Origin: Candidatus Woesebacteria bacterium GW2011_GWF1_31_35
Lineage (GTDB): Bacteria > Patescibacteriota > Microgenomatia > UBA8517
Reading direction: 5' to 3'
Assembly: GCA_001029755.1 (NCBI GenBank)
Contig: CP011214.1
Span: 273,564-337,563 of the forward strand
Length of the DNA: 64,000 nt
Shown: positions 1 to 64,000 of the stretch, piece after piece
Numbering within the stretch: the first letter of the stretch is position 1
How the letters are laid out: each line of letters starts with the position of its first letter
The notes under the pieces: model-generated
Database searches by the model: none
The model's input: only the letters and a program-made list of their open reading frames with translations
What the model was told of the DNA's origin: nothing
Made by a program: the position numbers and the translations under genes

Positions 1-44
1 TTTTTACATTTGGGTTTAAACCACCAGCTAGATAATTTTGCATA

Positions 45-413
45 TTAGTTAATTAATAATGAATTAAACATAGTTGTAAAATCCAAGATATCCGTAATAC
101 CTAGTAAAACACCAATTAATTTAATAATAAAGATTGCAAGTATTGTCACAGCAATTCCAATTACTCCAGAAGAAATCTTTTTCTTTGCAGATTCTAAAGA
201 ATTTTTATCTCCACCTGAGGATATAATTCCAACAGCACCTATTAAAAAGATAAAGATAAACCAAATAATTGCAATAATAGTAATAAGACCAATTGCTGAA
301 GAAAGAAAATTAACAAAAACAGAAACTCCATCCTGTCCACCTTCTAACCCAAGAGGGCCAAACCCTTTAAAACCTCCATCAGGTGATAATTTAATTTCTG
401 CTAGTTTATTCAT
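45..413 (-). CDS. Small two-TM T4SS-pilin-like protein (VirB2/TrbC-like), paralog 4 of a tandem array
   Basis: 122 aa. N-terminal ~30 aa, then a TM helix, a short Gly/Ser/Lys-rich loop (SSGGDKNSLESAKKKISSGVIG) and a second TM helix, which is the hairpin topology of VirB2/TrbC-type pilins. Start overlaps the stop of the upstream paralog (ATGA). Confidence 0.5.
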   Translation of the reverse strand: MNKLAEIKLSPDGGFKGFGPLGLEGGQDGVSVFVNFLSSAIGLITIIAIIWFIFIFLIGAVGIISSGGDKNSLESAKKKISSGVIGIAVTILAIFIIKLIGVLLGITDILDFTTMFNSLLIN

Positions 414-760
414 GGTTCTGGTATTACTGGTTGTAATAAAAACATAGGATCTCCAAATATTAACTGTCCAAAAATAGCTGCTAATACAAAAGATCCAGCC
501 GCAACAGCTAGACCTATTATTGTTTGAGTTATTTTAGCCCAAGCGCCTGCAACTTTTTTACTATCATCTCCTGCACTCATAAAAGCATATCCTGCTAAAA
601 CTAAATTAAATAATGCGTATATTCCTGCAACAACAATTAATGCACGAAGCGAAAATTGAATAAGCTTTCCTATTGCAATACCTGGGTTTGATCCAAATTT
701 ATCAAGCCCTTTTGGTAATTTTACTGTTCCAAATGGATTTTCTTGTGCTAATAAGTTCAT
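410..760 (-). CDS. T4SS-pilin-like two-TM protein, paralog 3
   Basis: 116 aa. Same architecture: TM1, loop MSAGDDSKKVAGAWAKITQTIIG, TM2. Coupled by 4-nt overlaps to both neighbours. Confidence 0.5.
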   Translation of the reverse strand: MNLLAQENPFGTVKLPKGLDKFGSNPGIAIGKLIQFSLRALIVVAGIYALFNLVLAGYAFMSAGDDSKKVAGAWAKITQTIIGLAVAAGSFVLAAIFGQLIFGDPMFLLQPVIPEP

Positions 761-1083
761 TTTTTTGAAATTCCTAACAAATTAAGTCCAGTTATACTTT
801 CAATTAATTTTACTATCCAATAGGACATAAACACAACTATAAAGCCAATTAATGCAGAAGTTACAGCTTTTTTACCCTTCTCTATCTTTTCAGGACTGTC
901 GCTTCCTGCTCCTGCAATCATTCCAATCCCACCCATGATAAGTAAAAACAAAAGTATTACTCCAGCAATTGAAATTGCTCCAGTTATTATCGCTGAAATA
1001 TAATTTCCAATATTTGTAGGATCTGTCAATTTACTGCCAGTTCCTAAAAAAGTCGTACCAATATCTATTGCTAATTTATTCAT
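757..1083 (-). CDS. T4SS-pilin-like two-TM protein, paralog 2
   Basis: 108 aa. TM1, loop AGAGSDSPEKIEKGKKAVTSALIG, TM2. 4-nt overlaps with neighbours. Confidence 0.5.
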   Translation of the reverse strand: MNKLAIDIGTTFLGTGSKLTDPTNIGNYISAIITGAISIAGVILLFLLIMGGIGMIAGAGSDSPEKIEKGKKAVTSALIGFIVVFMSYWIVKLIESITGLNLLGISKK

Positions 1084-1439
1084 ATTACGGGTGGAAGTAA
1101 ATCAACACCATTTTGTGTTCCAAACATTTGATTAAATATATCAATACCGAAAAATGTTCCAATAATTCTAATTATCCAAAAAGATACAAATAAAATTAAT
1201 ATTCCTATTATGGAACTTGTAATTTTTGATTGGGCTGCTTGCATTACCTTAGGTTCTCCAGCAGATGTCATCATTTGATATCCTGAAACAATAATATTTA
1301 AAAGTAAAATTATACCTGCAATTCCATAAACATAAGGAAGAATTTCAATAATTATGTCTGCTGGTTTATTAAAAACTGAACTTACAGATATTCCAGCTTT
1401 ATCCTCAATGTCATCTAGTCCTGGTGATAATGAAAGCAT
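1080..1439 (-). CDS. T4SS-pilin-like two-TM protein, paralog 1
   Basis: 119 aa. TM1, loop MTSAGEPKVMQAAQSKITSSIIG, TM2. First of four translationally coupled paralogs downstream of the Cys-rich fusion gene. Confidence 0.5.
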   Translation of the reverse strand: MLSLSPGLDDIEDKAGISVSSVFNKPADIIIEILPYVYGIAGIILLLNIIVSGYQMMTSAGEPKVMQAAQSKITSSIIGILILFVSFWIIRIIGTFFGIDIFNQMFGTQNGVDLLPPVI

Positions 1440-1448
1440 GTTTATTTT

Positions 1449-2102
1449 TTATTGTCCAAATCCAAATTTGTCTAATTTAAGTATATCAATTCCTATAAAT
1501 CTTAATATAAAAACTGAAAAAATCAACATAATTAAACCTGAAATAGCTGAGGTTAACAATTCTTGTCCAGCCTTTAATCTTTCAGGGTTTCCTTGTGATG
1601 TCATAACCATAAAAGAAGCATAAATAATTAATAAAAATGCAATTCCTCCACCTACACCAATTGCCCAACCCAATATCCAACCCATAAATTCATTAGTGTT
1701 TTCCACTGGTATACAACCAATCGCTGTATTTATACCTGTTTTGCCAGATTTGGCGATACATTCTGGATTTTTACTAGCTCCACTTCCATAACAGTCTTTG
1801 CTACATTCTCCAAGATTAGGGTAACTTCCGTTTGGATCTGCAATACATTGACCACTTACACAATTAAATTTAACTACAGGTGCTTGATATATACAACAAG
1901 TTCGAGGGATTTCCGTGTGATTACTGGCTTGCGGGGTACAATCCATTGTTCCTAAATCGGTGCTATTTGCATTACAAAATGTTAAACATTGTCCTTCAGC
2001 TGCATCACATAAAGGCCCCGCATAAATAGAATTAGGTTTTATTGAAAAATTAATTACTGTTAAGGTCAAAAATAAAAAAAAGATAATAATATTTTTTTTC
2101 AT
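1449..2102 (-). CDS. Secreted Cys-rich domain fused to a C-terminal T4SS-pilin-like two-TM module
   Basis: 217 aa. N-terminal signal peptide, a ~110-aa extracellular segment with 12 Cys (CDAAEGQCLTFC...CSKDCYGSG), then a C-terminal module with the same TM-loop-TM pattern as the four downstream paralogs (loop MTSQGNPERLKAGQELLTSAISG). Confidence 0.45.
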   Translation of the reverse strand: MKKNIIIFFLFLTLTVINFSIKPNSIYAGPLCDAAEGQCLTFCNANSTDLGTMDCTPQASNHTEIPRTCCIYQAPVVKFNCVSGQCIADPNGSYPNLGECSKDCYGSGASKNPECIAKSGKTGINTAIGCIPVENTNEFMGWILGWAIGVGGGIAFLLIIYASFMVMTSQGNPERLKAGQELLTSAISGLIMLIFSVFILRFIGIDILKLDKFGFGQ

Positions 2103-2182
2103 ATGTCAATTGTAGTTTAACACAAGCAAAGTATGTGGCAAATAGGTTTTTAAGAAAAGTTTGGATTGGTTATTAAGCTGTT

Positions 2183-2188
2183 ATAATT
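2183..2188 (+). promoter_or_regulatory. Candidate -10 box (TATAAT) 6 nt upstream of the SpoIID-like gene start, possibly a leaderless transcript
   Basis: Perfect TATAAT at 2183-2188 with TTTGGA/TTGGAT about 15-16 nt upstream, in the divergent intergenic region shared with the pilin operon. Confidence 0.25.
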
Positions 2189-2194
2189 AAATCT

Positions 2195-3961
2195 ATGTCC
2201 AAATTTAAAATACTAATGATTTTTGTTTTTATTCTAATTTTCTTATTAAGTATCTGGCATCTAACATCTGGCATTAATGTCTTAGCTGTGGATTGTTTAA
2301 ATATTAATCCAAATACAGTTTCTGCTGGTGATGCTGACTTTTGCATGACAGAATTGGAAAATATTAAAAAACAATATGCACCAGCTCAAGAAAAAAACAA
2401 ACAAGATTTAGCAAAATTACAATCAAAATTAAATGATTTAAATAAAAGAATTACAGTAATGACAACACTACTTAAAAATCTAGAATCAAATATTTCTAAA
2501 AGAGAAAAAGAATCTTCCTATGCACAGAAAATATTGGGGGAAAAAGCAGTAGGGCAATATATAGATATAAGACTATATGATCCTGTTATGTCTATAATAT
2601 CTGCGTCAGACGCCTTAGAAGTATTTAGAATAATTAAAATAAGAGAAAAAGTTGCCGATGCAGATAGAAAAACAATAGAAAAATATTCGGAGGAGATTAT
2701 TAATCTTAAAAATGACAAGTTAAGTCTTGAGAAAAACAAATTACTGTTAGCATCTTTGCAAAAACAAGTTAGTGAAGATACTAAATTTTTAGCAGGAGAA
2801 GTTGCTAAGGTGGACACTTATTTAGCAACTCTTTCAGCAAAACAACAATCATTTTTGGCACAAAAACTTGAATCATTAGGACTTTCTAGGTCTGCATATA
2901 ATATGAAGGGAGGATGCTCCAGTGATATAAATCCTTTTAAAAGTCCTGGATTTAGTCCTGCATTTGCATTCTTTAGTTTTGGTGTTCCAAATAGAGTTGG
3001 AATGAATCAGTTTGGAGCAAAAGGAAGAGCTGAAGCAAATCAGGATTACGAAGAAATACTTAGGGCTTACTATAATGCTGATATAACAAGAGGTTATAGT
3101 ACTGGAATAACTATCAATGTAGTTGGAACAAATGAATTTGGACAGTCATTTAATGAAAATTGGAACATAGAAGATTACGTAAAGCATGTCTACGAAATGC
3201 CTACAAGTTGGACAGCTAAAGATTCGGCTGCTCTTAAAGCTCAGGCTATTGCAGCCAGGTCATATGCTCTTTCATATACGAATAACGGTACTAAATCTAT
3301 TTGTCCTAGTCAAAAATGTCAAGTTGTGAAGAAGGAGATAAATGATGGTAACTGGCAAACTGCAGTAACTGCTACTAGTGGAGTTGTTCTCACAAATGGA
3401 GGAAAACCAGTAACTGCGTGGTTTTCATCGACACATGGAGGTTATGCTTATACATCAGGAGATATCGGTTGGTCAAATACTGCGTGGACAAAAAGGTTGA
3501 CTGACGCAATAGGAGGTATTAATGGTTTTTCAGATTTATTTAATAATGCTTACGACAAATCTTCGCCAACTTTTTATTGTGATTGGGGAAGCAGATCTCA
3601 ATACAACAAAACAGCATGGTTAAAACCTGATGAGATTGCAGATATTGCAAATGTTATTCTTCTTGCAAAAGCTGATGGTTCTACTCAAAGACATCTTGCC
3701 CAGCCAGATAAACCAAATCCTGATGGAGTCGATACTTGGGATGCCTCAAAAGTTAAAAATGAACTTACAAGTCGTGGAATAACACCATTTGATTCGGTTT
3801 CAAATATATCTATTGGTGTAGATTTTGGAAGTGGAAAAACAACTTCAGTTTCTATAGATGGAAGATCTTTTGACGGTCAAGATTTCAAAAGTTATTTTAA
3901 TCTTCGTGCGCCTTCTAATATTCAAATAGTTGGACCACTCTTTAATATAGAGAAAAGATAA
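2195..3961 (+). CDS. SpoIID/LytB-domain protein with N-terminal TM anchor and coiled coil
   Basis: 588 aa. N-terminal TM, ~200-aa coiled-coil region, and a C-terminal domain carrying SpoIID/LytB signatures (ALKAQAIAARSYALSY; KCQVV; AWFSSTHGGYAYTSGDIGW). Confidence 0.55.
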   Translation: MSKFKILMIFVFILIFLLSIWHLTSGINVLAVDCLNINPNTVSAGDADFCMTELENIKKQYAPAQEKNKQDLAKLQSKLNDLNKRITVMTTLLKNLESNISKREKESSYAQKILGEKAVGQYIDIRLYDPVMSIISASDALEVFRIIKIREKVADADRKTIEKYSEEIINLKNDKLSLEKNKLLLASLQKQVSEDTKFLAGEVAKVDTYLATLSAKQQSFLAQKLESLGLSRSAYNMKGGCSSDINPFKSPGFSPAFAFFSFGVPNRVGMNQFGAKGRAEANQDYEEILRAYYNADITRGYSTGITINVVGTNEFGQSFNENWNIEDYVKHVYEMPTSWTAKDSAALKAQAIAARSYALSYTNNGTKSICPSQKCQVVKKEINDGNWQTAVTATSGVVLTNGGKPVTAWFSSTHGGYAYTSGDIGWSNTAWTKRLTDAIGGINGFSDLFNNAYDKSSPTFYCDWGSRSQYNKTAWLKPDEIADIANVILLAKADGSTQRHLAQPDKPNPDGVDTWDASKVKNELTSRGITPFDSVSNISIGVDFGSGKTTSVSIDGRSFDGQDFKSYFNLRAPSNIQIVGPLFNIEKR

Positions 3962-3997
3962 TTTTTTTTGAGTTAATCTGATATAATTCAAATTAGA

Positions 3998-4732
3998 ATG
4001 CCAGACATTTTTATTTCAAGTAAGAATAACAAAAAAGAAGATATTAAAGATAATAAAGAATCCGGTTCTTTCGTTGAAGAAAAAAAAATAAAAACTGATA
4101 GAGGTTTTAACAAACCTCCTGTTGAGGAAATTCTCAAAAGAGAAGCTTATAGAGGACTTCATCCTATGCAGGGAAAAAAACCTCTTTCATCATTCCTTTT
4201 TAGTCCTGATGGAATTAATTTTGAGACCATGGAAGCGGAAGAAAAAGTAGTTCTCTTTTTAAGAAAACATTTAATTACAAATATTCCTTGGATTTTTGTG
4301 GGTCTACTTATGATTTTAGTCCCAACAGTAGTTTCAGCTCTTTCTATTTTTGACTCAGTTCCTGCTAATTTTAAATTTATCTTTGTTCTTATTTGGTATT
4401 TAATTACAATGGCCTACATTTTAGAAAGTTTTTTGACTTGGTTTTTCAATGTTTACATAGTAACCGATGAAAGAATAATTGATATTGATTTTTATAATTT
4501 AATTTATAAAGAAGTAAGTGACGCCAACATTGATAAAATTCAAGATGTCACTTATAAAATGGGAGGAGTTATTAGAACTCTATTTAATTATGGGGATGTA
4601 TTAATCCAAACTGCTTCAGAAGTTCCCAATTTTGATTTTTTAGCAGTTCCAAAGCCTGATATGATAGCCAGGGTTTTGCAAGACTTACGCATGGAAGAAC
4701 AACAAGAATTAGTAGAAGGGAGAATAAGATGA
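3998..4732 (+). CDS. Membrane protein with bacterial PH-like (bPH_2/YdbT-like) domain
   Basis: 244 aa. Two TM helices followed by a YIVTDERIIDID...GDVLIQTAS segment typical of bPH_2 domains. Confidence 0.4.
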   Translation: MPDIFISSKNNKKEDIKDNKESGSFVEEKKIKTDRGFNKPPVEEILKREAYRGLHPMQGKKPLSSFLFSPDGINFETMEAEEKVVLFLRKHLITNIPWIFVGLLMILVPTVVSALSIFDSVPANFKFIFVLIWYLITMAYILESFLTWFFNVYIVTDERIIDIDFYNLIYKEVSDANIDKIQDVTYKMGGVIRTLFNYGDVLIQTASEVPNFDFLAVPKPDMIARVLQDLRMEEQQELVEGRIR

Positions 4733-4947
4733 TACCAATAATTGGAATATCTGTTTGGGGAATATTAAAAATTGGTATTTTAATTTTACTAGCTCTTTAT
4801 ATAGTTTTTGCTTTTGTTATAGTCAGGCAAGTTCAATTGATGACAGCAACATTAGAAGTAGGTTTCGAATCTCAACTTAAATTTTTATCTTTCATGCACT
4901 TTCTTTTTGCTATAGCAGTTTTAATATTTTCATTTTTAATTTTGTGA
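4729..4947 (+). CDS. Small two-TM membrane protein
   Basis: 72 aa, hydrophobic, start overlaps the upstream stop by 4 nt. Confidence 0.3.
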   Translation: MIPIIGISVWGILKIGILILLALYIVFAFVIVRQVQLMTATLEVGFESQLKFLSFMHFLFAIAVLIFSFLIL

Positions 4948-4950
4948 GAA

Positions 4951-6384
4951 ATGCCCTTAAAACTAATATCAAACAAAGGTAAACTTTCTTCCCTTGGTGT
5001 TGGATCAATCTCCTACCATTTGGGAAAAATTCATATAAATTTAGAAAACTATTGTCAAGCCATTCTATTAAGAGATGGAAACAATATTAAACTTTTAGAA
5101 ACTAATTCTATAGGTTCTTCAATTACTGGAATACCTAAAGAAGGCGACGTTTATACATTGGGATCAATTGAAAATTTTAAGAATAATGAAAGTCTTGAAA
5201 TTTTAACTGTAAAAGTTGAAAAACAAAATTTCTCAATTCCTCTTCCTAAATTTCCTAGACAAAACTTCTTTGTTAATAATAATAACTCAAACAATGAAGC
5301 AACCCCACAAGCGAGAAAAACAACATTAACAGTTGGAGTGGTTTTATTGATTTTACTTTTAGTAAGTGTATTTTTTGGAGTAAGACAAAAAAGATTAAAT
5401 GAATTCCAAGAAAAATCCAAAGTTTTACTTACACAGGCATTATCAGATTATGAAAATTCAATTAATTCAATTTCAATTGATAAAGACAAATCTAGGGAAC
5501 TTTTTATTTCTTCAAAAGAAATTGCATTTAAATTAGAAAAAGATGGATTTAAAAGTGATGATCTAAAAAAATTAATAGAAAAAATAACTTCTCAAGAAGG
5601 AGAGATCTTGGGGGAAATAAAAGCAACAGTAAATGAATTTTTAGATTTAACTCTTCAGACGAGTGGTTTTAATGGCGATGAAATTGCATCCTCTGGTGAA
5701 GAAGTTTTTGTAATTGATAAGAAGAACAAAAATATAATTCAGATTGGAATTAAGACTAAAAATGCAACGATTGTAGCAGGATCAGGAGAAGTTGGAGAAA
5801 CAACCCAAATTGGAGCATATGAAGAAAGACTTTTCCTTCTTAAAAATGACGGAATTTATGAAGTTAATAATACAAGTAAAAAAGTATTAGAAAAAGACTG
5901 GAGTGATGTGTTGTTTTATTTATACGCTGGAAATATTTATTTAATTGATAAAACAAATAATACAATTTTAAGATATGCAGGAAGCTTAAATAGTTTTTCA
6001 GCAAAATCAGACTGGCTAGCTCCAGGAATTGAAGCTGATTTTTCAAAAGTTAAAGATATATCAATTGACGGAGCAATCTGGCTTCTTTCAAGTTCTGGAA
6101 AAGTAGCCAAATTTATACTAGGAAGTCCACAAGCTATATCCTTAAAAGGACTAATAGGTCAACTTGATAATCCAACTGCAATTTATACAAATGAAAATTT
6201 AAAAATGGTCTATATTTTAGAAAAGGACAAAGGAAGAATTGTTGTTATTGAAAAAAAAGGAGACTTTAAAATCCAATACACATCGGATGATATTAAAAAT
6301 GCAAAGGATTTAGTTGTTTCTGAAACTGAAGGCAAAATAATTCTTCTAACAGGACCAAAACTTATGTTTATAGAACTAAAATAA
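4951..6384 (+). CDS. Hypothetical single-TM protein
   Basis: 477 aa with a TM helix near residue 125-145; no motif I recognise. Confidence 0.3.
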   Translation: MPLKLISNKGKLSSLGVGSISYHLGKIHINLENYCQAILLRDGNNIKLLETNSIGSSITGIPKEGDVYTLGSIENFKNNESLEILTVKVEKQNFSIPLPKFPRQNFFVNNNNSNNEATPQARKTTLTVGVVLLILLLVSVFFGVRQKRLNEFQEKSKVLLTQALSDYENSINSISIDKDKSRELFISSKEIAFKLEKDGFKSDDLKKLIEKITSQEGEILGEIKATVNEFLDLTLQTSGFNGDEIASSGEEVFVIDKKNKNIIQIGIKTKNATIVAGSGEVGETTQIGAYEERLFLLKNDGIYEVNNTSKKVLEKDWSDVLFYLYAGNIYLIDKTNNTILRYAGSLNSFSAKSDWLAPGIEADFSKVKDISIDGAIWLLSSSGKVAKFILGSPQAISLKGLIGQLDNPTAIYTNENLKMVYILEKDKGRIVVIEKKGDFKIQYTSDDIKNAKDLVVSETEGKIILLTGPKLMFIELK

Positions 6385-6390
6385 TTAATT

Positions 6391-6760
6391 TGGTGGAGAT
6401 GGAGGGAATCGAACCCTCATCCGAAAAACTTAAAAACAAAACTTCTACAAGCTTATTTAGTTAATAATTTTTCCTTTAAATTTATCCAACTAACAGGAAT
6501 CTAAAGTAAGATTTAATTATCTTTTAAAAAATTTCTCTAAATCAAAAGAAATTAGTTAGCATCTCGAATTGGTTTACACCCAGTCAGTTCAGTCGAGAAC
6601 CAAACGTCAGGACGCTAATTAAGAATATGCCAAAGCATATTGGAAATTAGAAGCATAACTGTTAGGTTTTGCTTTTATTTTTTGATATCTTTTTACAAGT
6701 GTTTATCAAACTTGGCTTGCTGTTTTGTTAAAGAGCTTCCCGTCGAAACCGGTCATCCCC
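6391..6760 (-). ncRNA. ssrA: tmRNA (ssrA)
   Basis: Minus-strand 5' end GGGGATGACCGGTTTCGACGGG (canonical tmRNA start) at 6741-6760, and 3' tRNA-like end GGTTCGATTCCCTCCATCTCCACCA at 6391-6415. Lies directly downstream of smpB. Confidence 0.8.
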
Positions 6761-7184
6761 ATTTTTTCTCTCGTTCTATATCTCTTTCGATGTCTTTTTC
6801 CTTAATACTTTCTTTCTTCTCGAATCTTCTTTTAGGTTTTCCTAAAGTTAATTCAAGTTTAATAAGACGGCCTTTATTATACATCGCAGTAGGCACAATT
6901 TGCAACTTTTTCTGCTTTGTTTTTGTTTCTAATGATAAAATTTCATTTTTATGTAAAAGTAGTTTTCTCATCCTGGTAGGCTCATATTTTTCTATTCCAG
7001 TAGCTGGTATATTTGCATTAATTAAATAAACTTCTCCGTTTAGAATCCTTACATGTGATTGAGATAGATCTACTCTTTTATCTCTAAATGATTTGGCTTC
7101 AATTCCATGCAAAGATAAGCCAGCCTCAATTCTTTCAGGGGTTAATTCATATTCAAACCTAGCCTTTTTATTAATAATTCTCAT
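6753..7184 (-). CDS. smpB: SsrA-binding protein SmpB
   Basis: 143 aa. MRIINKKARFEYELTPERIEAGLSLHGIEAKS matches the SmpB N-terminus. Adjacent to tmRNA. Confidence 0.9.
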   Translation of the reverse strand: MRIINKKARFEYELTPERIEAGLSLHGIEAKSFRDKRVDLSQSHVRILNGEVYLINANIPATGIEKYEPTRMRKLLLHKNEILSLETKTKQKKLQIVPTAMYNKGRLIKLELTLGKPKRRFEKKESIKEKDIERDIEREKKWG

Positions 7185-7201
7185 ATAATGACAATTATAG
7201 T

Positions 7202-7807
7202 ATGGATTTAATAAATTTTCTTTTTCCCAAAGAATGTTTGGAATGTAAAGATACCGGAAGGTATATATGTAGTAATTGTGTCCAAAAAGTTAGAGTAGGT
7301 GGGTTAGTAGAAATTGGTAATTTAAAAGTTTATTCAGTTTGGAAATATGAAGGAGTAATTAGAAAAGCAATAATTTCCTTAAAATATAAATTTGCAACAG
7401 AGATTGCAGAAGAGTTGACTGTTAATATTTCTAATTATTTACCTTTAAAATCCAAGTCTTACATACTTGCTCCAATTCCTATGCATTGGCACAAGAAAAA
7501 TATTCGTGGATTTAATCAAACAGAAATAATTGGAGAGAAATTAGCAAAAATAATGGATTGGAAATATATTCCAAATTTATTACTTAAAAAATCAAAATCT
7601 CTGCCTCAAGTAGGTTTAAAGAGTGAGGTTCGTAGAGAGAACTTATCAGGTGTGTTTGAAATTAACTCAGAAATTAAAATATCTAAAACTTCTAAAATTT
7701 TACTTTTTGATGATGTTTTAACAACAGGTTCCACAATTGTTGAAGCTACAAAAGTTTTAAAGTCTTCTGGATTTAATAATATAATCGGATTAACTATCGC
7801 AAGATAA
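7202..7807 (+). CDS. comFC: ComF-family phosphoribosyltransferase with N-terminal zinc ribbon (ComFC-like)
   Basis: 201 aa. CLECKDTGRYICSNCV zinc finger, and a C-terminal PRTase motif ILLFDDVLTTGSTI. Confidence 0.65.
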   Translation: MDLINFLFPKECLECKDTGRYICSNCVQKVRVGGLVEIGNLKVYSVWKYEGVIRKAIISLKYKFATEIAEELTVNISNYLPLKSKSYILAPIPMHWHKKNIRGFNQTEIIGEKLAKIMDWKYIPNLLLKKSKSLPQVGLKSEVRRENLSGVFEINSEIKISKTSKILLFDDVLTTGSTIVEATKVLKSSGFNNIIGLTIAR

Positions 7808-7822
7808 TTTTATTATATTTTG

Positions 7823-7904
7823 CGGAGGGTACAGGGGTCGAACCTGTTAGAGCTTGCGCTCACGAGTTTTCAAGACTCGCGCGTTGCCGTCCCGCCCACC
7901 CTCC
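7823..7904 (-). tRNA. tRNA-Ser (anticodon TGA)
   Basis: Minus-strand cloverleaf: acceptor GGAGGGT/ACCCTCC, anticodon stem CGAGT/ACTCG with loop CTTGAAA, long variable arm (GAGC-GCAA-GCTC), T arm ACAGG-TTCGACC-CCTGT. Confidence 0.7.
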
Positions 7905-7929
7905 AAATATTTTTTTAGACGTTAATTAG

Positions 7930-8015
7930 CGGAGGATACAGGAGTCGAACCTGTCGGACGCAATTAAGCGTCAAAGTTTAGCAAACTTTTCCCTGAGCCG
8001 TTCGGGATATCCTCC
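7930..8015 (-). tRNA. tRNA-Ser (anticodon GCT)
   Basis: Acceptor GGAGGAT/ATCCTCC, anticodon loop TTGCTAA, long variable arm, T arm with TTCGACT loop. Confidence 0.7.
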
Positions 8016-8638
8016 AGCAAGGCAAATTTTCTCATAAATTCATTGAAAATACCAATTAATTTAAGCTGAATATTAATGTTGTAGTATTTAATTGTGCATG
8101 TACCAAGATATCCTTTTCTGTGTTTTTTATCAGTGGGTTTTGTGATAGTTGGTTTGTAAAATTTATCTGAAGAAATATTAAGTAGATCACTCCAAAATTT
8201 AACAAGATTATTATAATTTTGATTTGAATGAATTTGTAAATGAATTCTAAATTTAGATTCATCTAATTGAAAACTATCTCTCAATAAATTAATAAAACTT
8301 AATATTAAAAGAGGTTCGCTGTTAGTAAATCCTAAGTGTTTTGTGGCTGGGTATTTAGCCCCTTCACATCCATATATAACTCCACATAGTATTTTTTTAA
8401 AATCAGTATTAATATCTATTTTCTGAAATGATTTCGTTTCAGATTTTTTAACGATTTCTCTTTTTAACTCATTATTTTTTATTAGTTTGGTAAATTTACT
8501 AGAGGCCAATCCTCTACACCATGTTGATATGGTTGAGTTATCTATATTCAATCTTCTTCCTACTTCTCTATATGATAGATTGTCCTCAACAACCATTCTT
8601 CTGGCTTGTGTTATGTTGTGATTTGAGTACCTTTTCAT
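7964..8638 (-). CDS. HTH + single-motif LAGLIDADG-like (I-CreI-like) homing-endonuclease-family protein; its 3' end reads into tRNA-Ser(GCT)
   Basis: 224 aa. N-terminal HTH (LSYREVGRRLNIDNSTISTWCRG), then ILCGVIYGCEGAKY, a LAGLIDADG-like motif with Glu at the second acidic position. Clear paralog of 10390..10803 and 57920..58603 (shared YxCEGAK, LVxFW, KxYGT motifs). Its last ~17 codons are templated by the 5' half of tRNA-Ser(GCT). Confidence 0.4.
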   Translation of the reverse strand: MKRYSNHNITQARRMVVEDNLSYREVGRRLNIDNSTISTWCRGLASSKFTKLIKNNELKREIVKKSETKSFQKIDINTDFKKILCGVIYGCEGAKYPATKHLGFTNSEPLLILSFINLLRDSFQLDESKFRIHLQIHSNQNYNNLVKFWSDLLNISSDKFYKPTITKPTDKKHRKGYLGTCTIKYYNINIQLKLIGIFNEFMRKFALLEDIPNGSGKSLLNFDA

Positions 8639-8719
8639 TTGGCAGTTATAGTTAATACTAACTAAACCCGAATATTATGTCAATGATTAATGTGTATTTG
8701 TTTGCAATGAGGTATAATT

Positions 8720-9259
8720 ATGTCTATGGAAGCTGCCAATCAAGATAAAGAGGAAGAAAAGGGCACATTTAAAGAAAATAAGCCTGAAGTGGAGAAAGAT
8801 TTAGTTACTTGGACTGCTCCAGGAAGACCCTTCAAAAGAAGAGATAAACAATTTTATTTAACTACAATTTCAATTGTAGGTTTGGTAAGTTTAATTATCT
8901 TTTTAGCAGAAGGAGCAATGCCAGTAATTTTAATCATTTCATTAGTTTTTCTTTATTATGTTATGAGTACTGTTCCTCCTGAGAATATTGAATATAAAAT
9001 TACCAATAAAGGAGTTAAGGTTGCAGGCAAAAGAACAGACTGGGAAAGTTTTGGTAGATTTTGGTTTAGTAAAAGACATGATAGCGAACTTTTAATTTTT
9101 GAAACATTTCAAGTTCCAGGAAGAATGGAACTTGTGATTGATTCTAATTTTAAAGAACAAATTAAAAAAACTCTTTCAGAATACTTAACTGAAGAAGAAA
9201 TTTCTCCATCAACCCTAGATAAAGCAGTTGATTGGTTTTCTAAAAAACTACCCAACTAA
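8720..9259 (+). CDS. Hypothetical two-TM membrane protein
   Basis: 179 aa, acidic N-terminus, two TM helices. Confidence 0.3.
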   Translation: MSMEAANQDKEEEKGTFKENKPEVEKDLVTWTAPGRPFKRRDKQFYLTTISIVGLVSLIIFLAEGAMPVILIISLVFLYYVMSTVPPENIEYKITNKGVKVAGKRTDWESFGRFWFSKRHDSELLIFETFQVPGRMELVIDSNFKEQIKKTLSEYLTEEEISPSTLDKAVDWFSKKLPN

Positions 9260-9262
9260 ATT

Positions 9263-9334
9263 GTCCCCGTAGTTTAACGGATAAAATATCAGATTGCGGA
9301 TCTGAGGCTAGAGGTTCAATTCCTCTCGGGGACA
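9263..9334 (+). tRNA. tRNA-Arg (anticodon GCG)
   Basis: 72 nt. Acceptor GTCCCCG/CGGGGAC, anticodon stem TCAGA/TCTGA with loop TTGCGGA, T arm AGAGG-TTCAATT-CCTCT. Confidence 0.6.
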
Positions 9335-9370
9335 CAAGGTATAATTAATTTTTAATTAGAACTTTTTTTT

Positions 9371-9455
9371 GGAGGGTGGGCAGGACGGCAATGCGCGGGT
9401 TTCGAAAACCCGTGGGAGCAATCCCTAACAGGTTCGACTCCTGTATCCTCCGCCA
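9371..9455 (+). tRNA. tRNA-Ser (anticodon CGA), CCA encoded
   Basis: Near-identical paralog of the TGA tRNA-Ser at 7823-7904. Anticodon loop TTCGAAA, long variable arm, 3' CCA present. Confidence 0.7.
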
Positions 9456-9476
9456 ATCTGTGTTAAAATACCTTTT

Positions 9477-9914
9477 ATGAAAATTATTAATAATGAAATT
9501 TTGGTAGGTGGAGCTGTTATTTTTAAAGAAGGAAGAGGTAAAAAACATTTCTTACTTTCTAAAAATGCAGAAGGAAATTGGGAAATATTAAAAACTACAG
9601 TTAGAAGAGGTGAGTCTTCAGTTAGATCAGTTATTCGTTACACATCAGAACAAGGGAACATGGCTACAAGAGTTTTAGATGAAGTAGGAAGAGCAGTAGG
9701 AGCAGGAACAGTTAACAACAGAAGTATAACTTTTAAATATATTTATTATTTAATGCTTTTTAAAGCAGGTGCTGAAATTACTGGCATGGGTGAGATTTCT
9801 TGGTTTGATAAAGATCAAGCAATTAAAAAACTAACTTTAAAAAGAGAAAAAGATATGATTAAGACCGCAAATACAATGATTAAAGAATGGGAAAAGTTAA
9901 ACAAGAAAAAATAA
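9477..9914 (+). CDS. NUDIX-like protein (degenerate Nudix box)
   Basis: 145 aa. Position and size resemble the neighbouring NUDIX hydrolase but the GX5EX7REUXEEXGU box is not clearly conserved. Confidence 0.3.
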   Translation: MKIINNEILVGGAVIFKEGRGKKHFLLSKNAEGNWEILKTTVRRGESSVRSVIRYTSEQGNMATRVLDEVGRAVGAGTVNNRSITFKYIYYLMLFKAGAEITGMGEISWFDKDQAIKKLTLKREKDMIKTANTMIKEWEKLNKKK

Positions 9915-10336
9915 TTCGTGAGTTTTCTTCAGGGGGTGTAGTTTTTAAAAAGAATAAATGGTTAGTTACGAAATCTTCAGTTAGTGATCTTTATCCAAAA
10001 GCAGTTTGGAGGCTTCCCAAAGGTTGGATAGATGAAGGTGAAACTCTAGAGGAAACAGCAATTAGAGAAGTAAAAGAAGAAGGTGGAGTTGAAGCTAAAA
10101 TTATAGATAAAATTGAGACTATTAAGTATTTCTATAGCTCTTCAGGCAAAGGTAGGATTTTAAAATTTGTGACATTTTTCTTAATGGAATGGACAAAAGA
10201 TTTAATTGGAGGTTTTGGAGATGAAACATCAAAAACTATTTGGCTTCCTTTTGAAAAAGCATATAAACTTTTAAGTTTTTCTAGTGAGAAACAAATTCTT
10301 AAAGAAGCAAAAGAGATTTTAACCCGAGGGTTATAA
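9887..10336 (+). CDS. NUDIX hydrolase
   Basis: 149 aa. Nudix box GWIDEGETLEETAIREVKEEGGV. Confidence 0.65.
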   Translation: MGKVKQEKIIREFSSGGVVFKKNKWLVTKSSVSDLYPKAVWRLPKGWIDEGETLEETAIREVKEEGGVEAKIIDKIETIKYFYSSSGKGRILKFVTFFLMEWTKDLIGGFGDETSKTIWLPFEKAYKLLSFSSEKQILKEAKEILTRGL

Positions 10337-10389
10337 GAAAATACAAATTTGGTATTGCTTATTTATTCGGATTTAATTAGGATTAATTA

Positions 10390-10803
10390 ATGGGTATGTC
10401 TAATCGTGAGTTAACAATATTAGGTGCAGCACTGTATGCCTGTGAAGGTGCCAAAGAACGAATTGATAACAGAGGTAGAAAACAATATGCTATTGATTTT
10501 ACAAATAATGATCCTAGATTAATAAAGTGGTTTTTAAAATTTCTTAGAAATAATTTTAAAGTTGAAGAAGATCGAATTAAGGCACAACTTTTTATTTACC
10601 CTGACCATAATGAACAAAAATTAGTAAATTTTTGGGTAAAAACGACACAAATTCCAAAAATTAGGTTTAATAAGGTTATGCACTTGATTCAAAAAAGTGG
10701 ACGCTTTAAGCCAAGTATTTATGGAACAATGAAGGTGAGATATCATCATAAGGAGCACTTCTTAAAATTGAAAGGTATAATAGACAGAGTTTTCGAAATT
10801 TGA
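10390..10803 (+). CDS. Single-motif LAGLIDADG-like (I-CreI-like) endonuclease-family protein, immediately upstream of tRNA-Ser(GGA)
   Basis: 137 aa. N-terminal NRELTILGAALYACEGAKE parallels the I-CreI N-terminal motif region (EFLLYLAGFVDGDGS). Paralog of the proteins at 7964..8638 and 57920..58603. Stop codon is 4 nt before the tRNA. Confidence 0.4.
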   Translation: MGMSNRELTILGAALYACEGAKERIDNRGRKQYAIDFTNNDPRLIKWFLKFLRNNFKVEEDRIKAQLFIYPDHNEQKLVNFWVKTTQIPKIRFNKVMHLIQKSGRFKPSIYGTMKVRYHHKEHFLKLKGIIDRVFEI

Positions 10804-10807
10804 AAAT

Positions 10808-10900
<93 letters not shown>

Positions 10901-10919
10901 TAAGTTATATAATAAAAAT

Positions 10920-11222
10920 ATGAAAGGTTTTATAAATTTTATTAGAGAACAAGGTGTTGTTGGTTTAGCTGTTGGTTTTATTTTAGGTGGTGCTGTTTCT
11001 AAATTAGTTAGTGCAATTGTAACTGATTTGGTAAATCCTTTGGTTGGTTTTGCCTTAGGATCAATCGTAAATTTCAAAGATGCATATTTGAAAGTTGGTT
11101 CTGCAAAATTAATGTACGGTGATTTAATTGGCACCTTAATCGACTTTATTATTATTGCACTTGTTGTCTATTTTGGGGTAAAACTTTTAAAACTTGATAA
11201 ACTAGATAAGAAAAAAGAATAG
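10920..11222 (+). CDS. mscL: Large-conductance mechanosensitive channel MscL
   Basis: 100 aa from the in-frame ATG at 10920; the track ORF starting at 10842 runs through the tRNA. MKGFINFIREQGVVGLAVGFILGGAVSKLVSAIVTDLVNPLVG matches the MscL N-terminus and TM1. Confidence 0.75.
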   Translation: MKGFINFIREQGVVGLAVGFILGGAVSKLVSAIVTDLVNPLVGFALGSIVNFKDAYLKVGSAKLMYGDLIGTLIDFIIIALVVYFGVKLLKLDKLDKKKE

Positions 11223-11288
11223 TTATTATTTTATTCAAAAATATTAAATTCAGATTTACTTCGGTATTTATGTTAAACTACGCCTAGA

Positions 11289-13037
11289 ATGAACAACAAC
11301 CAAATAGAAGAAGTTAAAAGCAAGGTTGATATTGTTTCTTTAATTTCAGAATACATAGAACTTAAAAAAGCTGGAAGAAATTATAAAGCCAATTGTCCAT
11401 TCCACGGAGAAAAAACTCCCTCCTTTATGGTCTCTCCAGAACTTCAAATATATAAGTGTTTTGGCTGCGGTGAAAACGGTGATTGCTTCACTTTTTTAGA
11501 AAAACATGAAGGAATGGAATTTGGTGAAGCTTTAAAATATTTAGCTGATAAGGTTGGAGTTAAATTAATTTCTTTTAAATCCGATGCAGCAAGTGAAAAA
11601 GAAAAAATTATTGAAATTAATAAAAGTACTCTAAATTTCTATGAATATGTTCTATTAACTCACCCACAAGGTAAAAAAGCTTTAGAATATTTGATTAAAG
11701 ATAGAGGATTAAATCTTGAAACTATAAATAAATTTCAAATTGGGTTTTCTCCAGAAAGTTTTGATGCATTACCTAAATATTTGACTGAGAAGAAAAATTT
11801 TAAATCTATTGATTTGGAAAAAGCAGGAATAATTATTGGTGGTGGAGGAAGAGCCTTCGATAGATTTAGGGGCAGAGTAATTTTTCCTCTTTTTGATCAT
11901 AGGGGACAAGTTATTGGTTTTGCAGGAAGAATTCTACCTTGGGTAAGACAAGATATGGCTAAGTATATTAATTCTCCCGAAACTCCTGCATACCATAAAT
12001 CTAAAGTTTTATATGGCTTAAACATCACCAAGAATGAAATAAGAGATGAAAAGTATGCAATTGTTGTTGAGGGAGAACTTGACATGATTTCTTCTTACCA
12101 AGCAGGTATTAAAAATGTAATTGCTATTAAAGGTTCTGCATTAACTGAGGATCAAATTAGATTAATTGGAAGATTTGTTAAAAAGATTGTCCTTTGTCTT
12201 GACTCTGACTTTGCTGGGGACGAAGCAGCAAAAAGAGGAGCAATACTAGCTGAAAATTTGGGATTTGAAGTTAAAGTAGCACGTCTTATTGGATTTAAAG
12301 ATCCTGATGAAATTGCCCGTGCTAATCCCGAACTTTATAAAAAAGCAATTGAAGACTCAATTGGTATTTGGGATTTTTTAATAGATTTAACGTTTAAAAA
12401 ATATAATTCGGGAACTGGAGAAGGGAAGGCAAAAATAAGTGCTGAAATAATTCCTTTAATTTCTTTAATTCAAGATAATATTGTTAAGGCTCATTATATT
12501 GAAATTCTTTCAAGAAAACTTTCTGTTCCAGTTGAAGCTGTAACCGACGAAATCAATAAACAAGAAACTGACAAAACAAAAACTAAATTAGAAGATTTAA
12601 TAATTACTAAATTGCAAAAAAATAGAAAACAACTTTTAGAAGAAAGATTATTAATTAATGCGATTTCGACCAATCCAAGAGTAATCCTTAAAAAAGATAT
12701 TAAAAATTTATTTTCATCTGTTTTTCCTTTAAGAATTTTGGAAGAGCTTGAAAAATATTTTACCAATAATGACAGATTTAATTTGTCTAAGTTCACAAAC
12801 GACTTACCAAAAGAACTGGTTAGTGGTTTTTCTGAAATAGTTTTAGAAAACTCAGAAGATGAAAACATTGAAAATATTATTAAAGAATTAAGAATTGCAG
12901 ATCTAAGACATAAAATGGAGGAATTGGGTGCAAAAATTAGAGAATCCGAAGATGATAATGATTTAATTAAGCTTTCAAAATTACAAAATACATTTGCAGA
13001 TACAGCAAAAGATCTTTCTGCACTTGAGGAAGAATAA
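11289..13037 (+). CDS. dnaG: DNA primase DnaG
   Basis: 582 aa. Zinc-binding CPFHGEKTPSF...CFGCG and a TOPRIM region (VVEGELDM; LCLDSDFAGDEAAKR). Confidence 0.85.
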   Translation: MNNNQIEEVKSKVDIVSLISEYIELKKAGRNYKANCPFHGEKTPSFMVSPELQIYKCFGCGENGDCFTFLEKHEGMEFGEALKYLADKVGVKLISFKSDAASEKEKIIEINKSTLNFYEYVLLTHPQGKKALEYLIKDRGLNLETINKFQIGFSPESFDALPKYLTEKKNFKSIDLEKAGIIIGGGGRAFDRFRGRVIFPLFDHRGQVIGFAGRILPWVRQDMAKYINSPETPAYHKSKVLYGLNITKNEIRDEKYAIVVEGELDMISSYQAGIKNVIAIKGSALTEDQIRLIGRFVKKIVLCLDSDFAGDEAAKRGAILAENLGFEVKVARLIGFKDPDEIARANPELYKKAIEDSIGIWDFLIDLTFKKYNSGTGEGKAKISAEIIPLISLIQDNIVKAHYIEILSRKLSVPVEAVTDEINKQETDKTKTKLEDLIITKLQKNRKQLLEERLLINAISTNPRVILKKDIKNLFSSVFPLRILEELEKYFTNNDRFNLSKFTNDLPKELVSGFSEIVLENSEDENIENIIKELRIADLRHKMEELGAKIRESEDDNDLIKLSKLQNTFADTAKDLSALEEE

Positions 13038-13084
13038 TTTGAGCGTATAATTTGAAAAGAAGCACTAATAAAATTTAGTGCCAT

Positions 13085-14191
13085 TTGTATTTTTTAAAAA
13101 TTAAAATAAACATGATACGAAAACAGATTGTAGAAATTATTAAAAAGGCCAGAGATCAAGGATTTTTAACACAGGAAGAAATATTAGAAATTTTTCCAGA
13201 TGCTGAAAATCGTATTAATGAACTTGATGATTTGTATGATCAACTTCTTTCAGAAGGAATTGATGTTTTTGAATCAGTAACATCAGACGAAACAGATACA
13301 GTTGAAACTTCAAAGGAAAAACTTGATAAAGAAATAGAACTTCTAACAAGGCTTGAGGGTATTGAATCGACAGATCCAGTAAGACAGTATTTAAGAGAAA
13401 TAGGAAGAGTACCGCTTTTAAATGCTGAAGATGAAATTGAATATGCTAAACGATATGAGAAGGCTGATAAGAGGGCGAAAGATAAATTAACAGAGAGTAA
13501 TTTAAGATTAGTTGTTTCGATTGCCAAAAAATATATAGGCAGAGGTCTATCACTTCTTGATTTAATTCAGGAAGGAAATCAAGGACTTATTCGTGCTGTT
13601 GAAAAATATGACTGGAGAAAAGGATACAAGTTTTCAACCTATGCTACTTGGTGGATTAGGCAGGCAATAACTAGAGCAATTGCTGATCAAGCAAGAACAA
13701 TTAGAATTCCCGTCCACATGGTTGAAACTATAAATAAACTTTATAGGATTAGTAGAAGATTAATGCAAGAATTAGGCAGAGAACCTACTCCTGAGGAAAT
13801 TGGAGAAGAAGTAGAATTAGAACCAGATAGAGTCAGAGAAATATTTAAAATTGCTCAAGAAACTACTTCTCTTGAGGCTCCTGTAGGAGAAGATCAAGAA
13901 AGTATTTTGGGTGATTTTATTCCAGATGAAAGTCAACTTTCACCAGTTGATCAGGCTAGTAAACAACTTTTAAAAGATCATTTAGATGAAGTTTTAGGAA
14001 CATTAACTGAAAGAGAAGCTAAAGTTTTAAAACTTCGATTTGGTCTTGAAGGAACAAAACAAATGACACTTGAGGAAGTTGGAAAAGTTTTTGGAGTAAC
14101 CAGAGAAAGAATAAGACAAATTGAAGCCAAGGCATTAAGAAAACTTAAGCATCCAAGTCGTCGTAAAAAACTCCAAGATTATCTGGATTAA
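13085..14191 (+). CDS. rpoD: RNA polymerase sigma-70 factor RpoD/SigA
   Basis: Region 1.2/2 motifs [70 protein letters not shown], and region 4 HTH. Start may be the internal Met near 13112. Conserved dnaG-rpoD linkage. Confidence 0.9.
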
Positions 14192-14245
14192 TATCGGATA
14201 ATCTCAATATTTGACATATCCGATACGATATGTAACAATCAAAAT

Positions 14246-15175
14246 ATGATTTTAGATTTTAAAATTTTTACCAGTATTCAAGAAAAAAAGAAAAAAATAG
14301 ATGAAGTTCGGCCATTATCAAAATCTTTAGTTAATAAAATTAGAGAACAGGTTATCATTGAATGGACTTATAATTCGAATGCGATTGAAGGAACAAGGCT
14401 TTCTTTAAAAGAAACGGAACTTGTTATTGAACAAGGACTAACAATTAAAGGAATTCCCTTAAAGGATCATTTTGAAGCATTAAATCACAAAGAGGCAATT
14501 CTTTTTTTAGAAAAAACAATTAAAAAAGGGAATATAAAACTAGACAGTTTTCTTATCCGTCAAATTCATCGGCTAATTTTATATAAAATTGATCAGGAAA
14601 ATGCTGGAAAGTATAGAGATGTGCAAGTTAAGATTTCAGGTTCATCATATTTACCTCCATCAGCTTTGGAGGTGCCGATTAAAATGAGATCCTTTGACAA
14701 ATGGCTTAAAGATTCAAAAAATAAAAGGGATTTAATTGATTATTCTGCTTTAGCACATTTTAAATTAGTTAATATTCATCCTTTTATTGATGGTAATGGA
14801 AGAACTTCGCGGCTTTTGATGAATTTAATTTTAATGAATAAGGGATATCCTCCAACAATAATTTTAAAAAGTGATAGGCCAAAATATTATCAAGTTTTAG
14901 ATTTTGCACATAAAGGTAATGTAAAGCCTTTTATTGATTTCATTGGAAAAAATGTAGAAAGATCATTAACTTGGTATCTGGATGCAGTAACTCCTGAAAA
15001 GAGAAAGGAGGGTGTCGATAAATGGCAATTATTGTCACAAATTGCTCCCAAAACTCCATTTTCCCAAGAATATTTAAGTCTTTTGGCAAGAAGGGGAAGA
15101 ATTGAAGCGGTCAAAAAAAATAGAGATTGGTATTCAAATTTAAAAGCTGTTAATGAATATATTAAAAATAAATAA
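14246..15175 (+). CDS. Fic-family protein (AMPylator fold) with N-terminal inhibitory motif
   Basis: 309 aa. Fic motif HPFIDGNGRTSRLL and inhibitory-helix motif SNAIEGT. Confidence 0.8.
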   Translation: MILDFKIFTSIQEKKKKIDEVRPLSKSLVNKIREQVIIEWTYNSNAIEGTRLSLKETELVIEQGLTIKGIPLKDHFEALNHKEAILFLEKTIKKGNIKLDSFLIRQIHRLILYKIDQENAGKYRDVQVKISGSSYLPPSALEVPIKMRSFDKWLKDSKNKRDLIDYSALAHFKLVNIHPFIDGNGRTSRLLMNLILMNKGYPPTIILKSDRPKYYQVLDFAHKGNVKPFIDFIGKNVERSLTWYLDAVTPEKRKEGVDKWQLLSQIAPKTPFSQEYLSLLARRGRIEAVKKNRDWYSNLKAVNEYIKNK

Positions 15176-15184
15176 TTTAAAATA

Positions 15185-15799
15185 TTAATATCTTTGTCCT
15201 TTAGGTTTTGGAACAAATGGATGAATTTCTGAGACTTCTTTAGGCATTTGTTTATAAGTAAATAATATTTTATCAATGTAATTTCCCAGGTCTCTATAAA
15301 GATAAATATTATCTAATTCAATGTCATCTGCAGTTACAGTATTATTAAGTTCTTCATCCACTGTTTTAACTGTGGTTCTAGCATGAACTATGACAGTTCC
15401 AATTTTAAGTTGTTTCCAGAGCATGTTAGGAGAAAATGTTTTTACCTTTACCGCTTCGTCCCAACTTAAAGTTCTTACATTAGTTGCAAAAAAATTTGTT
15501 GGATCAAAACGAACAATTCTTCTATCTGTAATGTAGGAAATGTTTCTTTTTTGAAAATTATTAATAATTTTAGTGCCAATAATTAGTATAGTAATAGGTA
15601 CAATTACTCCTAAAATACGGAAAACATTTACTTCTTTAGGAATAGCACCTGCAAGATAAAAAAGTATGATAAAAGTGATGACTGTAACTAAATAAATTTT
15701 AATAAGGCCGACAATTCTTGCGATTGGATGAGGTTTTGTAACGTATAAAATTTTTTCGTTTTCTTGTTGCCCGTAAAATGATGTTTTTGTATTTATCAT
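15185..15799 (-). CDS. Membrane protein with bPH_2 (YdbT-like) domain
   Basis: 204 aa. YVTKPHP...two TM...YITDRRIVRFD pattern. Confidence 0.4.
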   Translation of the reverse strand: MINTKTSFYGQQENEKILYVTKPHPIARIVGLIKIYLVTVITFIILFYLAGAIPKEVNVFRILGVIVPITILIIGTKIINNFQKRNISYITDRRIVRFDPTNFFATNVRTLSWDEAVKVKTFSPNMLWKQLKIGTVIVHARTTVKTVDEELNNTVTADDIELDNIYLYRDLGNYIDKILFTYKQMPKEVSEIHPFVPKPKGQRY

Positions 15800-15851
15800 T
15801 TTAAATTTTTAATTGTAATTATTATTTTAACAAAGAGTTACAATAGTTGGT

Positions 15852-16403
15852 ATGGGACAATTTGTTTCAAGAGCTGGAGAAAAACTTCAGTTTGCGCTAG
15901 ATACTTTTAATTTTTCTCCAAAAGATTTAATTGTGGCTGATTTTGGAAGTTCTACTGGAGGATTTGTTGATTGTTTGCTTTTTAATGGGGCAAAAAAAGT
16001 TTATTCCGTCGATACTTCATACGGGGAACTTGCTTGGAAACTTAGAAATGATCCTAAGATTGTTGTCATGGAAAGAACTAATGCAATGCATGTTAGCTTA
16101 CCTTTAAAAGTAGACTTAATTACAATAGATACTGCCTGGACAAAACAAATATTAATTTTACCTAACGCATTTAATAATTTAAAAGAAAAAGGCATTATAA
16201 TTTCTTTAATTAAACCACATTATGAAGCTCCAAAAGAATATCTTGAAAAAGGAAGACTTAAAGATGAAAAGATAAATGAAGTATTAGAAAAAGTTAAAAA
16301 TGACATTATTGCAATTGGTGGAAATTTAATAAATTTAATAGAGTCTCCAATTGTAGGGGAGAAGGGAAAAAATAAAGAATTTTTAGCATTAATTTCAAAT
16401 TGA
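15852..16403 (+). CDS. TlyA-like FtsJ-family RNA 2'-O-methyltransferase (no S4 domain)
   Basis: 183 aa. SRAGEKLQFALDTF...ADFGSSTGGFVDCLL...KKVYSVDTSYGEL resembles the TlyA methyltransferase core. Confidence 0.55.
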   Translation: MGQFVSRAGEKLQFALDTFNFSPKDLIVADFGSSTGGFVDCLLFNGAKKVYSVDTSYGELAWKLRNDPKIVVMERTNAMHVSLPLKVDLITIDTAWTKQILILPNAFNNLKEKGIIISLIKPHYEAPKEYLEKGRLKDEKINEVLEKVKNDIIAIGGNLINLIESPIVGEKGKNKEFLALISN

Positions 16404-16404
16404 T

Positions 16405-17151
16405 TTGGAGAAATTAACTGGTATAATTTTTTTTAAACTAGTGAAAAAAATAAAAAGAGCAATTTTAAAACTAAGTGGAGAATTATTTAGTGAAAAGAGT
16501 AACCATATTAGTTTTCTTCAATATGACTTAGTTGCTAGAAAATTAATTAAAATCCAAAAAGAAACAAAAATAGAGCTAGCTGTTGTTGTTGGTGGGGGGA
16601 ATATCTTCAGGGGTAGAGAGGCAAATAATAGGGTTGACCATAATGAAGCTGATTCTATGGGGATGCTAGCAACTGTTATTAACGGTATAGGTCTAAAAGA
16701 AGCACTGGTAAGAAATGGAGCATCTGATACTAGATTAATGACTTCAATTAGTATTCCCCAAATGGCGGAGCTTTATATTAGAAATAAAGGCAGACATCAT
16801 TTAGCACATAGTAGATTAGTTATTATTGCAGGAGGATTGGGAATTCCAAATTTTTCAACAGATTCAGCTGTTGCTCAATTTGCAGATGAATTACGTTGCG
16901 AAATGATTTTTAAAGCAAGTACTGTTGATGGAGTATATGATTCTGATCCGAAGGAAAATAAAAGAGCTAAAAAATATTCTAATTTAACCTATCAACAAGC
17001 CTTAGATCAAAGACTTAAAGTAATTGATGCAACTGCCTTTACAATGTCGGAAAAATCAGGGATTCCAATATTTGTATTTAATATTAAAAAACTTCATAGA
17101 TTACCAGACATTATTAAAGGGGATTTATCTTTTGGAACTTTAATTAATTAA
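16405..17151 (+). CDS. pyrH: UMP kinase PyrH
   Basis: ILKLSGELF, VVVGGGNIFRG and DSMGMLATVINGIGL motifs. Confidence 0.8.
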   Translation: MEKLTGIIFFKLVKKIKRAILKLSGELFSEKSNHISFLQYDLVARKLIKIQKETKIELAVVVGGGNIFRGREANNRVDHNEADSMGMLATVINGIGLKEALVRNGASDTRLMTSISIPQMAELYIRNKGRHHLAHSRLVIIAGGLGIPNFSTDSAVAQFADELRCEMIFKASTVDGVYDSDPKENKRAKKYSNLTYQQALDQRLKVIDATAFTMSEKSGIPIFVFNIKKLHRLPDIIKGDLSFGTLIN

Positions 17152-17171
17152 ATTATTAATAATTTAAATTT

Positions 17172-18668
17172 TTATATTACAAGTAATCCAATAAAACCAA
17201 CAATAATTAGATAAATTAAACAGGGTATTATTACCGCCTTTAGTACAAATCTAGTTTTATTATGTAATCCAACAACTGCTTCTGCAGTAATGATATCAGC
17301 AAGAGCAATCATGTTTCCTGCTGCTGCACCAACTAAGCCCAGAGCAAGTATTTTTGCAGTATCAAAATTCATAACATGACTTGCAGTATTTAGAAAATTT
17401 CCAAACATAATGTTTGATACTGTTGCACTACCTGTTAAAAAGCTTCCAAATGCACCAACGAAAGGAGCTAAGAAAGGAAGGAATGAAACCTCAAATCCTT
17501 TAGCTATCATACTAAGTAAAGAAAGTTTTCCTGATAAATTAAATCCCGAATTAATAATTAATTGTGCAGCTACTGACATTAAAGCAATTACTATAAATGG
17601 CTCCAAACCTCTTCTAAATGCAATTTTCAAACTATTTGTTGTTAATTTTTTTCTACCCCAAAATAAAGAAACTGGTAGCCCTGCGAAAAGAAAGGCAAGA
17701 CCTGGATTAAAAAGATTTAAATTGTATATTAAACCCCAAGGAAAGTTAATTTTAATTTGTCCTAGACTAAATTTACCAACTATTAAAAGTAGAATTAACA
17801 GAAAATATGGAAGAACTATTTTATAGAAAGGAAGTTTCACTTCAGGAGCATTTGTGTCCTGCAAAGTTCTTATCTGTTTAGGTATAAAGATTTTTAAACG
17901 AATTGTAATTAACACTAACCCTAAACCAACTAAAGATCCAATTATTGATGGAAATTCTTGACCTAAGGGAACAATAAGTAAAGAGGGTACAACAAAAGCG
18001 ATACCTGACCAAATAGCAAAAGGTAAAGCCTCCCAAAAACTTCTTTTTCTATCATTTTGTTGGGAAGTAATAAACATAAGCATAAAGACAGGAACTAAAA
18101 ATCCGACTAAATTAAAAAGTGCTGCAAAATGTGGTACACCAGTAATATTAAGTCCTTCAAATCCTACTCTTATTGGTGTTCCTGCCGCGCCAAAGGCAAC
18201 AGATGTAGAGTTTCCAAGTAAAGATAATATTACAGCTGTTAGAGGTGAAGTTCCAAGACTAACCAGAAGGGGGGCGACAATTGTTGATGGTGTACCAAAT
18301 CCGGCTGTCCCTTCAATAAAATTTTCTAAAAACCAAGCAAGAAGTATTACTTGTACACGGTAATCTTTCAAAAAAGTTTCCATAAAAAAGCGGACGTTAT
18401 CAATTATTTTAATATCCTTTAAAACTTCTAAGAAAAATATTGCTCCTAATATAATTACAAATATATCTAAGGAAACGAGTGTTCCTTTTATGATTGAATT
18501 TATTAAATAAATAGGGATCATCTGCCAATAAAAAATTTGCAAGATCAAAATTACTAAAAACATAGTTAGTGTTGACCAGAGAAGTGGAACTTTTTTCCAA
18601 AGAAGAAGAAAAAGAAACAGTAAAAAGGGTAGTATTGATAGAAATGAAATAAAATTAAACTCCATCAC
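17172..18668 (-). CDS. Polytopic permease, L-lactate permease (LctP) family-like
   Basis: 498 aa, 12 or more TM helices. IEGTAGFGTPSTIVAPLLVSLG...VAFGAAGTPI resembles conserved LctP segments. Confidence 0.4.
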   Translation of the reverse strand: MMEFNFISFLSILPFLLFLFLLLWKKVPLLWSTLTMFLVILILQIFYWQMIPIYLINSIIKGTLVSLDIFVIILGAIFFLEVLKDIKIIDNVRFFMETFLKDYRVQVILLAWFLENFIEGTAGFGTPSTIVAPLLVSLGTSPLTAVILSLLGNSTSVAFGAAGTPIRVGFEGLNITGVPHFAALFNLVGFLVPVFMLMFITSQQNDRKRSFWEALPFAIWSGIAFVVPSLLIVPLGQEFPSIIGSLVGLGLVLITIRLKIFIPKQIRTLQDTNAPEVKLPFYKIVLPYFLLILLLIVGKFSLGQIKINFPWGLIYNLNLFNPGLAFLFAGLPVSLFWGRKKLTTNSLKIAFRRGLEPFIVIALMSVAAQLIINSGFNLSGKLSLLSMIAKGFEVSFLPFLAPFVGAFGSFLTGSATVSNIMFGNFLNTASHVMNFDTAKILALGLVGAAAGNMIALADIITAEAVVGLHNKTRFVLKAVIIPCLIYLIIVGFIGLLVI

Positions 18669-18745
18669 AAATAATTATATTATATTTATCTCTTTTTAGA
18701 ATAAAATCTTTTGTTAAAATTAAAAACTTGAGTAAGATTTTAAAG

Positions 18746-19336
18746 TTAACTAAGACCCTTAATTTTATTAATAATTTCAGTTGATGAAGTTGGATTTAAA
18801 AAGTCAGGCACAGTTCTTTCTACTTTTTTAAAATTAATCCCTAAATTGCTACAAAGTTTGGCTTTTATATCAATTGCCGAATCATCACTATTGATGACAA
18901 AAACATCAGGGTTTAGTAACTTTAATACTTTCCCAAAATCAACCTTTCCTTCTCCAATCTCTCTATTATTTAAAATTACATAGTCAACATCTTTGTATGA
19001 AGCTACTAAATACGCTCTATTCATTTCTGGATTAATTGGCCTACCTTCTCTTTTAAGTGTTTTTAAAGTTGAGTCTCTTCCTATACCCATAACTACAATT
19101 ATTTCAGTGTCATTTAATAACTTTCCTTTTTCTAAGGCAACACCTTCACCAACTAAACGTAATTGTTCTGTAAAAATGGGGTGTCCAGGTTGAGCAACAT
19201 CCATACATCCAGTAGCAAAAACAATTATTGAATTAGGATTTTCAATCTTTATATTAGAAATCTCTTGAATTCCCTCTGGAGTTTCAGAATCAAAAATTAT
19301 TTCTTTATATTTTCCTACCCCTTGTTCTTTATGCAT
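18746..19336 (-). CDS. Nucleotidyltransferase (cytidylyltransferase-like fold) protein
   Basis: 196 aa. Rossmann-like N-terminus with ATGCMDVAQPGH, which approximates a GxFDxxHxGH motif. Confidence 0.35.
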   Translation of the reverse strand: MHKEQGVGKYKEIIFDSETPEGIQEISNIKIENPNSIIVFATGCMDVAQPGHPIFTEQLRLVGEGVALEKGKLLNDTEIIVVMGIGRDSTLKTLKREGRPINPEMNRAYLVASYKDVDYVILNNREIGEGKVDFGKVLKLLNPDVFVINSDDSAIDIKAKLCSNLGINFKKVERTVPDFLNPTSSTEIINKIKGLS

Positions 19337-19398
19337 ACAAAGTATTTTAGCAAAAAAATCTATAAATTAAAGTTTAAACTATAGTTTAAACCAACTAA

Positions 19399-19983
19399 AT
19401 GTTTTTATTAAAGAAAAATTATTGGGAAATATTAAAAACAAAAGAAAAAGGTTATGGTGTTTTTCTTAAGAAAAAGATTACAAAAGGAACAATTATTGGT
19501 GATTATATTGGAAAGGTAATCGAAACTTCCAAATATAACTTGAAAAATGATAAAAATGGACTTTATTTAATGTACTATACAGACAAAGCAGCAATTTATC
19601 CAAATCTTAAAAAACCTGGAATTCATCTTCTAAATCATTCTTGTAAACCAAACTGTTGGATTTATACATATTGTGGCCATACTTTATTTTTTGCAATTAG
19701 AAATATTAAAGCAGGGGAGGAACTTACTATTTCATATTTACTTCCCCCAAAAGATGCGACTTGTAATCCTTGTACCCACAATTGTAGATGTGGAAGTAAA
19801 ACTTGCACGGGTACAATGCATTTAACTAAAGAAAAATTTAAAAAATGGCAAAAATTTCAAGACAAAGAGAAGAAAAAGACCAAAATAGCTAAGTTTGTAT
19901 TTGGAAAAAATCTTCTAAAACTTAAACTATATCCAAAAATAATTCCCAATAACTCAATTTATAAGGTAATTACTTACCTTTGA
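19399..19983 (+). CDS. SET-domain protein (putative lysine methyltransferase)
   Basis: 194 aa. NHSCKPNC, ELTISY and a Cys-rich post-SET region (CNPCTHNCRCGSKTC). Confidence 0.65.
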   Translation: MFLLKKNYWEILKTKEKGYGVFLKKKITKGTIIGDYIGKVIETSKYNLKNDKNGLYLMYYTDKAAIYPNLKKPGIHLLNHSCKPNCWIYTYCGHTLFFAIRNIKAGEELTISYLLPPKDATCNPCTHNCRCGSKTCTGTMHLTKEKFKKWQKFQDKEKKKTKIAKFVFGKNLLKLKLYPKIIPNNSIYKVITYL

Positions 19984-20158
19984 GCATTGTATTGAATCTT
20001 TGAAACTTCATCTTCTGCTTCTTGTCTAATTTTAGCTGTTTCTTCGTCTGCAGCCTTTTGTCTTTCATATGAAGCAGTCTTATCAGCTTCATCTTTTGTT
20101 TTTTGTGCCTGCTGATCTATTGCTATTTTTTGTTGTTGTAAATTCATCATGGTAGATT

Positions 20159-20407
20159 TTATCCACGTACTAATAATCTACTTACAAAAATTACCAACAA
20201 TGAGCCTGCTACTGCTACCACAAAAGACATTACATTAAATCCAGTGACTCCAACTCCAAAGAACTTTTGTCCTAAGTATCCACCTACAACAGCTCCAATA
20301 ATTCCTAGAACAATTGATCCTAAAATGCCTCCTTGAGAACTAGGTGCAATAAAGTTTGCAATAGCTCCTGCTATAAGTCCAAAAACAATCCAATAAATTA
20401 TATTCAT
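20159..20407 (-). CDS. GlsB/YeaQ/YmgE-family small membrane protein
   Basis: 82 aa, Gly-rich TM repeats (GGILGSIVLGIIGAVVGGYLGQ). Confidence 0.5.
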   Translation of the reverse strand: MNIIYWIVFGLIAGAIANFIAPSSQGGILGSIVLGIIGAVVGGYLGQKFFGVGVTGFNVMSFVVAVAGSLLVIFVSRLLVRG

Positions 20408-20464
20408 ATTTATTCACCTCCTTTTTTTTACAATGTACTCTCAAAAACTAAACACACCAAGAGA

Positions 20465-20857
20465 CTAATCTTCTTGCTGTGGTTTACCAGAGAGTATTCG
20501 TATTAATTTAACAACTCCCCAAGCTAAAACAGCGTACACAATGATCGCGACTAGTGTTGATGGTTCAATAACTGATGTTGTTTCAATTCCTTGTGTAAAT
20601 CCTCTACGAAATATTCCCTCAAAAGGTAGAATAAAAATTCTAGTTATACCATAAATTAAACCTACAAAAGTACTTCCTAAACTTGCCCCCATTAACTTAA
20701 GAATAAGACGAAAAGCTAATAGTATTTCCAATATTCCAAATAGAAAATAGACAATATATTCAGTTGTTTGAGAATTAGTTGCTTCTTTTTTAACTGGAGT
20801 TACTACGCCAGTACTATCTTCCTTGGTTGTTACAGTTTCTTTTATAATTTCTGCCAT
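20465..20857 (-). CDS. YggT-family membrane protein
   Basis: 130 aa with YggT-like repeats of TM plus an R/K-rich loop. Confidence 0.4.
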   Translation of the reverse strand: MAEIIKETVTTKEDSTGVVTPVKKEATNSQTTEYIVYFLFGILEILLAFRLILKLMGASLGSTFVGLIYGITRIFILPFEGIFRRGFTQGIETTSVIEPSTLVAIIVYAVLAWGVVKLIRILSGKPQQED

Positions 20858-20898
20858 ACTTCATTCACCCCCTCATATATTTTTTACTAACGATTTTA

Positions 20899-21069
20899 TT
20901 ATCTAATTTCAACCCTTTTAATTATTGTTTCTTTGGGTAAATAGGCAATTAAAACTTTTTCTACTAGAGTAGTTAAACTTAATTCTTCAATAATAGCTTG
21001 AGCTTTAGCATGCTTAACGATGGAAGGATTAATAAAAAGAGTGATCCTTTGCTTATCTGTTGTTGTCAT
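20899..21069 (-). CDS. Small ribbon-helix-helix (CopG-like) DNA-binding protein, below the ORF-track size cutoff
   Basis: 56 aa read from the minus strand: MTTTDKQRITLFINPSIVKHAKAQAIIEELSLTTLVEKVLIAYLPKETIIKRVEIR. N-terminal beta-strand RITLFI followed by two helices, typical RHH. Confidence 0.35.
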   Translation of the reverse strand: MTTTDKQRITLFINPSIVKHAKAQAIIEELSLTTLVEKVLIAYLPKETIIKRVEIR

Positions 21070-21129
21070 ACTTCATATACTACAACTAGTTGTAGTACTT
21101 GTCAATAGATTATTTTATACCTAGGTTAG

Positions 21130-21591
21130 TTATGAATGGAGTTGTTTTAAAGCTTCATCAATCAAAAATACTTGATTTTTTCGAAGAAGTGGAAGTTTGT
21201 CTTGTGTAAAAAAACCATATTCTGATACTTCAGAGGTTGGGGCAAAATCTCCACCAATTAAAACTCCTATATAACACATATCCAGTCGGGCAGTATCACG
21301 ATCGGTACGAGTTTTAAGAGATTCATCAACACTTACGACTAATCCTGATTCTTCCTTAATCTCTCTTTCTAAGGCTTCGCGTGGATGTTCACCAGATTTT
21401 AAGTAACCACCAGGTAAACTCCAAGCATGGGACCTATATGTGTGTTTGAAAAGAAGAATTTCATTTTTATCATTAAAAATAATTCCAGTTACACCAACCA
21501 GAAATTGATCTTGAAAAAAACGCATGATAGATAACTGTAAGTTTTTAGGAAGATGAAGGGCTTGATAGATTTTAGCTAGTAGTCTTTTCAC
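21130..21591 (-). CDS. NUDIX hydrolase
   Basis: Nudix box GGYLKSGEHPREALEREIKEESGL. Confidence 0.7.
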   Translation of the reverse strand: MKRLLAKIYQALHLPKNLQLSIMRFFQDQFLVGVTGIIFNDKNEILLFKHTYRSHAWSLPGGYLKSGEHPREALEREIKEESGLVVSVDESLKTRTDRDTARLDMCYIGVLIGGDFAPTSEVSEYGFFTQDKLPLLRKNQVFLIDEALKQLHS

Positions 21592-21932
21592 AATGCATTT
21601 TGGTCTTCTGGTTCAACACTTTTACTGTGTTTTAGTTTTTCGTTTTCTAGTTCCAATTGGTGTACTCGTTTGGTTAACTCTAAAACCTCATCTTTATCCT
21701 TTTTAATTTCCTTATTTTTACCTCTAAGTTTTAAAGAAGTGGAAACTACATGTACAAGGTAAAGAATGTAAGAAAGAACAAGACCTATTAACAATGAACT
21801 CACAATTACGTAAAATAGGGGAATATCTTTAAAAACATACATACCTAAATTAACAGAAACTGGCATGAAATTAAATTTTGAGATATATACTAGGGTTGAC
21901 CCGACAATCAAAAATAAGATTAAAGTAAACAT
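21588..21932 (-). CDS. LapA/DUF1049-like membrane protein with C-terminal coiled coil
   Basis: 114 aa. Two TM helices then a K/E-rich coiled coil. Confidence 0.3.
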   Translation of the reverse strand: MFTLILFLIVGSTLVYISKFNFMPVSVNLGMYVFKDIPLFYVIVSSLLIGLVLSYILYLVHVVSTSLKLRGKNKEIKKDKDEVLELTKRVHQLELENEKLKHSKSVEPEDQNAL

Positions 21933-22053
21933 ACAATACTTTTATTATACATTATCTTTTACTTTAACAAGAAAAAGTAATAAATATTTAATAAAATTTT
22001 TATTTTTTTAATTATCGTTTGACAATACTTTTTAAAAAATTCATACTGAAAGG

Positions 22054-23136
22054 GTGATTCAAGGATTAAAAAGATTACATCTTATCCATTATAGGTGGAT
22101 TTTAGCTATTACATTAGTTATTTTTGTTACTGTTGGAGTTGTCCTTTTTGGAATAGATTCCAAATCTGCGGAGCAAGCTGTAACAAAAGCTACCCAATAT
22201 AAACTTCTAGTTATGGCCAGAGCCTCTGCTCGATCAACTGAGAGAATGCTTGCAATGTTTAAATTGGAACTAACTGTACTAGAAAGAAAAGAAGAGATTA
22301 AAAATCAGAATATAGTTGGGACTAGAAATTTATTGACAAATGTACTTACAACTGTCAATTTACCAATAGTTCATCAGTTGGGTCTAGTTTCTAAAGACGG
22401 CACTCTTTTGGTTATCGCCAATAAGGAAGGAAAAATAACGGGTCAGGGAGATTCTCTGGTAGATAGAAAATATTTTCAGTGGGCTAAGACTGCAAAAGAG
22501 GGAGAATTTTTTTTAAGTGAACCAATAATTGGCCGTGCAGGTAGTAATAAAGACAAATGGGTTGTAGTTTTGATTACTCCAATTATTGATAAAAGCGGAA
22601 ACTTTAATGGTGGTCTTTTTGCTTCAATCCGTCTGGAGGATTTAACAACCGGTTACATAGATGTATTGAAAGTTACTCCAACGACAGTTGGATATGTAAT
22701 TAATGAAAATGGCATAGTACTAAGTGGCCAACCTGAAGACTTGGTTGGATCAAATATCAAAGAATATGCACAGAAAGAAAAATGGAAGAGATATGAGACG
22801 TATATAAATGTAATAGATCAAATAGCCAAGAAAGAGGAAGGTGTTGGAGATTATTACTTTGCTGGAGTAGACAAAAAAGTTGAGAGATGGATTACTGGTT
22901 ATGCTCCAGCTCAAGTTGATGGAGATACAATAATGATTATCATAGCTGTACCTTTTGAATGGACATTGGGTCTAATTGCTGACTTTTATAAAAATCAAAT
23001 AATCTGGTTGATATTTTTAATTGTCATAGGATCATTAATTGCCTTCTTTTGGATAAGTGGTTTATATTTAGCCAGATATGATGGTTATAACCATGGACTT
23101 AAAGATGGAGCAAATTTTAAAAAAGGAAAAGATTAG
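22054..23136 (+). CDS. Two-TM membrane protein with a large extracytoplasmic (Cache-like?) domain, no output domain
   Basis: 360 aa. TM at about 15-35 and 305-330, with a ~270-aa domain between them. Confidence 0.3.
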   Translation: MIQGLKRLHLIHYRWILAITLVIFVTVGVVLFGIDSKSAEQAVTKATQYKLLVMARASARSTERMLAMFKLELTVLERKEEIKNQNIVGTRNLLTNVLTTVNLPIVHQLGLVSKDGTLLVIANKEGKITGQGDSLVDRKYFQWAKTAKEGEFFLSEPIIGRAGSNKDKWVVVLITPIIDKSGNFNGGLFASIRLEDLTTGYIDVLKVTPTTVGYVINENGIVLSGQPEDLVGSNIKEYAQKEKWKRYETYINVIDQIAKKEEGVGDYYFAGVDKKVERWITGYAPAQVDGDTIMIIIAVPFEWTLGLIADFYKNQIIWLIFLIVIGSLIAFFWISGLYLARYDGYNHGLKDGANFKKGKD

Positions 23137-23417
23137 GATTTAATTTTTCTAGTTCGACAGGAGGGACAGACTTCATGTATTTCCCCCATTGGGGCAGCTG
23201 TTGGGTCATTACAAATGTCGCATTTAACAATGTGATATCGACTTAGATCCAATATTTCTTTAGAAGAATTATCAAAATTAAAAATAACAAAGATAATTCC
23301 AATTTGAATTGCTGGAAGCCCCAAAATCATGCTCCAACCAGGAATTCGTAAAGAAAGTAACCATACTCCACCTGCAAAAAGTATCATCGGAGCGATGTAA
23401 CGACTAATTTGTTTCAC
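23133..23417 (-). CDS. Membrane protein with C-terminal zinc ribbon
   Basis: 94 aa. Two TM helices, then CDICNDP...CPSCR. Confidence 0.3.
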   Translation of the reverse strand: MKQISRYIAPMILFAGGVWLLSLRIPGWSMILGLPAIQIGIIFVIFNFDNSSKEILDLSRYHIVKCDICNDPTAAPMGEIHEVCPSCRTRKIKS

Positions 23418-23482
23418 AATTAATATTGTACACGAGTGATAAAAAAGTCAAATCCTTGGCTTCACAGATTAGTGTCTATGAG

Positions 23483-23944
23483 TTATTTCTGTAATTTTTT
23501 AGCCCAAACCATAGCTCTTTCCAATTCATTGTTTGCAAGGGGTCCTTCTTTGTTTGTAACAATAAATCCTTCAGGAGGGACAATTAAATTTCCGCCTTTA
23601 TCCTCTAGTATCTCTGCAATCTTTGGAGCAGCATAGTTAAAAGTTTTAATAATTATTTTCAAGACAAAATTTACGTTCTTTTCTCCGAATCTTGTGTCAA
23701 ACACTGCAACTTTAACTTTAGTTAGTTTTCCTGCTGGAATTTGATCTAAAAACTGTTGTAGTGGTACTGTAGCTCTACCTCCTTGGGTAGGGGAACCAAC
23801 TATAAGTAATGTTACATTGTTTAAATCTTCAAGATTGGTTTTACTTATTTGTAGAAGTTTTGCAGAAGGAATATTTTTTGCAATAGCTTGTGCTATTTTC
23901 TCTGTATTCCCAAATTGTGAATCATAAATAATTAATACTTTCAT
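23483..23944 (-). CDS. Flavodoxin
   Basis: 153 aa. MKVLIIYDSQFGNTEKIAQAI flavodoxin signature. Confidence 0.65.
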   Translation of the reverse strand: MKVLIIYDSQFGNTEKIAQAIAKNIPSAKLLQISKTNLEDLNNVTLLIVGSPTQGGRATVPLQQFLDQIPAGKLTKVKVAVFDTRFGEKNVNFVLKIIIKTFNYAAPKIAEILEDKGGNLIVPPEGFIVTNKEGPLANNELERAMVWAKKLQK

Positions 23945-24236
23945 ATTTTATTTTATATATATTATGGAAGAAAACCAAAATCAATCTTATTGACGTCCTG
24001 TGATTATATTAAATTGTTCTAGATTAATTTTACCTGAGGCTAAATCAACCCTAGCCTTTTTTATTGCATCCAAATTAATTCTCTATCTAGTTCTACCTGT
24101 CTTGGACTTTGGCTTTTATGACCAATAGTTGGTCTTTAAAGCTTTTTTTTGAGCTGCCTCAATCAATTTTGATGATTCTGACATATGTATATTATAAAAC
24201 TAAAATAAAAAACAATCTATTAGATATATATCTGGA

Positions 24237-24289
24237 TCGAGAATCGTAGCACTAATCTAACCACGCAATTATCTTGTATTTTCAAGGCT
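24237..24289. repeat. Repeat B copy 1: degenerate tRNA-Asn T-arm/3'-end-like element (~55 bp core)
   Basis: TCGAGAATCGTAGCACTAATCTAACCACGCAATTATCTTGTATTTTCAAGGCT, about 85% identical to 26228-26280 and partially to 25957-25982. Its reverse complement resembles the tRNA-Asn 3' half (GGTT..GTACGATTCTCGAGCCA vs GGTTCGAGTCCTACCGGGGGAGCCA). Confidence 0.6.
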
Positions 24290-24344
24290 CTCTTTGACTT
24301 TAGGCTTGTAGCTCAAATTAGGGAAGAAATAAAGAAAATAAAAT

Positions 24345-24713
24345 TTACAATGCAAGTAATTCCTTGAATACAAATTTTCCGCCTTGGGAGGGAAGCCCAA
24401 ATCTATTTACTTCATGGCTACCTGGTTTGAAGAGCAAAATTATTCCCATAATTACATTTGCAAGAGGAACAAAAACTAGTAGACTTAGCCACCCTGATTT
24501 ATCTAAATCATGTAGCCTTCGTGTAAATACGGAAAACATAAACAAAAATAACAAAAGAGACAATATTGTTGAAATAATATTTATTAAAGTATTACTGGGT
24601 GTCATTTTCATGATTTCACTTGCAAGCCAAAAGGCACCCCAAGACATCAAATTACCAACTAGATAAGCTAGCGAACCTATTCTTCCTGAATATAATCTTT
24701 TGAAAAAATCCAT
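24345..24713 (-). CDS. DUF805-family inner-membrane protein
   Basis: 122 aa. FTRRLHDLDKSGWLSL motif typical of DUF805. Confidence 0.55.
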   Translation of the reverse strand: MDFFKRLYSGRIGSLAYLVGNLMSWGAFWLASEIMKMTPSNTLINIISTILSLLLFLFMFSVFTRRLHDLDKSGWLSLLVFVPLANVIMGIILLFKPGSHEVNRFGLPSQGGKFVFKELLAL

Positions 24714-24769
24714 AATTTCAGTTTATGCTTTGTTAAATTAAAAACAAGTTGTCATACGATAATTTTGGG

Positions 24770-24812
24770 TATATTAAGTGCCAACTGGCCCCGCGCAATA
24801 GACGATGTTCGA
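24770..24812. repeat. Repeat A copy 1: pseudo-copy of the tRNA-Asn 3' end plus downstream flank (att-like)
   Basis: TATATTAAGTGCCAACTGGC (identical 20-mer also at 26208 and 27088) followed by CCCCGCGCAATAGACGATGTTCGAAC, which on the minus strand reads GTTCGAAC...CGCGGGGCCAGTTGGCAC, a decayed copy of the tRNA-Asn T-arm/acceptor 3' strand. Confidence 0.6.
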
Positions 24813-24819
24813 ACTTATT

Positions 24820-25860
24820 TTATTTCTGTGGAGAGTACTTGAAATTCACGTTATGTTGTTTAACAGGAAGCTGATATCCATCAGTTTCAAAAGGATAAGC
24901 AAGAACTCCGCTGGGGAAAATTGCATCAGGACTATAACTTTGCCAATAGAAGAACGAGCCAGGTTGAACAAGGTGAAGATGTATGTCCCCCCTTTGAATG
25001 TTCGGATTTACTGATGTATCCGGTACATCGAAGTAGAAGTCAGCAAAGGAGTGAGTACCAACACTACCCAATGCCGGTACAGTGCCAGCAAATCCAATTA
25101 GTTCCCCACGTTTTACCTTGTATCCGATTAGGGCACCGTATGAAGCTGCATTACTCGTGGGTGAAACCGAATAGTTTCCATCCCAAAATATTTGGTATCC
25201 CTGGGCTGGCGCTGCCATGAGGTCGTTACTTGCCCTTTGAGTGTGTCCGGTCAATAGAGGTGAGGTTAATAAGTGATATACAGTCAAATACACTCCCGGC
25301 CAATCAGGACTTGTAGACTCGAAAAATAATTTCACATCATCGGAATGGGCAGATATTCCTCCCGACACAATCTGGGTACTGGTATCTCGAAAGCCAACTA
25401 GCATCATATCGAATGGTGCGAGTACCGGCGAACCGCCTTTATAAGTTTCAAAACTCATGCCAGGCTTATGTTGGTAAGGTTTCCAGCCTGGGTGGCCACC
25501 AACCTTTGGGCCTAGTGTAATTATGTCAGGGTCAGCACCCGTACCATATAACTCTGTATGGGTATTAATACCATCCATACTGGGTGGTGGTAAAGTTATT
25601 GCAGATGCGCTTGTTTTAGGCACGCTTTGAATAGGTATTGTAGTTGACGTAAGGGCGGAAGTGGGTGTTGAAGTCGGGGCTATGGCGGTATTTTTTATTA
25701 ACAGATACACACCTGCTCCAACAATGATCAAAAATATAATTATGATTAAAATCAATTTCCATTTATTTTTAATGGTAGGAATTTTGCTAATTGGTTGTGG
25801 GTTTGGTTGAGTTACTGGAATTTCATTTTGAATAGGATTGGGCGGAATATTGGGATCCAT
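24820..25860 (-). CDS. Secreted/membrane-anchored protein, possibly an M23/LytM-like metallopeptidase; GC-rich foreign gene
   Basis: 346 aa. Pro-rich N-terminus, one TM, a Thr/Ser/Pro linker, and a domain with SAHSDD and GDIHLHLV (HxH-like). GC content of this gene is roughly 45-50% versus ~30% elsewhere in the window. Confidence 0.35.
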   Translation of the reverse strand: MDPNIPPNPIQNEIPVTQPNPQPISKIPTIKNKWKLILIIIIFLIIVGAGVYLLIKNTAIAPTSTPTSALTSTTIPIQSVPKTSASAITLPPPSMDGINTHTELYGTGADPDIITLGPKVGGHPGWKPYQHKPGMSFETYKGGSPVLAPFDMMLVGFRDTSTQIVSGGISAHSDDVKLFFESTSPDWPGVYLTVYHLLTSPLLTGHTQRASNDLMAAPAQGYQIFWDGNYSVSPTSNAASYGALIGYKVKRGELIGFAGTVPALGSVGTHSFADFYFDVPDTSVNPNIQRGDIHLHLVQPGSFFYWQSYSPDAIFPSGVLAYPFETDGYQLPVKQHNVNFKYSPQK

Positions 25861-25956
25861 GAATTAATCATTCCAGAAAGCAACAAGGAAGTCAATCTGA
25901 GGCTAATTTACTCCCGTGACGGTCTAAGCCATTTTATGATTATAGTCCTATCTTGC

Positions 25957-25982
25957 TCGAGAATCGTAACTCTAATATAACC
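25957..25982. repeat. Repeat B partial copy (TCGAGAATCGTAACTCTAATATAACC)
   Basis: Matches the 5' part of repeat B at 24237 and 26228. Confidence 0.45.
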
Positions 25983-25991
25983 TAAGAATTG

Positions 25992-26198
25992 TCACTTGTT
26001 TAAATCGAAATTTGAAAGAAATACAAGAACATCGTTCATAGGATTACTAGATGGTTTTGGCAATATTTGACAATGATAGCCTTGTTTTTGATAACTTACC
26101 CCAACACAATCCCATTGAAAATATCTTGAAGTTAAATTCATCCAAAGAACAAATAAGATAAACGCAGATAATAATAATAAACCAACTTTCTTCATCAT
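25992..26198 (-). CDS. Small secreted hypothetical protein
   Basis: 68 aa with an N-terminal signal/TM segment; weak call. Confidence 0.2.
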   Translation of the reverse strand: MMKKVGLLLLSAFILFVLWMNLTSRYFQWDCVGVSYQKQGYHCQILPKPSSNPMNDVLVFLSNFDLNK

Positions 26199-26207
26199 AT
26201 TTTATTA

Positions 26208-26280
26208 TATATTAAGTGCCAACTGGCTCGAGAATCGTACCACTAATATAACCATGCAATTATCTCATATTCTCAAGGCT
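26208..26280. repeat. Repeat A copy 2 fused to repeat B copy 2 (pseudo tRNA-Asn 3' half plus flank)
   Basis: TATATTAAGTGCCAACTGGC followed by TCGAGAATCGTACCACTAATATAACCATGCAATTATCTCATATTCTCAAGGCT. Confidence 0.6.
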
Positions 26281-26368
26281 TTTGAAGATTTCAAATTGGT
26301 GTCCCAAGTTCGGGAGGAAATAGAGAGAGTAAAAATAATTGAAAAAATTGTGATAACATAGAATATAT

Positions 26369-27046
26369 ATGGAAAATCAAGATATTCAAAACCCAACTCC
26401 AGAATCAACCTTAACTCCAGTACAAGTTTCTGAACCAAGAGCCAAATTCCCTGTCGTGTACTTAGTTTTGTCTTTATTTGTTCTTGTACTTTTAGCTTCG
26501 ACGGTGTTTCTTTATTATCAAAACATACAACTCAAAAATATGCTTGCTAGCTACCAAACTCAGCCTGTAGTTTCACCTACCCCAACCACATATCAATCTC
26601 CAATTCCATCAACCACGGCGGACCTAACCGCCAATTGGAAAATATACACTGATAGCAAAGTGGGTTTCAGCCTAAAATATCCGAATGGGTGGTCTTACAA
26701 ACTAGGTGATACAAATTCGACTACTGGCAATGTAATCTTTGACACAAATTTGGCAAGTGGCAACAAAAATACGAATTATATATTTGATGTTAGTCTCGAG
26801 ACTATGGACAATCTAAACCAGTGGACAAAATATTCAACAACAACAGCTCTCGGTTCTCAGACGGTAAATGGATTGTCTTTTGAAAAATATGTCGTTGCTG
26901 ACATGTATTATTCATTGAATTACATTCTTAAACAAAACGGAAAAATTCTTCGATTCCTTTTATACCCGTATGATTCTAATCAATATCCGACAGAGCTAAA
27001 AACCAATATTGATCAAGTCCTCTCCACTTTTAAATTTATCAATTAA
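26369..27046 (+). CDS. Membrane-anchored extracytoplasmic protein, paralog family member 1 (conserved C-terminal [DN]Q[IV]LSTFKFI)
   Basis: 225 aa. Short cytoplasmic N-terminus, one TM, Pro/Thr linker, ~130-aa C-terminal domain (WKIYTDSKVGFSLKYPNGW ... DQVLSTFKFIN). Paralogs at 39185..39910 and 44771..45484. Confidence 0.4.
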   Translation: MENQDIQNPTPESTLTPVQVSEPRAKFPVVYLVLSLFVLVLLASTVFLYYQNIQLKNMLASYQTQPVVSPTPTTYQSPIPSTTADLTANWKIYTDSKVGFSLKYPNGWSYKLGDTNSTTGNVIFDTNLASGNKNTNYIFDVSLETMDNLNQWTKYSTTTALGSQTVNGLSFEKYVVADMYYSLNYILKQNGKILRFLLYPYDSNQYPTELKTNIDQVLSTFKFIN

Positions 27047-27087
27047 GTTTTGACCAGCCATTTAAGTCTTAATGAAGCTGAACTTGG

Positions 27088-27107
27088 TATATTAAGTGCC
27101 AACTGGC
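27088..27107. repeat. Repeat A copy 3: the authentic 3' flank and last nucleotides of tRNA-Asn
   Basis: TATATTAAGTGCCAACTGGC overlapping the 3' terminal GCCA of tRNA-Asn (27104-27107). Confidence 0.6.
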
Positions 27108-27179
27108 TCCCCCGGTAGGACTCGAACCTACAACCTTATTCTTAACAGGAATCTGCTCTGCCATTGAGCTACAGGGGAT
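27104..27179 (-). tRNA. tRNA-Asn (anticodon GTT), CCA encoded
   Basis: Minus strand: acceptor TCCCCTG/CGGGGGA, D arm GCTC-AATGGCA-GAGC, anticodon loop CTGTTAA, T arm GTAGG-TTCGAGT-CCTAC, 3' GCCA. Confidence 0.8.
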
Positions 27180-27248
27180 TATTAATGTACAAACGTGATT
27201 ATATCAATTAAGGCCACTTTTTGAAACAGTGATATAATAATTTTTTAT

Positions 27249-28412
27249 ATGTGGCTAACAGAAGAATTAAATAATCTAAAAAAATCAGGACTTTATAATA
27301 ATATTTTAACCATAGAAAGTCCTATTGGGGGAGAGATAATAATTGAAGGAAGGAAACTACTTAATTTTTGTTCTAATAACTATTTAGGTCTTGCAAATAA
27401 TCCTCGTCTTAAAAAAGCAGCAATCGCTGCAATTAATAAGTTTGGTGTTGGTCCTGCTGCAGTTAGAACAATTGCAGGAACTACTACTTTACATAAAAAA
27501 CTTGAAAAAGACTTGGCAAAGTTTAAAAAGTGTGAAGCTGTTCTTACCTTTCAAAGTGGTTTCATGGCAAATTTAGCTACAATTCCTGCTTTAGTTGGTG
27601 AAGGAGACTTGATTTTTTCGGATGAACTTAATCATGCCAGTATTATTGATGGTTGTAGAATCTCAAAAGCTACAGTTATTCGTTTTAAACACGCAGATAC
27701 TGTTGATTTAGAATCTTTACTTAAAAAAGCTTCTAAAAAAGTTAAGAAACTAGTAATTACTGATGGAGTATTTTCAATGGATGGAGATATTGCACCCTTA
27801 GATAAAATTTATAAAGTAACTTCAAAATATGGAGCACTTTTAATGGTTGATGATGCACATGGTGAGGGAGTATTAGGTAGAAATGGTAGAGGAATTGTTG
27901 ATCATTTTAATCTTCATGGAAAAGTTGATATTGAAGTTGGAACAATGAGTAAAGCCCTTGGAGTTGTTGGAGGTTTAGTTGCTGGTAAAGGTGAAATTAT
28001 AGAATGGTTAACCCAGCGCGCTAGACCATTTCTTTTTTCTTCAGCTATGACAATTCCTGATGTCGGAGCCTGTATTGAAGCTGTAAAAATTTTAGGAAGC
28101 TCCGGCGTCTTAGTTAAAAAACTTTGGAGTAATGCGGATTATTTAAGTAAAGGTTTAAGTAGATTTGGGTTTGATACAGGTAAAAGTCAAACTCCCATAA
28201 TTCCTTTAATGTTGGGGGAAGTTACTTTGGCAAAAGAATTTAGTAATTTACTTTTTGAAAACGGAGTATTTGCAAAAGCAATTGGCTATCCGACAGTTCC
28301 AGAAGGGAAAGCAAGAATTAGAATAATGAATACTGCGGTTCACACCAAAAAAGACCTTGATAAAGCTCTTTTGGTTTTTGAAAAAGTAGGTAAAACTTTA
28401 AAAGTAATTTAA
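27249..28412 (+). CDS. Pyridoxal-phosphate-dependent glycine C-acetyltransferase / 8-amino-7-oxononanoate synthase family enzyme (Kbl/BioF-like)
   Basis: 387 aa. [21 protein letters not shown]...[15 protein letters not shown] and the PLP-lysine region GTMSKALG. Confidence 0.7.
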
Positions 28413-29365
28413 CATCTTACATTAGCTCCACAATTCTGACAATTAGATATTAGTTGTCCAGATGGTCTTCTGTTAGTTGCACCACAACTTGGACAGGGAA
28501 ATTCTAAGGATCCATATTCATCTGAATATCCAAATGCAAGTGTTTGTGTTTCAGTATTTAGGCCATTTGTATTTAAAAGAGTGATATTTGATTTTCCACA
28601 TCCTGATTTTTCAAGATTCATTCCAAATCCTGCTTTTTCCATTTCTGTCTCAATATAGGCTCCATATTCAAATGGATTACTATAAATTACTGATAGGTTT
28701 TTCATAATTGGTTTATTTACAATAGTAGCTTTTTTTAAAGCTTTGGCTTTATTTTTGACAGCTGTTCCATCTAAAATACTTTGAAAAATTTCTTTTTCTG
28801 GTAATTTGATTATTTCAGACAGATAACTAAAAGGATCTTTCTCTGGTGGTATTTCTAATTTAATTACAATTGATTTTAAATCATCTAAATTTTGTGGAAA
28901 TAGATAATTATTTGAAGAAACAGATACAAGCAGTTGACCAAGTTTTAAACAATCATCTTTTGACAAAGTTGTACTTATTCCATAAGATTCAAAATATTCA
29001 AATTTTTTGCTTTTAGTAATTCTTTTTGCACCTATGTCAATTCTTGTTTCAGGCCAAGGATTTGGTGGACTAATCCAAACATAAGCAAAATTTTCGGTAT
29101 CTTCAAGAAGGAGTTTTCTTATTTCTTCACCAGCAGGAGTTAGAGGATCGTTTCTTACAAACATTTCTGAAACATCTCTTCTATCTATTCCTGGAGCAAT
29201 AACTTTATTTCTCTCTCTTTTTATATAATGATGTGGATTCACTCGTGGATTTCCAGTGTTTGAAGCTTCAATAACAAGAGAAGCTGTGTCATTATTTAAG
29301 GAAGCCAATTTCTGGGGAGTATCGTATCTTCTTAGATCTAGTGCAATAAATTGTTCTTTTGACAT
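28409..29365 (-). CDS. Hypothetical soluble protein with C-terminal double-CxxC zinc ribbon, preceded by a cobalamin-riboswitch-like leader
   Basis: 318 aa. C-terminus [28 protein letters not shown]. No other motif I recognise. Confidence 0.35.
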
Positions 29366-29445
29366 ATTTTCCTGCTCGGGTTTTAGTGGGTTCTGGGTTT
29401 ACAGTAGCGGCACTCCCACGGAATTTCACCGTGATTCACCAAATT
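29366..29445 (-). ncRNA. Candidate cobalamin (B12) riboswitch in the 5' leader of the 28409..29365 gene
   Basis: The minus-strand RNA reads GGUGAAAUUCCGUGGGAGUGCCGCUACUGUAAACCCAG...GAGCAGGAAAAUAUG. This matches the cobalamin-riboswitch core GGUGnAAnUCC...CCGCCACUGUAA (B12 box, one mismatch) and the 3' GCCAGGA-like element adjacent to the start codon. The segment is locally GC-rich. Confidence 0.45.
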
Positions 29446-29507
29446 TATTAACACATTACAGTTTATGTTACACTTTTTGTAAAGGGGTAATTTGAAATAA
29501 AAGGGGG

Positions 29508-29693
29508 GTGAATAAAGATATGAAGAAAAAAGATTCAGCTAAACTTTCAAAATTTTTAATGATAGGTGCTTTATTAGGGGTAATGTTTTCCTTTATAGGC
29601 TATTTTGGATTAGATATTTGGCTTGCATCAACTCAGTGGTTATTAGTTTCTGCGGTAATGGCTCTTTTTGGAGTTTATTTGAAGCTGACTTGA
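29508..29693 (+). CDS. Small two-TM membrane protein
   Basis: 61 aa, hydrophobic; weak call. Confidence 0.2.
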   Translation: MNKDMKKKDSAKLSKFLMIGALLGVMFSFIGYFGLDIWLASTQWLLVSAVMALFGVYLKLT

Positions 29694-29777
29694 GGCTAGC
29701 GGTAATCATGCGGAGAATATACGGTAATTACTCTTAAACTTGACATCTATTAGTGGTTAGGAGTATTTTTAGAGCAC

Positions 29778-30263
29778 ATGAAATCTAGCAGGAAAGACAT
29801 TGTTATTGGTTTTATATTAATTATTGCTTTAGTTGGTGGAATTTTCTTTTACAAAAATTTAAAAACTCCAAAAGTACTTCCAACTTCCACTCCATTAACA
29901 ATTAAATCAAAGATTGAAGGACTATTTAATTATGTTATCCCTGATGATTTGGATTCAATAGAACTTAAAGATGTTACTGGGGGAATATATAGAGGAATTG
30001 CTGCAAGAAAATTTGAAAAAAGAATCTTTACAATTACAGTATTAGCTGATCTACCAGATTTATCTTCAAATGAATTTTATGAAGGATGGGTATTTTCAGG
30101 TGATAAGTTTATTTCAATTGGAAAATTAAGAATTGCTAAGGGTGGATTTTTAGTTGATTTTACTTCAAATACTGATTATTCTTCTTACAATAAAGTTACT
30201 GTTACTAAAGAAAAGGTTAATGATAATAAACCTGAGAGCCTAATTCTTGAAGGATCTTTTTAA
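29778..30263 (+). CDS. Hypothetical N-terminally membrane-anchored protein
   Basis: 161 aa, one TM; no motif I recognise. Confidence 0.3.
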   Translation: MKSSRKDIVIGFILIIALVGGIFFYKNLKTPKVLPTSTPLTIKSKIEGLFNYVIPDDLDSIELKDVTGGIYRGIAARKFEKRIFTITVLADLPDLSSNEFYEGWVFSGDKFISIGKLRIAKGGFLVDFTSNTDYSSYNKVTVTKEKVNDNKPESLILEGSF

Positions 30264-30388
30264 ACTTTCTTTCTTGAGGTAAGATTATATTAATGAAAAA
30301 GTTCACTTTCATTCTAATACTTGGGATACTCTTCATTTCTTTTGCTATTTTTTTTCTTAATATTTATATTAAGGGGGTGGGTAGGTAA

Positions 30389-30631
30389 ATGCGGGTTACT
30401 ATATATTCAACTACAACATGTCCTTATTGTAAAATGTTAAAGGATTATTTAATTAGTAAAAATGTATCTTTTACTGAAAAGTTAGTAGATCAAGATGATT
30501 TAGTTAGAAATGAAATGGCAACTGAATCTGGTGGATTTTTAGGTGTTCCTTTTACTGTCGTTACTAAAGATGATAATACAAAAGAAACCATAATAGGGTT
30601 TGATAAAGGTAAAATAGATTCGATTATTTAA
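30389..30631 (+). CDS. Glutaredoxin-like protein (NrdH/Grx family)
   Basis: 80 aa. IYSTTTCPYCKMLKDYL CxxC thioredoxin-fold motif. Confidence 0.7.
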   Translation: MRVTIYSTTTCPYCKMLKDYLISKNVSFTEKLVDQDDLVRNEMATESGGFLGVPFTVVTKDDNTKETIIGFDKGKIDSII

Positions 30632-31291
30632 ATGATATTTGTAAATTTTAAAACCTATGAAAGTGGAACTGGTGGGAAAGCTTTATTGCTTTCAAAAATT
30701 ATTGAAGAAGTTTCAAAAGAATCTGGAGTTAAAATTATTCCAGTGGTTCAATCTTCTGATATAAAAGAGATTGCTTCAACTGTTTCTATTGAAGTTTGGA
30801 CACAAAAAATTGATCCAGTTGAGTTTGGTGCCCACACAGGGTCAATTATTCCAGAAGCAGTCTTTGAAGATGGTGCGATTGGAACATTTTTAAATCATTC
30901 AGAGAATAGATTTAATGATTTTGAATCCTTAGCCAAAGCTCATGATAGAGCAAAAGAAGTTGGACTTAAAACTTTAATTTTTGCTAAAGATTTAGAAGAA
31001 TTAACAAAAGTAAGTTCTTTAAAACCTGATTACATTTCCTACGAACCACCAGAATTAATTGGAAGTACTGATATCTCAGTTGCAACAGCCAAACCCGAAA
31101 TTATTCAAAAAGCTTCTGAAATATCAAAACAGGTTGGGATTCCTTTAATTGTTGGTGCTGGAGTACACTCTTTTCAGGATGTTAAAAAATGTTTAGAATT
31201 AGGAGCTGTTGGTATTGCTGTTGCATCAGACATTATGAATGCAGAAGACCCCAGAAAAGAACTCTTGGATTTAGTAGAAGGATATAGATAA
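30632..31291 (+). CDS. tpiA: Triosephosphate isomerase, short archaeal-type
   Basis: 219 aa. FLNHSENRF (catalytic His/Glu region), a size typical of archaeal TIMs, within the glycolytic cluster. Confidence 0.55.
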   Translation: MIFVNFKTYESGTGGKALLLSKIIEEVSKESGVKIIPVVQSSDIKEIASTVSIEVWTQKIDPVEFGAHTGSIIPEAVFEDGAIGTFLNHSENRFNDFESLAKAHDRAKEVGLKTLIFAKDLEELTKVSSLKPDYISYEPPELIGSTDISVATAKPEIIQKASEISKQVGIPLIVGAGVHSFQDVKKCLELGAVGIAVASDIMNAEDPRKELLDLVEGYR

Positions 31292-31296
31292 ATAAT

Positions 31297-31746
31297 ATGA
31301 AAATTTTTACAGGATCAGATCATAGAGGATATCTTTTAAAAGAAAAGGTAAATTCTTGGGTTTTTGATTTAGGTTATACTTTTGAAGATGTTGGGCCTTT
31401 AATAATTGATCCATTTGATGATTTTACAAAATATGTAAGTGAAGTAGCATCGTTGGTTGCAAATACAAAAGGTTCAAGAGGGGTGGTTCTTTGTGGGAGT
31501 GGGGTAGGAGCTGATATTTTAGCCAATAAGTTTGACGGAATTAGGGCTTCAATTGGAAAAGATAAAAACCAAATAAAAAAGGGTAGAAGTGATGATGATA
31601 TGAATGTATTAGTTTTAGCTGCAGATTTTACTAAAGATGAAGAAGCAAAAGAGATGTTAAAGGCATTTTTAGATACAAAATTTAAAGGTAAAAGTAGATT
31701 TAAGAGAAGGCTCAAAGAAATAGAAAAAATAGAAGCAAATAATTAA
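31297..31746 (+). CDS. rpiB: Ribose-5-phosphate isomerase B (RpiB/LacAB family)
   Basis: 149 aa. GSDHRGY, VLCGSGVGADILANKFDGIRAS. Confidence 0.75.
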   Translation: MKIFTGSDHRGYLLKEKVNSWVFDLGYTFEDVGPLIIDPFDDFTKYVSEVASLVANTKGSRGVVLCGSGVGADILANKFDGIRASIGKDKNQIKKGRSDDDMNVLVLAADFTKDEEAKEMLKAFLDTKFKGKSRFKRRLKEIEKIEANN

Positions 31747-31750
31747 ATTT

Positions 31751-31999
31751 TTACTTCAAACCTTTAATATCTGGACAATCATTTTGATCACAGTTAGGTT
31801 GTCTACATTCCATTGGACCAATATCTCTTGCAGTGAGAAAACTACAAAGCCCATTTTCAAATTTTTGTATTAAATCACCAGCGATATTAACACCAATAAT
31901 TTGAACATTTTCATTATTAAATTGTTTTTGAGTATTTAAAATTCCTTTTTCAATATCTCTTCTAGAGCTAACCTTGGATCTGTGTATACATTCTTTCAT
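31751..31999 (-). CDS. Hypothetical Cys-containing small protein
   Basis: 82 aa; no motif I recognise. Confidence 0.25.
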   Translation of the reverse strand: MKECIHRSKVSSRRDIEKGILNTQKQFNNENVQIIGVNIAGDLIQKFENGLCSFLTARDIGPMECRQPNCDQNDCPDIKGLK

Positions 32000-32058
32000 T
32001 TTGCGCGATTTTATCCTGTGTGTGTGAATGTCAATATCAGAGGTGATATTATTAAATA

Positions 32059-33018
32059 ATGCTTAATTTGCCCAAACTTACTGATTTAGATATTTCAAAT
32101 AAAAAAGTAATACTTCGACTTGATTTGGATTTAAAAGAATTTGACCCTAATGATTTAAGAATTAAGGCTTCGATTAAAACACTTGATTTTTTAAAAGAAA
32201 AGAACTGTCAAATTACAATAATCGCTCATAGAGGTAGGCCCGATGGAAAATTTGATCAAAGTTTAAGTTTTAAGGAATTCAGAAGCTATTTTAATAAATG
32301 GAATGCTAAGGTAGAAGAAAACTTAAGATTTGAGAGAGGTGAAGAAGAAAATAATATAGAATTTGCAAAAAAATTAGCTACATTAGGTGAAGTTTTTGTA
32401 AATGAAGCTTTTGCAAGTTCTCACAGAAATCATGCATCAATTGTTAGTCTTCCAAAACTTTTGCCTCATGCTTTTGGATTTAGGTTTATAGAGGAAGTGG
32501 AAAATTTAACTAAAGTTTTTGATAATCCCAAAAGGCCTGTAGTTACACTTTTAAGTGGTCTTAAAGAGGATAAATTAAAATATTTAGATGGATTAGAAGC
32601 TATTTCTGACAAAGTTTTAGTAGGAGGAAGACTACCTGATCTTTTAGGAGATAATACTTTAAGTGTTAGAAACCAAGAGGGTAAAGTTATAATTGGAAAC
32701 TTAGTAATGGATAAGGAAGATATAACAGTTAATACTATTGAAAGATTTGAAAAAGAAATTATAGGTGCTGGAACAATACTTCTTTCAGGACCTTTAGGTA
32801 AATTTGAAGAAGAGGGACATAGACAGGGGACTGAGAGGATCTTTAAAGCAATTTCCGCCTTACCTTCTTTTAAAGTTGCTGGTGGTGGAGAAACTGAAAA
32901 AGCAATTAACTTACTTAAAATCAGTGACAAGTTTAATTGGATTTCAGTTGGGGGTGGAGCTTTCTTAGAATTTTTAGTAAATAAAACATTACCTGGAATT
33001 AAAGCCTTTGATAATTAA
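32059..33018 (+). CDS. pgk: Phosphoglycerate kinase (unusually short)
   Basis: 319 aa. N-terminal KKVILRLDLDL...IIAHRGRP (PGK substrate-binding motif) and C-terminal GGGAFLEFLVNKTLPGIKAF. About 70 aa shorter than typical PGK. Confidence 0.65.
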   Translation: MLNLPKLTDLDISNKKVILRLDLDLKEFDPNDLRIKASIKTLDFLKEKNCQITIIAHRGRPDGKFDQSLSFKEFRSYFNKWNAKVEENLRFERGEEENNIEFAKKLATLGEVFVNEAFASSHRNHASIVSLPKLLPHAFGFRFIEEVENLTKVFDNPKRPVVTLLSGLKEDKLKYLDGLEAISDKVLVGGRLPDLLGDNTLSVRNQEGKVIIGNLVMDKEDITVNTIERFEKEIIGAGTILLSGPLGKFEEEGHRQGTERIFKAISALPSFKVAGGGETEKAINLLKISDKFNWISVGGGAFLEFLVNKTLPGIKAFDN

Positions 33019-33060
33019 CGTGCTATTATTAATTGATGGGGAAAGAAGGTGATAAATTAA

Positions 33061-33258
33061 ATGAAATTAAAAACAATTTCTAAATGGTTGGTTTTAATAG
33101 GTGCAGTAGAAATAGGATTAATGGGTATTATGAGTTTTGATCTAATAGGAAGTTTATTAGGTAGCTGGCCATTAGTAGTAAGAATAGTTTATGTCTTAAT
33201 TGGTTTCGCTGGTTTTTGGGGAATCTATGCGACCCTTACAAATAAGAAGAAAAGATAA
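33061..33258 (+). CDS. DUF378-like small two-TM membrane protein
   Basis: 65 aa. Two TM helices and a basic C-terminus. Confidence 0.35.
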   Translation: MKLKTISKWLVLIGAVEIGLMGIMSFDLIGSLLGSWPLVVRIVYVLIGFAGFWGIYATLTNKKKR

Positions 33259-33375
33259 ACCAATAGATATTCTCATATATAGTTAATTATACGCGATGGA
33301 TTTTTTTTGATTTAAAAGATATTATGTTATATATACTGCCCGTGGTAAGAAAATCTTACCATAGGGCTTAAGCCT

Positions 33376-34443
33376 ATGGTAAAAGTTGGAATAAATGGTT
33401 TTGGTAGAATTGGAAGATTAGCTTTCAGAATTGGTGTTACTAAACACTCGGACGAATTGACTTTTTCAGCAATAAATACTTCAGGAAGTATGCCTCCATC
33501 AGGTTGGGCACAACTAGTTAATTTCGATACTATGTATAGAAAATTTGAATATGAAGTTAAAAGTGATGAAACTTCTATTTCAATTCCAGAAAGGGGAATA
33601 AGTGTTCCAATTTTGGCAGAAAAAGATCCCGGTTTAATTCCTTGGGGAAAATATGGTGTTGAAGTTGTAATTGAAGCAACCGGAAAATTTACTTCTGAAG
33701 AAGATGCTAAAAAGCATGCATTAGGAGGGGCTAAAAGAGTAGTTATTTCAGCTCCTGCAAAGGGAGATAATGTAGGAACCTATGTGATAGGAGTTAATGA
33801 AACAAGTAAAGATGCTGTGATTCTATCAAATGCTAGTTGTACTACAAATTGTGTTGCCCCTGTTGCTGCCGTAATGCATGCAAAATTTGGAATTGAAAAA
33901 GCAATGATGACTACGGTTCATAGTTATACAGATGACCAAAATTTACAAGATGGATCGCACAAAGATTTAAGACGAGCTAGGGCAGCTGCTTGTAATATAG
34001 TTCCAACAACAACTGGAGCAGCAATTGCAACAACTGAAACCATACCAGATCTTAAAGGAATCTTTGACGGAATGGCTTTAAGGGTTCCAGTTGCAACCGG
34101 ATCCATAACTGATTTTACATTTCTTTTAAAGAAAGATGTGACAGTAGAAGAGGTAAATAATGCATTTAAAGAAGCATCAACAAACCCCATATATAAGGAT
34201 ATTTTGGCTGTTTCTGAGGGATTTTTAGTATCATCAGATATTATAGGAAGAAGTGAATCGGCAATTGTTGATTTGCCATTAACGCAAGTAGTTGCAGGAA
34301 ATATGGTCAAGGTTTTTGCATGGTATGACAATGAATGGGGGTATGCAAACCGTTTAGTAGAACAGGTAATTAGAGTAGGAAGAACACTAGAAGGTGGAAT
34401 AGCTCCAACTGACCCATTAACTCTAAGTCATACAAATGGATAA
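33376..34443 (+). CDS. gap: Glyceraldehyde-3-phosphate dehydrogenase
   Basis: MVKVGINGFGRIGR and ASCTTNC (catalytic Cys), full length. Confidence 0.9.
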   Translation: MVKVGINGFGRIGRLAFRIGVTKHSDELTFSAINTSGSMPPSGWAQLVNFDTMYRKFEYEVKSDETSISIPERGISVPILAEKDPGLIPWGKYGVEVVIEATGKFTSEEDAKKHALGGAKRVVISAPAKGDNVGTYVIGVNETSKDAVILSNASCTTNCVAPVAAVMHAKFGIEKAMMTTVHSYTDDQNLQDGSHKDLRRARAAACNIVPTTTGAAIATTETIPDLKGIFDGMALRVPVATGSITDFTFLLKKDVTVEEVNNAFKEASTNPIYKDILAVSEGFLVSSDIIGRSESAIVDLPLTQVVAGNMVKVFAWYDNEWGYANRLVEQVIRVGRTLEGGIAPTDPLTLSHTNG

Positions 34444-35056
34444 ATCTAAAAATAAAAAAAAGATAAAACAAATTAGTTATTTTGGTTTTGCAGATGCAGC
34501 TCCTAATGATCCACTTTATAAAGAAGCTTTTGAAGTTGCCAAATATATGGCCGAAAAAGGTTTTGTTGCAATAAATGGAGGAGGACCTGGAACAATGAGA
34601 GCAGTTTCAGAAGGAGCCAAAGCTGGTAAAGGAACCGCAGTTGGGGTTACTTTTTATCCTAAAGATATTACAAATTTTGAAGGAAGAGATCCTGAAAATC
34701 CAATGGATATGGAAATAAAATGTCCTAATTATCTTGAAAGAACTTTAAAACTTTTAGAATTAGGTGATGCATATGTCTTTTTTAGAGGAGGGACAGGAAC
34801 AATTTCTGAATTTGGTATGGCATGGGGCTTAGCTAGACTTTATTTTGGCCATCACAAGCCTCTAATTTTATTTGGAGATTATTGGAACAATATTATTAAA
34901 AGTTTTATAGATAATATGAGAATAAGATCGGAAGACTTGAAAGTATATAAAGTTGTTAATAGTCCAGAAGAAATTATTGACGCTATTGAATACTTTGATA
35001 GGGTGTTAACTGAAAACAAAGTTATTCATAATGATGAGAAGGCTTTTCAGATATAA
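34436..35056 (+). CDS. LOG-family (TIGR00730) Rossmann-fold protein
   Basis: 206 aa. NGGGPGTMRAVSEGA and FRGGTGTISE motifs. Confidence 0.6.
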   Translation: MDKSKNKKKIKQISYFGFADAAPNDPLYKEAFEVAKYMAEKGFVAINGGGPGTMRAVSEGAKAGKGTAVGVTFYPKDITNFEGRDPENPMDMEIKCPNYLERTLKLLELGDAYVFFRGGTGTISEFGMAWGLARLYFGHHKPLILFGDYWNNIIKSFIDNMRIRSEDLKVYKVVNSPEEIIDAIEYFDRVLTENKVIHNDEKAFQI

Positions 35057-35085
35057 ATTTTAGTTTATTTTTATATTTAATATTC

Positions 35086-35934
35086 ATGAAATACACAATT
35101 GAAGATCTGGAGAAAATTGCTATAGAGGTAAGAGAGGATATTGTCAAAATGATTTTAAAAGCAGGTGCAGGACATCCTGCAGGATCTTTAGGTATGGTTG
35201 AAGTCTTTGTGGCACTTTACTATGCCATTTTAAATCATGATCCTAAAAATCCCAATTGGGAAGATAGGGATAGATTAATTCTTTCAAATGGCCATATTTG
35301 TCCCGCTCGTTATGCAGTAATGAGTCATGTAGGTTATTTTGAACATAAAGAACTTTTAAAATTTGGTGGATTTGGCAGAATTTTGCAAGGTCATCCGGAC
35401 AAAAGATTTTTACCTTCTCTTGAAACAACTTCGGGGCCATTAGGCTGTGGACTTGCTCAAGGATGTGGTATTGCCATAGGGGCTAAGATGGATAAAAAAA
35501 GGTTTAGAACTTTTGTAATAACTTCAGATGGGGAACATGATGAAGGAAATCATTGGGAGGCTGTTGCCTTTGCTGGGAAAAACAATTTAAGTAATTTAAC
35601 TTTAATTGTTGATAGAAATAATATTCAGATTGATGGATTTACTGAAAATGTGATGCCACTTGAACCTTTAGCTTCTAAATACCAAGCTTTTGGTTGGTCT
35701 ACTATAGAAATTGATGGTCATAATTTTTCTGAAATTGTTAATGCAGCAAATAAAGCTCGTGCAATTTATGAAAACCCAACAGTAATTATTGCAAAAACAA
35801 TTCCAGGTAAAGGAGTTCCTTTTATGGAGGGAAATCCTAATTGGCATGCAAAGGCACCAAGTTCAGATGAAGCAAAACAGGCAATTATTGATATCAGAAC
35901 AATGCAGGGGAAAATCAAAACTTATGGGGAATAA
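35086..35934 (+). CDS. Transketolase, N-terminal subunit (split transketolase)
   Basis: 282 aa. GAGHPAGSLGMVEVFVALYY...SNGH thiamine-diphosphate-binding region. Confidence 0.85.
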   Translation: MKYTIEDLEKIAIEVREDIVKMILKAGAGHPAGSLGMVEVFVALYYAILNHDPKNPNWEDRDRLILSNGHICPARYAVMSHVGYFEHKELLKFGGFGRILQGHPDKRFLPSLETTSGPLGCGLAQGCGIAIGAKMDKKRFRTFVITSDGEHDEGNHWEAVAFAGKNNLSNLTLIVDRNNIQIDGFTENVMPLEPLASKYQAFGWSTIEIDGHNFSEIVNAANKARAIYENPTVIIAKTIPGKGVPFMEGNPNWHAKAPSSDEAKQAIIDIRTMQGKIKTYGE

Positions 35935-35946
35935 ATAAAAATTATT

Positions 35947-36942
35947 ATGGTTAACAATAAATTAAACTTATCAGATCAATTATTTAAAAAAGATATAGAA
36001 AAAAAATTCATGAGAGACGGATTTGGTGAGGGACTTTTAACGGCAGGTGAAAAGGATGAAAGAATTGTTGTTTTAACAGCTGATTTAAAAGAATCAACAA
36101 GGGTTAATCTTTTTGCAGATTCCTTTCCAGAAAGATTTATTGAAGTTGGAGTTTCCGAACAAGCGATGGTAACAATTGCATCAGGTCTTGCTAATTACGG
36201 AAAAATTCCATTTTGCAGTTCATATGCTGTCTTTAGCCCGGGAAGAAATTGGGAACAGATTAGAACAACAATTGGAATAGATAATTATCCTGTAAAAATA
36301 ATTGGAGCGCAATCAGGACTTAATATTGGTCATTATGGAGTAACACATCAAGGCCTGGAAGACATTGCTCTTGCCCGTGTTATTCCAAACATGAATGCTA
36401 TCGTTCCAAGTGATTATATTGAGGCAAAAAAAGCGACTTTAGAGATTGCAAAGAGTGATAAACCTTACTATATGAGACTACCTAGAATTGATAGTCCTGT
36501 CTATACCACAGATAAAACTCCATTTAAAATTGGAAAGGCCAATATTTTAACTGAAAGTAAAATTCCAGAAGTAGCAATTATTGCAACTGGTTTATTGGTT
36601 TATAAAGCGCTTTTAGCATATAAAGAACTAGAAAAAAATGGAATAGAAACAATTGTAGTAAATATGCATACAATAAAACCTTTAGATGAAGAAACAGTTA
36701 TAAGAAGTGCAAAATTAACAGGAGCTGTTGTTACAGTTGAAGAACATCAGATAATTGGTGGATTGGGATCCGCGATATCAGAAAGTTTATCTAAAAATTT
36801 TCCTGTACCAATGGAAATATTGGGAGTAAAAGATAGGTTTGGACAATCAGGAACTCCAAAAGAGTTATTTGAAGAATATAATTTGACTAAGGAAGACATT
36901 ATTAAAGCCGTTAAAAAAGTTATAAGCAGGAAAAATTCTTAA
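35947..36942 (+). CDS. Transketolase, C-terminal subunit (split transketolase)
   Basis: 331 aa. Pyrimidine-binding and C-terminal domains, immediately downstream of the N-terminal subunit. Confidence 0.85.
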   Translation: MVNNKLNLSDQLFKKDIEKKFMRDGFGEGLLTAGEKDERIVVLTADLKESTRVNLFADSFPERFIEVGVSEQAMVTIASGLANYGKIPFCSSYAVFSPGRNWEQIRTTIGIDNYPVKIIGAQSGLNIGHYGVTHQGLEDIALARVIPNMNAIVPSDYIEAKKATLEIAKSDKPYYMRLPRIDSPVYTTDKTPFKIGKANILTESKIPEVAIIATGLLVYKALLAYKELEKNGIETIVVNMHTIKPLDEETVIRSAKLTGAVVTVEEHQIIGGLGSAISESLSKNFPVPMEILGVKDRFGQSGTPKELFEEYNLTKEDIIKAVKKVISRKNS

Positions 36943-36944
36943 AA

Positions 36945-37223
36945 TTAATAAGCTCCACCTTTAAAATCGGGGTAATTCAATTTATACCAATTCATTGCTT
37001 CTTTACTACAATCATTCTTTACTGTCTCAATTGTAGGCATACAATCTATCCAGCCACCTTCAGGACAAGAATATGATGATACTTTAGGTTTATTGGTTGG
37101 AAGTATTTTGACTATTTTATTTTTTGGGTATACGAAAAAGAGAGCAACTAAGGTAGAAAGTAAAACTAAGATGGAGAGTAAAATGATCAAAAATTTTTTA
37201 TCACCACTAGAGTTTTTACTCAT
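36945..37223 (-). CDS. Small membrane-anchored Cys-containing hypothetical protein
   Basis: 92 aa, one TM. Confidence 0.25.
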   Translation of the reverse strand: MSKNSSGDKKFLIILLSILVLLSTLVALFFVYPKNKIVKILPTNKPKVSSYSCPEGGWIDCMPTIETVKNDCSKEAMNWYKLNYPDFKGGAY

Positions 37224-37246
37224 AATGTCATTATAATGTATATCAT

Positions 37247-38209
37247 ATGCAAGAAACTGTCCAGAAAATTTTAACGTCTAATAGAGGTATTTTAGCTGCA
37301 GATGAATCAACAAATACAATTACAAAAAGATTTTTATCATTAGGTTTAACTTCAACCCCAGAACTTAATAAAAAATACAGAGAAGTGCTTTTTTCAACTC
37401 CAGATCTCGAAAAATACATAAGTGGAGTGATTTTATTTGATGAAACAATTAGGCAAGGATTAGGTCAAATGTTAAATCAAAAGGGAATATTAATTGGTAT
37501 TAAAGTTGATGGGGGTTTAGAAAACTTTAATAATACGGAAGAACAAGTCACAAAAGGATTAGATGGTTTGTCAATTAGACTTGATGAATATAAAAAAATG
37601 GGTGCAACTTTTACTAAATGGAGGGGAGTAATTAAAATTTCAGATATTTTTCCAACAGATCAATTTTTAGATGAAACTTTAGGAGGAATGGTCAAGTATG
37701 CAAAATTAGTTCAGGAAAAGGAAATGATTCCAATAGTTGAACCTGAAATACTTTTAGATGGAAATCACACAACAACAAGATGTGGAGAGATAACTGGGAA
37801 AACATTAAAAAGATTATTTGAATTACTTTTAAAAGAAGGAGTTGACTTGACTAAAGTAATTTTAAAGACAAATATGGTTTTACCTGGAAAAGATAGTGGA
37901 GTTACAGCAGCCCCATTAGAAGTTGCTGGTGCAACCTTAAGGATATTAAATTTATCTGTTCCTAAAGAAATTCCAGGAATTGTTTTTCTTTCTGGTGGGC
38001 AAACTCCTGATCAAGCAACAAATAATTTAAATGAGATAGTTAAAACCAAAGGAGATTCTCCTTGGGATATTTCATTTTCATATGGTAGGGCTTTACAAGA
38101 AGAAGCAATGAAGACATGGGGTGGAAAAGATGAAAATAAACTTAATGCTCAAGAAGTTTTTACAAAAAGACTTCAAATTGTTTCTAAGGCTAGGATGGGA
38201 GAACTTTAG
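37247..38209 (+). CDS. Fructose-bisphosphate aldolase, class I (eukaryotic-type)
   Basis: 320 aa. GILAADESTNTITKRF...YREVLFSTP resembles class I FBA N-terminal motifs. Confidence 0.75.
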   Translation: MQETVQKILTSNRGILAADESTNTITKRFLSLGLTSTPELNKKYREVLFSTPDLEKYISGVILFDETIRQGLGQMLNQKGILIGIKVDGGLENFNNTEEQVTKGLDGLSIRLDEYKKMGATFTKWRGVIKISDIFPTDQFLDETLGGMVKYAKLVQEKEMIPIVEPEILLDGNHTTTRCGEITGKTLKRLFELLLKEGVDLTKVILKTNMVLPGKDSGVTAAPLEVAGATLRILNLSVPKEIPGIVFLSGGQTPDQATNNLNEIVKTKGDSPWDISFSYGRALQEEAMKTWGGKDENKLNAQEVFTKRLQIVSKARMGEL

Positions 38210-38211
38210 AT

Positions 38212-39204
38212 ATGAGTAATCTTGATTTACTTTCTGTAGGAGATGCTAATTTAGATGCATTTATTACACCTTCTGAATCAGAATCTCTTTGTGACATTAA
38301 TACTAAGGAGTGTCTAATTGCTTTTTCGTATGCAGATAAAATTCCTGTTAAAAATTTAGAATTTTCTGTTGGTGGAAATGCTGCAAATAATTTAGTTGGA
38401 ACTAAAAGATTAGGAGTTAATTCTGGTGCAGTACTAACCTTGGGGGATGATAGTACAGGAGTCCAAATTATTGAAAAATTAAGGCAGGAGAGTGTTGACT
38501 TAACCTATGTTATTCAACAACCATCGACGCTTTCAAACTTTAATATGGTAATTTCATATACAGGGGAGCGAACAATTTTTACATATCATGCCCCAAGATC
38601 ATATGAATTTCCAGTAAATCTACCTAAAGTTCCTTGGATGTATTTAACTTCGATGGGAGAATCTTTTAAACCTTTCTATAATCATATAACTGAGTGGTTA
38701 GTTAAAAATCCAGAAACTAAGCTTTCCTTTAATCCAGGAACTTGGCAATTAAGAGGTGGAATTGATGCAATTGAAAATGTATTTAAACTTTCTACTTTGG
38801 TTTTTGTAAATAAACAAGAAGCAGAGAAACTAACAGGATTTGAAGCTAAAGATAAAGTTACTAAAGAACTTCTAATGGCCCTTTCAGGATTGGGACCAAA
38901 AATAGCAGTTATTACTGATGGTGGAAACGGATCATTTGTTTTTGATGGTAATAGATTTTTACACTGTGGAATACTTCCGGTTGATGCATATGAAAGAACT
39001 GGAGCAGGAGATGCTTTTGGATCAGGATTTTTGTCAGCTGTAATCAAAGGCAAAACTTTAGAAGAAGCTTTAATTTGGGGAACAGTTAATTCAGCTTCAG
39101 TTATTGGTTATACAGGAGCACAAAGAGGATTATTAACAGAAGATGATATGAGTACATGGGTTGACAGGGCAAAATCTTCGGGAGTTATGGTTGAGGAGAT
39201 GTAG
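38212..39204 (+). CDS. PfkB-family carbohydrate kinase (ribokinase-like)
   Basis: 330 aa. GGNAANNLV and C-terminal GAGDAFGSGFLSAVIKG. Confidence 0.7.
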   Translation: MSNLDLLSVGDANLDAFITPSESESLCDINTKECLIAFSYADKIPVKNLEFSVGGNAANNLVGTKRLGVNSGAVLTLGDDSTGVQIIEKLRQESVDLTYVIQQPSTLSNFNMVISYTGERTIFTYHAPRSYEFPVNLPKVPWMYLTSMGESFKPFYNHITEWLVKNPETKLSFNPGTWQLRGGIDAIENVFKLSTLVFVNKQEAEKLTGFEAKDKVTKELLMALSGLGPKIAVITDGGNGSFVFDGNRFLHCGILPVDAYERTGAGDAFGSGFLSAVIKGKTLEEALIWGTVNSASVIGYTGAQRGLLTEDDMSTWVDRAKSSGVMVEEM

Positions 39205-39910
39205 TTGGTTCGGATTCAATAAACTTAATAGTAGATAGAATTTGATCAAAAACTTGAAAAAGATTTGGATCCTCTGTGCCTAGTTGGAAATAGTATCGTA
39301 TTCCATTATGGTCAAGCAAAACAAAAATTAGGTTTGGTCCTTTAAGGATTATTGATTTTTCCCCACCAAGTTCTGACTCAAATTTTTCTGTTCCAGGTTC
39401 TGCTCCAGGTTGGTTTAGTCTGTATGTTGCGTCTTGATCGAGTGATTTTTCTGGATTTTCATAAGAAAAAAGATAGAGGGTGGCAATCAAACCCTCTACC
39501 TCAACACTTTGGGAGCTGGGGTTGTCTACTGGGTAAGATATCCACGATCCATATCCACCATCGGGGGACCCTAATACTTCTTTGTGTGTATACCATTTTT
39601 CGGGTAATGCAATCGAGAGCCCTATTTTTGAGAAAATATGGACTTTCCAATCTGTAGTTGGATCTGTTGTTGGTATTGGTTCAGTCGATGTAATCGGAGT
39701 AGGGATAACCTGTAATTTTGTAATTTCTTTAACTAAATTTTGTGTTTGATATGCAAAAAAACCTGCAATTAAAACAGAAATGATAAGTAAAATTGAAAGT
39801 AAAATTACTAAAAAGCTACTATTTTTTTTAGGTTCAGCTGTTTCCATTTTTTGTGCTGGTTCTATTTGTGGTGTTGGTGTTTGTGTATTTGTGGTTATAT
39901 TTTGTTCCAT
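39185..39910 (-). CDS. Membrane-anchored extracytoplasmic protein, paralog family member 2 (C-terminal DQILSTIKFIE)
   Basis: 241 aa. Same architecture as 26369..27046 and 44771..45484 (cytoplasmic tail, TM, Pro/Thr linker, conserved W.....GLSIALPEKW and C-terminal motif). Confidence 0.4.
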   Translation of the reverse strand: MEQNITTNTQTPTPQIEPAQKMETAEPKKNSSFLVILLSILLIISVLIAGFFAYQTQNLVKEITKLQVIPTPITSTEPIPTTDPTTDWKVHIFSKIGLSIALPEKWYTHKEVLGSPDGGYGSWISYPVDNPSSQSVEVEGLIATLYLFSYENPEKSLDQDATYRLNQPGAEPGTEKFESELGGEKSIILKGPNLIFVLLDHNGIRYYFQLGTEDPNLFQVFDQILSTIKFIESEPTTSPQP

Positions 39911-39947
39911 GCTTTAATAATAACATAGGAAATGTTAAATTTAATGT

Positions 39948-40934
39948 ATGAAAGTCTTTGTAACCAGAAAAATTCCTGGAGAATCTCTTGAAGAACTTAA
40001 AAAAAATAATTTTGAAGTTACTGTCTCAGAATTTGATAGACCATTAACTTCTGAGGAACTTTTAGAAAAATCAAAAGGAGTTGATGCACTTCTCTGTCTT
40101 TTAACAGACAAAATTGATGGTGATTTAATGGATGCAATTGGACCACAACTTAAAATTATTAGTAACTATGCAGTTGGTTTTGACAATATAAACATTGCTG
40201 ACGCAACTGATCGTGGAATTGTTGTTACTAATACCTCATGTGTAGAAGTAGATGAAGCAGTAGCTGAACACACTTGGGCTTTAATTGCATCACTTACTAG
40301 AAGAATAGTTGAGGCAGATGAAACAACCAGAAGGGGAGCATTTAAGGGTTGGGAACCAAATATATTTTTAGGAGTTTCTTTAATTGGAAAAACCTTAGGA
40401 ATTATTGGTTTAGGAGGAATTGGGACCATGGTAGCAAGACGAGCAATAGGCTACAAGATGAATGTTATTTATAACAAAAGGAAAAGAGACGAAGAAGCAG
40501 AAAAAAATCTAGGAGTTAGATATTCCGACTTAGATACACTCTTTAAAGAAAGTGATGTTGTCACACTTCATGTTCCATTAACAGATGAAACTAGGCACAT
40601 GATTAATAAAGAAACTCTTAATAAAATGAAAAAAGGAAGTTTTTTGGTTAATACTGCAAGAGGACCTATTGTTGATGAACATTCCTTAGTTGAAAGTTTA
40701 AAAGATGGACATTTAACTGGTGCTGCACTAGATGTATTTGATAACGAACCAAATATAGACCCAGAACTTATTGGTATGCCAAATGTTATTACAACCCCAC
40801 ACATTGCATCTGCAACACATGAAGCAAGGGAAGCAATGGGAAAATTGGCAGTTTCAGCAATTTTAGAAACTTTTTCTTCTAAGGAACCTATTAATATTGT
40901 TAATAAAGAGGTTTGGGAAAAAAGGAGAAAATGA
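39948..40934 (+). CDS. D-isomer-specific 2-hydroxyacid dehydrogenase (glyoxylate/hydroxypyruvate reductase-like)
   Basis: 328 aa. NAD-binding GIIGLGGIGTMVARRA and a catalytic His region (TPHIASAT). Confidence 0.8.
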   Translation: MKVFVTRKIPGESLEELKKNNFEVTVSEFDRPLTSEELLEKSKGVDALLCLLTDKIDGDLMDAIGPQLKIISNYAVGFDNINIADATDRGIVVTNTSCVEVDEAVAEHTWALIASLTRRIVEADETTRRGAFKGWEPNIFLGVSLIGKTLGIIGLGGIGTMVARRAIGYKMNVIYNKRKRDEEAEKNLGVRYSDLDTLFKESDVVTLHVPLTDETRHMINKETLNKMKKGSFLVNTARGPIVDEHSLVESLKDGHLTGAALDVFDNEPNIDPELIGMPNVITTPHIASATHEAREAMGKLAVSAILETFSSKEPINIVNKEVWEKRRK

Positions 40935-41926
40935 TATTTTCAAGAGGAAAGGATGCTGATTTTGAAGATGAAGTTGAGGAAGAAGAGATTCCTAAGAGAA
41001 AATTTAGAGATTTAAGACCAGAAAACCGTAGAGCTCGTAAAGAACCTCCAAAGCCGTGGGGTAAAAAAGAAAGATTAATTGTTTTAATAATACTTTTAGT
41101 TACAGTATTAACTTCAGGAATATTAGCTTTAACTGCAAGAAATTTTAAATTACCAAATTTTCCCAAAATTGGCATTCCGAATCTTTCTAATTTTAATATT
41201 TTTAAAGAACAGGTAATAATTGTGGGGAATAAGGGGACAAAGGTAAACTTAGCTAAAATTGAAAACACCAAAAAACAATTTAAAAGTTTAACTGATGATT
41301 ATTCAGGAATTTATGCATTTTATATCTATGATCTAAATGGAAATTATTTTTATGGAGAAAATTATCAAGAAAAAATGCAAGCAGCATCATTAATTAAACT
41401 GCCTGTAATTTACTTAACATACCTAGAAAGTCAAAAAGGAAACCTTGATATAAATGAATATAGGTCTTACTTAGAAGCAATGGGTAAAAGATCAGATAAT
41501 CAAGCTTTTATAAAAATGGTTTCTATTTTAGGCAAAGAAAATATTAATAAAGCAATAATTAATCTTGGAATGAGTAAAACCTCTTTAGAGGAAAATATTA
41601 CAACACCTGAAGATATCGGTTTGTTTTTTAAGAAACTAAAAAATTATGAAATTTTAAATAAAGAAAATACAGATGAATTTTTAGAATTTTTAACTGATAC
41701 TTCTTTTGAAAAATGGCTAAGACCAGGAATACCATCTGAAATTAGACTTGCCCATAAATATGGTAGAGAAGTACATGCAGTAAATGATGCTGGGATAGTT
41801 TTTAGTGATAAACCTTTTGTTCTTGTAATAATGACTGATGGAGTAGTAGAAAGTGAAGCTGATAAAATATTTCCAGAACTTAGTAAATTATTGTATAATG
41901 ATCAAATAAATGAAAAAACCAATTGA
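40913..41926 (+). CDS. Serine beta-lactamase-like (class A / PenP-like) hydrolase with N-terminal TM
   Basis: 337 aa. SxxK motif (AASLIK) and a KYG region; overlaps the upstream gene by 22 nt. Confidence 0.45.
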   Translation: MGKKEKMIFSRGKDADFEDEVEEEEIPKRKFRDLRPENRRARKEPPKPWGKKERLIVLIILLVTVLTSGILALTARNFKLPNFPKIGIPNLSNFNIFKEQVIIVGNKGTKVNLAKIENTKKQFKSLTDDYSGIYAFYIYDLNGNYFYGENYQEKMQAASLIKLPVIYLTYLESQKGNLDINEYRSYLEAMGKRSDNQAFIKMVSILGKENINKAIINLGMSKTSLEENITTPEDIGLFFKKLKNYEILNKENTDEFLEFLTDTSFEKWLRPGIPSEIRLAHKYGREVHAVNDAGIVFSDKPFVLVIMTDGVVESEADKIFPELSKLLYNDQINEKTN

Positions 41927-42575
41927 GTACATAAAGGAATCTTGGACTATCTACACTAAAAGAGAAAATTTTCTATTTTTCTCAAAAGTCATGGCTATCC
42001 TTGTAATTGTTTCCACAGGTTTAAGTTATCTAATTAATTACCTTTATCCAATTAATGTCTGGAAAGATTTTAAGTTTGATAATACTCCAATGTTAGTTGG
42101 TTTTACTTTTTTAATGTTACTTTCAATCGTAATTGGATTCTGGGTTAAAACGGTAACCTATTTGGCTATCTTAACTAAACCTACTGATGATATAAAAACT
42201 TTCTTTAAAAAAGGATTAAAAAGTATTTGGAAGTTTTACTTAATTTCTCTAGTAATTGGAATATTGATATTTTTAGGAAGTTTACTATTAATTATTCCAG
42301 GGATTATTTTCGCGGTTTGGTTTTCCTTCTCAATCTTTTTAATTTTAGATAAAAATTTAAAAATTAAAGACTCTTTATTAAAAAGTAAGTCGTTAGTTAA
42401 AGGAAAGTTTTTAAAAATCTTTGGAAGATTTATTGTATTTGGTTTTGTGATCTTAATAATCCAAACCATATTAGGCTTAATTCCATATATGGGGACAATA
42501 TTAGTAAGTTTTCTGGCTCCTCTTTTTATACTTCCTTTCTATTTACTTTATAGAGATCTACTCGTTAGTAGTTGA
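41910..42575 (+). CDS. Polytopic membrane protein (unknown)
   Basis: 221 aa, about 5 TM helices. Confidence 0.3.
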   Translation: MKKPIEYIKESWTIYTKRENFLFFSKVMAILVIVSTGLSYLINYLYPINVWKDFKFDNTPMLVGFTFLMLLSIVIGFWVKTVTYLAILTKPTDDIKTFFKKGLKSIWKFYLISLVIGILIFLGSLLLIIPGIIFAVWFSFSIFLILDKNLKIKDSLLKSKSLVKGKFLKIFGRFIVFGFVILIIQTILGLIPYMGTILVSFLAPLFILPFYLLYRDLLVSS

Positions 42576-44732
42576 GGGGGCTGGTTCTAAAATTTTAGGG
42601 CAAGACAGTTGTTTTTCTTCTAAAAACCATTCCATTCTACTAAAACATTCTTTTTTTATTAATCCTTCTGGTGGAATCCAATTAACAGAATCTTTGTTAT
42701 TAAGTAGGCTTCTTGTAATTTTATTCCAAATTGGTGCAGCTCCTGTTATTCCTGAGGCAATTCTACTCATTGGTGTTCCATCATTATTTCCTACCCAAAC
42801 AGCAACTAAATAATCTTTATTAAATCCAATTGTTAAATTGTCTTTTAAGTCATTACTGGTTCCAGTCTTAACTGCAACTTCAGGATGGTTTGGAATAACC
42901 AACATAGAATTTAATCCAAACGATGGAGATCTTGCTATATTATCTTTAAGTACATCTATTAACAAAAATGCAACTCTTGGATCAAGAACTTTTAAATCTT
43001 CAACATTAAATCTACTCTCCTTTTGAGATAAGAGATTCTCTTTATAATTTTTAACTTCAGTAATTACTTTAATTTCATTTTTAACTCCCATATTTGCAAT
43101 AACAGAATAAACTTGTGCTAAATCTACTAATTTTACTTCTCCTCCACCCAGTGTTAATGAAAGGCCAAATCTAGATCTATCGGTCCAGGTAGTAATTCCC
43201 ATTTTTTCACCCAGATCAATCATCTTACTAACCCCGTAGGAAGCCAATATTTTAACTGCTGGAATATTTCTAGATTCAGCTAGAGCTGATCTTACTGAAA
43301 TCTTACCTCTATAAGTTCCATCATAGTTTTTGGGAGTGTAAGGAGGAAGTCCAGAAACTGAAAAAGTTATTGGAGAATCATCAATAGTTGAGGCAAGTGT
43401 TAAACTATTTGACAAGCTTAAAGCATAGTTTATTACTTTTATTGAAGAGCCAGGTTGTCTTAATCTTGTTGTAACATTTACATTTCCTCCGTTTTTTGTA
43501 TCAAAATAATCTTTACTTCCAACCATGGCTAATACCTCACCATTTTTAGGATCAACTACTAAAACAGCTGCATTTCCTACGTTTAAATTTTTAAGTTTTT
43601 CTAACTCTTCTTTAACTACTTTTTCAGCCATTTCCTGGATTTTAAGATCAAGAGTAGTTGTAACAATTAAACCTCCTTTTAAAACCATTTCTTCACCATA
43701 TTCATCAATAAGTTTTTCTCTAACATACATTACAAAATGGGGGGCTTTGATGTCAGTTTTATTAGGAGCAAAAGTAATTCTTTCTGATAAAAAAACCTCT
43801 TCTTCTTCGGAAGTTATAAACTTGTTAACTCTCATTAGGTGTAAAACTTCTCTTTGTCTTGAAAAAGTTAGATCAGGATTTGGTCCAAAAGGGGAATATC
43901 TGGTAGGACTTTGGGGAAGCCCTGCTAATAGTGCTGACTCTGAAAGAGTTAGACTCCCAACATCTTTTCCAAAATAAAGTCTGGCTGCTTCTTGTATTCC
44001 ATATGCAGTACCTCCATAAGAAACTTCATTTAGGTACATTTCCAGTATTTGGTCTTTAGAAAAATTTAATTCAACACCGATTGATAAAATTAATTCTCTT
44101 AATTTTCTAACATATGTTTTCTCAGATGATAAAAGTGCGTTTTTAACAAGCTGTTGGGTTATGGTTGAGCCACCATTAAGTTTTCCTTCCTTAAGATTTT
44201 TAATTGAAGCTCGAATTATTCCTCTAATTGAAAAGCCGGGATGTTGATAAAATTCAGCATCTTCTGCGGCTAAAGTTGCAAGTCGTGTATTTTCTGGTAT
44301 TTGGGATAGAGTTACTGGAGTCCTGTTTTTATCTTTGTAGATGGTATATAAAAGTTCACCGTTTCTATCATATATTTTTGTAGAAACTGATTGTTCTCTG
44401 GTAATTAAGTCTCTAGGGGAGGGAAGGCCTTTTAAAACTAAAAAGTAGAAGGTAAAAGAAAAAACTAATAGAAAAATAAAAGGCAATAATAATCTTTTTT
44501 TAATTTTAAATTTTGGTAATTTAACACTAACTTTAGGAATAGAAATTTTAATAGGTTTTAATTTTATTTTAAAAGTTAAATTAATAATTCGTCCTATTGC
44601 ATAGAAAATAAAGATAGTAGCTATTAAAATATGGGTTAGGCAAAAATAAAAAGGTTTACCTACAACAATTAAGATTTTAGTAAGTAAACTAAAGGCAGTG
44701 GTGGTTTTTTTAATTTTTCCAGCCACAGGCAT
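42558..44732 (-). CDS. Class A penicillin-binding protein (PBP1-type glycosyltransferase + transpeptidase)
   Basis: 724 aa. GT51 motifs (EDAEFYQHPGF; GGSTITQQLVKN) and transpeptidase SSIK, SxN, KTG. Confidence 0.85.
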   Translation of the reverse strand: MPVAGKIKKTTTAFSLLTKILIVVGKPFYFCLTHILIATIFIFYAIGRIINLTFKIKLKPIKISIPKVSVKLPKFKIKKRLLLPFIFLLVFSFTFYFLVLKGLPSPRDLITREQSVSTKIYDRNGELLYTIYKDKNRTPVTLSQIPENTRLATLAAEDAEFYQHPGFSIRGIIRASIKNLKEGKLNGGSTITQQLVKNALLSSEKTYVRKLRELILSIGVELNFSKDQILEMYLNEVSYGGTAYGIQEAARLYFGKDVGSLTLSESALLAGLPQSPTRYSPFGPNPDLTFSRQREVLHLMRVNKFITSEEEEVFLSERITFAPNKTDIKAPHFVMYVREKLIDEYGEEMVLKGGLIVTTTLDLKIQEMAEKVVKEELEKLKNLNVGNAAVLVVDPKNGEVLAMVGSKDYFDTKNGGNVNVTTRLRQPGSSIKVINYALSLSNSLTLASTIDDSPITFSVSGLPPYTPKNYDGTYRGKISVRSALAESRNIPAVKILASYGVSKMIDLGEKMGITTWTDRSRFGLSLTLGGGEVKLVDLAQVYSVIANMGVKNEIKVITEVKNYKENLLSQKESRFNVEDLKVLDPRVAFLLIDVLKDNIARSPSFGLNSMLVIPNHPEVAVKTGTSNDLKDNLTIGFNKDYLVAVWVGNNDGTPMSRIASGITGAAPIWNKITRSLLNNKDSVNWIPPEGLIKKECFSRMEWFLEEKQLSCPKILEPAPSTTNE

Positions 44733-44770
44733 ATTATATCAAATTATGGGATAAAGTGGATATGAGAAAG

Positions 44771-45484
44771 TTAATCTGTTAATTTAAAAGTTGAGAGGAT
44801 TTGGTTTATTAAAGATTCCTGTGGCTCATTTGATGTAAAATCTGAAGTATTAAAATTAATAACGTAGTTTTTATTTGTGGTAATTAAATAGTTACTTAAG
44901 CCAGTACTTTGTAATTTAAAATAAACAGGATCTTGAGATGCCCAAACAAAATTGTTATTTTTAATATTAAGATTAACAAAACTTACGTATTTACTAATAC
45001 TTTGTGGATCTTGAGGGTCAATCTGTCTCAAAAAGTAATCTTTAGTAGGATATTTGTCACCATTATATCCAATAATAACTGTGATAGCTTTGTTTTGATC
45101 GATTAAAGTAAACGTTGTGTTAGTAGTATCTCCTAGAATTTTAGTGTTATTTGGGTAACGAAATGAGAAACCATATTTATCACTTGTATACATCTTTGTA
45201 TTTATATTTGGTTCAGGAGTTGTGTTTGGTGTAATTGTAGGTTCAATTTGGACAACTGGAGTCGGAGTTGAAGTACCTACTGTTTTTAATTCTGTTAGTT
45301 CCTTTGTTAATTTCTGTGTTTGAAATATTAGAAAACCTATTATAGTTATAGAAACAAACAAAAGAATTGATAATAAAATAGTTAGAAAATTACTTTTTTT
45401 GGGTTTTTCTGGTGTTACCATCTGTTGGTTATCAACTACAGGTATTGTTGATGTTGCTGGTATTGTAGATATTTGATTTTCCAT
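44771..45484 (-). CDS. Membrane-anchored extracytoplasmic protein, paralog family member 3 (C-terminal NQILSTFKLTD), between the two PBP genes
   Basis: 237 aa. Same architecture and conserved motifs (YTSDKYGFSFRYPNN ... QILSTFK) as the other two family members. Confidence 0.4.
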   Translation of the reverse strand: MENQISTIPATSTIPVVDNQQMVTPEKPKKSNFLTILLSILLFVSITIIGFLIFQTQKLTKELTELKTVGTSTPTPVVQIEPTITPNTTPEPNINTKMYTSDKYGFSFRYPNNTKILGDTTNTTFTLIDQNKAITVIIGYNGDKYPTKDYFLRQIDPQDPQSISKYVSFVNLNIKNNNFVWASQDPVYFKLQSTGLSNYLITTNKNYVINFNTSDFTSNEPQESLINQILSTFKLTD

Positions 45485-45508
45485 ACTTTTTTAAATTATA
45501 TATTTAAT

Positions 45509-47719
45509 TTATTTTAACGGATATCTGATCATTGCGCTAGAGGAAGCAATTGGACAGTTCATACAATATATCGTTTTTAATGGATCTGTGTATGTTGGTC
45601 TATTTTGGGTTTCAATGTTTTCTGGAGGAGTATCTTTTCCTGAAATCTGTCCTGTTGTTTTATCCAACTGTAAATCTAATGGAACAATATTTGAAGTTGT
45701 TGGCACGGTTCCTTCTATAAAATATTCAAATCTTAAAGGACATCCTGCCTGGGCAGGGTCAGTTGAAAGTGGTGCTCCTCCAGTGTCTGCACAAATATTA
45801 GCTCCAACTACACCACTTGGCTGTAATGGCCAAGAGTGTCCATCATCCTCTGAATCGTAAGTTCCTTTTTCTGATCTATCAAGTGTAAATTTCATAATTT
45901 TATTCCAGATAGGAGACGCTCCTGATACTCCAGAAACTGCTCCACCCATCGGGGTGTTGTTATTATTTCCAACCCAAACAACAACAACTGCTTGTTTGGT
46001 GTAACCAACTGTCCAATTGTCTTTTCTATCATTAGTGGTACCTGTTTTAACAGATACCTCGGGATGATTCTTAACAACTAAATATGAGTTTTCTCCAAAA
46101 GCTTGGCTTCTGGCGTTATTATCGTAAAGGATGTGAGAAATTAGAAAAGTTACGGTTGAATCAATTATCCTTTCTCCTGTTAATTTGTTATTTGAGACTT
46201 TATATTCTTCTAAAACTTTTCCTCTCCAATCGGCTACTTTAGTTATTGCAACAAGTTCTTGTTTGATTCCATCATTTGCAAAAACACCAAAAGCACTTGC
46301 CATATCGTATGGTCTTACTTCTCCACCACCTAAAGTTAACGATAGACCGTAATTTTCAGGATCAATAAAAGTTGTTAAACCCATTTTATTTGCAAATTCA
46401 ACAAAGTTTTCAAGTCCATTTAAGGCTAGTGTTCTTACGGCTGGAATATTATATGAATTACCTAGTGCAAAACGGGTTTGAGTAAGTCCGTGATATGTTC
46501 CATCATAGTTTCTGGGGCAATAAAGAGATTGACCAGCAACTGAAAAACAAGTTGGTACATCAGTAAAAGTTGTAGCAGCAGTAATTTTTTTATCTTTCAA
46601 AGCTAGTGCGTAGTTAATAGGTTTTATAGAAGAACCTGGTTGTCTTTTGGAAAGAATGACATTTACTTTTCCATCTTCATCTTCTGCAAAATAGTCTTTA
46701 CTTCCAACCATTGCCAAGATTTCTCCTGTTGATGGATGAACGACAATTGCAGCACCATTTCCAACTTTTTGTTTTTTTAATTTAGCAACCTCTGTAGCTA
46801 CCTGATCCTGGGCAAATTCTTGTAGGTCTAAATCAAGAGTGGTTGTGACACGAAGTCCACCCTGTTCAACCATTCTCTCTCCATATTTTTCAACTAATTG
46901 ATCTTTTACCCAAAGTGCAAAATGGGGGGCTTTGGGCGTCTCTATTTTTGCATATTTTAATTCTTCCTTAGCTGCATTATCTGCTTCTTCTTGTGTTAAG
47001 TATTTATTATCCACCATTTGTTTTAGAACTTGGGCTTGTCTTTCCTTCGCCAGTTCTGGATGTGCCCCAAATGGAGAATATCTCGTGGGACTTTGGGGAA
47101 GACCTGCAATTAAAGTAGCCTCAGCTAAAGTTAGATCTTTTGCTGTTTTATTAAAATAAAGTTCACTTGCAGATTCAATACCATATGCTGTTGAACCGTA
47201 TGGTATTTGATTTAAATACATTTCTAGTATTTGATCTTTGGAATATATTCCTTCAACTACCATTGTTAGAAAAAATTCTCTTATTTTTCTTCTAATAGTT
47301 CTCTCTGGTGTTAGAAGTGAGTTTTTTACTAACTGTTGTGTAAGTGTTGACCCTCCTTCAAGTTTTCCTCTAGTTATAATTTTGTAAAGAGCTCTTGCCA
47401 TACCTGTGTATGAAAAACCATAGTGTTTGTAAAATTCTTTATCCTCAATTGCAATTGTTGAAGTTTTAACATAGTTGGGTAAATCATTTAGATTTACAGG
47501 ACTTCTTCTCGTATTTGTATAAATTTCAAATATTAATTTTCCATTTCTATCAAGTAATCTAGTTGAAACAGGTATATCGGGGGAGGAAAGTTTTGTTGGA
47601 AGCGGAATTCCCCAAAAAAGCCAGGTGGAAAAAATAATAAGCACTGAGAAGAAGATAACTTTTTTTCTATTTCTTTCTTTTGAAAGATAGCCTTTGATTT
47701 TTGATAAAAATTTCTTCAT
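45509..47719 (-). CDS. Class A penicillin-binding protein, second paralog
   Basis: GT51 motifs (EDKEFYKHYGF; GGSTLTQQLVKN) and transpeptidase GSSIKP. The track ORF runs to 47830, but the likely start is the internal Met (MKKFLSKIKGY) at 47719, immediately before the TM helix. Confidence 0.8.
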   Translation of the reverse strand: MKKFLSKIKGYLSKERNRKKVIFFSVLIIFSTWLFWGIPLPTKLSSPDIPVSTRLLDRNGKLIFEIYTNTRRSPVNLNDLPNYVKTSTIAIEDKEFYKHYGFSYTGMARALYKIITRGKLEGGSTLTQQLVKNSLLTPERTIRRKIREFFLTMVVEGIYSKDQILEMYLNQIPYGSTAYGIESASELYFNKTAKDLTLAEATLIAGLPQSPTRYSPFGAHPELAKERQAQVLKQMVDNKYLTQEEADNAAKEELKYAKIETPKAPHFALWVKDQLVEKYGERMVEQGGLRVTTTLDLDLQEFAQDQVATEVAKLKKQKVGNGAAIVVHPSTGEILAMVGSKDYFAEDEDGKVNVILSKRQPGSSIKPINYALALKDKKITAATTFTDVPTCFSVAGQSLYCPRNYDGTYHGLTQTRFALGNSYNIPAVRTLALNGLENFVEFANKMGLTTFIDPENYGLSLTLGGGEVRPYDMASAFGVFANDGIKQELVAITKVADWRGKVLEEYKVSNNKLTGERIIDSTVTFLISHILYDNNARSQAFGENSYLVVKNHPEVSVKTGTTNDRKDNWTVGYTKQAVVVVWVGNNNNTPMGGAVSGVSGASPIWNKIMKFTLDRSEKGTYDSEDDGHSWPLQPSGVVGANICADTGGAPLSTDPAQAGCPLRFEYFIEGTVPTTSNIVPLDLQLDKTTGQISGKDTPPENIETQNRPTYTDPLKTIYCMNCPIASSSAMIRYPLK

Positions 47720-47724
47720 AGTAT

Positions 47725-48252
47725 ATGAAGTATAATAAAAGTATGGACTTAAAGCTAGAAAAAAGAATTTGGTGGAATTATATAGAAGAGGATTTACAGG
47801 AACTATTGGTTCTTTCTGAGTTTCTATCAAACGTAGTTAAAAGCTGGGGAGGGAATTTGCCTGCTGGAAGTAAGGTCTTTCATGATTATTCATTTGTTGT
47901 TTTTCCATCAGCTAAAGCATATGAAGGTTTTTTAAAAAAAGTATTTTTAGATATGGGATTTATTACAAATGAAGATTATCTTGGGAAACATTTTAGAATA
48001 GGAAAATCTCTAAATCCATATCTAGAAGAAAGATTTAGAAATGGTGAAAGTGTTTATGATAGATTGGTTAAATTTTGTGGAGGCAAAGAATTAGCCGATA
48101 CTTTGTGGAATGCGTGGACTACAAGTCGAAACCTTGTGTTTCATTGGTTTCCAAACGAGAAGAAAGCAATTTCTTTTGAGGAAGCTGAAGTGAGAATAAA
48201 ACTTATCATCGACGCTATGGATATGGCATTTAAAGGGTGTAAACTTAAGTAA
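47725..48252 (+). CDS. Hypothetical soluble protein
   Basis: 175 aa; no motif I recognise. Start may be the downstream Met (MDLKLEK). Confidence 0.25.
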   Translation: MKYNKSMDLKLEKRIWWNYIEEDLQELLVLSEFLSNVVKSWGGNLPAGSKVFHDYSFVVFPSAKAYEGFLKKVFLDMGFITNEDYLGKHFRIGKSLNPYLEERFRNGESVYDRLVKFCGGKELADTLWNAWTTSRNLVFHWFPNEKKAISFEEAEVRIKLIIDAMDMAFKGCKLK

Positions 48253-48263
48253 CTGTTGTTATT

Positions 48264-48902
48264 ATGAAATCTTTTAAAAACGCAATAGGGCTCGCTGTTT
48301 ATTTATTAATAGTTTGGGGATTTTATAGATTTTTATTTCAACTTCCAGAAACAATTGAAGAAATATTTATTAAACCTGTTGTTTGGCTTCTTCCTGTTTT
48401 TTTCTTATTAAGAAGTGAAAAAGAAAAAATTTCATCCCTTGGAGTCACAGTTAAAAACCTCTTTCCAGCGGTTTACTATGCATTAGGCTTGGGTGCATTT
48501 TTTGTTATGGAAGCAATGGTAGTTAACTTTGTTAAATATGGTGGGCAATTTAATTTAGGTGCAAACATTGGAAAACTACCATTTGTTACTTCTTTAGGTC
48601 TTTCATTTGTAACCGCATTTTCAGAAGAAATCACTTTTAGAGGTTATATTTTTACAAGAGTTTGGAAATATTTAAAAAATGAAGTTTTAGCAAATGTTTT
48701 AACAAGTCTTTTCTGGGGGATAGTCCATGTTCCAATTGCTTTTTTTGTTTGGAAATTAGATTTAACTTCAGCTTTAATTTATTTATTTTTAACCACACTT
48801 TTTGGGATGGGAAGTGCCTTTGTATATGCCAGAACCAAAAATATTCTTTCTCCAATCCTTCTCCATGTTCTTTGGCAGTGGCCAATAATACTATTTAGAT
48901 AA
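48264..48902 (+). CDS. CPBP-family (CAAX protease / Abi) intramembrane metalloprotease
   Basis: 212 aa. EEITFRGYIF (EExxxR), FWGIVH (FxxxH) and LLHVLWQ motifs, multiple TM helices. Confidence 0.7.
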   Translation: MKSFKNAIGLAVYLLIVWGFYRFLFQLPETIEEIFIKPVVWLLPVFFLLRSEKEKISSLGVTVKNLFPAVYYALGLGAFFVMEAMVVNFVKYGGQFNLGANIGKLPFVTSLGLSFVTAFSEEITFRGYIFTRVWKYLKNEVLANVLTSLFWGIVHVPIAFFVWKLDLTSALIYLFLTTLFGMGSAFVYARTKNILSPILLHVLWQWPIILFR

Positions 48903-48914
48903 GTTTGCAGAGGT

Positions 48915-49553
48915 TTGCTAAGAGGTATATACTTGCAAGTACTCATGAAAGCAAAAATCGTAGGAATAATTACTACACTAATCGTAGCTTTCACCGTACT
49001 TACGGTATCGGTTTTAAAGAGTGCCTCAGTTCCTTATGCCTTTTCTCCCATGGTACTTTCTGAATCAAAAGTAACCGATAAAGACATAAAGATTGATTAT
49101 GTTTTAGCCTACCCCGGAGGAATTCTTCCTGATAGTCCTCTTTGGTATATTAAAGCCTTAAGAGATAAAATCTGGTATGTAGTTACCTTAAATCCTTCCA
49201 AAAAAGTTGAGTTAAATTTACTTTTTGCTGACAAAAGACTTTCTATGGCAGCAAGTTTATTTAAGCAGAATAAACCTGATTTAGGGTTTTCAACTCTTAC
49301 TAAAGCTGAAAAGTATTTAATTAAGGCTATACCTAAAGATGCAAAAGACACAGCCTATCTTAATAAGCTTGCTTTAGCTTCTCTTAAACATAGAGAGGTC
49401 ATTGAAAATGAGATACTTCCTATTTCTTCAGAAGATTTAAAGCCTGAAGTTATTAAATCTATAGATTATTCAAAGGAAACATACAAAAAAGTACGTGATT
49501 TATTAAGGTCCGTTGGGCTAAATCCTTCCCCAAATCCATTCGAAGTGGAGTAA
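48915..49553 (+). CDS. Hypothetical N-terminally anchored protein
   Basis: 212 aa, one TM; no motif I recognise. Confidence 0.25.
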   Translation: MLRGIYLQVLMKAKIVGIITTLIVAFTVLTVSVLKSASVPYAFSPMVLSESKVTDKDIKIDYVLAYPGGILPDSPLWYIKALRDKIWYVVTLNPSKKVELNLLFADKRLSMAASLFKQNKPDLGFSTLTKAEKYLIKAIPKDAKDTAYLNKLALASLKHREVIENEILPISSEDLKPEVIKSIDYSKETYKKVRDLLRSVGLNPSPNPFEVE

Positions 49554-49707
49554 TAAAGTGATCAAAATTTATTTTTGATTTCCGTTTAATTTCCGCGAGC
49601 AATTTCCCCCTTGACTTTTTTGTGGCTAATTTAGCTTAGAGGTGATATATTTTGAATTAAAAGTTGATAGTTGACTGCCTACCCCTAGTGTTAGATTATC
49701 AATTTTA

Positions 49708-49723
49708 TCACTAGTCCTAGTGT
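49708..49723 (+). promoter_or_regulatory. NrdR-box-like palindrome upstream of nrdR-nrdJ
   Basis: tCACTAGTCCTAGTGt, a 14-bp perfect palindrome resembling the NrdR box consensus acaCwAtATaTwGtgt. A second CTAGTG half-site lies at 49685. About 50 nt upstream of the nrdR start. Confidence 0.35.
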
Positions 49724-49772
49724 TTTTTATTTACATACGTGAAATGAAAAAACATTGTTATTTAAGTAAAAT

Positions 49773-50219
49773 ATGAATTGTCCATTTTGTAATACAAATG
49801 ATACACAAGTCCTTGAATCAAGGGTAACTGATGATGGGCAAAGTTTAAGAAGGAGAAGGGAATGCAGCAAATGTGGTAAAAGATTCACTACACATGAATC
49901 TGTAAAACAATCAGTATTGTGGGTAATTAAAAAGGACGGAAGAAGAGAACCTTTTGATAGAGAAAAAGTTAAAAGGGGAGTTTTAAGATCAATTGAGAAA
50001 AGGCCAGTTTCTTTAGAACTAATTAATGAAATTGTAGATGAGGTTGAAAGAGAGATGTTAAAGGCCGAAAAAGAAGAGATTTCAAGTAAAACAATTGGCA
50101 ATGCAGTTTTAAAAAGACTTAAAAAAATTGATAAAGTAGCTTGGCTTAGGTTTGCAAGTGTTTATTTGGAATTTGAAGATTTAACGGATTTCGAAAAGTT
50201 AATAGAAAAAAATTCTTAA
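49773..50219 (+). CDS. nrdR: Transcriptional repressor NrdR
   Basis: 148 aa. MNCPFCNTNDTQVLESR...CSKCGKRFTTHE zinc ribbon plus ATP-cone. Confidence 0.9.
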   Translation: MNCPFCNTNDTQVLESRVTDDGQSLRRRRECSKCGKRFTTHESVKQSVLWVIKKDGRREPFDREKVKRGVLRSIEKRPVSLELINEIVDEVEREMLKAEKEEISSKTIGNAVLKRLKKIDKVAWLRFASVYLEFEDLTDFEKLIEKNS

Positions 50220-50223
50220 AAAA

Positions 50224-53200
50224 ATGGTAAGACTTAAAAATAAAAAAATTAAAAAACAAATAAGTTTTGAAAGTTTTAAAGCTCCAACATACGAAAAGAT
50301 TAAAACTCTAATTAATAAAAAGATTGGTGCAAGACCTAGTATTCCTGATGATTTAGCAAAAGGGGATTGGACTGAACAAGCATTAAAAGTTTTAGAGGAA
50401 AGATATTTAATTAAAGATAACGATTTAAAACCAATAGAAACTCCTGAAGACATGCTTTGGAGAGTCTCTTGGGAAATTGCATCTTCAGAAGCAAGATGGG
50501 GAACTACTAAAAAAGATGTAGAAAAGATAGCACGAGATTTTTATGGTCTCATGGTTTCAAGAAAATTTTTACCAAATTCTCCAACCTTAATGAATGCTGG
50601 AACAAATAATGGTTTACAGTATTCTGCTTGTTTTGTTCTTCCAATAGAAGATTCAATGGAAGGAATTTTTGATGCTTTAAAATATCAAGCAATTATTCAT
50701 AAAACTGGAGGAGGAACAGGATTTGCATTTAGTCGATTAAGACAAAATGGATCGGTTGTTAAAACTTCAAGCGGTACTGCTTCAGGACCAATTTCTTTTA
50801 TGAGGATTTTTGATGCTGCAACAAATGAAGTTAAACAAGGGGGAAAAAGAAGAGGGGCTAATATGGGAATTTTGCGAGTTGATCATCCTGATGTATTGGA
50901 ATTTATTCATTGTAAAGAAGAGGGAGGTATTACTAATTTTAATATTTCGATTGCCTTAACTGATGCCTTTATGAAGGCTTATCAAAATGGAGAAAATTAT
51001 GACTTGATAAGTCCTAAAAACAAAGAAGTTGTTGGAAGCCTTTCTGCAAAGTTGGTTTTTGATGAGATTGCAGATGGAGCTTGGAGAACTGGAGATCCTG
51101 GTTTAATTTTTATTGATAAAATTAATAGTAGTACTGCTAATCCTGTACCATCAATTGGTGCAATTGAAGCTACTAATCCATGTGTAACAGGAAACACTTT
51201 GGTGTCTACAAACAGAGGATTAGTAAAAATTGAAAATCTTTACTTAGATAAAAGAAATACAAAAATTTTAACAGATAGTAGACTTTCAGATATTAAGTTT
51301 CAGATTCCTTCTAGGATTTTGCAGACAGGTAAAAAACAGGTTTACAAATTAACAACATTTGAGGGGTATGAATTAAGCCTTACAGGGAATCATAAAGTTT
51401 TAACTGAAAGAGGTTGGGTTGAAGCTTTAAAGTTGAGAGAAAATGACAAAATATTTATTTCTAATAGGAAGGGTAGTTTTGGTGTTGAAGGATCTCTGGA
51501 TGAAGGACAAATTATTGGATGGTTGGTTGGTGACGGAACAATGAAAAGGACTCAAGCGATTCTATCCTTTTTTGGTTACGAAAAACAGGAATTGGCACCA
51601 AAGTTTGCTCAAATGGTGGAACATTTAGTTGATGGAAAACAAATGTTAGCTAGGAATTATTCTGTTTCAGTAATTAATATTAATGACAGGGATGAAGCAA
51701 GAGTTCAATCTACAAGGTTAGCTAGATATATGAATGAAATTGGTATAGATAAAGATTCAAAATTAAAAGTTCCAGAAACAGTTTTGTTAGGAAACGAGGA
51801 GATGCAAAAAGGATTTTTGCAAGCATTATTTACCGCAGATGGTCATGTTGGTGGGAATGCAGAAAAAAGTGTCAGTGTGAGATTAACATCTATTTCAGAT
51901 TCATTATTAAAAGATGTACAGAGAATCCTTCTAAATTTTGGGATTGTAAGTAAAATTTACACAGAAAGAAGAAAAGAACAAAAAAGATTTTTACCAAATG
52001 GTCGTGGGGGATCTAAGGAATATTTGTGTAAATCATATAGTGACTTAGTAATTTCAAAATCATCTTTAAAAGTTTTTAAAGATAATATTGGTTTCTTGTC
52101 TGAATGTAAAAATATAAAACTTGTTACATTGTTAAATGAATACAAAGAAGGGCCTTATAAAGAAAATTTTATTGCTAGATTTAAAAAATTAATAAAAGAA
52201 GGCGTTGAAATGGTCTATGATTTAACTGAGCCATCTACGTCATCCTTTATAGCTAATGGTTTAGTTGTTCATAATTGTGGAGAACAGCCGTTATATCCAT
52301 TTGATGCCTGTAATTTAGGGAGCATATTTCTAACATATTTTATTAAAGATGGAGAAATTGATTGGGATGAACTAAAAAAAGTTACTAGAACCTCAGTTAG
52401 ATTTTTGGATAATGTAATTGAAGTTAATCCATATCCATTAGAGCAGATTAGAAAAACAGTCTTTGCAATAAGAAGAATTGGTTTAGGTATTGGAGGTTGG
52501 GCTGATATGCTTTTGGAACTTGGGATTCCATATGATTCAGAAGAAGCAATAACCCTAGCTGAAAAAATAATGAAGACTATTCAAGACGAAGCAGTTGAAG
52601 AAAATGAAAAATTAGCCAAAATTAGAGGAGCATTCCCACTTTTTAAGAGTTCAATCTATAAAAATGGAAAACCTAGAAGAAACTCAACCGTTACAACCAT
52701 TGCCCCAACTGGAACAATATCGATAATTGCAGGAGCATCATCAGGAATTGAACCACTTTTTGCAATTGCTTATCAACATATTGTTAAAGATAAACATTTA
52801 GATAGAAAGATGACATTTGTAAATCCTAAATTTGAAGAAGTTTCACGAAAAGAAGGTTTTTGGAGTAAAGAACTAATGGACAAAGTGGGAGAATTAGGAG
52901 TTATTCGTGGTATTAATGAAGTACCTCAAAAGATAAAAGATATTTTTGGTACAGCTCATGAGATTAATCCTGAATGGCATATAAAAACACAAGCAATTTT
53001 CCAAAAATATACAGAAAATGCTGTTAGTAAGACAATTAATTTAAAAAGTGATGCAACTGTTGATGATGTTAAAAAAGTATATCTTGACGCATGGAATGCA
53101 GAATGTAAGGGAATAACAGTTTTTAGAGATGGATGTAAAGATACTCAAGTTTTAAACCTTGGTATCAATAGTCAAAAGAAAGAAATTGAAAAAGAAGAAG

Positions 53201-53799
53201 AAAAATCTGAAGAGCCTTTAAGACATAGGCCATATGTTGTTAGAGGTTCAACATATAGGTTGTCAACTCCTGTTGGTACTGCTTTTATAACCATAAATGA
53301 AGATGAAGAAGGTCAACCCTTAGAAGTATTTATTAATGTAGGAAAAGCTGGTTCAGATGTTGCAGCAATGGCAGAAGCCTTGGGTAGAACAATTTCAACA
53401 ACCTTAAAATTTAGAGGAAATATATCAGCTAAAGAAAAGGCAAGAGAAATTGCAGAACAGTTAGCGGGGATTGGCGGGAGAAGATCAATCGGTTTTGGAC
53501 CTACTAAAATAAGGTCTCTTCCCGATGCTATAGCAGGAGCAATTTCAGTTCATTATAACTTTGGTATTAATGGATATCATAATAGTCCAAATATTTTTGG
53601 AGGAAATCAATCAAATGGAAATATTGTAAGTGAAGTAATTGCATCAGCACCACATGTTGAAGAAAAACAACAAGAGAGCCTCTTTTTGCAAGCATCTAAA
53701 GAAAAAGTGGGAGATATATGTCCATCTTGTGGAGCTTCTGCCTTAGTATTTGAAGAAGGTTGTAGTAAGTGTCATGCGTGTGGTCATTCTGAATGTTAA
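50224..53799 (+). CDS. nrdJ: Adenosylcobalamin-dependent ribonucleotide reductase (class II, NrdJ) interrupted by an intein
   Basis: 1191 aa. The extein active-site motif ATNPC|GEQPL is split by a 365-aa insertion. B12-dependent RNR features are present, including the C-terminal CPSCG...CSKCHACGHSEC. Confidence 0.85.
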   Translation: MVRLKNKKIKKQISFESFKAPTYEKIKTLINKKIGARPSIPDDLAKGDWTEQALKVLEERYLIKDNDLKPIETPEDMLWRVSWEIASSEARWGTTKKDVEKIARDFYGLMVSRKFLPNSPTLMNAGTNNGLQYSACFVLPIEDSMEGIFDALKYQAIIHKTGGGTGFAFSRLRQNGSVVKTSSGTASGPISFMRIFDAATNEVKQGGKRRGANMGILRVDHPDVLEFIHCKEEGGITNFNISIALTDAFMKAYQNGENYDLISPKNKEVVGSLSAKLVFDEIADGAWRTGDPGLIFIDKINSSTANPVPSIGAIEATNPCVTGNTLVSTNRGLVKIENLYLDKRNTKILTDSRLSDIKFQIPSRILQTGKKQVYKLTTFEGYELSLTGNHKVLTERGWVEALKLRENDKIFISNRKGSFGVEGSLDEGQIIGWLVGDGTMKRTQAILSFFGYEKQELAPKFAQMVEHLVDGKQMLARNYSVSVININDRDEARVQSTRLARYMNEIGIDKDSKLKVPETVLLGNEEMQKGFLQALFTADGHVGGNAEKSVSVRLTSISDSLLKDVQRILLNFGIVSKIYTERRKEQKRFLPNGRGGSKEYLCKSYSDLVISKSSLKVFKDNIGFLSECKNIKLVTLLNEYKEGPYKENFIARFKKLIKEGVEMVYDLTEPSTSSFIANGLVVHNCGEQPLYPFDACNLGSIFLTYFIKDGEIDWDELKKVTRTSVRFLDNVIEVNPYPLEQIRKTVFAIRRIGLGIGGWADMLLELGIPYDSEEAITLAEKIMKTIQDEAVEENEKLAKIRGAFPLFKSSIYKNGKPRRNSTVTTIAPTGTISIIAGASSGIEPLFAIAYQHIVKDKHLDRKMTFVNPKFEEVSRKEGFWSKELMDKVGELGVIRGINEVPQKIKDIFGTAHEINPEWHIKTQAIFQKYTENAVSKTINLKSDATVDDVKKVYLDAWNAECKGITVFRDGCKDTQVLNLGINSQKKEIEKEEEKSEEPLRHRPYVVRGSTYRLSTPVGTAFITINEDEEGQPLEVFINVGKAGSDVAAMAEALGRTISTTLKFRGNISAKEKAREIAEQLAGIGGRRSIGFGPTKIRSLPDAIAGAISVHYNFGINGYHNSPNIFGGNQSNGNIVSEVIASAPHVEEKQQESLFLQASKEKVGDICPSCGASALVFEEGCSKCHACGHSEC
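51181..52275 (+). mobile_element. Intein (365 aa) with LAGLIDADG homing-endonuclease domain inside NrdJ
   Basis: Starts with Cys (CVTGNTLVST), ends with VVHN followed by extein Cys (CGEQPL). Two LAGLIDADG motifs: IIGWLVGDGTM and FLQALFTADGHV. Inserted within the conserved NPC|GEQ catalytic motif of the RNR. Confidence 0.85.
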
Positions 53800-53812
53800 A
53801 TGTTAAAATATT

Positions 53813-54307
53813 TTGATATTCATGTCAGTTTATACACGAACAGGGGATAAAGGGAAAACAGGAACTTTTAATGGAAAAAGAATTTCCAAATCTTCAACAT
53901 TGATTAATACAATTGGTAGTTTAGATGAATTAAATTCATATTTAGGCATTATTGGGGGATTAACCGAAATTCAAAAAAATATATTTACAATAAATTCAAT
54001 TTTATCAGGAGCAAAACTTACTTTTCCAAAAACTGAAACTTTAAAGTTAGAAGAAGAAATTGATGCTATGGAGAAAAAACTTCCAGTTTTAGCTAGTTTT
54101 ATAATCTATGGAGGAACTTCAAAAGCATCCCAAATTTATTTTGCAAGAAGCCTTTGCCGTCGTGCAGAAAGATCATTGGTTAAGTTAGAAATTATGGACC
54201 AAAAATTAATAGTATTAGCTTATATAAATAGACTCTCAGATTATTTATTTACTTTAGCTCGTTTTACTAATTTTAGGAAAAAAGTTAAGGAAGGTACTTG
54301 GAAATAA
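53813..54307 (+). CDS. ATP:cob(I)alamin adenosyltransferase, PduO-type
   Basis: 164 aa. VYTRTGDKGKTGTFNGKRISKSSTLINTIGSLDELNSYLG matches the PduO-type N-terminus. Confidence 0.75.
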   Translation: MIFMSVYTRTGDKGKTGTFNGKRISKSSTLINTIGSLDELNSYLGIIGGLTEIQKNIFTINSILSGAKLTFPKTETLKLEEEIDAMEKKLPVLASFIIYGGTSKASQIYFARSLCRRAERSLVKLEIMDQKLIVLAYINRLSDYLFTLARFTNFRKKVKEGTWK

Positions 54308-54323
54308 TGCTACAATTAAAAGC

Positions 54324-54650
54324 ATGGGACTACTGCCTGAAAGAGAACCAATTAAAAAAAGTTATGAGAATCCTGACGAGGCTTCTCCTTTAAATATTGA
54401 AAGAAAAGAAGTTGTTTCTCCAGTTCTGACTCATTTTAAAGCTCAAGTTAAAAATGATAAAGGACAAAACTTGATCGAGACTCCTGAAGGAAGAAAGATG
54501 GAAATAAAGATTCCTGAAGATAGTAAAGAATCTTTGGAAGGAAAAATTAAAGGATCAAAAGATGAATCTTCAGCTTGGTCAGCCGGATATTGGTTAAGAA
54601 TAATAAAAAAAGCTATATACTTTGGATGGAAGGTGGTGTTTGATAAATGA
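54324..54650 (+). CDS. Hypothetical protein, start-stop coupled to the downstream ATPase
   Basis: 108 aa, acidic, with an amphipathic C-terminus. Confidence 0.2.
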   Translation: MGLLPEREPIKKSYENPDEASPLNIERKEVVSPVLTHFKAQVKNDKGQNLIETPEGRKMEIKIPEDSKESLEGKIKGSKDESSAWSAGYWLRIIKKAIYFGWKVVFDK

Positions 54651-56974
54651 TTGTTCCTGATTTAAATTCAATAATTTTATTTTTAATTTTAATTATCTTT
54701 TTGGTGTTTTTGATTGCCACTGTTAGTTATGTAGTCTTTGTTATTTTTAGGTTTAGAGGAAGGGAGGAAAAATCAGTTGATTCAGTATATTTACAAGTTT
54801 CAGTTCCACGACTAAACGAAACAAAGACTGATGCCATGGAACAACTCTTTTCATCTCTTTATTCGATGAAAAAAGGAGGTTGGAAACAAAAATTTTCAGT
54901 GCAACCATCCATTTCTTTTGAGATTATTGCCAAAGAAGAAGATATTAAATTTTATGTTTGGACACCTACAGAATATAAAGATTTGGTTGAAAAACAAATT
55001 CATGGTGCATATTCTGATGCTGAGATTATGGAGGTTCCTGAAGTTAATATCTTTGAAACTGATGGTAAAGTTTCCTATAAATCTTTACAGTTATCAAAAG
55101 CAAATTATTATCCATTAAAGACTTTTAAAGATTTACCAACTGATATTTTAGCCTCACTTACATCATCTCTTGCTAAATTAACAGAAGGTGAGGGGGCTGC
55201 AATTCAGATATTAATTTCACCGGCAGAATCTGAATGGCAAAAATCAGGTAGTAAATATATATCAGATACTAAAAAACAGGAAAGCAGTTCAGAAAGTGCC
55301 AAATATGCAGTTTCTGGTAAAGCCTTGGAAGCAATTGAAAATAAAGTAAGCAAAATAGGTTTTTTAACTTCGATTAGAATTGTTGTTACCTCAAAAACTA
55401 AAGAAATTGCCAAGATGAATCTTGATAATATTGTTTCTTCCTTAGGTCAAACATCTGGAGAATTTAATAATTTAGGCAGTAGAAAAATATACAATAAAGG
55501 TGGCTTCATGCAAGATTTCCTTTATAGGTACCAACCAATGTTTAATGTGTTTAAAAATCATATTTCAATTTTAAATTCTGAAGAGTTGGCAACCATTTTT
55601 CATTTTCCAAATAGACAAATTACAACACCACATATCCATTGGTTACACTCAAAAACTGCTCCAGCTCCAGCAGAGATTCCTGAAGAAGGAATTTATTTGG
55701 GTAAAAGTATTTATAGGGGAATGACAAGAAAGATTGCGATTGGGGATGAAGATAGAAGGCGCCATGTTTATATTATTGGAGCGACAGGTGTTGGAAAAAC
55801 AGAATTAATGAAAGGTATGATTATGCAGGATATAAATGCAGGACGTGGAGTTTGTTTTATGGATCCACATGGAGATGCTGTTGAAGATATCTTAAAACTT
55901 ATTCCACCAGAACGTGCTGAAGATGTTATTTATTTTAGACCATCAGATACAGAAAGACCAATGGGGTTAAATTTGATGGAAGCAAATACTGAGGATGAAA
56001 AACATTTTGTAGCCTCATCAATTATTAATATGATGTATAAACTTTTTGATCCTTATAAAACTGGAATTGTAGGACCCCGTTTTGAACATGCAGTTAGAAA
56101 TGCAATGCTTACTATCATGTGTGAAAAGGGTGCTACCTTTGTTGAACTAATGAGAGCCCTAACTGATGCAAGGTATGTCCAAGAATTACTTCCTAAGGTC
56201 ACAGACCCAATTATTAGACGCTACTGGACAGACCAGATAGCTCAGACTTCTGATTTTCATAAATCGGAAGTATTAGATTACATAACTTCCAAGTTTGGAA
56301 GATTTGTTACTAATAAAATGATCAGAAACATTATTGGTCAATCTGAATCTTCATTTTCGTTTAGAGATGTTATGGATAATGGAAAGATACTTCTTATTAA
56401 CCTTGCAAAAGGAGAATTGGGAGAAGAAAATTCTAATTTTTTAGGTTTAATATTAGTTCCTAGAATATTAATGGCAGCCATGAGTAGAAGTGATACTCCA
56501 GAAGAAAATAGACGTGATTTCTATTTTTATGCTGATGAGTTTCAAAACTTTGCAACACCTGATTTTGCAGTAATTTTGTCTGAGGCTAGAAAATATAGAT
56601 TAAATCTAACTGTTGCCAATCAGTTTATAGGCCAAATTGAAGAAGAAGTCAAAAATGCAGTCTTTGGAAATGTGGGTACAAAAGTTTCATTTAGAGTAGG
56701 CGTTACTGATGCTAATTATTTACAACATGAATTTACTCCAACTTTTGGTGAAGATGATTTATTAAATGTAGAAAGATATCATGCATATGTTAAAACAATT
56801 GTTCATAATCAGCCTCAAACTCCATTTTCAATTGATACAACAGTAGATAGAGCTAAAATTAAAGATATGGAAAATCCCAGAACTGCTGAAATAATTAAAG
56901 AAATGAGTAGATTAAAATATGGAAGAGATGCAAGACTTGTAGAAGCGGAAATCACTAGACGTGCAAAACTTTAA
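54647..56974 (+). CDS. T4SS-type AAA ATPase with N-terminal TM helix (VirD4/TraG coupling-protein-like; VirB4-like not excluded)
   Basis: 775 aa. N-terminal TM, Walker A IIGATGVGKTE, FMDPHGDAVEDIL (resembling the T4CP DPKGD region), Walker B FYFYADEFQNF. Confidence 0.45.
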   Translation: MIVPDLNSIILFLILIIFLVFLIATVSYVVFVIFRFRGREEKSVDSVYLQVSVPRLNETKTDAMEQLFSSLYSMKKGGWKQKFSVQPSISFEIIAKEEDIKFYVWTPTEYKDLVEKQIHGAYSDAEIMEVPEVNIFETDGKVSYKSLQLSKANYYPLKTFKDLPTDILASLTSSLAKLTEGEGAAIQILISPAESEWQKSGSKYISDTKKQESSSESAKYAVSGKALEAIENKVSKIGFLTSIRIVVTSKTKEIAKMNLDNIVSSLGQTSGEFNNLGSRKIYNKGGFMQDFLYRYQPMFNVFKNHISILNSEELATIFHFPNRQITTPHIHWLHSKTAPAPAEIPEEGIYLGKSIYRGMTRKIAIGDEDRRRHVYIIGATGVGKTELMKGMIMQDINAGRGVCFMDPHGDAVEDILKLIPPERAEDVIYFRPSDTERPMGLNLMEANTEDEKHFVASSIINMMYKLFDPYKTGIVGPRFEHAVRNAMLTIMCEKGATFVELMRALTDARYVQELLPKVTDPIIRRYWTDQIAQTSDFHKSEVLDYITSKFGRFVTNKMIRNIIGQSESSFSFRDVMDNGKILLINLAKGELGEENSNFLGLILVPRILMAAMSRSDTPEENRRDFYFYADEFQNFATPDFAVILSEARKYRLNLTVANQFIGQIEEEVKNAVFGNVGTKVSFRVGVTDANYLQHEFTPTFGEDDLLNVERYHAYVKTIVHNQPQTPFSIDTTVDRAKIKDMENPRTAEIIKEMSRLKYGRDARLVEAEITRRAKL

Positions 56975-56996
56975 ATGATATCCTTCAATAGTTTAT

Positions 56997-57875
56997 ATGA
57001 ATAAACCAAACTCGATTACAAATAAAATTGGAATTATCGGTTGGGGATTTGTGGGGGAGGCAACTGGAGTGGGTTTTTCGAAAAATAAACAAAATAAAAT
57101 TTTTTGGTTTGATAAATTTAAGGAAAGCCCAAACACTTTTGATGAAGTGATAGAAAATTCTGAATATATTTTTATTTGTGTTCCAACCCCAATGTTTAGA
57201 GATTATTCTGGGATGGATATATCAATTGTTAAGGGAGTGGTTGAAACAATTGCTAGTAAAGTTATAAATACTTCAAAAGTAATAATTATCAAATCAACTG
57301 TTCTTCCTGGAACAACCTTTGAATTTGCCAAAAAATATCCAAATGTAAATTTTGCCATGAATCCCGAGTTTTTAACTCAAAATAAAGCAAAGGAAGATTT
57401 TTTAAATCCTGCTAGAACTGTTGTTGGTGTTACCAAAAAAGAAGTTGGAGAAAGAATTAAAAAACTTTATTCAAGTATACTTCCAAAAGATCAGCCATAT
57501 TTTATTACTGATTTAGTTTCAGCAGAACTTATTAAATATATGAGTAATGTAACTTTAGCTTCAAAGGTGCTGCTTGCAAATGAATTCTATGAACTTGCAA
57601 ATAAAATTGGTGCAAATTATGAGGAAGTTTATAAAGCAGTAGAAGCGGATCCTAGAATTGGTAAACATTTAAGGGTTCCAGGTCCAGACGGAGATTTAGG
57701 ATTTGGGGGAGCTTGTTTTCCAAAAGATACTTTAGGACTTTTATCTTTTGCAAAAAATAATAAAGTTGATATGAGTGCCCTTGACGCTATTTGGAAGAAA
57801 AACTTAAAAATTAGAAAAGTAAGAGATTGGGAACATATGGATAATGCTTTTGGTAGGGGAGCTTCAAAAAAGTAA
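56997..57875 (+). CDS. UDP-glucose/GDP-mannose dehydrogenase-family protein, short form
   Basis: 292 aa. N-terminal GIIGWGFVGEATG Rossmann fold and catalytic-Cys motif GGACFPKD. Lacks the usual ~130-aa C-terminal domain. Confidence 0.6.
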   Translation: MNKPNSITNKIGIIGWGFVGEATGVGFSKNKQNKIFWFDKFKESPNTFDEVIENSEYIFICVPTPMFRDYSGMDISIVKGVVETIASKVINTSKVIIIKSTVLPGTTFEFAKKYPNVNFAMNPEFLTQNKAKEDFLNPARTVVGVTKKEVGERIKKLYSSILPKDQPYFITDLVSAELIKYMSNVTLASKVLLANEFYELANKIGANYEEVYKAVEADPRIGKHLRVPGPDGDLGFGGACFPKDTLGLLSFAKNNKVDMSALDAIWKKNLKIRKVRDWEHMDNAFGRGASKK

Positions 57876-57919
57876 TAATTTGACTTAGAAATTAATTTCT
57901 GTAATACTTATTCTAGTGT

Positions 57920-58603
57920 TTGATTATGACAAAATTTTTGGAAAGAAGCGAGGTAATTAAATTAAGACTTCAGGGTAAAAGTTATAGTGAAATAAAGCAA
58001 ATTGTGAATGTATCTAAAAGTTCATTAAGTTTATGGCTTAGAAATGTTCAACTTACAGAAAAACAAATCTCTGGATTAAAAGAGAAAAAAATAAGATCGG
58101 TTGAAAGATTTATTAAATCAATGAAAATAAAAAGACAGATTCGATTGGAAACATACTTAAATAATCAAAAACACAAATGGTTACCGCTTTCTGAAAGAGA
58201 AGAATTTATTGCTGGACTTTTTCTTTATTCAGGAGAGGGAAATAAAGTAAGTTCAAATAGTATTTCGATATCAAATACTGACCCATCTGTTATTAAATTT
58301 TCGTACTATTGGATGCAAAATTGTTTACTAATTCCGAGAGAAAAAATATTTTTAAAATTACATCTATATGATGACATGAATATTGAGGAAGAAACAAATT
58401 TTTGGTCCAAAGAAATAGGAATAGATAAAAAACAATTTAAGCGACCATACATAAAAAAATCTTCAAGAATTGATATCGATCAAAAGGGATATGGTCATGG
58501 AACTTGTGGAGTTTGGGCATTCAAAACAGAGATAAAAGAAAATATACTTATGGCTCTAATGGCAATTTTAAATCATTATGCTTCTAAAATGACTCGACTT
58601 TGA
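57920..58603 (+). CDS. HTH + single-motif LAGLIDADG-like endonuclease-family protein, immediately upstream of tRNA-Ile(UAU)
   Basis: 227 aa. HTH (GKSYSEIKQIVNVSKSSLSLWLRNV) plus EEFIAGLFLYSGEGNK motif. Paralog of 7964..8638 and 10390..10803 (shared NFW, KQFK, YGxGTC motifs). Stop is 15 nt before the tRNA. Confidence 0.4.
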   Translation: MIMTKFLERSEVIKLRLQGKSYSEIKQIVNVSKSSLSLWLRNVQLTEKQISGLKEKKIRSVERFIKSMKIKRQIRLETYLNNQKHKWLPLSEREEFIAGLFLYSGEGNKVSSNSISISNTDPSVIKFSYYWMQNCLLIPREKIFLKLHLYDDMNIEEETNFWSKEIGIDKKQFKRPYIKKSSRIDIDQKGYGHGTCGVWAFKTEIKENILMALMAILNHYASKMTRL

Positions 58604-58618
58604 TATAATCATTAAATT

Positions 58619-58691
58619 GGCTCGGTAACTCAGTGGTCAGAGTGCCAACCTTATAAGTTGGAAGTCGATGGTCCGATCCCATCCCGAGCCA
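58619..58691 (+). tRNA. tRNA-Ile (anticodon TAT / UAU)
   Basis: 73 nt. Acceptor GGCTCGG/CCGAGCC, D arm ACTC-AGTGGTCA-GAGT, anticodon stem CCAAC/GTTGG with loop CTTATAA, T arm GATGG-TCCGATC-CCATC. No encoded CCA. A TATAAT box lies at 58603-58608. Confidence 0.65.
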
Positions 58692-58709
58692 CTAAATTAT
58701 TATTAACCA

Positions 58710-58898
58710 ATGGATAAAAATACAAAACTTCTAGAATTAATAAAGAAAAGAGATGACTATAAAGAGAAACTTACTCAGATGTATAAATATTTTCATGGAG
58801 TAAAACACGAAAGCGCTCATTCTGAACTACAATACTCTGAAATTAAAGTATATGAGGACATGTTAAATTCTGTTGTGGAAGAGATAAATAATTTATAA
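58710..58898 (+). CDS. Hypothetical small protein
   Basis: 62 aa, predicted helical. Confidence 0.2.
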   Translation: MDKNTKLLELIKKRDDYKEKLTQMYKYFHGVKHESAHSELQYSEIKVYEDMLNSVVEEINNL

Positions 58899-58899
58899 A

Positions 58900-59130
58900 T
58901 TAATTTTTATCGGGATTTGAGAAATTGTTGATTGCTTTTATAATTGCATTAAATGCATTTTGATGATCTGTCCATTCATCAAATGACATTGGGCCAGTAC
59001 ATTCTGTGAGAGGGGGGCGATTCTCGAAATTGTCTAGATATTCTTGATAATCAACACGAGATTGTATTAGTGCATTAAAATCTGGTAAATCACTTTTTTC
59101 TCCTTGATTTTGTAATATATCTTTTCTCAC
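58900..59130 (-). CDS. Hypothetical small protein
   Basis: 76 aa, directly downstream of the recombinase gene on the minus strand. Confidence 0.2.
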   Translation of the reverse strand: MRKDILQNQGEKSDLPDFNALIQSRVDYQEYLDNFENRPPLTECTGPMSFDEWTDHQNAFNAIIKAINNFSNPDKN

Positions 59131-59135
59131 TATGG

Positions 59136-59999
59136 TTATAGCTCAATTAAAGACTGTTTTTTACTTGATTCTGTAGTTCCTGCAAGTTCAATATATCTTT
59201 CTGTGGTTGAAAGTCTTTTATGTCCTGCAACTTGAGAAATTAAAATTAAATCAACTCCATTTTTAATGTTTTCTACAATAAATGTGGTTCTTAAATCGTT
59301 TACAGAATATTTTGGAAGTTCTGCTTTTTGAATAAATCTGTCAACTGATGCTCTTATATTTCTAACTGCAAGTGGTTTTCCGGTCTTACTGATAAAAATA
59401 TATTCGGAAACCACTTTTGGTCTTTCAATCATATACTTTTCAATTGCTTCTTTTGCTGGTTTATTTAAAGGAATTGTTCTTTCAGGTTGTGTTGCATAGC
59501 CCTCAATCTTTATAGTTTCTTCATTAATATCAGCAGTTTTAATATTAGCTACTTCTGAAATTCTTAAACCAGTTTGAAGTATTAATTCAATCATTGCAGA
59601 TATTCTAGGATCATTTCTTACAGCATCTCTTAAAGCTCTATACTCTAAAGGAGTTAAAAACTTAGGCATTGAAGCCTCCACCTTAGGATGAGATACACTT
59701 TTAGATAAATCAGTTGAAAGATAGTTTTGTTCTACCATCCATCTAAAGAATGTTTTAACAGCATTTAATTTTCTAGAAACTGATTTTGGTGTATATTTTT
59801 CAGAAAGTAGGGTATCTCTAAATGAATCTAAATTAGAAAGTTTAACTTGGTCTGGAGTTGCAATACTACCTTTAGTCAAAAATTCCACTAATTGCTCAAG
59901 ATCAGATCTATACGCTAAAATCGTGGCTGGAGACCTACCTTTTTCAGCCAAACTTGCCATGAATTTTGGCAATAAACTTTTAATTGTATCCTGTGTCAT
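59136..59999 (-). CDS. Tyrosine site-specific recombinase (XerC/XerD-like)
   Basis: 287 aa. N-terminal SAM-like domain and a C-terminal catalytic region with R...HxxR...Y (GHKRLSTTERYIE). Confidence 0.75.
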   Translation of the reverse strand: MTQDTIKSLLPKFMASLAEKGRSPATILAYRSDLEQLVEFLTKGSIATPDQVKLSNLDSFRDTLLSEKYTPKSVSRKLNAVKTFFRWMVEQNYLSTDLSKSVSHPKVEASMPKFLTPLEYRALRDAVRNDPRISAMIELILQTGLRISEVANIKTADINEETIKIEGYATQPERTIPLNKPAKEAIEKYMIERPKVVSEYIFISKTGKPLAVRNIRASVDRFIQKAELPKYSVNDLRTTFIVENIKNGVDLILISQVAGHKRLSTTERYIELAGTTESSKKQSLIEL

Positions 60000-60055
60000 A
60001 ATATAAATACCTTAGGCTTGGGGCAAAACTTTCAAGTCTAAGTCATAATTATACA

Positions 60056-60424
60056 GTGAATAAAAAATTAGTCAACATTATAGGTTTCCTAGTTTTATTA
60101 ATACTTTCAGTTGTTTTAGTCTCATCTTTTTTCAAAAGTATCAAAAGAATTAGAGAAGGTGACGCAATAATTGAAAAAACAAAGGTAAAACTTGAAAAAT
60201 TAAATGAAGAAAATAAAAAACTAGAAGAACAACTTAAAATTACTCAAAGTGAAGAATTTGTAGAAAAACAACTTCGAAATAAACTAGGTCTTGCTAAAGA
60301 AGGGGAGATTGTCCTAGTCTTACCAGACAATGAAACATTAAAAAAATTAGCTCCAGTAATCCCAGATGAAGAAGAAGTAACATTAAAACCTAATTGGAAG
60401 AAATGGATTGATCTATTTAAATGA
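60056..60424 (+). CDS. FtsB/DivIC-like septum-formation initiator
   Basis: 122 aa. N-terminal TM, coiled coil, and EFVEKQLRNKLGLAKEGEIVLVLPD motif. Confidence 0.5.
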   Translation: MNKKLVNIIGFLVLLILSVVLVSSFFKSIKRIREGDAIIEKTKVKLEKLNEENKKLEEQLKITQSEEFVEKQLRNKLGLAKEGEIVLVLPDNETLKKLAPVIPDEEEVTLKPNWKKWIDLFK

Positions 60425-60432
60425 CTCCCTTG

Positions 60433-60692
60433 TTGCGGAGCTGGGAGTTGAACCCAGCCTGCGAGATTATGCTGTTCTGTAATCTCCAATTACTTGGAGT
60501 GCCGGACTATATCTTCATCCTATTTTTAGGAGCTCGGCGTGTAGTCTCTAGGGGGTCATTTTTAGACTTCCCTCGGGATTGACCTTTTAAAAAAAAGGCG
60601 TTCCCCGATATAGCCAAGTTTCACTTTTAACATTACTATTAAAGTGGCCCAATTTTAGTTAAGCCTCGCGTGCAGCCGTACACTACCCCGCA
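60433..60692 (-). tRNA. tRNA (anticodon CAT; Met or Ile2 type) interrupted by a group I intron in the anticodon loop
   Basis: Minus-strand 5' exon TGCGGGGTAGTGTACGGCTGCACGCGAGGCT (60662-60692) and 3' exon CATAATCTCGCAGGCTGGGTTCAACTCCCAGCTCCGCAA (60433-60471). These reconstitute acceptor TGCGGGG/CTCCGCA, anticodon stem CGAGG/TCTCG, loop CT|CATAA and T arm CTGGG-TTCAACT-CCCAG. The exact splice junctions are inferred. Confidence 0.55.
60472..60661 (-). mobile_element. Group I intron (about 190 nt) within the tRNA(CAU) gene
   Basis: The minus-strand sequence carries group I core elements: an R-like AGAGACTACA, an exact S element AAGATATAGTCC (GACTA/TAGTC form P7), a P-like AAATTGGGCC, a Q-like AATCCCGAGG, and a terminal G. 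It is locally GC-rich. No ORF inside. Confidence 0.6.
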
Positions 60693-60749
60693 TATAAAAA
60701 CGTTGTTATTATAACATATGAGTTAATAATTTGGTAAAATACCAAGTAC

Positions 60750-60823
60750 GGCAGGGTAGCTCAGTTGGTTAGAGCACTGGATTCATATCCCAGAGGTCGT
60801 GGGTTCGATCCCCACCCCTGCTA
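60750..60823 (+). tRNA. tRNA-Met-type (anticodon CAT), intronless
   Basis: 74 nt. D arm GCTC-AGTTGGTTA-GAGC, anticodon loop TTCATAT, T arm GTGGG-TTCGATC-CCCAC, acceptor GGCAGGG/CCCTGCT (G1·U72 wobble). Confidence 0.75.
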
Positions 60824-60832
60824 CTTAATTAG

Positions 60833-60861
60833 ATCCGCCACAATTTGGCGGATTTTTTGTT
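60833..60861 (+). terminator. Rho-independent terminator after the tRNA(CAU) gene
   Basis: ATCCGCCA-CAATT-TGGCGGAT hairpin followed by TTTTTTGTT. Confidence 0.6.
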
Positions 60862-60873
60862 AGAATAGAAGAT

Positions 60874-61854
60874 ATGAAAAGAGTTTTGTCAGGAATTAGA
60901 GCAACAGGCAGGCTTCATTTGGGAAATTACCTTGGGGCGGTTCTTGGTATGCTTGAATTACAAGAAAGAAATGATCTTGAAACTTTATATATGGTTGCTG
61001 ATCTACATACTTTAACAACACCATATGACAAAAATGAATTAAAAAACAATGTTAGAAATGTAGTTTTAGATTATTTAGCAGCAGGTTTGGATCCTTTAAA
61101 ATCAACTATTTTTATACAGTCACAGGTTCCAGAACACACAGAACTATTTTATTTATTTTCAACTGTTGTGTCTTTAGCTCGCATGATGCACCTTCCAACA
61201 TATAAAGATAAATTAAAACAGTATCCAAATGCTTCAACTGTTGCTCTTCTTAATTATCCTGTATTAATGGCTGCTGATATTTTAATTTATAAAGCAAGTT
61301 TAGTTCCTGTAGGGATTGATCAAGAACCTCACCTAGAAGTTTCAAGGGAAATTGCCAGGAAAATGAATGAAATTTATAAAACAGATTTTCCAGAACCAAT
61401 TAGATTTGCAACAAAAGGAGAATATGTACCATCTTTAACAGGGGAGGGGAAAATGAGCAAGTCAGTCGAAGGAAGTTATATAAATTTAACAGATGATTTA
61501 GAAACTATTAAGAAAAGATTGGCAGGAGCACCAACAGATTCTGGAGTAGGTAAAAAGATTCCAGAAACTGGAGGAGTAGCTAATTTACTTAAATTTGTTG
61601 AGTTATTTGAGGATATAGAAAAACGCAAAAAATACGAATTAAGTTATCTTAGTGATGGAATTAAATACTCAGAACTTAAAGAAGAATTAGCAGATGCAAT
61701 TTATAAAAAATTACTACCAATTCAAGAAAAAAGAAAACAATTTGAAGAAGATCCGAGAGAAGTAGATGGAATAATTAAAGAAGGTGCAGAAAAAGCAAGA
61801 AAAATTGCAGGTGATACATTAAAAGAAATAAAAGAAAAGATGGGATTGTTATGA
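60874..61854 (+). CDS. trpS: Tryptophanyl-tRNA synthetase
   Basis: 326 aa. HIGH-type motif (TGRLHLGNY) and KMSKS. Confidence 0.9.
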   Translation: MKRVLSGIRATGRLHLGNYLGAVLGMLELQERNDLETLYMVADLHTLTTPYDKNELKNNVRNVVLDYLAAGLDPLKSTIFIQSQVPEHTELFYLFSTVVSLARMMHLPTYKDKLKQYPNASTVALLNYPVLMAADILIYKASLVPVGIDQEPHLEVSREIARKMNEIYKTDFPEPIRFATKGEYVPSLTGEGKMSKSVEGSYINLTDDLETIKKRLAGAPTDSGVGKKIPETGGVANLLKFVELFEDIEKRKKYELSYLSDGIKYSELKEELADAIYKKLLPIQEKRKQFEEDPREVDGIIKEGAEKARKIAGDTLKEIKEKMGLL

Positions 61855-62198
61855 TAAATTTCGAAGAATTTCAAAATGTTGACATAAGAGTTGGAACTAT
61901 TCTTTCTGCTGAGGTTCCAGAATGGAGTCATTGGGTTATTAGATTAAAAGTTGATTTAGGAGAAGAATTGGGTGAAAAAACTGCATTTTCGGGCATAATG
62001 AAGTTTTATAAGCCAGAAGATTTAATAGGAAAACAATTTCCATTTGTAGTTAATCTTGAACCTAAAAAGATTGGACCTGAAAATGAATTTTCAGAAGTTA
62101 TGATGATAATGGCGACTCCTGGAGAAGACGATAATGAAGTTGCCCCCGTTCTTTTCAAACTTTCTAAAAAAGTACCAAATGGTACAAAAGTAAGATAG
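61851..62198 (+). CDS. tRNA-binding domain protein (CsaA/Myf/EMAP-like OB fold)
   Basis: 115 aa. FQNVDIRVGTILSAE...FSGI. Start overlaps the trpS stop. Confidence 0.6.
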   Translation: MINFEEFQNVDIRVGTILSAEVPEWSHWVIRLKVDLGEELGEKTAFSGIMKFYKPEDLIGKQFPFVVNLEPKKIGPENEFSEVMMIMATPGEDDNEVAPVLFKLSKKVPNGTKVR

Positions 62199-62199
62199 A

Positions 62200-64000
62200 A
62201 TGTATAATTTGCAAAGTATGAAACCTTTAGAAAATAATAATATGAAACTTACTGGAAACGGTAAAAAAACTAACAAGAAACAGGTAATGGTTAAACTAAA
62301 AATTAATATCTGGACTGTTGTTTTTGGAATTCTTTTACTATTTTTTTTCCTTCCACCTATTTTTTCCCTTCTTGGCATTGGTTCTCCTGTTAGTACAAAA
62401 ATTGATTTATCAGTTGCTTTAAACGATATAAAAAATGAAAAGGTTGAAAAGGTTGTTATTGAAAAAGATAACATCCTATTGACTTATAAAGATGGAAAAA
62501 ACCTAACAGCAGTTAAAGAAGAGGGGGAAAGTTTTGCAGATTTGCTTCAAAAATCAGAAATTGATCCTACAAAAATAAATTTTTCAATAACAGATCAAAC
62601 TTTAGCTAAAGCTTTAGCTGAAATTTTAGGAATTGTACTTCCAATTATTCTTTTAGGTGGACTATTTCTTTATATGATGAAATCTCAAACTAAAGGTGCA
62701 CAAGATATTTTCTCCTTTGGTAGAAGTAAAGCAAAGATCTTTGCAAAAGGAAAACAAAGTATAACTTTTGCAGATGTTGCAGGAGTTGATGAAGCTAAAA
62801 AAGAATTGGTTGAAGTAGTTGATTTTTTGAAAAATCCTGAAAAATATAGAAAAATTGGAGCAAGAACACCAAAGGGAGTTTTATTATTCGGTCCGAGTGG
62901 TGTGGGAAAATGTGTAATTGGTGATTCATTAGTGTCGACTTCTAAGGGTCTTTTGGAGATTAGAGATATTCCAAAATATTTTTCGGTTGAAGAAAACGGA
63001 TTTGTTCATGGGGCGACGTTGTCTTCGTTTGATTTCTCTAATTCTATCGATACTATTGCAAAGGCGTCACATTGGTACGATTTAGGTATATCAGATACCT
63101 TAAAACTTCAGACTTATATGGGACATGAAATAGAAGGAACACTAGAACATCCGTTGGTATTTATAAATGATCAAGGAAAGTTAGAATTCAAAAGGTTAGA
63201 TCAAGCTAAAGTTGGTGATTGGATACCAGTAAAAACAAACAATCAGATGTTTGGTAATTATAAAGTGTTGGATACAAAAACAAGTTACTTATTGGGTTTA
63301 CTCACTGGTGACGGGGGAATGTCGATTAAGGATAGAATTTATTTTTCGACAGCAGATAAAGAATTATTATTATTTTTTAAAACATATTTTAAAAACAAAT
63401 TTGAATATTCAATCAAGAAAGCTAATAGTAAATATGATTATTATATAAGCTCTTCAAATATTAAGTCCGAAATTACACATTATGGAATGGACGAATCTTA
63501 TTCACGAAATAAAAAAATTCCAGATCAGATAATGTTATCTCCGAAAGAAAATGTAGTTGCCTTTTTACAAGGGTTATTCGATACAGACGGTTCTGTATAT
63601 AAAACTGGAAAAGTAGAATATTCAACGAGCAGTAAAAAACTAGCCAGGCAAGTAAGTGCTTTATTATTAAATTTAGGAGTGATGCATAAATTTAGAGAAA
63701 AAGGCGATAATCAATATTCGAGTTCATATGTTATTTTAATTTCAGGAACCAGTTTAATTAATTTTACTGAACAAATTGGTTTTAGATTGAAAAGAAAGCA
63801 AGATAAATTGGATTTATATCTTTCAAAAATTAAATTAAGGACGAATGTTGATTTATTTCCATTACAGGGACCTCGAATTAAAAAAATATGGAGGTATTTA
63901 GTTGAGAATGGTAAAAAACCGTCTAAGTTTGTTGACGAAAACTTTCATAAACAGATTTGTAGATACGCTGATAATGGTCGAAGACCATCTAGAGAAAGTT
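62200..64000 (+). CDS. ftsH: ATP-dependent zinc metalloprotease FtsH (5' partial), interrupted by an intein in the Walker A motif; continues past the window end
   Basis: Not in the ORF track because there is no stop inside the window. Translation from 62200 gives an N-terminal TM, a periplasmic domain, a second TM, then FADVAGVDEAKKELVEVVDFLKNPEKYRKIGARTPKGVLLFGPSGVGK, followed directly by CVIGDSLVSTSKGLLEI, an intein. Confidence 0.75.
   Translation, partial: MYNLQSMKPLENNNMKLTGNGKKTNKKQVMVKLKINIWTVVFGILLLFFFLPPIFSLLGIGSPVSTKIDLSVALNDIKNEKVEKVVIEKDNILLTYKDGKNLTAVKEEGESFADLLQKSEIDPTKINFSITDQTLAKALAEILGIVLPIILLGGLFLYMMKSQTKGAQDIFSFGRSKAKIFAKGKQSITFADVAGVDEAKKELVEVVDFLKNPEKYRKIGARTPKGVLLFGPSGVGKCVIGDSLVSTSKGLLEIRDIPKYFSVEENGFVHGATLSSFDFSNSIDTIAKASHWYDLGISDTLKLQTYMGHEIEGTLEHPLVFINDQGKLEFKRLDQAKVGDWIPVKTNNQMFGNYKVLDTKTSYLLGLLTGDGGMSIKDRIYFSTADKELLLFFKTYFKNKFEYSIKKANSKYDYYISSSNIKSEITHYGMDESYSRNKKIPDQIMLSPKENVVAFLQGLFDTDGSVYKTGKVEYSTSSKKLARQVSALLLNLGVMHKFREKGDNQYSSSYVILISGTSLINFTEQIGFRLKRKQDKLDLYLSKIKLRTNVDLFPLQGPRIKKIWRYLVENGKKPSKFVDENFHKQICRYADNGRRPSRES
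62911..64000 (+). mobile_element. Intein (partial, continues beyond window) with LAGLIDADG endonuclease domain inside the FtsH P-loop
   Basis: Begins with Cys right after GPSGVGK. The N-terminal splicing block (CVIGDSLVST) resembles that of the NrdJ intein (CVTGNTLVST). LAGLIDADG motifs LLGLLTGDGGM and FLQGLFDTDGSV. Confidence 0.75.

Follow-up and report, generated by a model that had tools for sequence, protein, structure and literature searches.

What might a bacterium that cannot make vitamin B12 place under the control of that vitamin, when the controlled gene resembles nothing annotated? The question arises in a 64-kb stretch of a Candidatus Woesebacteria genome, referred to here as the window. 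Bacteria of the CPR such as Woesebacteria lack B12 synthesis, and this genome depends for its DNA precursors on NrdJ, which requires adenosylcobalamin (AdoCbl). The intein-containing class II ribonucleotide reductase NrdJ (50224..53799, plus strand; NF006417, 1005 bits, cut-off 961; TIGR02504, 666 bits) is followed after 13 nt by a PduO-type cob(I)alamin adenosyltransferase (53813..54307, plus strand; TIGR00636, 137.6 bits, cut-off 108), so that both B12-related genes named in the original prediction are present. Elsewhere in the window, on the minus strand, the predicted 318-aa ORF at 28409..29365 is likewise real; we call it gene X (public record: hypothetical protein A2422_03785).

A cmscan of the whole window (64 kb, both strands, 4227 families) placed a class-II cobalamin riboswitch aptamer, RF01689 (AdoCbl-II), at 29380..29454 on the minus strand, with a score of 38.8 bits (gathering score 36.5; E 1.1e-5). 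Its 3' end lies 15 nt upstream of the ATG of gene X, and it is the sole cobalamin riboswitch in the 64 kb. A cobalamin riboswitch had been predicted here and the significant Rfam match bears this out, but the family proposed, RF00174, was dropped as the best model because RF01689 (class-II or 'AdoCbl-variant') scores higher; the upper coordinate given for the leader had also stopped 9 nt short of the aptamer end. The strings on which the prediction was built occur on the minus strand as quoted, with GGUGAAAUUCC at 29430..29420, GUGCCGCUACUGUAA at 29413..29399 and GAGCAGGAAAAUAUG ending at the ATG (29365..29363).

The RF01689 alignment assigns, all on the minus strand, P3 (29441..29439 pairing with 29389..29387), P5 (29414..29406) and P6 (29404..29393), with P4 at 29433..29417 enclosing the L4 T-loop UGAAAUU. 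The conserved L4 T-loop (GUGAAAUUC) and the B12 box are found in the window leader within GGUGAAAUUCC and GUGCCGCUACUGUAA. P6 consists of 3 bp and a 6-nt loop and has no extension, a mark of class II as opposed to class I; class I (RF00174) has the clan CL00101, the B12 box and L4 in common with the window aptamer, and differs in its P6 extension and in the best-fitting model. The P1 drawn by Rfam, GUGUUA/UAAAAC with one mismatch, is weak. The minimum free energy of the leader was no better than that of shuffled sequences (z +0.73), and thermodynamic folding is therefore uninformative as evidence.

Inspection of the upstream DNA pointed to a putative promoter on the minus strand, with a -35 element TTTACA (29478..29483) and a -10 element TGTAAT (29455..29460; TAAATT or GATAAT in orthologues). 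In all orthologous leaders, TTGACx or TTTACA, N17 and a -10 hexamer stand at a constant distance from the aptamer. The promoter is not listed by the scan because the -10 hexamer has a G at position 2. These elements would imply a transcription start ~6-8 nt downstream of the putative -10, at a point within or beyond the 5' strand of the Rfam-drawn P1. Since this strand abuts or overlaps the predicted -10, P1 is possibly untranscribed in the window's leader type. J1/3 is missing from some class II members (PMC6158498).

The co-occurrence of homologues of X with B12 elements, a check set beforehand, held at 15 of 16 distinct loci, where a cobalamin-clan match of 27-54 bits immediately precedes the homologue or a pduO-X pair; at the 16th locus the same core is broken up by insertions. 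Pattern-search scans gave 2 loci in genomes and 4 in metagenomes. The loci span 20-100% protein identity, and the B12 box and the platform are invariant. Orthologous leaders score 27-44 bits with RF01689. The leaders of L016 (24% identity, with an insertion in P6) and L018 (20% identity) match RF00174 instead, at 32 and 54 bits, owing to the presence of a P6 extension or peripheral helices. When 13 leaders were aligned with MAFFT, pairing held in 91.8% of cells, compared with 22-50% in slid controls, and 7 pairs had changes in both partners, 6 of these within P4-P6. P4, P5 and P6 were 95-100% paired and covarying; the figure for P3 was only 67%, as the alignment puts two leader subtypes out of register. 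L4 is off consensus in L004 (UUGAUUU), L011 (UUAAAUU) and L016 (UUAGAUU). The B12 box is even translated in 16 over-extended public gene calls of the family (as CAATVxAGKL, ECRYC and CRNR), including those of members at just ~20% identity. On this comparative sequence evidence, we regard the cobalamin riboswitch before gene X, which would sense vitamin B12, as confirmed and not a chance match.

The aptamer is followed by the expression platform CCCGAGCAGGAAAAUAUG (29363..29380, minus strand), an L13-like motif with the Shine-Dalgarno sequence AGGA at 29373..29370. What had been taken for a 'GCCAGGA' box at the start codon is in fact this L13-like CGAGCAGGA motif, which would combine a kissing-loop partner with the Shine-Dalgarno sequence. 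The form C[CU]CGAG[CU]AGGA-N(1-5)-AUG closes every stand-alone leader, with one copy split by an insertion. The proposed partner on the receptor side is the L5 loop UGCCG (29408..29412, minus strand), homologous to L5 of env8HyCbl (PMC5028336). The complementarity between L5 and the platform allows two registers and comes with few variant sequences: the first pairs U51-A90, G52-C89 and C53-G88, with one double substitution in L015, and the second, env8-like, pairs C53-G92, C54-G91 and G55-C89 around a bulged A90. The paired change in L015 (L5 G to A, platform C to U) is the sole kissing-loop covariation and amounts to one sequence.

We rejected two other modes of switching. Transcription termination was set aside because 28300..29800 contains no terminator-like site and the stretch between aptamer and ATG is only ~15 nt long. 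An anti-aptamer arrangement, in which the conserved CCCGAG would pair with G-runs of the aptamer, was considered on inspection of the leaders and discarded because the G-runs are not kept across loci. By analogy, we consider repression of translation most likely, through an L5-L13-type kissing loop covering the ribosome-binding site, as demonstrated for env8HyCbl, itself an RF01689 member (PMC5028336). A sigma-70-type promoter would drive a short leader carrying the class-II cobalamin aptamer (P3-P6 four-way junction, L4 T-loop and B12 box). When cobalamin is bound, L5 would dock onto the conserved CGAGCAGGA motif, whose Shine-Dalgarno sequence stands 5-8 nt ahead of the start codon, and would thereby block translation of gene X. 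As docking would block translation, we propose that X is produced only when intracellular B12 is scarce. We infer both this OFF polarity and the kissing-loop register.

The env8HyCbl/Cbl-IIa riboswitch reportedly goes back to work by Johnson et al. in 2012. Like this RNA (RF01689 'AdoCbl-variant', PDB 4FRG/4FRN; Polaski et al. 2016, PMC5028336), the window element has a P3-P6 four-way junction, the L4 T-loop GUGAAAUUC and a B12 box. In both, P6 is not extended and a short linker leads to an L13-like CGAGCA(A)GGA containing the ribosome-binding site, and we liken the window element to env8HyCbl in design, which is that of a translational OFF switch. The two differ in L5, which is UGCCG in the window and UACUUG in env8HyCbl; the window loop is one nucleotide shorter, which makes the register uncertain. 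Unlike env8HyCbl, the window leader has no clear 3' strand of a P13 stem, and leaders of its type have a P1 and a J1/3 that are weak or may not be transcribed. The hosts also differ, a CPR bacterium and a marine proteobacterium. Ligand preference in class II ranges from MeCbl/HOCbl-selective to AdoCbl-selective (PMC6158498). As a compact class-II variant, possibly without P1, that tolerates hairpin insertions, the window RNA could serve work on riboswitch structure and function.

Gene X is the founding member of a family, counting 642 representatives, without annotation, Pfam model, structural relative or other known relatives. We searched X and 118 divergent relatives against Pfam, NCBIfam, PHROGs, PADLOC and the PDB (phmmer/hmmsearch); Pfam, NCBIfam, PHROG and PDB returned nothing beyond sub-threshold zinc-ribbon matches, in keeping with the original prediction of no recognisable domain other than the ribbon. 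The C-terminal 4-Cys ribbon (CPSCG...CQNCG..VRC, residues 291-318; 28412..28495, minus strand) is the most conserved part of the family. Its knuckles, CPSCG-x14-CQNCG, have all four Cys at least 90% conserved and show the two CxxC(G) motifs ~15 residues apart that define rubredoxin/zinc-ribbon folds, with a weak resemblance to eL43-type ribbons (E 0.08). A further residue, Cys256 in the motif GCG.SN (28598..28600, minus strand), lies just before a disordered linker and is invariant in alignment A1 and at least 90% conserved in alignment A4. The AF2 model of X has a pLDDT of 86.6, falling to 36 over residues 268-279.

Two independent high-confidence models show a PAS-like, putatively ligand-binding domain, an N-terminal alpha/beta domain at about residues 17-135 (28961..29317, minus strand) with the family signature VWISPP..WPE.R. 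The likeness to PAS, LOV and Cache domains would be one of fold only, at 2-13% identity and with no LOV flavin-binding motif, and no PAS, Cache or GAF profile of Pfam or NCBIfam matched X or the 118 divergent members. X showed no sequence or structural similarity to known B12-binding, B12-reducing or B12-trafficking proteins, among which we sought PduS, CobA/EutT/PduO, CblC/CblD, BtuF/BtuM/CbrT and PF02310. A role in uptake, which had also been suggested, is unlikely because X has no signal peptide or membrane segment. Literature searches yielded nothing on the X family, nor anything on Microgenomates B12 riboswitches.

Evolution of the family is very rapid, with a mean column identity of 17%, which is unusual in a housekeeping salvage enzyme. 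Between two strains whose flanks are 92-94% identical, the gene body has been swapped for a 28%-identical homologue; nucleotide identity to strain L004 is restored from 28523 onward. The window holds no second copy of X. Viral origin was rejected, as viral contigs in IMG/VR contain no relatives of X.

An independent indication of function comes from the locus L017, where the gene order is nrdR-DUF6941-nrdJ-[RF01689, 44.4 bits]-pduO-X, syntenic with the nrdR-nrdJ-pduO-VirD4 region of the window. In L017, pduO and X overlap by ATGA, an arrangement that couples their translation, and hhalign places the X homologue firmly within the family (probability 97.2%, E 3.7e-11). The pduO-X operon was found at this one locus, and no PduO-X fusion proteins occurred among relatives of P0189. 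A cobalamin-salvage accessory was among the roles first suggested for X, and this distant member, coupled to pduO behind a cobalamin riboswitch and next to nrdJ, supports it.

We know of only poorly defined partners for PduO-type enzymes outside microcompartment systems. Taken on sequence and gene context, X is probably a cobalamin-salvage accessory that works with PduO under B12-riboswitch repression of translation, a reading we hold with moderate confidence. X would be a cytoplasmic protein made up of a small-molecule-binding domain of PAS-like fold, a helical domain, a flexible linker bearing an invariant Cys and a 4-Cys knuckle of the rubredoxin/zinc-ribbon type. It may capture scavenged corrinoid, process it (by reduction or removal of the upper ligand), or both, and pass it to PduO, which would convert it to AdoCbl for NrdJ. 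We infer every biochemical detail of X, including any binding of cobalamin, flavin or iron.

A more specific version, which we think possible but doubtful, makes X a previously unrecognised corrinoid handler of the cytoplasm. The tetrapyrrole-like macrocycle would sit in the PAS-like pocket, cobalt would be ligated or dealkylated by the invariant Cys, and electrons would pass through the 4-Cys knuckle as a rubredoxin-like site. X would then supply PduO, in CPR bacteria with their minimal genomes, as the cob(II)alamin reductase or escort that is missing there, and the body of the protein, exchanged between nearly identical strains, would adapt it to different cobamides of the environment. Likeness to PduO accessory proteins, namely the cobalamin reductase PduS and the trafficking proteins CblC/MMACHC and CblD/MMADHC, lies in the proposed role only, that of a cytoplasmic partner preparing or delivering cobalamin for the adenosyltransferase that X adjoins in the L017 operon. 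MMADHC uses a Cys for Co-S ligation; X also has a conserved Cys. The architecture of X (PAS-like domain, helical domain, 4-Cys ribbon) differs from that of all of these proteins, to which it has no sequence or fold similarity.

X could alternatively be a sensor or regulator of B12 starvation, with the PAS-like domain sensing a metabolite and the ribbon and helical domain binding a nucleic acid or protein partner. Such a protein might adjust replication or dNTP metabolism when NrdJ fails, in loose analogy to NrdR with its Zn ribbon and ATP cone. We consider this unlikely: X lacks output domains (kinase, GGDEF or others) as well as DNA-binding ones such as HTH, its invariant residues (Cys, Trp, Ser and Pro) are more suggestive of a binding or active site, and translational coupling with pduO suggests a common pathway and not regulation.

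The original prediction had also offered a B12-sparing function, now weaker than the salvage role. X would stand in, without B12, for a B12-dependent step when the vitamin is lacking, as metE or nrdAB/nrdDG do elsewhere. B12-independent isozymes are the classic targets of OFF-type B12 riboswitches, and the genome relies on AdoCbl for NrdJ. However, X cannot be a ribonucleotide reductase, since it has 318 aa and no catalytic-domain match; in L017 it has its riboswitch in common with a translationally coupled gene of B12 utilisation; and its extreme divergence and in-situ cassette replacement are unlike those of core metabolic isozymes. We therefore judge a sparing role improbable.

The same cassette replacement, together with MazE/PIN and HEPN genes near X in some loci, might suggest a gene involved in conflict, as an immunity or defence factor or as the target of one, with B12 control incidental. 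This is very improbable, as PADLOC gave no match except one weak CARF match (E 0.008) in one member, no relatives occur in viral contigs, and the conserved riboswitch and pduO coupling would be left unexplained. Finally, the leader might resemble a riboswitch by chance or through decay, with the ORF expressed constitutively. This view could draw on a score just 2.3 bits over the gathering threshold, the weak P1, the unremarkable leader folding and the altered L4 and/or insertions in L004 and L011, but is effectively refuted by the comparative sequence data, in which 15 of 16 loci carry the element in place, substitutions compensate one another, and neither the B12 box nor the platform varies.

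Tracking riboswitches to the genes they control has repeatedly revealed novel vitamin transporters and salvage enzymes. With its riboswitch and its link to a B12-activating enzyme, the X family, as a probable salvage accessory of PduO, is a good candidate for a missing component of B12 salvage in the ultra-small bacteria of the CPR. Should X prove to reduce, escort or process cobalamin, a gap in what is known of B12 trafficking in bacteria would be closed and a new corrinoid-binding fold added.

All of the sequence strings quoted in the original prediction of a B12 riboswitch upstream of gene X (28409..29365 (-), encoding a 318-aa protein) were found on the minus strand. Ten matches came back from a whole-window cmscan at gathering thresholds. 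The one at 29380..29454 (-) is to RF01689 (AdoCbl-II, the class-II or 'AdoCbl-variant' family of cobalamin riboswitches) and scores 38.8 bits, above the gathering score of 36.5 (E 1.1e-5). The aligned region has the L4 T-loop (GUGAAAUUC) and the B12 box, and its P6 is short, lacking the class-I extension. Together, the strings, the score and the aligned elements confirm a cobalamin riboswitch, the family being RF01689 and not the class-I RF00174 of the same Rfam clan, as had been proposed. It adds another member to a known class and has some unusual traits: P1 may be missing, L5 is shortened and insertions are tolerated.

The expected co-occurrence of X homologues with B12 riboswitches was borne out. 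A cobalamin-clan match lay directly upstream, on the coding strand, in 15 of 16 distinct loci encoding X homologues (window, 38.8 bits; L001, 38.3; L002, 33.7; L003, 38.8; L004, 27.6; L005, 34.7; L006, 39.8; L009, 27.1, clipped by the contig end; L012, 28.2; L013, 33.3; L014, 28.6; L015, 43.7; L016, 32.2, to RF00174; L017, 44.4; L018, 54.2, to RF00174). The sixteenth, L011, had the same core broken by hairpins (insertions 1115..1160 and 1216..1245): P4 holds two of them in its 5' strand, and one separates CGAGC from AGGA in the platform. Hairpin insertions were also seen between aptamer and platform at L012:2935..2987 and L009:60..122; those of all three leaders were G+C-rich, and that of L009 held a GUCCCGAG unit three times over.

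In a MAFFT alignment of 13 leaders, helices P3–P6 and the candidate kissing loop were 91.8% paired, against 22–50% with the 3' partners slid, and seven pairs had changed on both sides. P4 covaried as CACGG/CCGUG, UGCAG/CUGCA, UACGG/CCGUA and CCCUG/CAGGG, the outer pair of P5 was A-U or U-A, and the middle pair of P6 was U-A or C-G. Protein databases gave independent evidence: 16 public gene calls of the family with over-extended N-termini (P0014, P0015, P0017, P0021, P0030, P0040, P0066, P0124, P0129, P0132, P0138, P0148, P0156, P0158, P0173 and P0181) started with translations of the B12 box (CAATVxAGKL, ECRYC, CRNR), several in members only about 20% identical to the window protein. N-termini of this kind (for example, CAATVKAGKL or ECRYC) are an annotation error that recurs, and at the protein level they also mark a B12 box upstream. 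These comparisons indicate that the cobalamin RNA upstream of X is real.

Directly before every leader lay a conserved putative promoter, TTGACx-N17-TAAATT/GATAAT (TTTACA at 29483..29478 and TGTAAT at 29460..29455 (-) in the window). Because the 5' strand of P1 as drawn by Rfam abuts or overlaps the predicted -10 element in the window leader type (the two together at 29449..29460 (-) in the window), P1 and J1/3 may be absent from it, an absence reported in certain class II members (PMC6158498). In orthologues with only 7–9 nt from the -10 element to UGG, the P1 5' strand cannot be transcribed. This subtype may be a P1-less class-II aptamer closed solely by a 3–4 bp UUGG/CCAA helix.

All stand-alone leaders terminated in C[CU]CGAG[CU]AGGA-N(1-5)-AUG; the window platform is CCCGAGCAGGAAAAUAUG at 29380..29363 (-), with the Shine–Dalgarno (SD) AGGA at 29373..29370. 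In the structurally and genetically characterized RF01689 member env8HyCbl, a cobalamin-dependent L5–L13 kissing loop occludes the ribosome-binding site (RBS) (PMC5028336). With no terminator-like hairpin found near the window leader, only 15 nt between aptamer end and ATG, and a platform motif closely like L13 of env8HyCbl, we infer by analogy a translational OFF switch. The RBS would be covered by a kissing loop between L5 and the platform, in one of two candidate registers. The first would pair U51-A90, G52-C89 and C53-G88, displayed on a C84/C85-G92/G91 mini-stem; it would account for the invariant CC, and L015, in which GUGCC has become GUACC and GAGCAGG has become GAGUAGG, backs it with a double substitution. 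The second, env8-like, would pair C53-G92, C54-G91 and G55-C89 with A90 bulged, and fits both the L011 hairpin, inserted exactly at A90, and the L017 platform.

The product of X has the same sequence as 'hypothetical protein A2422_03785' from Candidatus Woesebacteria bacterium RIFOXYC1_FULL_31_51 (CPR/Microgenomates). Neither it nor 118 divergent relatives matched Pfam, NCBIfam, PHROG, PADLOC or PDB sequences beyond sub-threshold ribbon matches. Among 1.84 billion cluster representatives, a profile search recovered 642 family members, 343 at E ≤1e-10, all of 250–420 aa; those sampled, none with a functional name, came from metagenomes or from MAGs of Microgenomates (Woesebacteria, Levybacteria). 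By these searches, the family is new to databases. E33, W97, S99, P100, Arg/Lys at 164, C256 and four ribbon cysteines were near-invariant. The window protein (pLDDT 86.6, pTM 0.76) and a 28%-identical homologue (pLDDT 88.5, pTM 0.79) gave concordant AlphaFold models. In both, an N-terminal alpha/beta domain and a helical domain are joined to a C-terminal ribbon by a disordered linker, rich in Ser/Thr, that begins directly after the conserved Cys. The predicted fold is PAS-like at best.

Gene X is monocistronic. Genes for a small membrane protein and an RskA_C-like protein and a glutaredoxin-TIM-RpiB-PGK-GAPDH cluster are divergent from it, and a Kbl/BioF-like gene runs toward it. This arrangement is kept in many orthologous loci and carries no B12 information. 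Elsewhere the window holds a SET-domain protein (19399..19983 (+)), an ORF with a HEPN/RNase LS-like toxin domain (47725..48252 (+)) and a tmRNA gene (6391..6760 (-), 149.5 bits). A group I intron (RF00028, 89 bits, 60483..60671) splits an apparent tRNA-Leu(UAA) at about 60445..60700 (-) in the anticodon loop (exon halves GCGGGGUAGUGUACGGCUGCACGCGAGGCUUAA and ...CUCGCAGGCUGGGUUCAACUCCCAGCUCCGCA); ARAGORN made no call there.

In the L004 strain, whose flanks are 92–94% nucleotide-identical to the window, similarity ends exactly at the G of ATG (29363) and restarts at 28523, the last 38 codons, which encode the ribbon. Since the intervening body (28524..29362 (-); L004:4004..4704) is swapped for a homologue only about 28% identical, the conserved leader and ribbon flank an exchangeable cassette. 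The L004 leader has a changed L4 (UUGAUUU), its score down to 27.6 bits. Either diversifying selection (toward different cobamides, for example) or a role in conflict could explain the exchange.

The predicted B12 genes of the window stood: NrdJ (50224..53799 (+)) scored above NCBIfam equivalog cut-offs, and PduO (53813..54307 (+)) starts 13 nt after it. This NrdJ contains an intein (Intein_splicing about residues 334–684) with a LAGLIDADG homing-endonuclease domain (527–623); the 792-aa homologue at L017 has none. L017 reads DUF5667-nrdR-DUF6941-nrdJ-[RF01689]-pduO-X-151 aa-VirD4-like (RF01689, 4322..4391, 44.4 bits; pduO, 4447..5004; X, 5001..6008), syntenic with DUF5667-nrdR-nrdJ-pduO-108 aa-VirD4-like in the window (VirD4 62.5% identical, NrdR 51%). 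Its distant X homologue, P0189, aligned with the family profile over the PAS-like core (hhalign probability 97.2%, E 3.7e-11) and carries the characteristic ribbon. Small, unrelated low-complexity ORFs (window 54324..54650 (+), 108 aa; L017:6056..6511, 151 aa) separate pduO or pduO-X, respectively, from the conserved VirD4/TrwB-like ATPase, a homologue of type IV coupling proteins.

Because the pduO stop overlaps the X start (ATGA) in this gene order, the riboswitch in the L017 lineage appears to govern both pduO and X, coupled in translation. The window lineage has pduO joined to nrdJ, and X retains the riboswitch at a separate site ~21 kb away. In the L017 platform (4385..4446), two UUCUCGAGA copies can pair together, over 10 bp in the minimum free energy fold. 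An alternative hairpin there, AACUUCUCG-AGAA-CGAGGAGUU, hides the SD GAGGAG and has U6 after it. This platform differs from the window's and resembles a switch between a terminator or sequestrator and an antiterminator.

Of the roles originally proposed for X, a B12-independent bypass looks unlikely, and B12 salvage is supported by the family-wide riboswitch and the pduO links. The pduO-X coupling and this riboswitch linkage place X, on genomic context, in the cobalamin-adenosylation branch of salvage. Given a fold typical of small-molecule or tetrapyrrole binding, together with an invariant cysteine and a knuckle of the rubredoxin type, the most economical hypothesis is that X would serve PduO as an escort that binds or reduces cobalamin. 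Two independent genomic links of this novel family, riboswitch and pduO, both point toward B12 salvage.

Follow-up and report, generated by a model that had tools for sequence, protein, structure and literature searches.

To our knowledge, the lysidine synthetase TilS is regarded as essential and near-universal in bacteria. The replacement of lysidine decoding by a tRNA-Ile isoacceptor with a UAU anticodon is a known kind of system, and it is by the "missing Ile2" that genome surveys detect it (PMC8450103, PMC3575796). In earlier surveys the cases named are limited to Mycoplasma, Bifidobacterium, and Neorickettsia, with nine species in 2013 (PMC3575796) and only 17 bacterial genomes in 2021 (PMC8450103), the latter being a survey of complete genomes in which Patescibacteria are not named. 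In Mycoplasma mobile, whose genome is AT-rich and reduced, an encoded tRNA-Ile2(UAU) reads AUA in place of tRNA-Ile2(CAU) and TilS, as described by Taniguchi et al. in 2013 (PMC3575796); its U34 has been shown to be unmodified, and in its IleRS a conserved Trp is replaced by Arg865 (PMC3575796). In Bifidobacterium and Neorickettsia, which use a eukaryote-type IleRS, a tRNA-Ile3(UAU) is present and tRNA-Ile2(CAU) is absent, and the archaea Nanoarchaeum equitans and Korarchaeum cryptofilum also harbor the UAU isoacceptor without a CAU-type Ile2 (PMC8450103, PMC3575796). A different arrangement is that of Lactobacillus casei, Cyanothece PCC 7424, and Ferrimonas balearica, which possess a UAU isoacceptor but have kept both tilS and tRNA-Ile2(CAU). 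Lastly, in Bacillus subtilis a single anticodon mutation yielding a UAU tRNA makes TilS dispensable (Fabret 2011; Köhrer 2014, PMC3919564); this suppressor arose in the laboratory from tRNA-Ile1(GAU), by a change of GAU to UAU.

The gene described here lies in the window, that is, the whole 64-kb stretch of DNA that was analysed, from Candidatus Woesebacteria (class Microgenomatia, Patescibacteria; GCA_001029755.1). It resembles the M. mobile gene in its encoded UAU anticodon, in its AT-rich, reduced genome, and in its putative role as AUA reader, and it differs from it in carrying C55 and A10:U25. The M. mobile trait is confined to individual species within Mollicutes; here it apparently extends to whole classes of a phylum. 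As in Bifidobacterium and Neorickettsia, a UAU isoacceptor appears without tRNA-Ile2(CAU); unlike in L. casei, Cyanothece, and Ferrimonas, only two CAU tRNAs are present, both of the Met type. As in the B. subtilis suppressor, a single anticodon change might be at the origin of the gene, which in this case would derive in nature from tRNA-Ile2(CAU). On the whole, the tRNA-Ile(UAU) is probably a functional, dedicated AUA decoder replacing tRNA-Ile2(CAU)/TilS in this Candidatus Woesebacteria chromosome.

The tRNA-Ile(UAU) gene (positions 1-73) occupies 58619-58691 of the window on the plus strand. ARAGORN reports a tRNA-Ile(tat) at 58619-58692, and Rfam RF00005 matches 58619-58691 over its full length and with zero non-canonical pairs (68.0 bits, E = 1.1e-12), which is the top Rfam score among all the tRNAs of the window. 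These results bear out the preliminary description in calling a tRNA-Ile with a UAU anticodon, and correct its start: base 58603, from which the tRNA had been said to begin, still belongs to the preceding gene, whose stop codon it completes. The cloverleaf is canonical, with U33, UAU, and A37 in a seven-nucleotide anticodon loop; this loop, read previously as CTTATAA, does have that sequence at 58650-58656, so that the anticodon TAT (U34 A35 U36) falls at 58652-58654 on the plus strand, at the position 34 at which ARAGORN places it, and is followed by A37 and A38. The discriminator A73 is at 58691 and the next bases are CTA, so the CCA end is not encoded. The T loop TCCGATC (58672-58678, plus strand), already noticed as atypical, proved to be so in the Rfam alignment, since it carries C55, at 58673, where U55/Psi55 is near-universal; GGTTCRA is found in the other window tRNAs compared with it (four tRNA-Ser, tRNA-Arg, tRNA-Asn, and both CAU tRNAs). 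Both C55 and A10:U25 are uncommon in a fully functional tRNA. C55 is also present in the tRNA-Ile(UAU) of the closest relative, locus L028, and in those of L021, L014, and L029. The set of isoleucine identity elements that Nureki et al. reportedly defined for E. coli in 1994 is said to comprise A73, A35-U36, A37/A38, U12:A23, C4:G69, and C29:G41. A73, A35, U36, A37, A38, and U12:A23 are all present and family-invariant, with the D arm and the loops being fixed by the search pattern (see below), and the window copy has U4:A69 and A29:U41 at the two remaining pairs. The features of the segment 58619-58691 point to a real, functional tRNA-Ile gene that is predicted to read AUA directly.

In order to retrieve homologues, a degenerate pattern was scanned against one genome per GTDB species, which yielded 36 loci. 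Most of them are labelled as Patescibacteria (Woesebacteria, Roizmanbacteria, Microgenomates, Parcubacteria, Saccharibacteria, and unplaced members), and ten are labelled as Gammaproteobacteria, Omnitrophota, or Phycisphaerae. The nearest homologue, L028, is identical to the window tRNA at 70 of 73 positions, C55 included. Because the pattern left no freedom in the D arm or in the loops, the informative part of the alignment is the stems; in the 32 distinct sequences aligned, the cloverleaf is paired in 99.3% of its cells, and double compensatory changes occur at 16 of the 21 pairs. None of 500 shuffled controls reached a covariation as high, and no slid register came close.

The use of the AUA codon was determined on 18,044 codons; 72 ORFs of the window were chosen greedily, and those reaching 100 aa supplied the codons. 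ATA was counted 464 times, i.e., 25.7 per 1000 codons and 28% of the isoleucine codons, being commoner than both ATC (7.4 per 1000) and ATG (16.2 per 1000). This frequency, which the preliminary description had listed as a check, shows that AUA is a major isoleucine codon in this genome, which implies that an efficient reader is needed. As for its meaning, the ATA codons of seven window genes stand opposite isoleucine in the orthologues at 64% of the positions and opposite methionine at 3%; when the positions at which the orthologue itself has ATA are excluded, the values are 55% and 3%, respectively. ATG codons of the window, for comparison, are opposite methionine in 57% of the cases. The codon thus aligns with isoleucine and not with methionine.

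Two tRNAs with a CAU anticodon are located about 2 kb downstream, both of which are detected by ARAGORN v1.2.41 with the -i option, as used in PMC13011429. The first (class L, of the elongator-Met type) is at 60750-60823 (or to 60824) on the plus strand (67.9 bits with Rfam) and shows G2:C71, C3:G70, A4:U69, A73, and C11:G24, with a D stem of the ordinary elongator kind. The second (class S) is on the minus strand at 60432-60692 (ARAGORN -i: tRNA-Met c[60432,60692] i(32,190)) and contains, between its positions 33 and 34, a group I intron of 190 nt, at about 60472-60661 (Rfam Intron_gpI, 89.1 bits). It is the Patescibacteria group I intron-containing tRNA-Met(CAU) 33/34, and it agrees at every base with the Met(CAT) 33/34 published for GCA_001029755.1 (PMC13011429); its homologue in the sister genome GCA_016700095.1 is 94% identical, and in relatives class S is intron-less and 70-73 nt long. 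Both classes are conserved across the syntenic loci. The acceptor stem of class S is initiator-like (UGCGGGG/CUCCGCA-A in the window, UGCGGGG/CYCCGCA-A in relatives), but its match to fMet is limited to acceptor positions 2-7 (GCGGGG) and G12:C23; where a canonical initiator has C1xA72, it has U1:A72; at 29-31:39-41 it has A29:U41, G30:C40, and G31-U39 instead of three G:C pairs; and U11:A24 stands in the place of A11:U24. Since canonical bacterial initiator marks are absent from both CAU tRNAs, it is partly by elimination that one is taken as the initiator and the other as the elongator.

In the rules of Silva et al. 2006 (PMC1635315), Met and fMet tRNAs typically have C3:G70, while tRNA-Ile(CAT) is marked by G3/A3/C70/T70 and frequently by C4:G69 with C5:G68. 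Both CAU tRNAs of the window carry C3:G70 and neither has the C4:G69/C5:G68 signature, in keeping with the earlier proposal that the two CAU tRNAs at 60.4-60.8 kb are both of the Met type. The table published in mSystems in 2026 (PMC13011429), obtained with ARAGORN -i, gives Met = 2 for the whole GCA_001029755.1, and thus no third CAU tRNA in this complete genome by that count. For the sister genome GCA_016700095.1, the same source reports two Met tRNAs by tRNAscan-SE and two CAU tRNAs by ARAGORN, from which it follows that both CAU tRNAs were typed as Met. As to isoleucine, GCA_001029755.1 has Ile = 3 with tRNAscan-SE versus Ile = 2 with ARAGORN (PMC13011429); on our reading of the tRNAscan-SE columns of that table, as not including Ile2 and fMet, the extra tRNA-Ile is not a CAU one. 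Since no cell can do without an initiator tRNA-Met or without an elongator one, two CAU tRNAs leave none for tRNA-Ile2(CAU), and the counts therefore indicate, in an indirect manner, that this substrate of TilS would be absent from the genome.

In many bacteria, tilS sits just upstream of ftsH. No TilS-type Pfam domain (PF01171) was found in about 72 kb (the window plus about 8 kb, i.e., about 10% of the genome), nor was one present just upstream of the ftsH gene within this region; the loss of tilS is proposed here from the tRNA complement. The gene for IleRS (ileS), an enzyme that would be expected to accommodate U34 either through Arg or Lys at the position of E. coli Trp905 or by being of the eukaryote type, is not in the 64-kb window.

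The tRNA-Ile(UAU) gene is preceded by a sequence resembling an extended -10 promoter, TGATATAAT, at 58601-58609 on the plus strand. The preliminary description had assigned to the tRNA its own TATAAT hexamer; this is indeed found, at 58604-58609, with its 3' end 9 nt (and not 11 nt) before position 1 of the tRNA, and rather than being embedded in the last codons of the upstream ORF it comes right after the TGA stop codon (58601-58603) of the latter, with which only the TG of the extended motif overlaps. A TGnTATAAT-like motif is located 9-14 nt 5' of the tRNA in the window and in L028, L027, L012, L004, and L003, as well as in L007, L031, L033, L018, L024, and L011, and it is kept even in genomes where some other gene, or a further tRNA, precedes the tRNA-Ile(UAU). 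A generic sigma-70 scan of the region returned 16 sites versus 13.6 ± 3.7 expected, and the tRNA-Ile promoter was not listed among them; since such a scan performs at chance in AT-rich DNA, the support for the promoter comes from its cross-species conservation. This conservation supports the existence of an independent extended -10 promoter of the tRNA-Ile(UAU), with transcription probably starting only a few nucleotides before position 1.

The upstream ORF (AKM83181 at NCBI, Ca. Woesebacteria) lies on the plus strand at 57926-58603 and codes for 225 aa as called by JGI, or for 227 aa if read from the first TTG, at 57920. Its product combines an HTH at the N terminus with a LAGLIDADG-like domain at the C terminus, with a LAGLIDADG motif that ends in an acidic residue: in the motif IAGLFLYSGEG, no variation is seen at G105 and G107 among 38 homologues, at least 90% of which have E106. 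An invariant G-E-G closes the IAGLFLYxGEG helix across the homologues. The LAGLIDADG-like character attributed earlier to this gene thus holds as far as the motif is concerned, and is not matched in Pfam, where the only hit was HTH_23, below the cut-off, and none of LAGLIDADG_1/2/3 was recovered; a PDB sequence search gave nothing below E = 0.26, and Foldseek returned no endonuclease. Hardly any of the 798 homologues bears a name, and their length is about 220-229 aa. At 11 of 11 loci the gene is located 17-44 nt 5' of the tRNA-Ile(UAU), on the same strand, five of these loci having been picked via the protein and not via the tRNA. On the other hand, many syntenic genomes do not have the ORF (of the loci with the Roizmanbacteria-type tRNA cluster, for instance, L003 and L035 possess it and L007, L031, and L033 do not), and weaker paralogues, with 30-34% identity, are found upstream of tRNA-Met genes. 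The tRNA-Ile(UAU) is not dependent on this ORF. The placement of the ORF and of its paralogues fits either a stand-alone gene of the homing endonuclease kind or a DNA-binding derivative resembling WhiA, targeting the flanks of tRNA genes, and the gene may represent a homing endonuclease or a WhiA-like factor aimed at the tRNA-Ile(UAU) locus.

The analysis of the gene neighbourhood disclosed a recurrent order, which comprises a VirD4-like ATPase, in some cases a UDP-glucose dehydrogenase and an HTH ORF, the tRNA-Ile(UAU), a Xer recombinase on the opposite strand, DivIC, the two tRNA(CAU), TrpRS (AKM83186 in the window), a tRNA-binding protein, and FtsH. This neighbourhood is shared by many Woesebacteria-like genomes, with protein identities of 59-91%. 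In the window, the TrwB/VirD4-like gene is at 54647-56974 and the tyrosine recombinase (Xer) at 59136-59999. The window as a whole has a G+C content of 31.7% and harbors dnaG, rpoD, smpB/tmRNA, genes for glycolysis and the pentose-phosphate pathway, and genes for PBPs, RNR, and ftsH. Both the synteny across genomes and these housekeeping genes indicate that the region belongs to the core chromosome and not to an island, and that the recombinase and the VirD4-like gene are resident chromosomal genes.

Other explanations of the tRNA-Ile(UAU) gene have to be considered. It might be a redundant decoder, that is, an extra AUA reader in a cell that has kept tilS and tRNA-Ile2(CAU). The two systems do occur together in some bacteria (PMC3575796), and within the Patescibacteria three or more CAU tRNAs are found in five of the 45 genomes that possess a second tRNA-Ile (see below); moreover, the absence of tilS was seen within about 72 kb, and the class S tRNA is devoid of canonical initiator marks. 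The complete genome, however, has only two CAU tRNAs by ARAGORN -i, and both an initiator and an elongator are needed; each of the two has C3:G70 and is without the C4:G69/C5:G68 signature of Ile2, the two CAU tRNAs of GCA_016700095.1 were both typed as Met, and all the 12 complete Microgenomatia genomes contain at most two CAU tRNAs. A redundant role is thus unlikely, and the two CAU tRNAs of this genome are better read as the initiator and elongator tRNA-Met, next to a UAU tRNA that would be the dedicated reader of AUA.

The presence of a tyrosine recombinase, a TrwB/VirD4-like gene, and a LAGLIDADG-like ORF as neighbours might also suggest that the tRNA is the cargo or the scar of a mobile element, or part of a homing endonuclease cassette, and not the main AUA decoder; in addition, the slot 5' of the tRNA varies between genomes, and in L026 it holds a half-tRNA fragment. 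Such an origin is nevertheless very improbable, considering that the recombinase, the VirD4-like gene, DivIC, TrpRS, and FtsH are syntenic with 59-91% identity, which speaks for vertical inheritance, that the tRNA-Ile(UAU) is present with or without the upstream ORF, and that the rest of the window is made up of housekeeping genes. The reading of the region as a mobile island was rejected on account of the synteny of the recombinase and VirD4-like genes across genomes. Finally, C55, A10:U25, and U4:A69 might be viewed as the signs of a decaying pseudogene, or of a tRNA charged with an amino acid other than isoleucine: C55 removes the universal Psi55 site, and the pairs C4:G69 and C29:G41, which are said to contribute to isoleucine identity in E. 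coli, are missing from the window copy. Against this stand the highest Rfam score of the window with every stem perfectly paired, the compensatory evolution of the family, the recurrence of C55 in independent lineages with intact stems, the frequent AUA codon aligned with isoleucine and not with methionine, and the family-wide invariance of A73, A37, A38, and U12:A23, even though the search pattern prescribed the D arm and the loops. This last explanation appears scarcely credible, and a functional tRNA-Ile that reads AUA is retained as the preferred interpretation.

Regarding the origin of this tRNA, in the 32-sequence family the pair 3:70 is G:C in 21 sequences, 4:69 is C:G in 26, and 5:68 is C:G in 16; G3:C70, C4:G69, and C5:G68 correspond to the marks that Silva et al. 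(PMC1635315) give for tRNA-Ile(CAT). A scan of metagenomes for the same tRNA body with a CAU anticodon retrieved five contigs, whose tRNA shares the rare A10:U25 D arm and, outside the pattern, has an acceptor stem GGGCCUG/CAGGCCC resembling that of L004, L010, and L015. Since the pattern fixed the D arm, the variable loop, and the T loop, a nearest-neighbour comparison of the window tRNA with the other tRNAs collected is partly circular, and the acceptor stem is the independent part of it. A BLAST search of a composite family-like tRNA against E. coli genomes returned an accessory tRNA-Ile at 76% identity and was uninformative. The likenesses to tRNA-Ile(CAT) are modest evidence, by which a tRNA-Ile2(CAU) that underwent a C34-to-U transition is the most likely source of the UAU family.

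In order to place the gene in the context of its phylum, the published per-genome tRNA counts of 95 complete Patescibacteria genomes (PMC13011429) were re-analysed, with the non-CAU tRNA-Ile taken from tRNAscan-SE and the CAU tRNAs from ARAGORN. At least two non-CAU tRNA-Ile are present in 45 genomes, 40 of which have at most two CAU tRNAs and five at least three, whereas in the 50 genomes where only one non-CAU tRNA-Ile is counted, the CAU tRNAs always number three or more and never two or fewer. The p-value of a Fisher test on this table (about 1e-21) is descriptive, as it ignores phylogenetic non-independence. A second tRNA-Ile is found in 12/12 Microgenomatia (the same 12 complete genomes that have at most two CAU tRNAs), 7/7 Dojkabacteria, 4/4 ABY1, 15/20 Paceibacteria, and 2/5 Gracilibacteria, while a single one is found in 34/36 Saccharimonadia and in all JAEDAM01. 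The complementary counts, which the table gives as tRNA-Ile numbers without anticodons and for lineages that are not independent, are those expected if a UAU tRNA replaces tRNA-Ile2(CAU). On the basis of these gene counts, the direct reading of AUA seems not to be peculiar to this genome but to be the usual arrangement in roughly half of the ultra-small Patescibacteria; the five genomes that keep three CAU tRNAs along with a second tRNA-Ile imply that both systems coexist in the phylum. Accordingly, the window copy appears to be an ordinary member of an apparently clade-wide trait of a known kind. This trait does not appear to have been discussed in the literature searched, which returned nothing on lysidine or TilS together with Patescibacteria or candidate phyla; PMC13011429 itself does not treat tRNA-Ile(UAU), TilS, or AUA decoding. 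A wider reading, which can be put forward only tentatively and falls somewhat short of being probable, is that whole classes of Patescibacteria gave up the lysidine system, AUA being read by a UAU tRNA derived from tRNA-Ile2(CAU) through the single C34-to-U change. The classes concerned would be Microgenomatia, Dojkabacteria, ABY1, and most Paceibacteria, for about 40 of the 95 complete genomes.

The following scheme can be proposed for the window copy. The tRNA-Ile(UAU) would be transcribed from its own extended -10 promoter, abutting the upstream stop codon, with a leader of a few nucleotides; the precursor would then be trimmed and, given that CCA is not encoded, the CCA end would be added post-transcriptionally. 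The tRNA would be charged by IleRS, and its U34 would pair with the A of AUA; it would stand in for tRNA-Ile2(CAU) plus TilS. By analogy with M. mobile, the leading possibility is that misreading of AUG is avoided by an unmodified U34 combined with adapted features of IleRS and of the ribosome. The analysis demonstrates the gene with its structure and conservation, the conserved promoter, what AUA means and how much it is used, and the set of tRNA genes; we infer the loss of tilS, the recognition of U34 by IleRS, and the way in which AUG misreading is avoided.

For this locus alone, a tRNA-Ile(UAU) is what would be expected of a Woesebacteria genome. From the viewpoint of annotation, the CAU tRNAs of such genomes are not to be forced into the Ile2 class, and a "missing Ile2" should not be taken as a sign of genome incompleteness. 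If the wider reading is true, no other group of bacteria that decodes AUA without TilS would come near the Patescibacteria in size and, together with the genomically encoded tRNA-Arg(GCG), this would point to a decoding that dispenses with both the essential anticodon-editing enzymes TilS and TadA; an undescribed adaptation of IleRS, or a particular handling of U34 against the misreading of AUG, would also be implied. How a tRNA with U34 avoids AUG and how it is recognised by IleRS are the questions raised by these findings, and a lysidine-free decoding of AUA would bear on the understanding of minimal translation systems.

The gene for tRNA-Ile(UAU) is accompanied by an ORF encoding an HTH plus LAGLIDADG-like protein (window 57926-58603, plus strand), which belongs to a family of 798 homologues. 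Members of this family are always located 17-44 nt 5' of tRNA-Ile(UAU), both in the window and in the compared loci L003, L011, L018, L028, L035 and L039-L045, and the ORF is sporadically missing from genomes in which the synteny is otherwise maintained. Paralogues sharing 30-34% identity are found 5' of tRNA-Met in L024 and L027, and near tRNA-Gly in L021. The ORF may encode either a homing endonuclease targeted to tRNA loci or a WhiA-like factor. In another compared locus, L026, a tRNA-like 5' half with a UAU-like loop (ggagccgtagctcattggtagagcggttgtcttatgacagc; about 6606-6660, minus strand) is positioned directly 5' of the intact tRNA-Ile(UAU) gene; this half-tRNA may be the scar left by a recombination or integration event at a variable slot.

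Selfish genetic elements are abundant in this region, as inteins, a group I intron and the LAGLIDADG-like ORF are all represented. According to precomputed Pfam annotations, the inteins, embedded in ribonucleotide reductase and FtsH, carry LAGLIDADG_3 endonuclease domains (window 50224-53799, plus strand; 11327-14536 of locus L001). A 318-aa ORF without any Pfam match (window 28409-29365) is preceded by an AdoCbl-II riboswitch (window 29380-29454, minus strand), which scores barely over the Rfam gathering threshold (38.8 bits).

The T loop of tRNA-Ile(UAU) carries C55 (window 58673), at a position where U55/Psi55 is near-universal. The same residue is present in L028, L021, L014, L029 and L022, i.e., in several tRNAs of Microgenomatia/Patescibacteria, its carriers being tRNA-Ile(UAU) and, in L028 and L022, Met tRNAs as well. 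This recurrence hints at a relaxed constraint on the Psi55/TruB site. In five JGI metagenome contigs (L046-L050), a CAU tRNA shares the unusual A10:U25 D arm of the UAU family, and its acceptor stem, GGGCCUG, exhibits the tRNA-Ile2 signature (G3:C70, C4:G69 and C5:G68); this tRNA may be related to the ancestor from which the UAU family arose. For GCA_001029755.1, three tRNA-Ile genes are counted by tRNAscan-SE vs. two by ARAGORN (PMC13011429, Table S2), and the third gene of the former count is absent from the 64-kb window.

A tRNA(CAU) (window 60432-60692, minus strand), into which a group I intron of 190 nt (Rfam, 89 bits) is inserted at position 33/34, is identical in sequence to the published GCA_001029755.1 gene. 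Its acceptor stem is initiator-like but has U1:A72, and it is probably the initiator tRNA of this organism, which would therefore require self-splicing and lack the canonical bacterial initiator marks.

TilS and TadA are essential anticodon-editing enzymes; the usual bacterial gene is tRNA-Arg(ACG), whose anticodon is edited by TadA to ICG. The window harbors instead a tRNA-Arg whose GCG anticodon is encoded in the genome (9263-9335, plus strand; ARAGORN; Rfam, 64.5 bits), suggesting that CGY codons are decoded without inosine. If this is true, tRNA-Arg(GCG) and tRNA-Ile(UAU) together would bypass both of these essential enzymes.

Follow-up and report, generated by a model that had tools for sequence, protein, structure and literature searches.

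What occupies window positions 60433-60692, beside a gene with a DivIC/FtsB domain, and which tRNA would this region supply? The window is the whole 64-kb stretch of DNA that was analysed. The favoured reading, to which we assign a probability of roughly 95%, is that the minus strand of this interval carries a tRNA(CAU) gene in which a compact, endonuclease-free group I intron of 190 nt separates U33 from C34. This intron is already known, being catalogued in PMC13011429. The additions made here are the probable initiator identity of its host, the presence of an intron at the same site in at least 22 related species, and the recognition of a XerC-like neighbour as conserved synteny.

The split tRNA(CAU) gene

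An initial annotation had proposed a tRNA split on the minus strand by an intervening sequence of about 190 nt ending in G. It had called for a search with the Rfam Intron_gpI covariance model (RF00028), a tRNA scan with intron detection, and a fold in which P1 to P9 could be drawn, with a U.G pair at the 5' splice site and a P1 helix joining the end of exon 1 to an internal guide. ARAGORN and Rfam both agree on the split gene. Run with intron detection (-i), ARAGORN called a tRNA-Met(cat) cloverleaf at 60692-60432 (-) with a 190-nt intron at 'aggct-Intron-cataa', whereas its default scan, without intron detection, missed the gene. The same tRNA-Met(cat) cloverleaf was called again from the sequence spliced in silico, and the insertion point lies between U33 and C34 of a CAU tRNA that ARAGORN folds as a cloverleaf both spliced and unspliced. 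The RF00028 model aligned over its full length (model positions 1-253) to 60671-60483 (-), scoring 89.1 bits where 50 is the gathering score (E=1.9e-21). This match is far above chance, and is the only Intron_gpI match in the 64-kb window.

The order on the minus strand is UGCGGGGUAGUGUACGGCUGCACGCGAGGCU, then 190 nt, then CAUAAUCUCGCAGGCUGGGUUCAACUCCCAGCUCCGCAA. Exon 1 (tRNA positions 1-33, UGCGGGGUAGUGUACGGCUGCACGCGAGGCU, 60662-60692) ends ...CGAGGCU at 60662, and exon 2 (C34 to the discriminator A73, CAUAAUCUCGCAGGCUGGGUUCAACUCCCAGCUCCGCAA, 60433-60471) begins with CAUAAUCUCG at 60471, both being placed by ARAGORN -i and by identity to the published sequence. Joining 60662 to 60471 gives the anticodon loop CUCAUAA, so the exon ends and the restored loop are as first proposed. 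The intron, from U+1 to omega-G (60661-60472), is exactly 190 nt long, is preceded by U and has G as its last base at 60472; it is supported by the 89.1-bit Rfam match, the ARAGORN intron call and covariation across 21 homologues. There is no endonuclease ORF within these 190 nt, nor room for a protein gene. The tRNA gene does not encode CCA, the bases directly after A73 being CAA.

Upstream, at 60708-60737 (-), a promoter-like site (TTACCA-18 nt-TG-TATAAT) lies 15 nt from the 5' end of the split tRNA; judged by consensus match only, it has 10 of 12 matching positions and an extended -10 element. Downstream, where the split tRNA runs up against the stop codon of the convergent gene with the DivIC/FtsB domain (assigned by domain match, ending at 60424), no terminator was detected.

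Other identities for the region were also considered. Neither RNase P RNA nor SRP RNA has an Rfam match there, and the tRNA is intact once spliced, which also makes a tRNA pseudogene unnecessary.

Homologous introns and the fold

Exon 1 has its first 24 nt in common with a second published Microgenomatia example, and therefore GCGGGGTAGTGTACGGCTGCAC was scanned against a species-representative genome collection, yielding at least 119 loci. Among the matches listed, those informatively named are all Woesebacteria, Shapirobacteria, Levyibacteria or 'Microgenomates'; the tRNA is uninterrupted in 97, and has an intron at the same site in 22 (L004, L009, L011, L015, L018-L020, L025, L030, L050, L051, L057, L073, L079, L082, L084, L086, L091, L097, L098, L101 and L106). 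These 22 insertions, as listed, are 184-266 nt long and occupy exactly the same site, all following U33 and all ending in G, such that the terminal G is found in all 23 introns at the site when the window's is included. None of the 22 has room for a homing endonuclease, and endonuclease genes have been reported only in tRNA introns longer than 500 bp (PMC13011429). The Rfam gathering score was reached by 19 of the 20 homologous insertions tested. The one that Rfam did not report was a 189-nt insertion in L009 (~6815-7003, minus strand), which is 75% identical to the window intron, and was probably missed at the gathering threshold through a filter effect of a large multi-source search.

Some contigs in this set have discordant titles. 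L003, L005, L007-L009, L011, L012, many other TPA 'binchicken' assemblies, and L048 are titled 'uncultured Gammaproteobacteria', 'Pseudomonadales' or 'Actinomycetota'. They carry the Microgenomatia-type tRNA, and many share the XerC/DivIC/TrpRS synteny, with up to ~70% protein identity, so these titles look like mislabels. The Levyibacteriota contig L097 also has a glmS ribozyme match (4357-4548, plus strand; 52.3 bits).

Helices were placed using the Rfam alignment, an unconstrained minimum free energy (MFE) fold and manual pairing, while covariation was assessed by projecting the window structure onto a MAFFT alignment of 21 introns. The unconstrained fold recovers P1, P2, P5, P6, P8 and P9 (z=-3.28), and P1 to P9 can all be drawn, with every element below on the minus strand. 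In P1, exon bases G30, G31, C32 and U33 and intron bases U, A and A (60659-60665) form the strand GGCU/UAA, the slash marking the splice site, which pairs with the internal guide sequence UUGGGCC (60646-60652). The 5' splice site falls directly after U33 (60662), at a U33.G wobble present in 21/21 homologues; P1 is supported by the Rfam alignment and the MFE fold, and its guide strand by the Rfam and homologue alignments. P2 (60623-60645) is a hairpin with a GUAA tetraloop (L2), recovered in the MFE fold, and all nine of its counted pairs are compensatory in some homologue. P3 joins CUUGGC (60613-60618) to GCCGAG (60533-60538), with 98.4% of cells paired and three compensatory pairs in the homologue alignment, and P4 joins UCGGGG (60603-60608) to UCCCGA (60573-60578), with 99.2% of cells paired and further support from the Rfam alignment. 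The P5 hairpin (GCCUUUU-UUUU-AAAAGGU, 60582-60599) is supported by covariation, the MFE fold and the comparison of L9 with P5 described below, and P6 (60552-60572) by both alignments and the MFE fold, although its inner stem has 50.8% of cells paired in a poorly aligned stretch of the MAFFT alignment, making the register uncertain.

The catalytic core was also as first described. The R-like element AGAGACUACA and the S element AAGAUAUAGUCC are present as quoted, and AAGATATAGTCC and AGAGACTACA form P7. Its 5' strand GACUA (60542-60546, within AGAGACUACA) pairs with UAGUC (60505-60509) and is invariant in 21/21 homologues; its 3' strand and J8/7 together constitute UGAAGAUAUAGUC (60505-60517), the stretch initially recognised as the S element, which the Rfam and homologue alignments support. 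P8 (UCCUA-AAAA-UAGGA, 60518-60531) has three compensatory pairs in the homologue alignment, and P9 (CUCCAA-GUAA-UUGGAG, 60484-60499), which is capped by a GNRA tetraloop (L9), has 100% of cells paired and four compensatory pairs; both appear in the MFE fold. The 12-nt 3' tail AUUACAGAACAG (60472-60483) ends in omega-G (60472), as called by ARAGORN and invariant in the 21 aligned introns, placing the 3' splice site between 60472 and 60471. P5abc is absent, and there is no P7.1 or P7.2 because a single nucleotide separates P3' from P8. Read from the sequence, P10 has at most 2 bp (C34-G and A35-U).

Across the alignment, 85.5% of cells were paired, compared to 73.3% with shuffled partners and 34-52% with slid partners. 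The covariation score was 0.360, compared to 0.152 with shuffled partners (0/500 of which reached the observed value) and 0.06-0.16 with slid partners. Compensatory changes occurred in 28 of the 56 pairs, distributed over P2, P3, P5, P8 and P9. Neither P7 nor the U.G pair at the splice site varies among the 21 introns, and hence covariation is uninformative for P7. The tertiary structure also leaves a visible signal, as the type of tetraloop at L9 changes in step with the type of receptor in P5: the 9/9 introns with a GAAA L9 have a P5 resembling CCUAAG..UAUGG, whereas the 15/15 with a GUAA L9 have a plain CC:GG helix. By the pairing rules of tetraloops and receptors, the P5 of L018 has the canonical 11-nt receptor, and the CC:GG step of the window's P5 is the likely receptor of its GUAA L9. 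The invariance of U-1 and omega-G, combined with compensatory changes across 21 species, therefore indicates selection on the fold of the intron.

Host tRNA, splicing and inheritance

The sequence of the split tRNA(CAU) and its homologues makes it probable that the host is the initiator tRNA. Firstly, in 114 homologous tRNAs among the matches listed, position 1 is U in 98 and C in 16, while A72 and A73 are invariant. The 1:72 position is thus either U1:A72, the Watson-Crick form found in the window, or C1xA72, the bacterial initiator mismatch, rather than a covarying pair. Secondly, UGCGGGG pairs with CUCCGCA in the acceptor stem, and the split tRNA thereby has G2:C71 and C3:G70, both listed as formylation determinants (PMC5389676). 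Thirdly, among the same 114 listed homologues, the pairs 29-31:39-41 are A:U/G:C/G.U and nearly invariant, whereas 27:43 and 28:42 vary freely and covary. Bacterial initiators are characterised at these three positions by G:C (or at least R:Y) pairs in a row, G30:C40 among them, and the au/GC/gu stem is a natural initiator variant (Shetty et al., PMC5389676). A blastn search of E. coli genomes with the spliced tRNA as query returned no match, the shared words being too short.

The alternative that best survives accepts the intron and assigns it to an elongator tRNA-Met, as published, or to a tRNA-Ile2; this we consider unlikely. Initiator tRNA-fMet has A11:U24 in place of Y11:R24. The split tRNA instead has U11:A24 (D stem GUGU/GCAC), which, together with its Watson-Crick U1:A72, favours an elongator. 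So too does the label 'Met (CAU)' in PMC13011429, which came from tFind and the best intronless BLAST hit, tRNA:Met(CAT); that pipeline (tFind/tRNAscan-SE and BLAST) gave the label 'Met' rather than 'fMet' to the split tRNA and to its intronless homologues alike, and isotype models evidently prefer 'Met' for the split tRNA. However, an elongator would be expected to covary at 1:72, keeping the pair, rather than retaining A72 opposite either U or C at position 1, and the au/GC/gu stem has stayed invariant though the pairs beside it covary freely. Furthermore, it is the neighbouring CAU tRNA that resembles an elongator: in 90 loci among the matches listed, the other CAU tRNA combines a D-arm of the standard elongator kind with G1:C72 or G1.U72. 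The complete genomes of related Microgenomatia contain no more than two tRNAs of the Met type and two of the Ile type, and one of the two CAU tRNAs must therefore be the initiator. The tRNA counts for GCA_001029755.1 itself differ between programs, with three Ile and one Met from tRNAscan against two of each from ARAGORN, in Table S2 of PMC13011429. A tRNA-Ile2(CAU) is not needed, because 57 loci among the matches listed also encode a tRNA-Ile(UAU) close by. If the host is indeed the initiator, then splicing would be obligatory for translation initiation.

The neighbouring tRNA(CAU) (60750-60824, plus strand) is intronless, and a gap of 57 nt separates it from the 5' terminus of the split gene; it probably represents the elongator tRNA-Met. 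Its anticodon stem is closed by an A31.C39 mismatch and its loop is UUCAUAU; of 89 homologues among the matches listed, 55 share the A.C at 31:39, 79 have the loop UUCAUAA, and four have UUCAUAU. Directly after it, at 60831-60855 (+), is a hairpin and T run resembling an intrinsic terminator. The tRNA-Ile(UAU) lies near both CAU tRNAs (58619-58692, plus strand), and the recurrence of this trio in 57 of the loci listed suggests a lineage in which AUA decoding dispenses with a lysidine-modified tRNA-Ile2. Elsewhere in the window, a tRNA-Arg gene (9263-9335, plus strand) has the anticodon GCG, which is uncommon in bacteria; this gene is also found in nine related loci among the matches listed.

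Beyond the fold, splice-site geometry, conservation and identity to the published entry, which are all observed, we infer from established group I chemistry that the tRNA(CAU) intron is catalytically active in vivo. Transcription of the gene would produce a 260-nt precursor, in which the intron would fold into P1 to P9, with G30-U33 paired to the internal guide UUGGGCC so that the U33.G wobble marks the 5' splice site. An exogenous guanosine held at P7 would then attack after U33, the freed 3'-OH of U33 would attack after omega-G, and the ligation of U33 to C34 would generate the anticodon loop CUCAUAA. In PMC13011429, splicing was assayed in vitro for two introns only, one in a tRNA-Asn and one in a tRNA-Asp. 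It is very improbable that the insertion is instead a decayed, non-splicing remnant in a tRNA pseudogene, as might be argued from the missing homing endonuclease and the weak P10. Such decay is contradicted by the full-length covariance-model match with every core element, by the invariant U-1 and omega-G and the compensatory changes in P2, P3, P5, P8 and P9 across 21 species, and by exons that are intact and near-identical to intronless homologues; it also fits poorly with the promoter-like site upstream, and with there being no second copy of the split tRNA in the window.

The split tRNA is flanked by genes for a DivIC/FtsB-family protein, a XerC/D-type recombinase, a TrpRS and a tRNA-binding protein. 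The recombinase is a 287-aa ORF of the Phage_integrase/XerC type (59136-59999, minus strand), 433 nt from the 3' end of the split tRNA; this distance, and the 57 nt to the second tRNA(CAU), agree with those first given, but the accompanying hint that either neighbour matters does not hold. The recombinase is beside the tRNA in 96 of the 119 loci listed, whether an intron is present (19/22) or not (77/97), and is therefore ordinary conserved synteny unrelated to the intron. It is extremely improbable that the intron is part of a mobile or integrative element tied to the recombinase and the tRNA pair since, although tRNA genes are common integration sites and a tyrosine recombinase gene lies 433 nt away, that gene is retained regardless of the intron, the DivIC and TrpRS synteny is conserved as well among the matches listed, and the boundaries fall exactly within the anticodon loop, with group I hallmarks rather than att-like repeats.

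The group I intron itself is patchily distributed, occurring at 33/34 in at least 22 of 119 related species among the matches listed, or about one in five of the Microgenomatia sampled. Among the same matches, three intron types occur within one host cluster, and the introns nearest to the window's are those of L004 (83% identity), L097 (77%) and L009 (75%). The L097 and L009 hosts have only 43-45% XerCD identity to the window, and the L004 locus is without XerCD; yet listed hosts at 70% XerCD identity carry other intron types, and the closest listed host, L042 (81%), has no intron. Intron identity and host XerCD identity correlate with a Spearman coefficient of 0.10 over 153 pairs, a rough single-marker comparison rather than a phylogeny. 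The combined proposal, that the intron interrupts the sole initiator tRNA gene in these reduced genomes and has also been inherited non-vertically, we regard as quite improbable. Were it true, the intron would have moved between species independently of an endonuclease, possibly through reverse splicing, or through recombination via the nearly invariant tRNA exons, and the supply of initiator tRNA could depend on ribozyme activity, and so on guanosine and Mg2+.

Other elements were also noted in the window. Genes for a ribonucleotide reductase and FtsH each contain an intein with a LAGLIDADG endonuclease, according to precomputed Pfam matches (L001 1-2926 and 11327-14536; window positions ~50874-53799, and 62200 to the window end). 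Hence, with the group I intron, this small genome hosts several self-splicing elements near one another. An AdoCbl-II (cobalamin) riboswitch match is located at 29380-29454 (-), scoring 38.8 bits against a gathering score of 36.5.

Relation to known tRNA introns

Little is at stake in the intron as such, which is a catalogued member of a classical class, albeit one whose ribozyme and splice sites could be recognised from raw sequence in the initial annotation. The consequences would be greater if the split gene is the initiator tRNA, as splicing would then be essential in an organism with a genome of ~0.75 Mb. For the annotation of CPR genomes, this probable identity, the patchy distribution of the intron among Microgenomatia and the au/GC/gu, U1:A72 initiator variant, which standard isotype models seem to call 'Met', could be useful.

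Nakagawa et al. (mSystems 2026, PMC13011429) list the split gene in Table 1 and Table S3 as 'Met (CAU) 33/34' of GCA_001029755.1 (Microgenomatia), and their 260 nt agree with the window's at every base, splice sites and 190-nt intron included. The window's source is evidently the same Microgenomatia (Patescibacteria/CPR) organism or population. The only departure is in the label, published as 'Met', whereas the analysis here points to the initiator. The initial comparison with known tRNA(CAU) group I introns was apt, as bacterial tRNA introns have four classical sites, among them 33/34 of tRNA-fMet ('fMet.2Ug'), where introns occur in Cyanobacteriota, Pseudomonadota and Bacteroidota (Williams 2020, bioRxiv 10.1101/2020.01.27.920355). 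Like these, the window intron is inserted after U33 and before C34, with U-1 and omega-G, and would share their kind of host if the initiator assignment is right. The classical introns are typed as IC3, and some cyanobacterial examples contain PD-(D/E)XK endonuclease genes, whereas that of the window has 190 nt and no ORF. Two Bacteroidota fMet introns showed modest similarity to the family HMM, at 27-39 bits.

No Patescibacteria tRNA intron was assigned to IC in PMC13011429, as none scored best in that class. The window intron nevertheless has core features of the IC3 type, with P2 present, P5abc, P7.1 and P7.2 absent, and GUAA at both L2 and L9. IC3 introns have a compact core with P2, lack P5abc and P7.1/P7.2, and have L2 and L9 tetraloops that dock in P8 and P5. 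By these features, the architecture looks IC3-like. When the family profile HMM was compared with labelled IC3, IB and IA introns, the highest scores outside the family, 61 bits for an IC3 Arg(UCU) intron and 58 bits for the Patescibacteria Asp intron, did not decide the subgroup.

The Azoarcus pre-tRNA-Ile(CAU) intron, an IC3 intron of ~200 nt in the anticodon loop at site 36/37, is a structural parallel: both are compact, at ~200 nt, interrupt the anticodon loop of a CAU tRNA, and have P2 to P9 without P5abc. By our reading, the GNRA tetraloops at L2 and L9 of the window intron match the L2-P8 and L9-P5 contacts of Azoarcus. The two differ in site (33/34 rather than 36/37), in the AT-richness of the window intron, and in its weaker P10. 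The Azoarcus pre-tRNA-Ile(CAU) group I intron is also referenced in PMC13168695.

Within the same genome, GCA_001029755.1, the tRNA-Asp(GUC) intron at 35/36 self-splices in vitro, according to PMC13011429. Its size (196 nt) and core are similar to those of the window intron, and its 58 bits to the family HMM are the third-best score overall, and the second-best outside the family. It lies outside the window, and differs from the tRNA(CAU) intron in both its host tRNA and its position of insertion.

Follow-up and report, generated by a model that had tools for sequence, protein, structure and literature searches.

The window, the whole 64,000-nt stretch of DNA analyzed here, ends within an ftsH gene of a small candidate-phyla (Woesebacteria-like) bacterium. 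FtsH is a membrane-anchored AAA+ protease and is usually essential. The gene is interrupted by a complete, ordinary-looking intein with a homing endonuclease (Table 1). Translation of positions 62200-63999 (+) gives 600 codons with no stop. The sole reason why this frame is absent from the ORF list is that frames still open at the window end are not listed; the earlier note had explained its absence in this way, and the frame is indeed open to the end.

Profile searches of the ORF placed FtsH_ext (PF06480) at aa 38-124 (E = 2e-8) and FtsH_fam (TIGR01241) at aa 64-240 (E = 9e-39), the latter below its whole-protein cut-off solely since the window truncates the gene and the intein interrupts it. 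Residue 237 is the lysine that ends ...VLLFGPSGVGK, CVIGDSLVSTSKGLLEI... follows directly, and the intein starts at Cys238. The strings quoted in the earlier note (VLLFGPSGVGK, LLGLLTGDGGM, and FLQGLFDTDGSV) are all found in the translation. Intein_Nterm (TIGR01445) matched aa 238-320 above its cut-off, and LAGLIDADG_3 (PF14528) matched in two stretches (E = 3e-25).

Table 1. Features of the interrupted ftsH gene and of the nrdJ gene in the same window (window positions unless L001 is named; a slash marks a splice junction).
Feature	Position	Strand	Remarks
NrdJ ORF	50224-53799		Intein aa 320-684 = 51181-52275; block A CVTGNTLVST
ftsH ORF, 5' 1800 nt of 3210-nt gene (1069 codons)	62200-64000	+	600-codon open frame; remaining 1409 nt beyond window
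Full ftsH	L001 10350-13559		Complete gene on overlapping public contig
N-extein, aa 1-237	62200-62910	+	N-terminal TM helix, periplasmic FtsH_ext, second TM helix, AAA start
Clustered synonymous-difference patch	62881-62910	+	9-11 of 30 nt differ from closest intein-less alleles
Walker A codons GPSGVGK	62890-62910	+	Intein begins right after the Lys codon
Intein, first 363 of 430 residues	62911-64000	+	TIGR01445, PF14890, and PF14528 matches
Whole intein, 430 aa	L001 11061-12350 = window-equivalent 62911-64200		C-terminus ...VYDFTVPKTHSFIANGFISHN/T on L001
Splicing block A CVIGDSLVSTSKG	62911-62949	+	Cys1 = first nucleophile; C1 invariant in 77/77 FtsH inteins
Splicing block B GTLEHP (TxxH)	63136-63153	+	T77 and H80 invariant in 77/77
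LAGLIDADG motif 1 LLGLLTGDG	63289-63315	+	Catalytic Asp134; G133 and D134 invariant in 77/77; PF14528 match
LAGLIDADG motif 2 LQGLFDTDG	63565-63591	+	Catalytic Asp226; D224 and D226 invariant in 77/77; PF14528 at ORF aa 452-527
Start of helical accessory domain (intein residues ~296-394)	63796-64000	+	From the P0001-intein model; extends past window

Continuation of the gene and anatomy of the intein

The sequence past the window was taken from public contig L001 (JGI Ga0209518_1000001), which was reached via the exact protein identity of a small upstream tRNA-binding ORF and is 100% identical to window positions 51851-64000 over 12,150 nt. It is this contig that supplies the final 67 residues of the intein and the entire C-extein; it matches the window throughout the overlap. 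The intein ends there in ...FIANGFISHN and the frame resumes as TLLAKAVAGEANVPFFS...; its C-terminus, ...THSFIANGFISHN, is followed by TLLAKAVAGEA. Beyond this, the AAA domain, the lid (AAA_lid_3), and the M41 protease domain (Peptidase_M41, with HEAGH) run intact to the stop codon of a 1069-aa ORF, completing the FtsH whose TM-periplasmic-TM module lies in the window. The earlier note had placed a LAGLIDADG intein inside the Walker A motif, between GK and the expected T/S, and had proposed looking downstream for T, S, or C at +1 followed by LLAKA; the arrangement GPSGVGK/C...N/TLLAKA confirms both.

Within the window alone, which ends before the C-terminal splicing blocks and the remainder of FtsH, the locus could be read as a pseudogene or assembly chimera, with intein-like foreign DNA joined to a 5' ftsH fragment whose frame never returns. 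Exact-match DNA scans with the last 40-59 nt of the window gave zero matches in the genome_contigs and metagenome_contigs collections, which would fit such a reading. L001, however, carries the matching sequence on past the window end, where the FtsH frame returns; the same GK/C...HN/T architecture recurs at 76 further loci in independent assemblies, and the C-extein protein is 97% identical to intein-less orthologues. A pseudogene or misassembly is therefore rejected, its remaining probability being negligible. The protein search did not recover the full-length FtsH of the window itself; the best match there was 61% identical.

The insertion has the anatomy of a class-1 intein: a block A cysteine, a TxxH block B, and, on L001, blocks F and G with the His-Asn end VYDFTVPKTHSFIANGFISHN before threonine as the +1 nucleophile, all in an in-frame insertion that restores the host protein. 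Each of the two LAGLIDADG motifs carries a catalytic aspartate, and the insertion lies immediately after the Walker A lysine, at the P-loop GK/T site. All ten catalytic or motif residues checked (C1, T77, H80, D134, D226, K296, D412, H419, H429, and N430) are invariant in 77/77 FtsH inteins.

The fold was predicted with AlphaFold2 for the P0001 intein, which is 63% identical to the window intein and was modeled in its place (pLDDT, 90.6). The model contains an alpha-beta-beta-alpha-beta-beta-alpha fold nested in a Hint domain, with helices at 296-394 and then strands at 397-431; the helices form an accessory domain placed after the endonuclease core and before the C-terminal splicing strands. 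Its best Foldseek PDB match was the TliVMA intein (7qss; E = 6e-25; TM, 0.73); it also matched PI-PfuI (1dq3; E = 1e-24; TM, 0.67), PI-SceI, and I-DmoI. The best PDB sequence match was likewise 1dq3 (E = 4e-10).

We interpret the insertion, with high confidence, as a complete, canonical class-1 intein, 430 aa long, that lies between Lys237 and the following threonine of ftsH and contains a two-motif LAGLIDADG homing endonuclease and a helical accessory domain. The sequences show how the element is built, that the gene is intact downstream of it, that empty alleles exist (see below), and that its catalytic residues are conserved, and the model gives the fold of a close relative; splicing and endonuclease activity are inferred.

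Intein-less alleles and the junction

Alignment A1, of 11 intein-bearing and 4 intein-less FtsH proteins, places the insertion exactly at GK/T with zero host residues lost or gained; the intein-less orthologues read GPSGVGK-TLLAKA. Orthologous intein-less ftsH genes in the same neighborhood are known from Candidatus Woesebacteria (P0017, GCA_030645715.1; P0013; P0018); the FtsH they encode is 97% identical to the window exteins. They differ from the window ftsH in lacking the 1290-nt insertion and in synonymous changes clustered at the site where it sits. The predicted spliced window protein is 639 aa long, equal in length to P0013. At the DNA level, the empty-site loci L002/L005 and L004 are syntenic (TrpRS - tRNA_bind - FtsH - VTT), with exteins 97% identical, so the intein is sporadically present and empty target alleles occur in close relatives. 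The empty site in L002 and L004 reads ...GGTCCGTCTGGTGTTGGTAAA/ACATTACTTGCTAAAGCTGTTGCG..., and the flanking DNA in L001, with the intein removed, reads ...GGTCCGAGTGGTGTGGGAAAA/ACTTTGCTTGCCAAAGCT....

With the intein removed, the exteins can be compared with the intein-less alleles without gaps over 1902 nt. The patch listed in Table 1 extends past the intein: another 5-6 differences fall in the first 30 C-extein nucleotides, beyond the window end. The 60 nt centered on the junction hold 14 differences versus L002 and 17 versus L004, all synonymous, where the background is 3.3-4.2; between the two intein-less alleles, the same 60 nt show just 3 nt of difference. Mismatches between these ftsH alleles are generally over-dispersed, other 60-nt bins holding 10-16 differences, and none of the closest intein-bearing alleles (L010, L009, L017, and L003), among which a donor was sought, is closer in the patch than elsewhere. 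The synonymous patch, although the expected result of homing with co-conversion, is therefore suggestive of that process rather than proof of it. GC content is 0.30 in the intein and 0.30 in the host N-extein.

Occurrence of the intein and its relation to the NrdJ intein

At least 33 protein clusters carry the same FtsH insertion, as do 75 further species-representative genomes in GTDB (candidate phyla radiation [CPR], Acidobacteriota, and others). FtsH inteins were extracted with a pattern that demanded Thr+1 and a filter that demanded at least 380 aa; under that filter, sizes are 425-436 aa and mini-inteins number 0 of 77. The non-CPR occurrence rests on two complete 4.3- to 4.5-Mb Pyrinomonadaceae chromosomes. 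Loci labeled "uncultured Gammaproteobacteria ... binchicken," 60-67% identical to the Woesebacteria intein, carry labels that we consider unreliable. A word-indexed search with the intein alone gave 14 matches and missed already known FtsH inteins, so it is unfit for counting. An exhaustive HMMER search returned 186 cluster representatives at E ≤ 1e-30 and 9660 at E ≤ 1e-3, the hosts being checked for six proteins only. Some FtsH genes bear a second intein, at sensor-1.

The earlier note regarded FtsH as an uncommon intein host and its insertion site as possibly unusual. The first point agrees with the literature: no description of FtsH as an intein host was found among papers searched for FtsH and intein, judged mainly by title and abstract, and FtsH does not appear in the top-15 host tables or main text of PMC4760082. 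The second does not stand, given the 75 further genomes and the site itself: in the available text of PMC4760082, the P-loop GK/T position is the best-known intein hotspot, occupied by DnaB-b, MCM-a, and RFC-a. The VMA-b intein is also at P-loop GK/T (PMC8966425). The intein mechanism is not new and the same insertion is common in public genomes; it is the FtsH host that is not described in the literature searched. No intein surveys of CPR or Acidobacteriota were found in that literature.

The wide occurrence bears on whether the element is still mobile. That very distant phyla uniformly keep a full-size endonuclease could also stem from long vertical inheritance or from a benefit to the host, and not from ongoing homing. 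The intein might still splice while its endonuclease is immobile, being fixed and vertically inherited or kept as useful, for example as a conditional switch that holds the FtsH ATPase off. The identical site across many CPR classes and Acidobacteriota, the very uniform size, and the matching GC content of intein and host agree with this, as does the fact that P-loop inteins necessarily inactivate the precursor; environment-dependent splicing is reported for the P-loop RadA intein in the available text of PMC4513877. We consider an immobile intein unlikely, however: the closest relatives, at 97% extein identity, are without it, the synonymous patch is restricted to the junction, and both catalytic aspartates and K296 are invariant in 77/77, as selection for nuclease activity predicts. 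No sequence feature here indicates a specific sensor.

The window contains a second intein, in NrdJ (Table 1). The earlier note observed that block A is similar in the two (CVTGNTLVST versus CVIGDSLVST) and suggested that related inteins had colonized two essential genes; on this reading, they would be recent relatives, one element having spread within the genome. The strings are real and identical at 7/10 positions, and BLASTP aligns the two inteins at E = 5e-19 (73.6 bits). The likeness, however, comes close to the FtsH-intein consensus CVTGDSxVxTNKGL and therefore does not set the NrdJ intein apart, and identity is only 26% over 340 aa. When scored with an HMM built from 77 FtsH inteins, the NrdJ intein gave 128 bits, below 10 of 11 other inteins (159-348 bits; phage P-loop, PhoH, MetK, and terminase); the P-loop inteins of a phage protein reached 318-348 and those of PhoH 204-252. 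The NrdJ intein also has cysteine as its +1 residue, at a site (NP/CGE) unrelated to the P-loop. The two are thus not closer to each other than to inteins of other hosts, a single lineage for them is rejected, and recent spread between the two genes is very improbable. The nearest non-FtsH relatives found were the inteins of phage protein phrog_15503 (RGYGK/C...HN/T) and PhoH (GPAGTGK/C...HN/S).

Proposed mechanism and comparison with known inteins

An active, mobile intein would act as follows. The 1069-aa precursor would be translated and its N-terminal part inserted in the membrane, leaving the intein on the cytoplasmic side, where it would disrupt the P-loop. Splicing would begin with an N-S acyl shift at Cys1, followed by attack of the Thr+1 hydroxyl, cyclization of Asn430 helped by His429, and an O-N shift that regenerates GPSGVGK-TLLAKA, yielding a normal 639-aa FtsH. 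The endonuclease would presumably cleave the P-loop codons of ftsH alleles that lack the intein, and during repair from an intein-bearing copy the intein would be copied in along with a few dozen bases of adjoining DNA. Such homing would account both for the uneven presence of the intein in near-identical relatives and for the synonymous differences clustered at the junction.

Transfer of inteins between the P-loops of unrelated proteins has been proposed (PMC10710043). FtsH P-loop inteins may be among the most widespread CPR intein alleles and belong to a clade that hops between non-homologous ATPases (FtsH, PhoH, and phage packaging or P-loop proteins), perhaps with phages as carriers, or they may be kept as a post-translational gate on FtsH in reduced genomes; we regard this as speculative and rather unlikely.

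The list of P-loop intein hosts gains a membrane-anchored, usually essential AAA+ protease, and the FtsH allele is widespread in CPR genomes and some Acidobacteriota. Automatic annotation calls such 1040- to 1070-aa proteins "FtsH" or "AAA family ATPase," and where a contig or window ends inside an intein-bearing ftsH, that gene is missed or looks broken, so that recognizing the intein averts false pseudogene calls. Alleles with and without the intein, found in near-identical and syntenic Woesebacteria, form together with the junction patch a clean natural pair for tests of homing and co-conversion.

Among known systems, the inteins of RFC small subunit site a, MCM/CDC21 site a, DnaB-b, archaeal V-ATPase VMA-b, and PhoH are likewise inserted right after the Walker A lysine and share the class-1 architecture, in which a LAGLIDADG endonuclease is nested. 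One NCBIfam model for RFC, NF003157, spans the P-loop extein and the intein of the window ORF (aa 222-560; E = 1e-27). These inteins differ from the FtsH intein in that their host is not a membrane-anchored AAA+ protease and identity is only about 30-35%. TliVMA, which like PI-PfuI is a top structural match to the modeled FtsH-intein homologue, is likewise a P-loop intein, with a layout of HINT, HEN, and accessory domain, the last described as structurally diverse among such inteins (PMC8966425). Both TliVMA and PI-PfuI differ from the FtsH intein in being archaeal and thermophilic, with other hosts and 20-23% identity.

The ftsH gene and its continuation beyond the window

The ftsH frame opens with an ATG at 62200, one base past the stop codon of an upstream tRNA-binding-domain ORF, and translates as 600 codons without a stop up to the window's end. 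As the earlier note had supposed, it is missing from the mechanical ORF list solely because ORFs open at an end are excluded; the protein strings quoted there were all found in the translation where it had placed them. The FtsH portion comprises residues 1 to 237, ending in the Walker A motif GPSGVGK, and the intein begins at Cys238 (62911).

Features of the intein-bearing ftsH gene and of the rest of the window (aa, residues of the ftsH translation)
Feature	Position	Strand	Basis
FtsH_ext, PF06480	aa 38-124	+	profile search
FtsH equivalog, TIGR01241	aa 64-240	+	profile search, E 9e-39
intein_Nterm, TIGR01445	aa 238-320	+	profile search, above its cut-off
TxxH block, GTLEHP	63136-63153	+	sequence
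LAGLIDADG motif, LLGLLTGDG	63289-63315	+	sequence; PF14528, E 3e-25 for the LAGLIDADG motifs
LAGLIDADG motif, LQGLFDTDG	63565-63591	+	sequence; PF14528, E 3e-25 for the LAGLIDADG motifs
tmRNA gene, tag peptide AKPNSYASNFQYALAYS	6391-6760	-	
ORF beside riboswitch	28409-29365	-	
AdoCbl-II riboswitch	29380-29454	-	
NrdJ ORF	50224-53799	+	
NrdJ intein, 365 aa	51181-52275	+	
UDP-glucose dehydrogenase-like ORF	56997-57875	+	
227-aa ORF	57920-58603	+	
tRNA-Ile(TAT)	58619-58692		
XerC/D-type integrase	59136-59999	-	
Intron-bearing tRNA gene	60433-60691	-	
Group I intron, RF00028	60483-60671		Rfam match, 89 bits, E 2e-21
tRNA-Met(CAT)	60750-60824	+	

The downstream half of the gene was reached, through exact protein identity of a 115-aa upstream ORF, on contig Ga0209518_1000001 (754,755 bp; L001) of JGI metagenome 3300025030. 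Its positions 1 to 12150 are 100% identical to 51851-64000 of the window, so L001 is the source of the window sequence or a sequence identical to it. There the complete ftsH ORF (10350-13559) encodes 1069 aa, and the complete intein (11061-12350, 430 aa) has the C-terminal end VYDFTVPKTHSFIANGFISHN. The FtsH frame resumes as predicted: the C-extein opens with TLLAKAVAGEANVPFFSMAGSEF, after which come Walker B, the AAA lid, Peptidase_M41 with HEAGH, and a stop. A loss of the FtsH frame past the intein, which would have indicated a pseudogene or misassembly, was looked for on L001 and not found.

In an alignment of FtsH proteins, 11 with the intein and 4 without, the insertion directly follows the Walker A Lys and precedes the next Thr; the host sequence neither loses nor gains a residue. 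The N-extein is 97% identical to the nearest intein-less proteins (P0013, P0017, and P0018, the second from a Candidatus Woesebacteria MAG), and the spliced FtsH is predicted at 639 aa, the length of P0013. The loci of these intein-less proteins, L002/L005 and L004, are syntenic (integrase, DivIC, TrpRS, tRNA_bind, FtsH, VTT-domain protein, and 5'-3' exonuclease), which identifies the organism as a Woesebacteria-like CPR bacterium. The L001 exteins minus the intein align without gaps to these empty alleles.

Nucleotide identity of L001 to L002 and L004 is 0.96-0.98 from -300 to -60 relative to the junction, 0.63-0.70 over the last 30 nt before the intein, 0.80-0.83 over the first 30 nt after it, and 0.97 from +30 to +60; the differences in these regions are synonymous without exception. 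The 60 nt centred on the junction contain 14 differences from L002 and 17 from L004, against backgrounds of 4.2 and 3.3 per 60 nt, and represent the whole-gene maximum versus L004. Over the same 60 nt L002 and L004 differ by only 3 nt, so the synonymous patch is a property of the intein-bearing lineage. Such a pattern would be expected if flanking markers had been co-converted during homing from a diverged donor; as caveats, ftsH mismatches are generally clumped (other bins reach 10-16 differences), and no sampled intein-bearing allele fits the patch as a donor.

Other features in the window

ARAGORN made no call on the intron-bearing tRNA gene, which adjoins the separate tRNA-Met(CAT); once the group I intron is removed in silico, the tRNA is 71 nt long and its anticodon is CAT (TAT with the splice site moved one base). 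The UDP-glucose dehydrogenase-like ORF wholly lacks the C-terminal domain and, at the start of its NAD-binding domain, about 68 profile positions. The 227-aa ORF after it has a weak HTH_23 match and a very weak Hom_end match (E 0.09, motif GLFLYSGEGNK); beyond lie tRNA-Ile(TAT) and then the integrase, and in L002 an ORF is called at the matching position relative to the integrase, position only being compared. The region 56997-58603 may be the scar of an integration, or else a disrupted gene accompanied by a free-standing endonuclease-like ORF. The riboswitch lies immediately 5' of the minus-strand ORF 28409-29365.

Relatives and distribution of the FtsH intein

The NrdJ ORF encodes a class II ribonucleotide reductase with a LAGLIDADG intein complete within the window (junctions ATNP/CVTG and VVHN/CGEQ, Cys+1). 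The earlier note had proposed that related inteins colonised the two genes; the two are not close relatives, since they share just 26% identity over 340 aa and the NrdJ intein scores 128 bits against an HMM of 77 FtsH inteins, below 10 of the 11 other inteins tested. P-loop inteins of phrog_15503 phage proteins (RGYGK/C...HN/T) score 318-348 bits and PhoH inteins (GPAGTGK/C...HN/S) 204-252 bits; by these matches, the closest non-FtsH relatives found occupy other P-loops. This fits published proposals in which P-loops are an intein hotspot and inteins may pass from one P-loop to that of an unrelated protein (PMC4760082, PMC10710043). Phage terminase-like protein P0133 (Terminase_6C, 1844 aa) has three LAGLIDADG inteins, the first of which is among the best FtsH-intein matches (332 bits, 33% identity).

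The insertion site, suspected earlier of being unusual, is not, and the FtsH allele is common in public data. Complete junctions were found in at least 33 protein clusters (first 132 proteins fetched), and a further 75 species-representative genomes, from many Microgenomates and Parcubacteria lineages, carry the FtsH intein. It is also present in two complete Pyrinomonadaceae (Acidobacteriota) chromosomes and in records whose titles say Omnitrophota and Planctomycetia. An exhaustive search with the intein returned 186 cluster representatives at E<=1e-30; among the six longest top matches, three hosts are FtsH. Two of these three, both from public metagenomes, have a second large insertion: P0134 (1499 aa) has a clear second intein of 453 aa (SVTGDTPVLI to LLHN) just before TNRPD (AAA+ sensor-1), and P0135 (1494 aa) has a similarly starting insertion (VTGDTPVLIK) of about 520 aa, probably also a second intein. 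FtsH thus has at least two intein insertion sites. Several binchicken MAG records (L009, L012, L017, L030, and others) are titled Gammaproteobacteria, Pseudomonadales, or Saccharibacteria, yet their small contigs encode FtsH with inteins that share 60-67% identity with the Woesebacteria intein; the taxonomy given in such titles looks unreliable.

InBase is not known to have an FtsH entry. No description of an FtsH intein was apparent, mostly at the level of titles and abstracts, in the searched literature naming both "FtsH" and "intein"; searches for inteins with CPR/Patescibacteria, or FtsH with protein splicing, found nothing relevant, and FtsH is absent from the main text and top-15 host tables of a 2015 intein survey (PMC4760082). 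FtsH is an undescribed but evidently common intein host gene. The feature is real and was correctly recognised in the earlier note; it is of use in annotation and offers a natural pair for testing homing, but is mechanistically no surprise.

Conservation, predicted splicing, and fold

An intein-only alignment searched against one genome per GTDB species gave 492 tblastn-confirmed relatives, of which the best 80 loci were retained; 75 of these have complete junctions and, with L001 and intein-bearing locus L003, make 77. All 77 have an N-extein P[KR]G..L.G..G.GK, a first intein residue Cys, a terminal HN, and then T[LM][LI][AS][KR]; judged by sequence, their host gene is FtsH. Residues C1, T77, H80, D134, D226, K296, D412, H419, H429, and N430 are invariant (77/77); Thr+1 is not an independent count, as the extraction pattern demanded it. 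Lengths are 425-436 aa (n = 77), and none is a mini-intein, but the extraction filter demanded at least 380 aa; somewhat shorter FtsH inteins (392-403 aa) were among proteins fetched in a separate protein search. Across the 77, conservation of the endonuclease core is about equal to that of the N-terminal splicing region. The homing endonuclease is probably active.

The FtsH intein is a canonical P-loop intein, predicted to splice by the established class-1 pathway. Normal ATP binding by the precursor would be prevented because 430 residues split the P-loop. An N-S acyl shift at Lys237-Cys238 would be followed by Thr+1 transesterification, cyclisation of Asn430 helped by His429, and an O-N shift regenerating GPSGVGKTLLAKA. 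The intein would be cytoplasmic, as for the AAA domain, because it is positioned after the second TM helix. LAGLIDADG endonuclease activity of the excised intein would be expected on ftsH alleles without the intein.

An AlphaFold2 model of the intein of P0001, a 63% identical homologue of the window's, is of high confidence (pLDDT 90.6, pTM 0.91). Its top PDB match is the TliVMA intein 7qss (E 6e-25, TM 0.73), followed by PI-PfuI 1dq3 and then PI-PkoII, PI-SceI, and I-DmoI. The TliVMA intein is a P-loop insertion with a HINT, endonuclease, and accessory-domain layout (PMC8966425). The helices at residues ~296-394 of the FtsH intein, as modelled, would correspond to an accessory domain of this kind.
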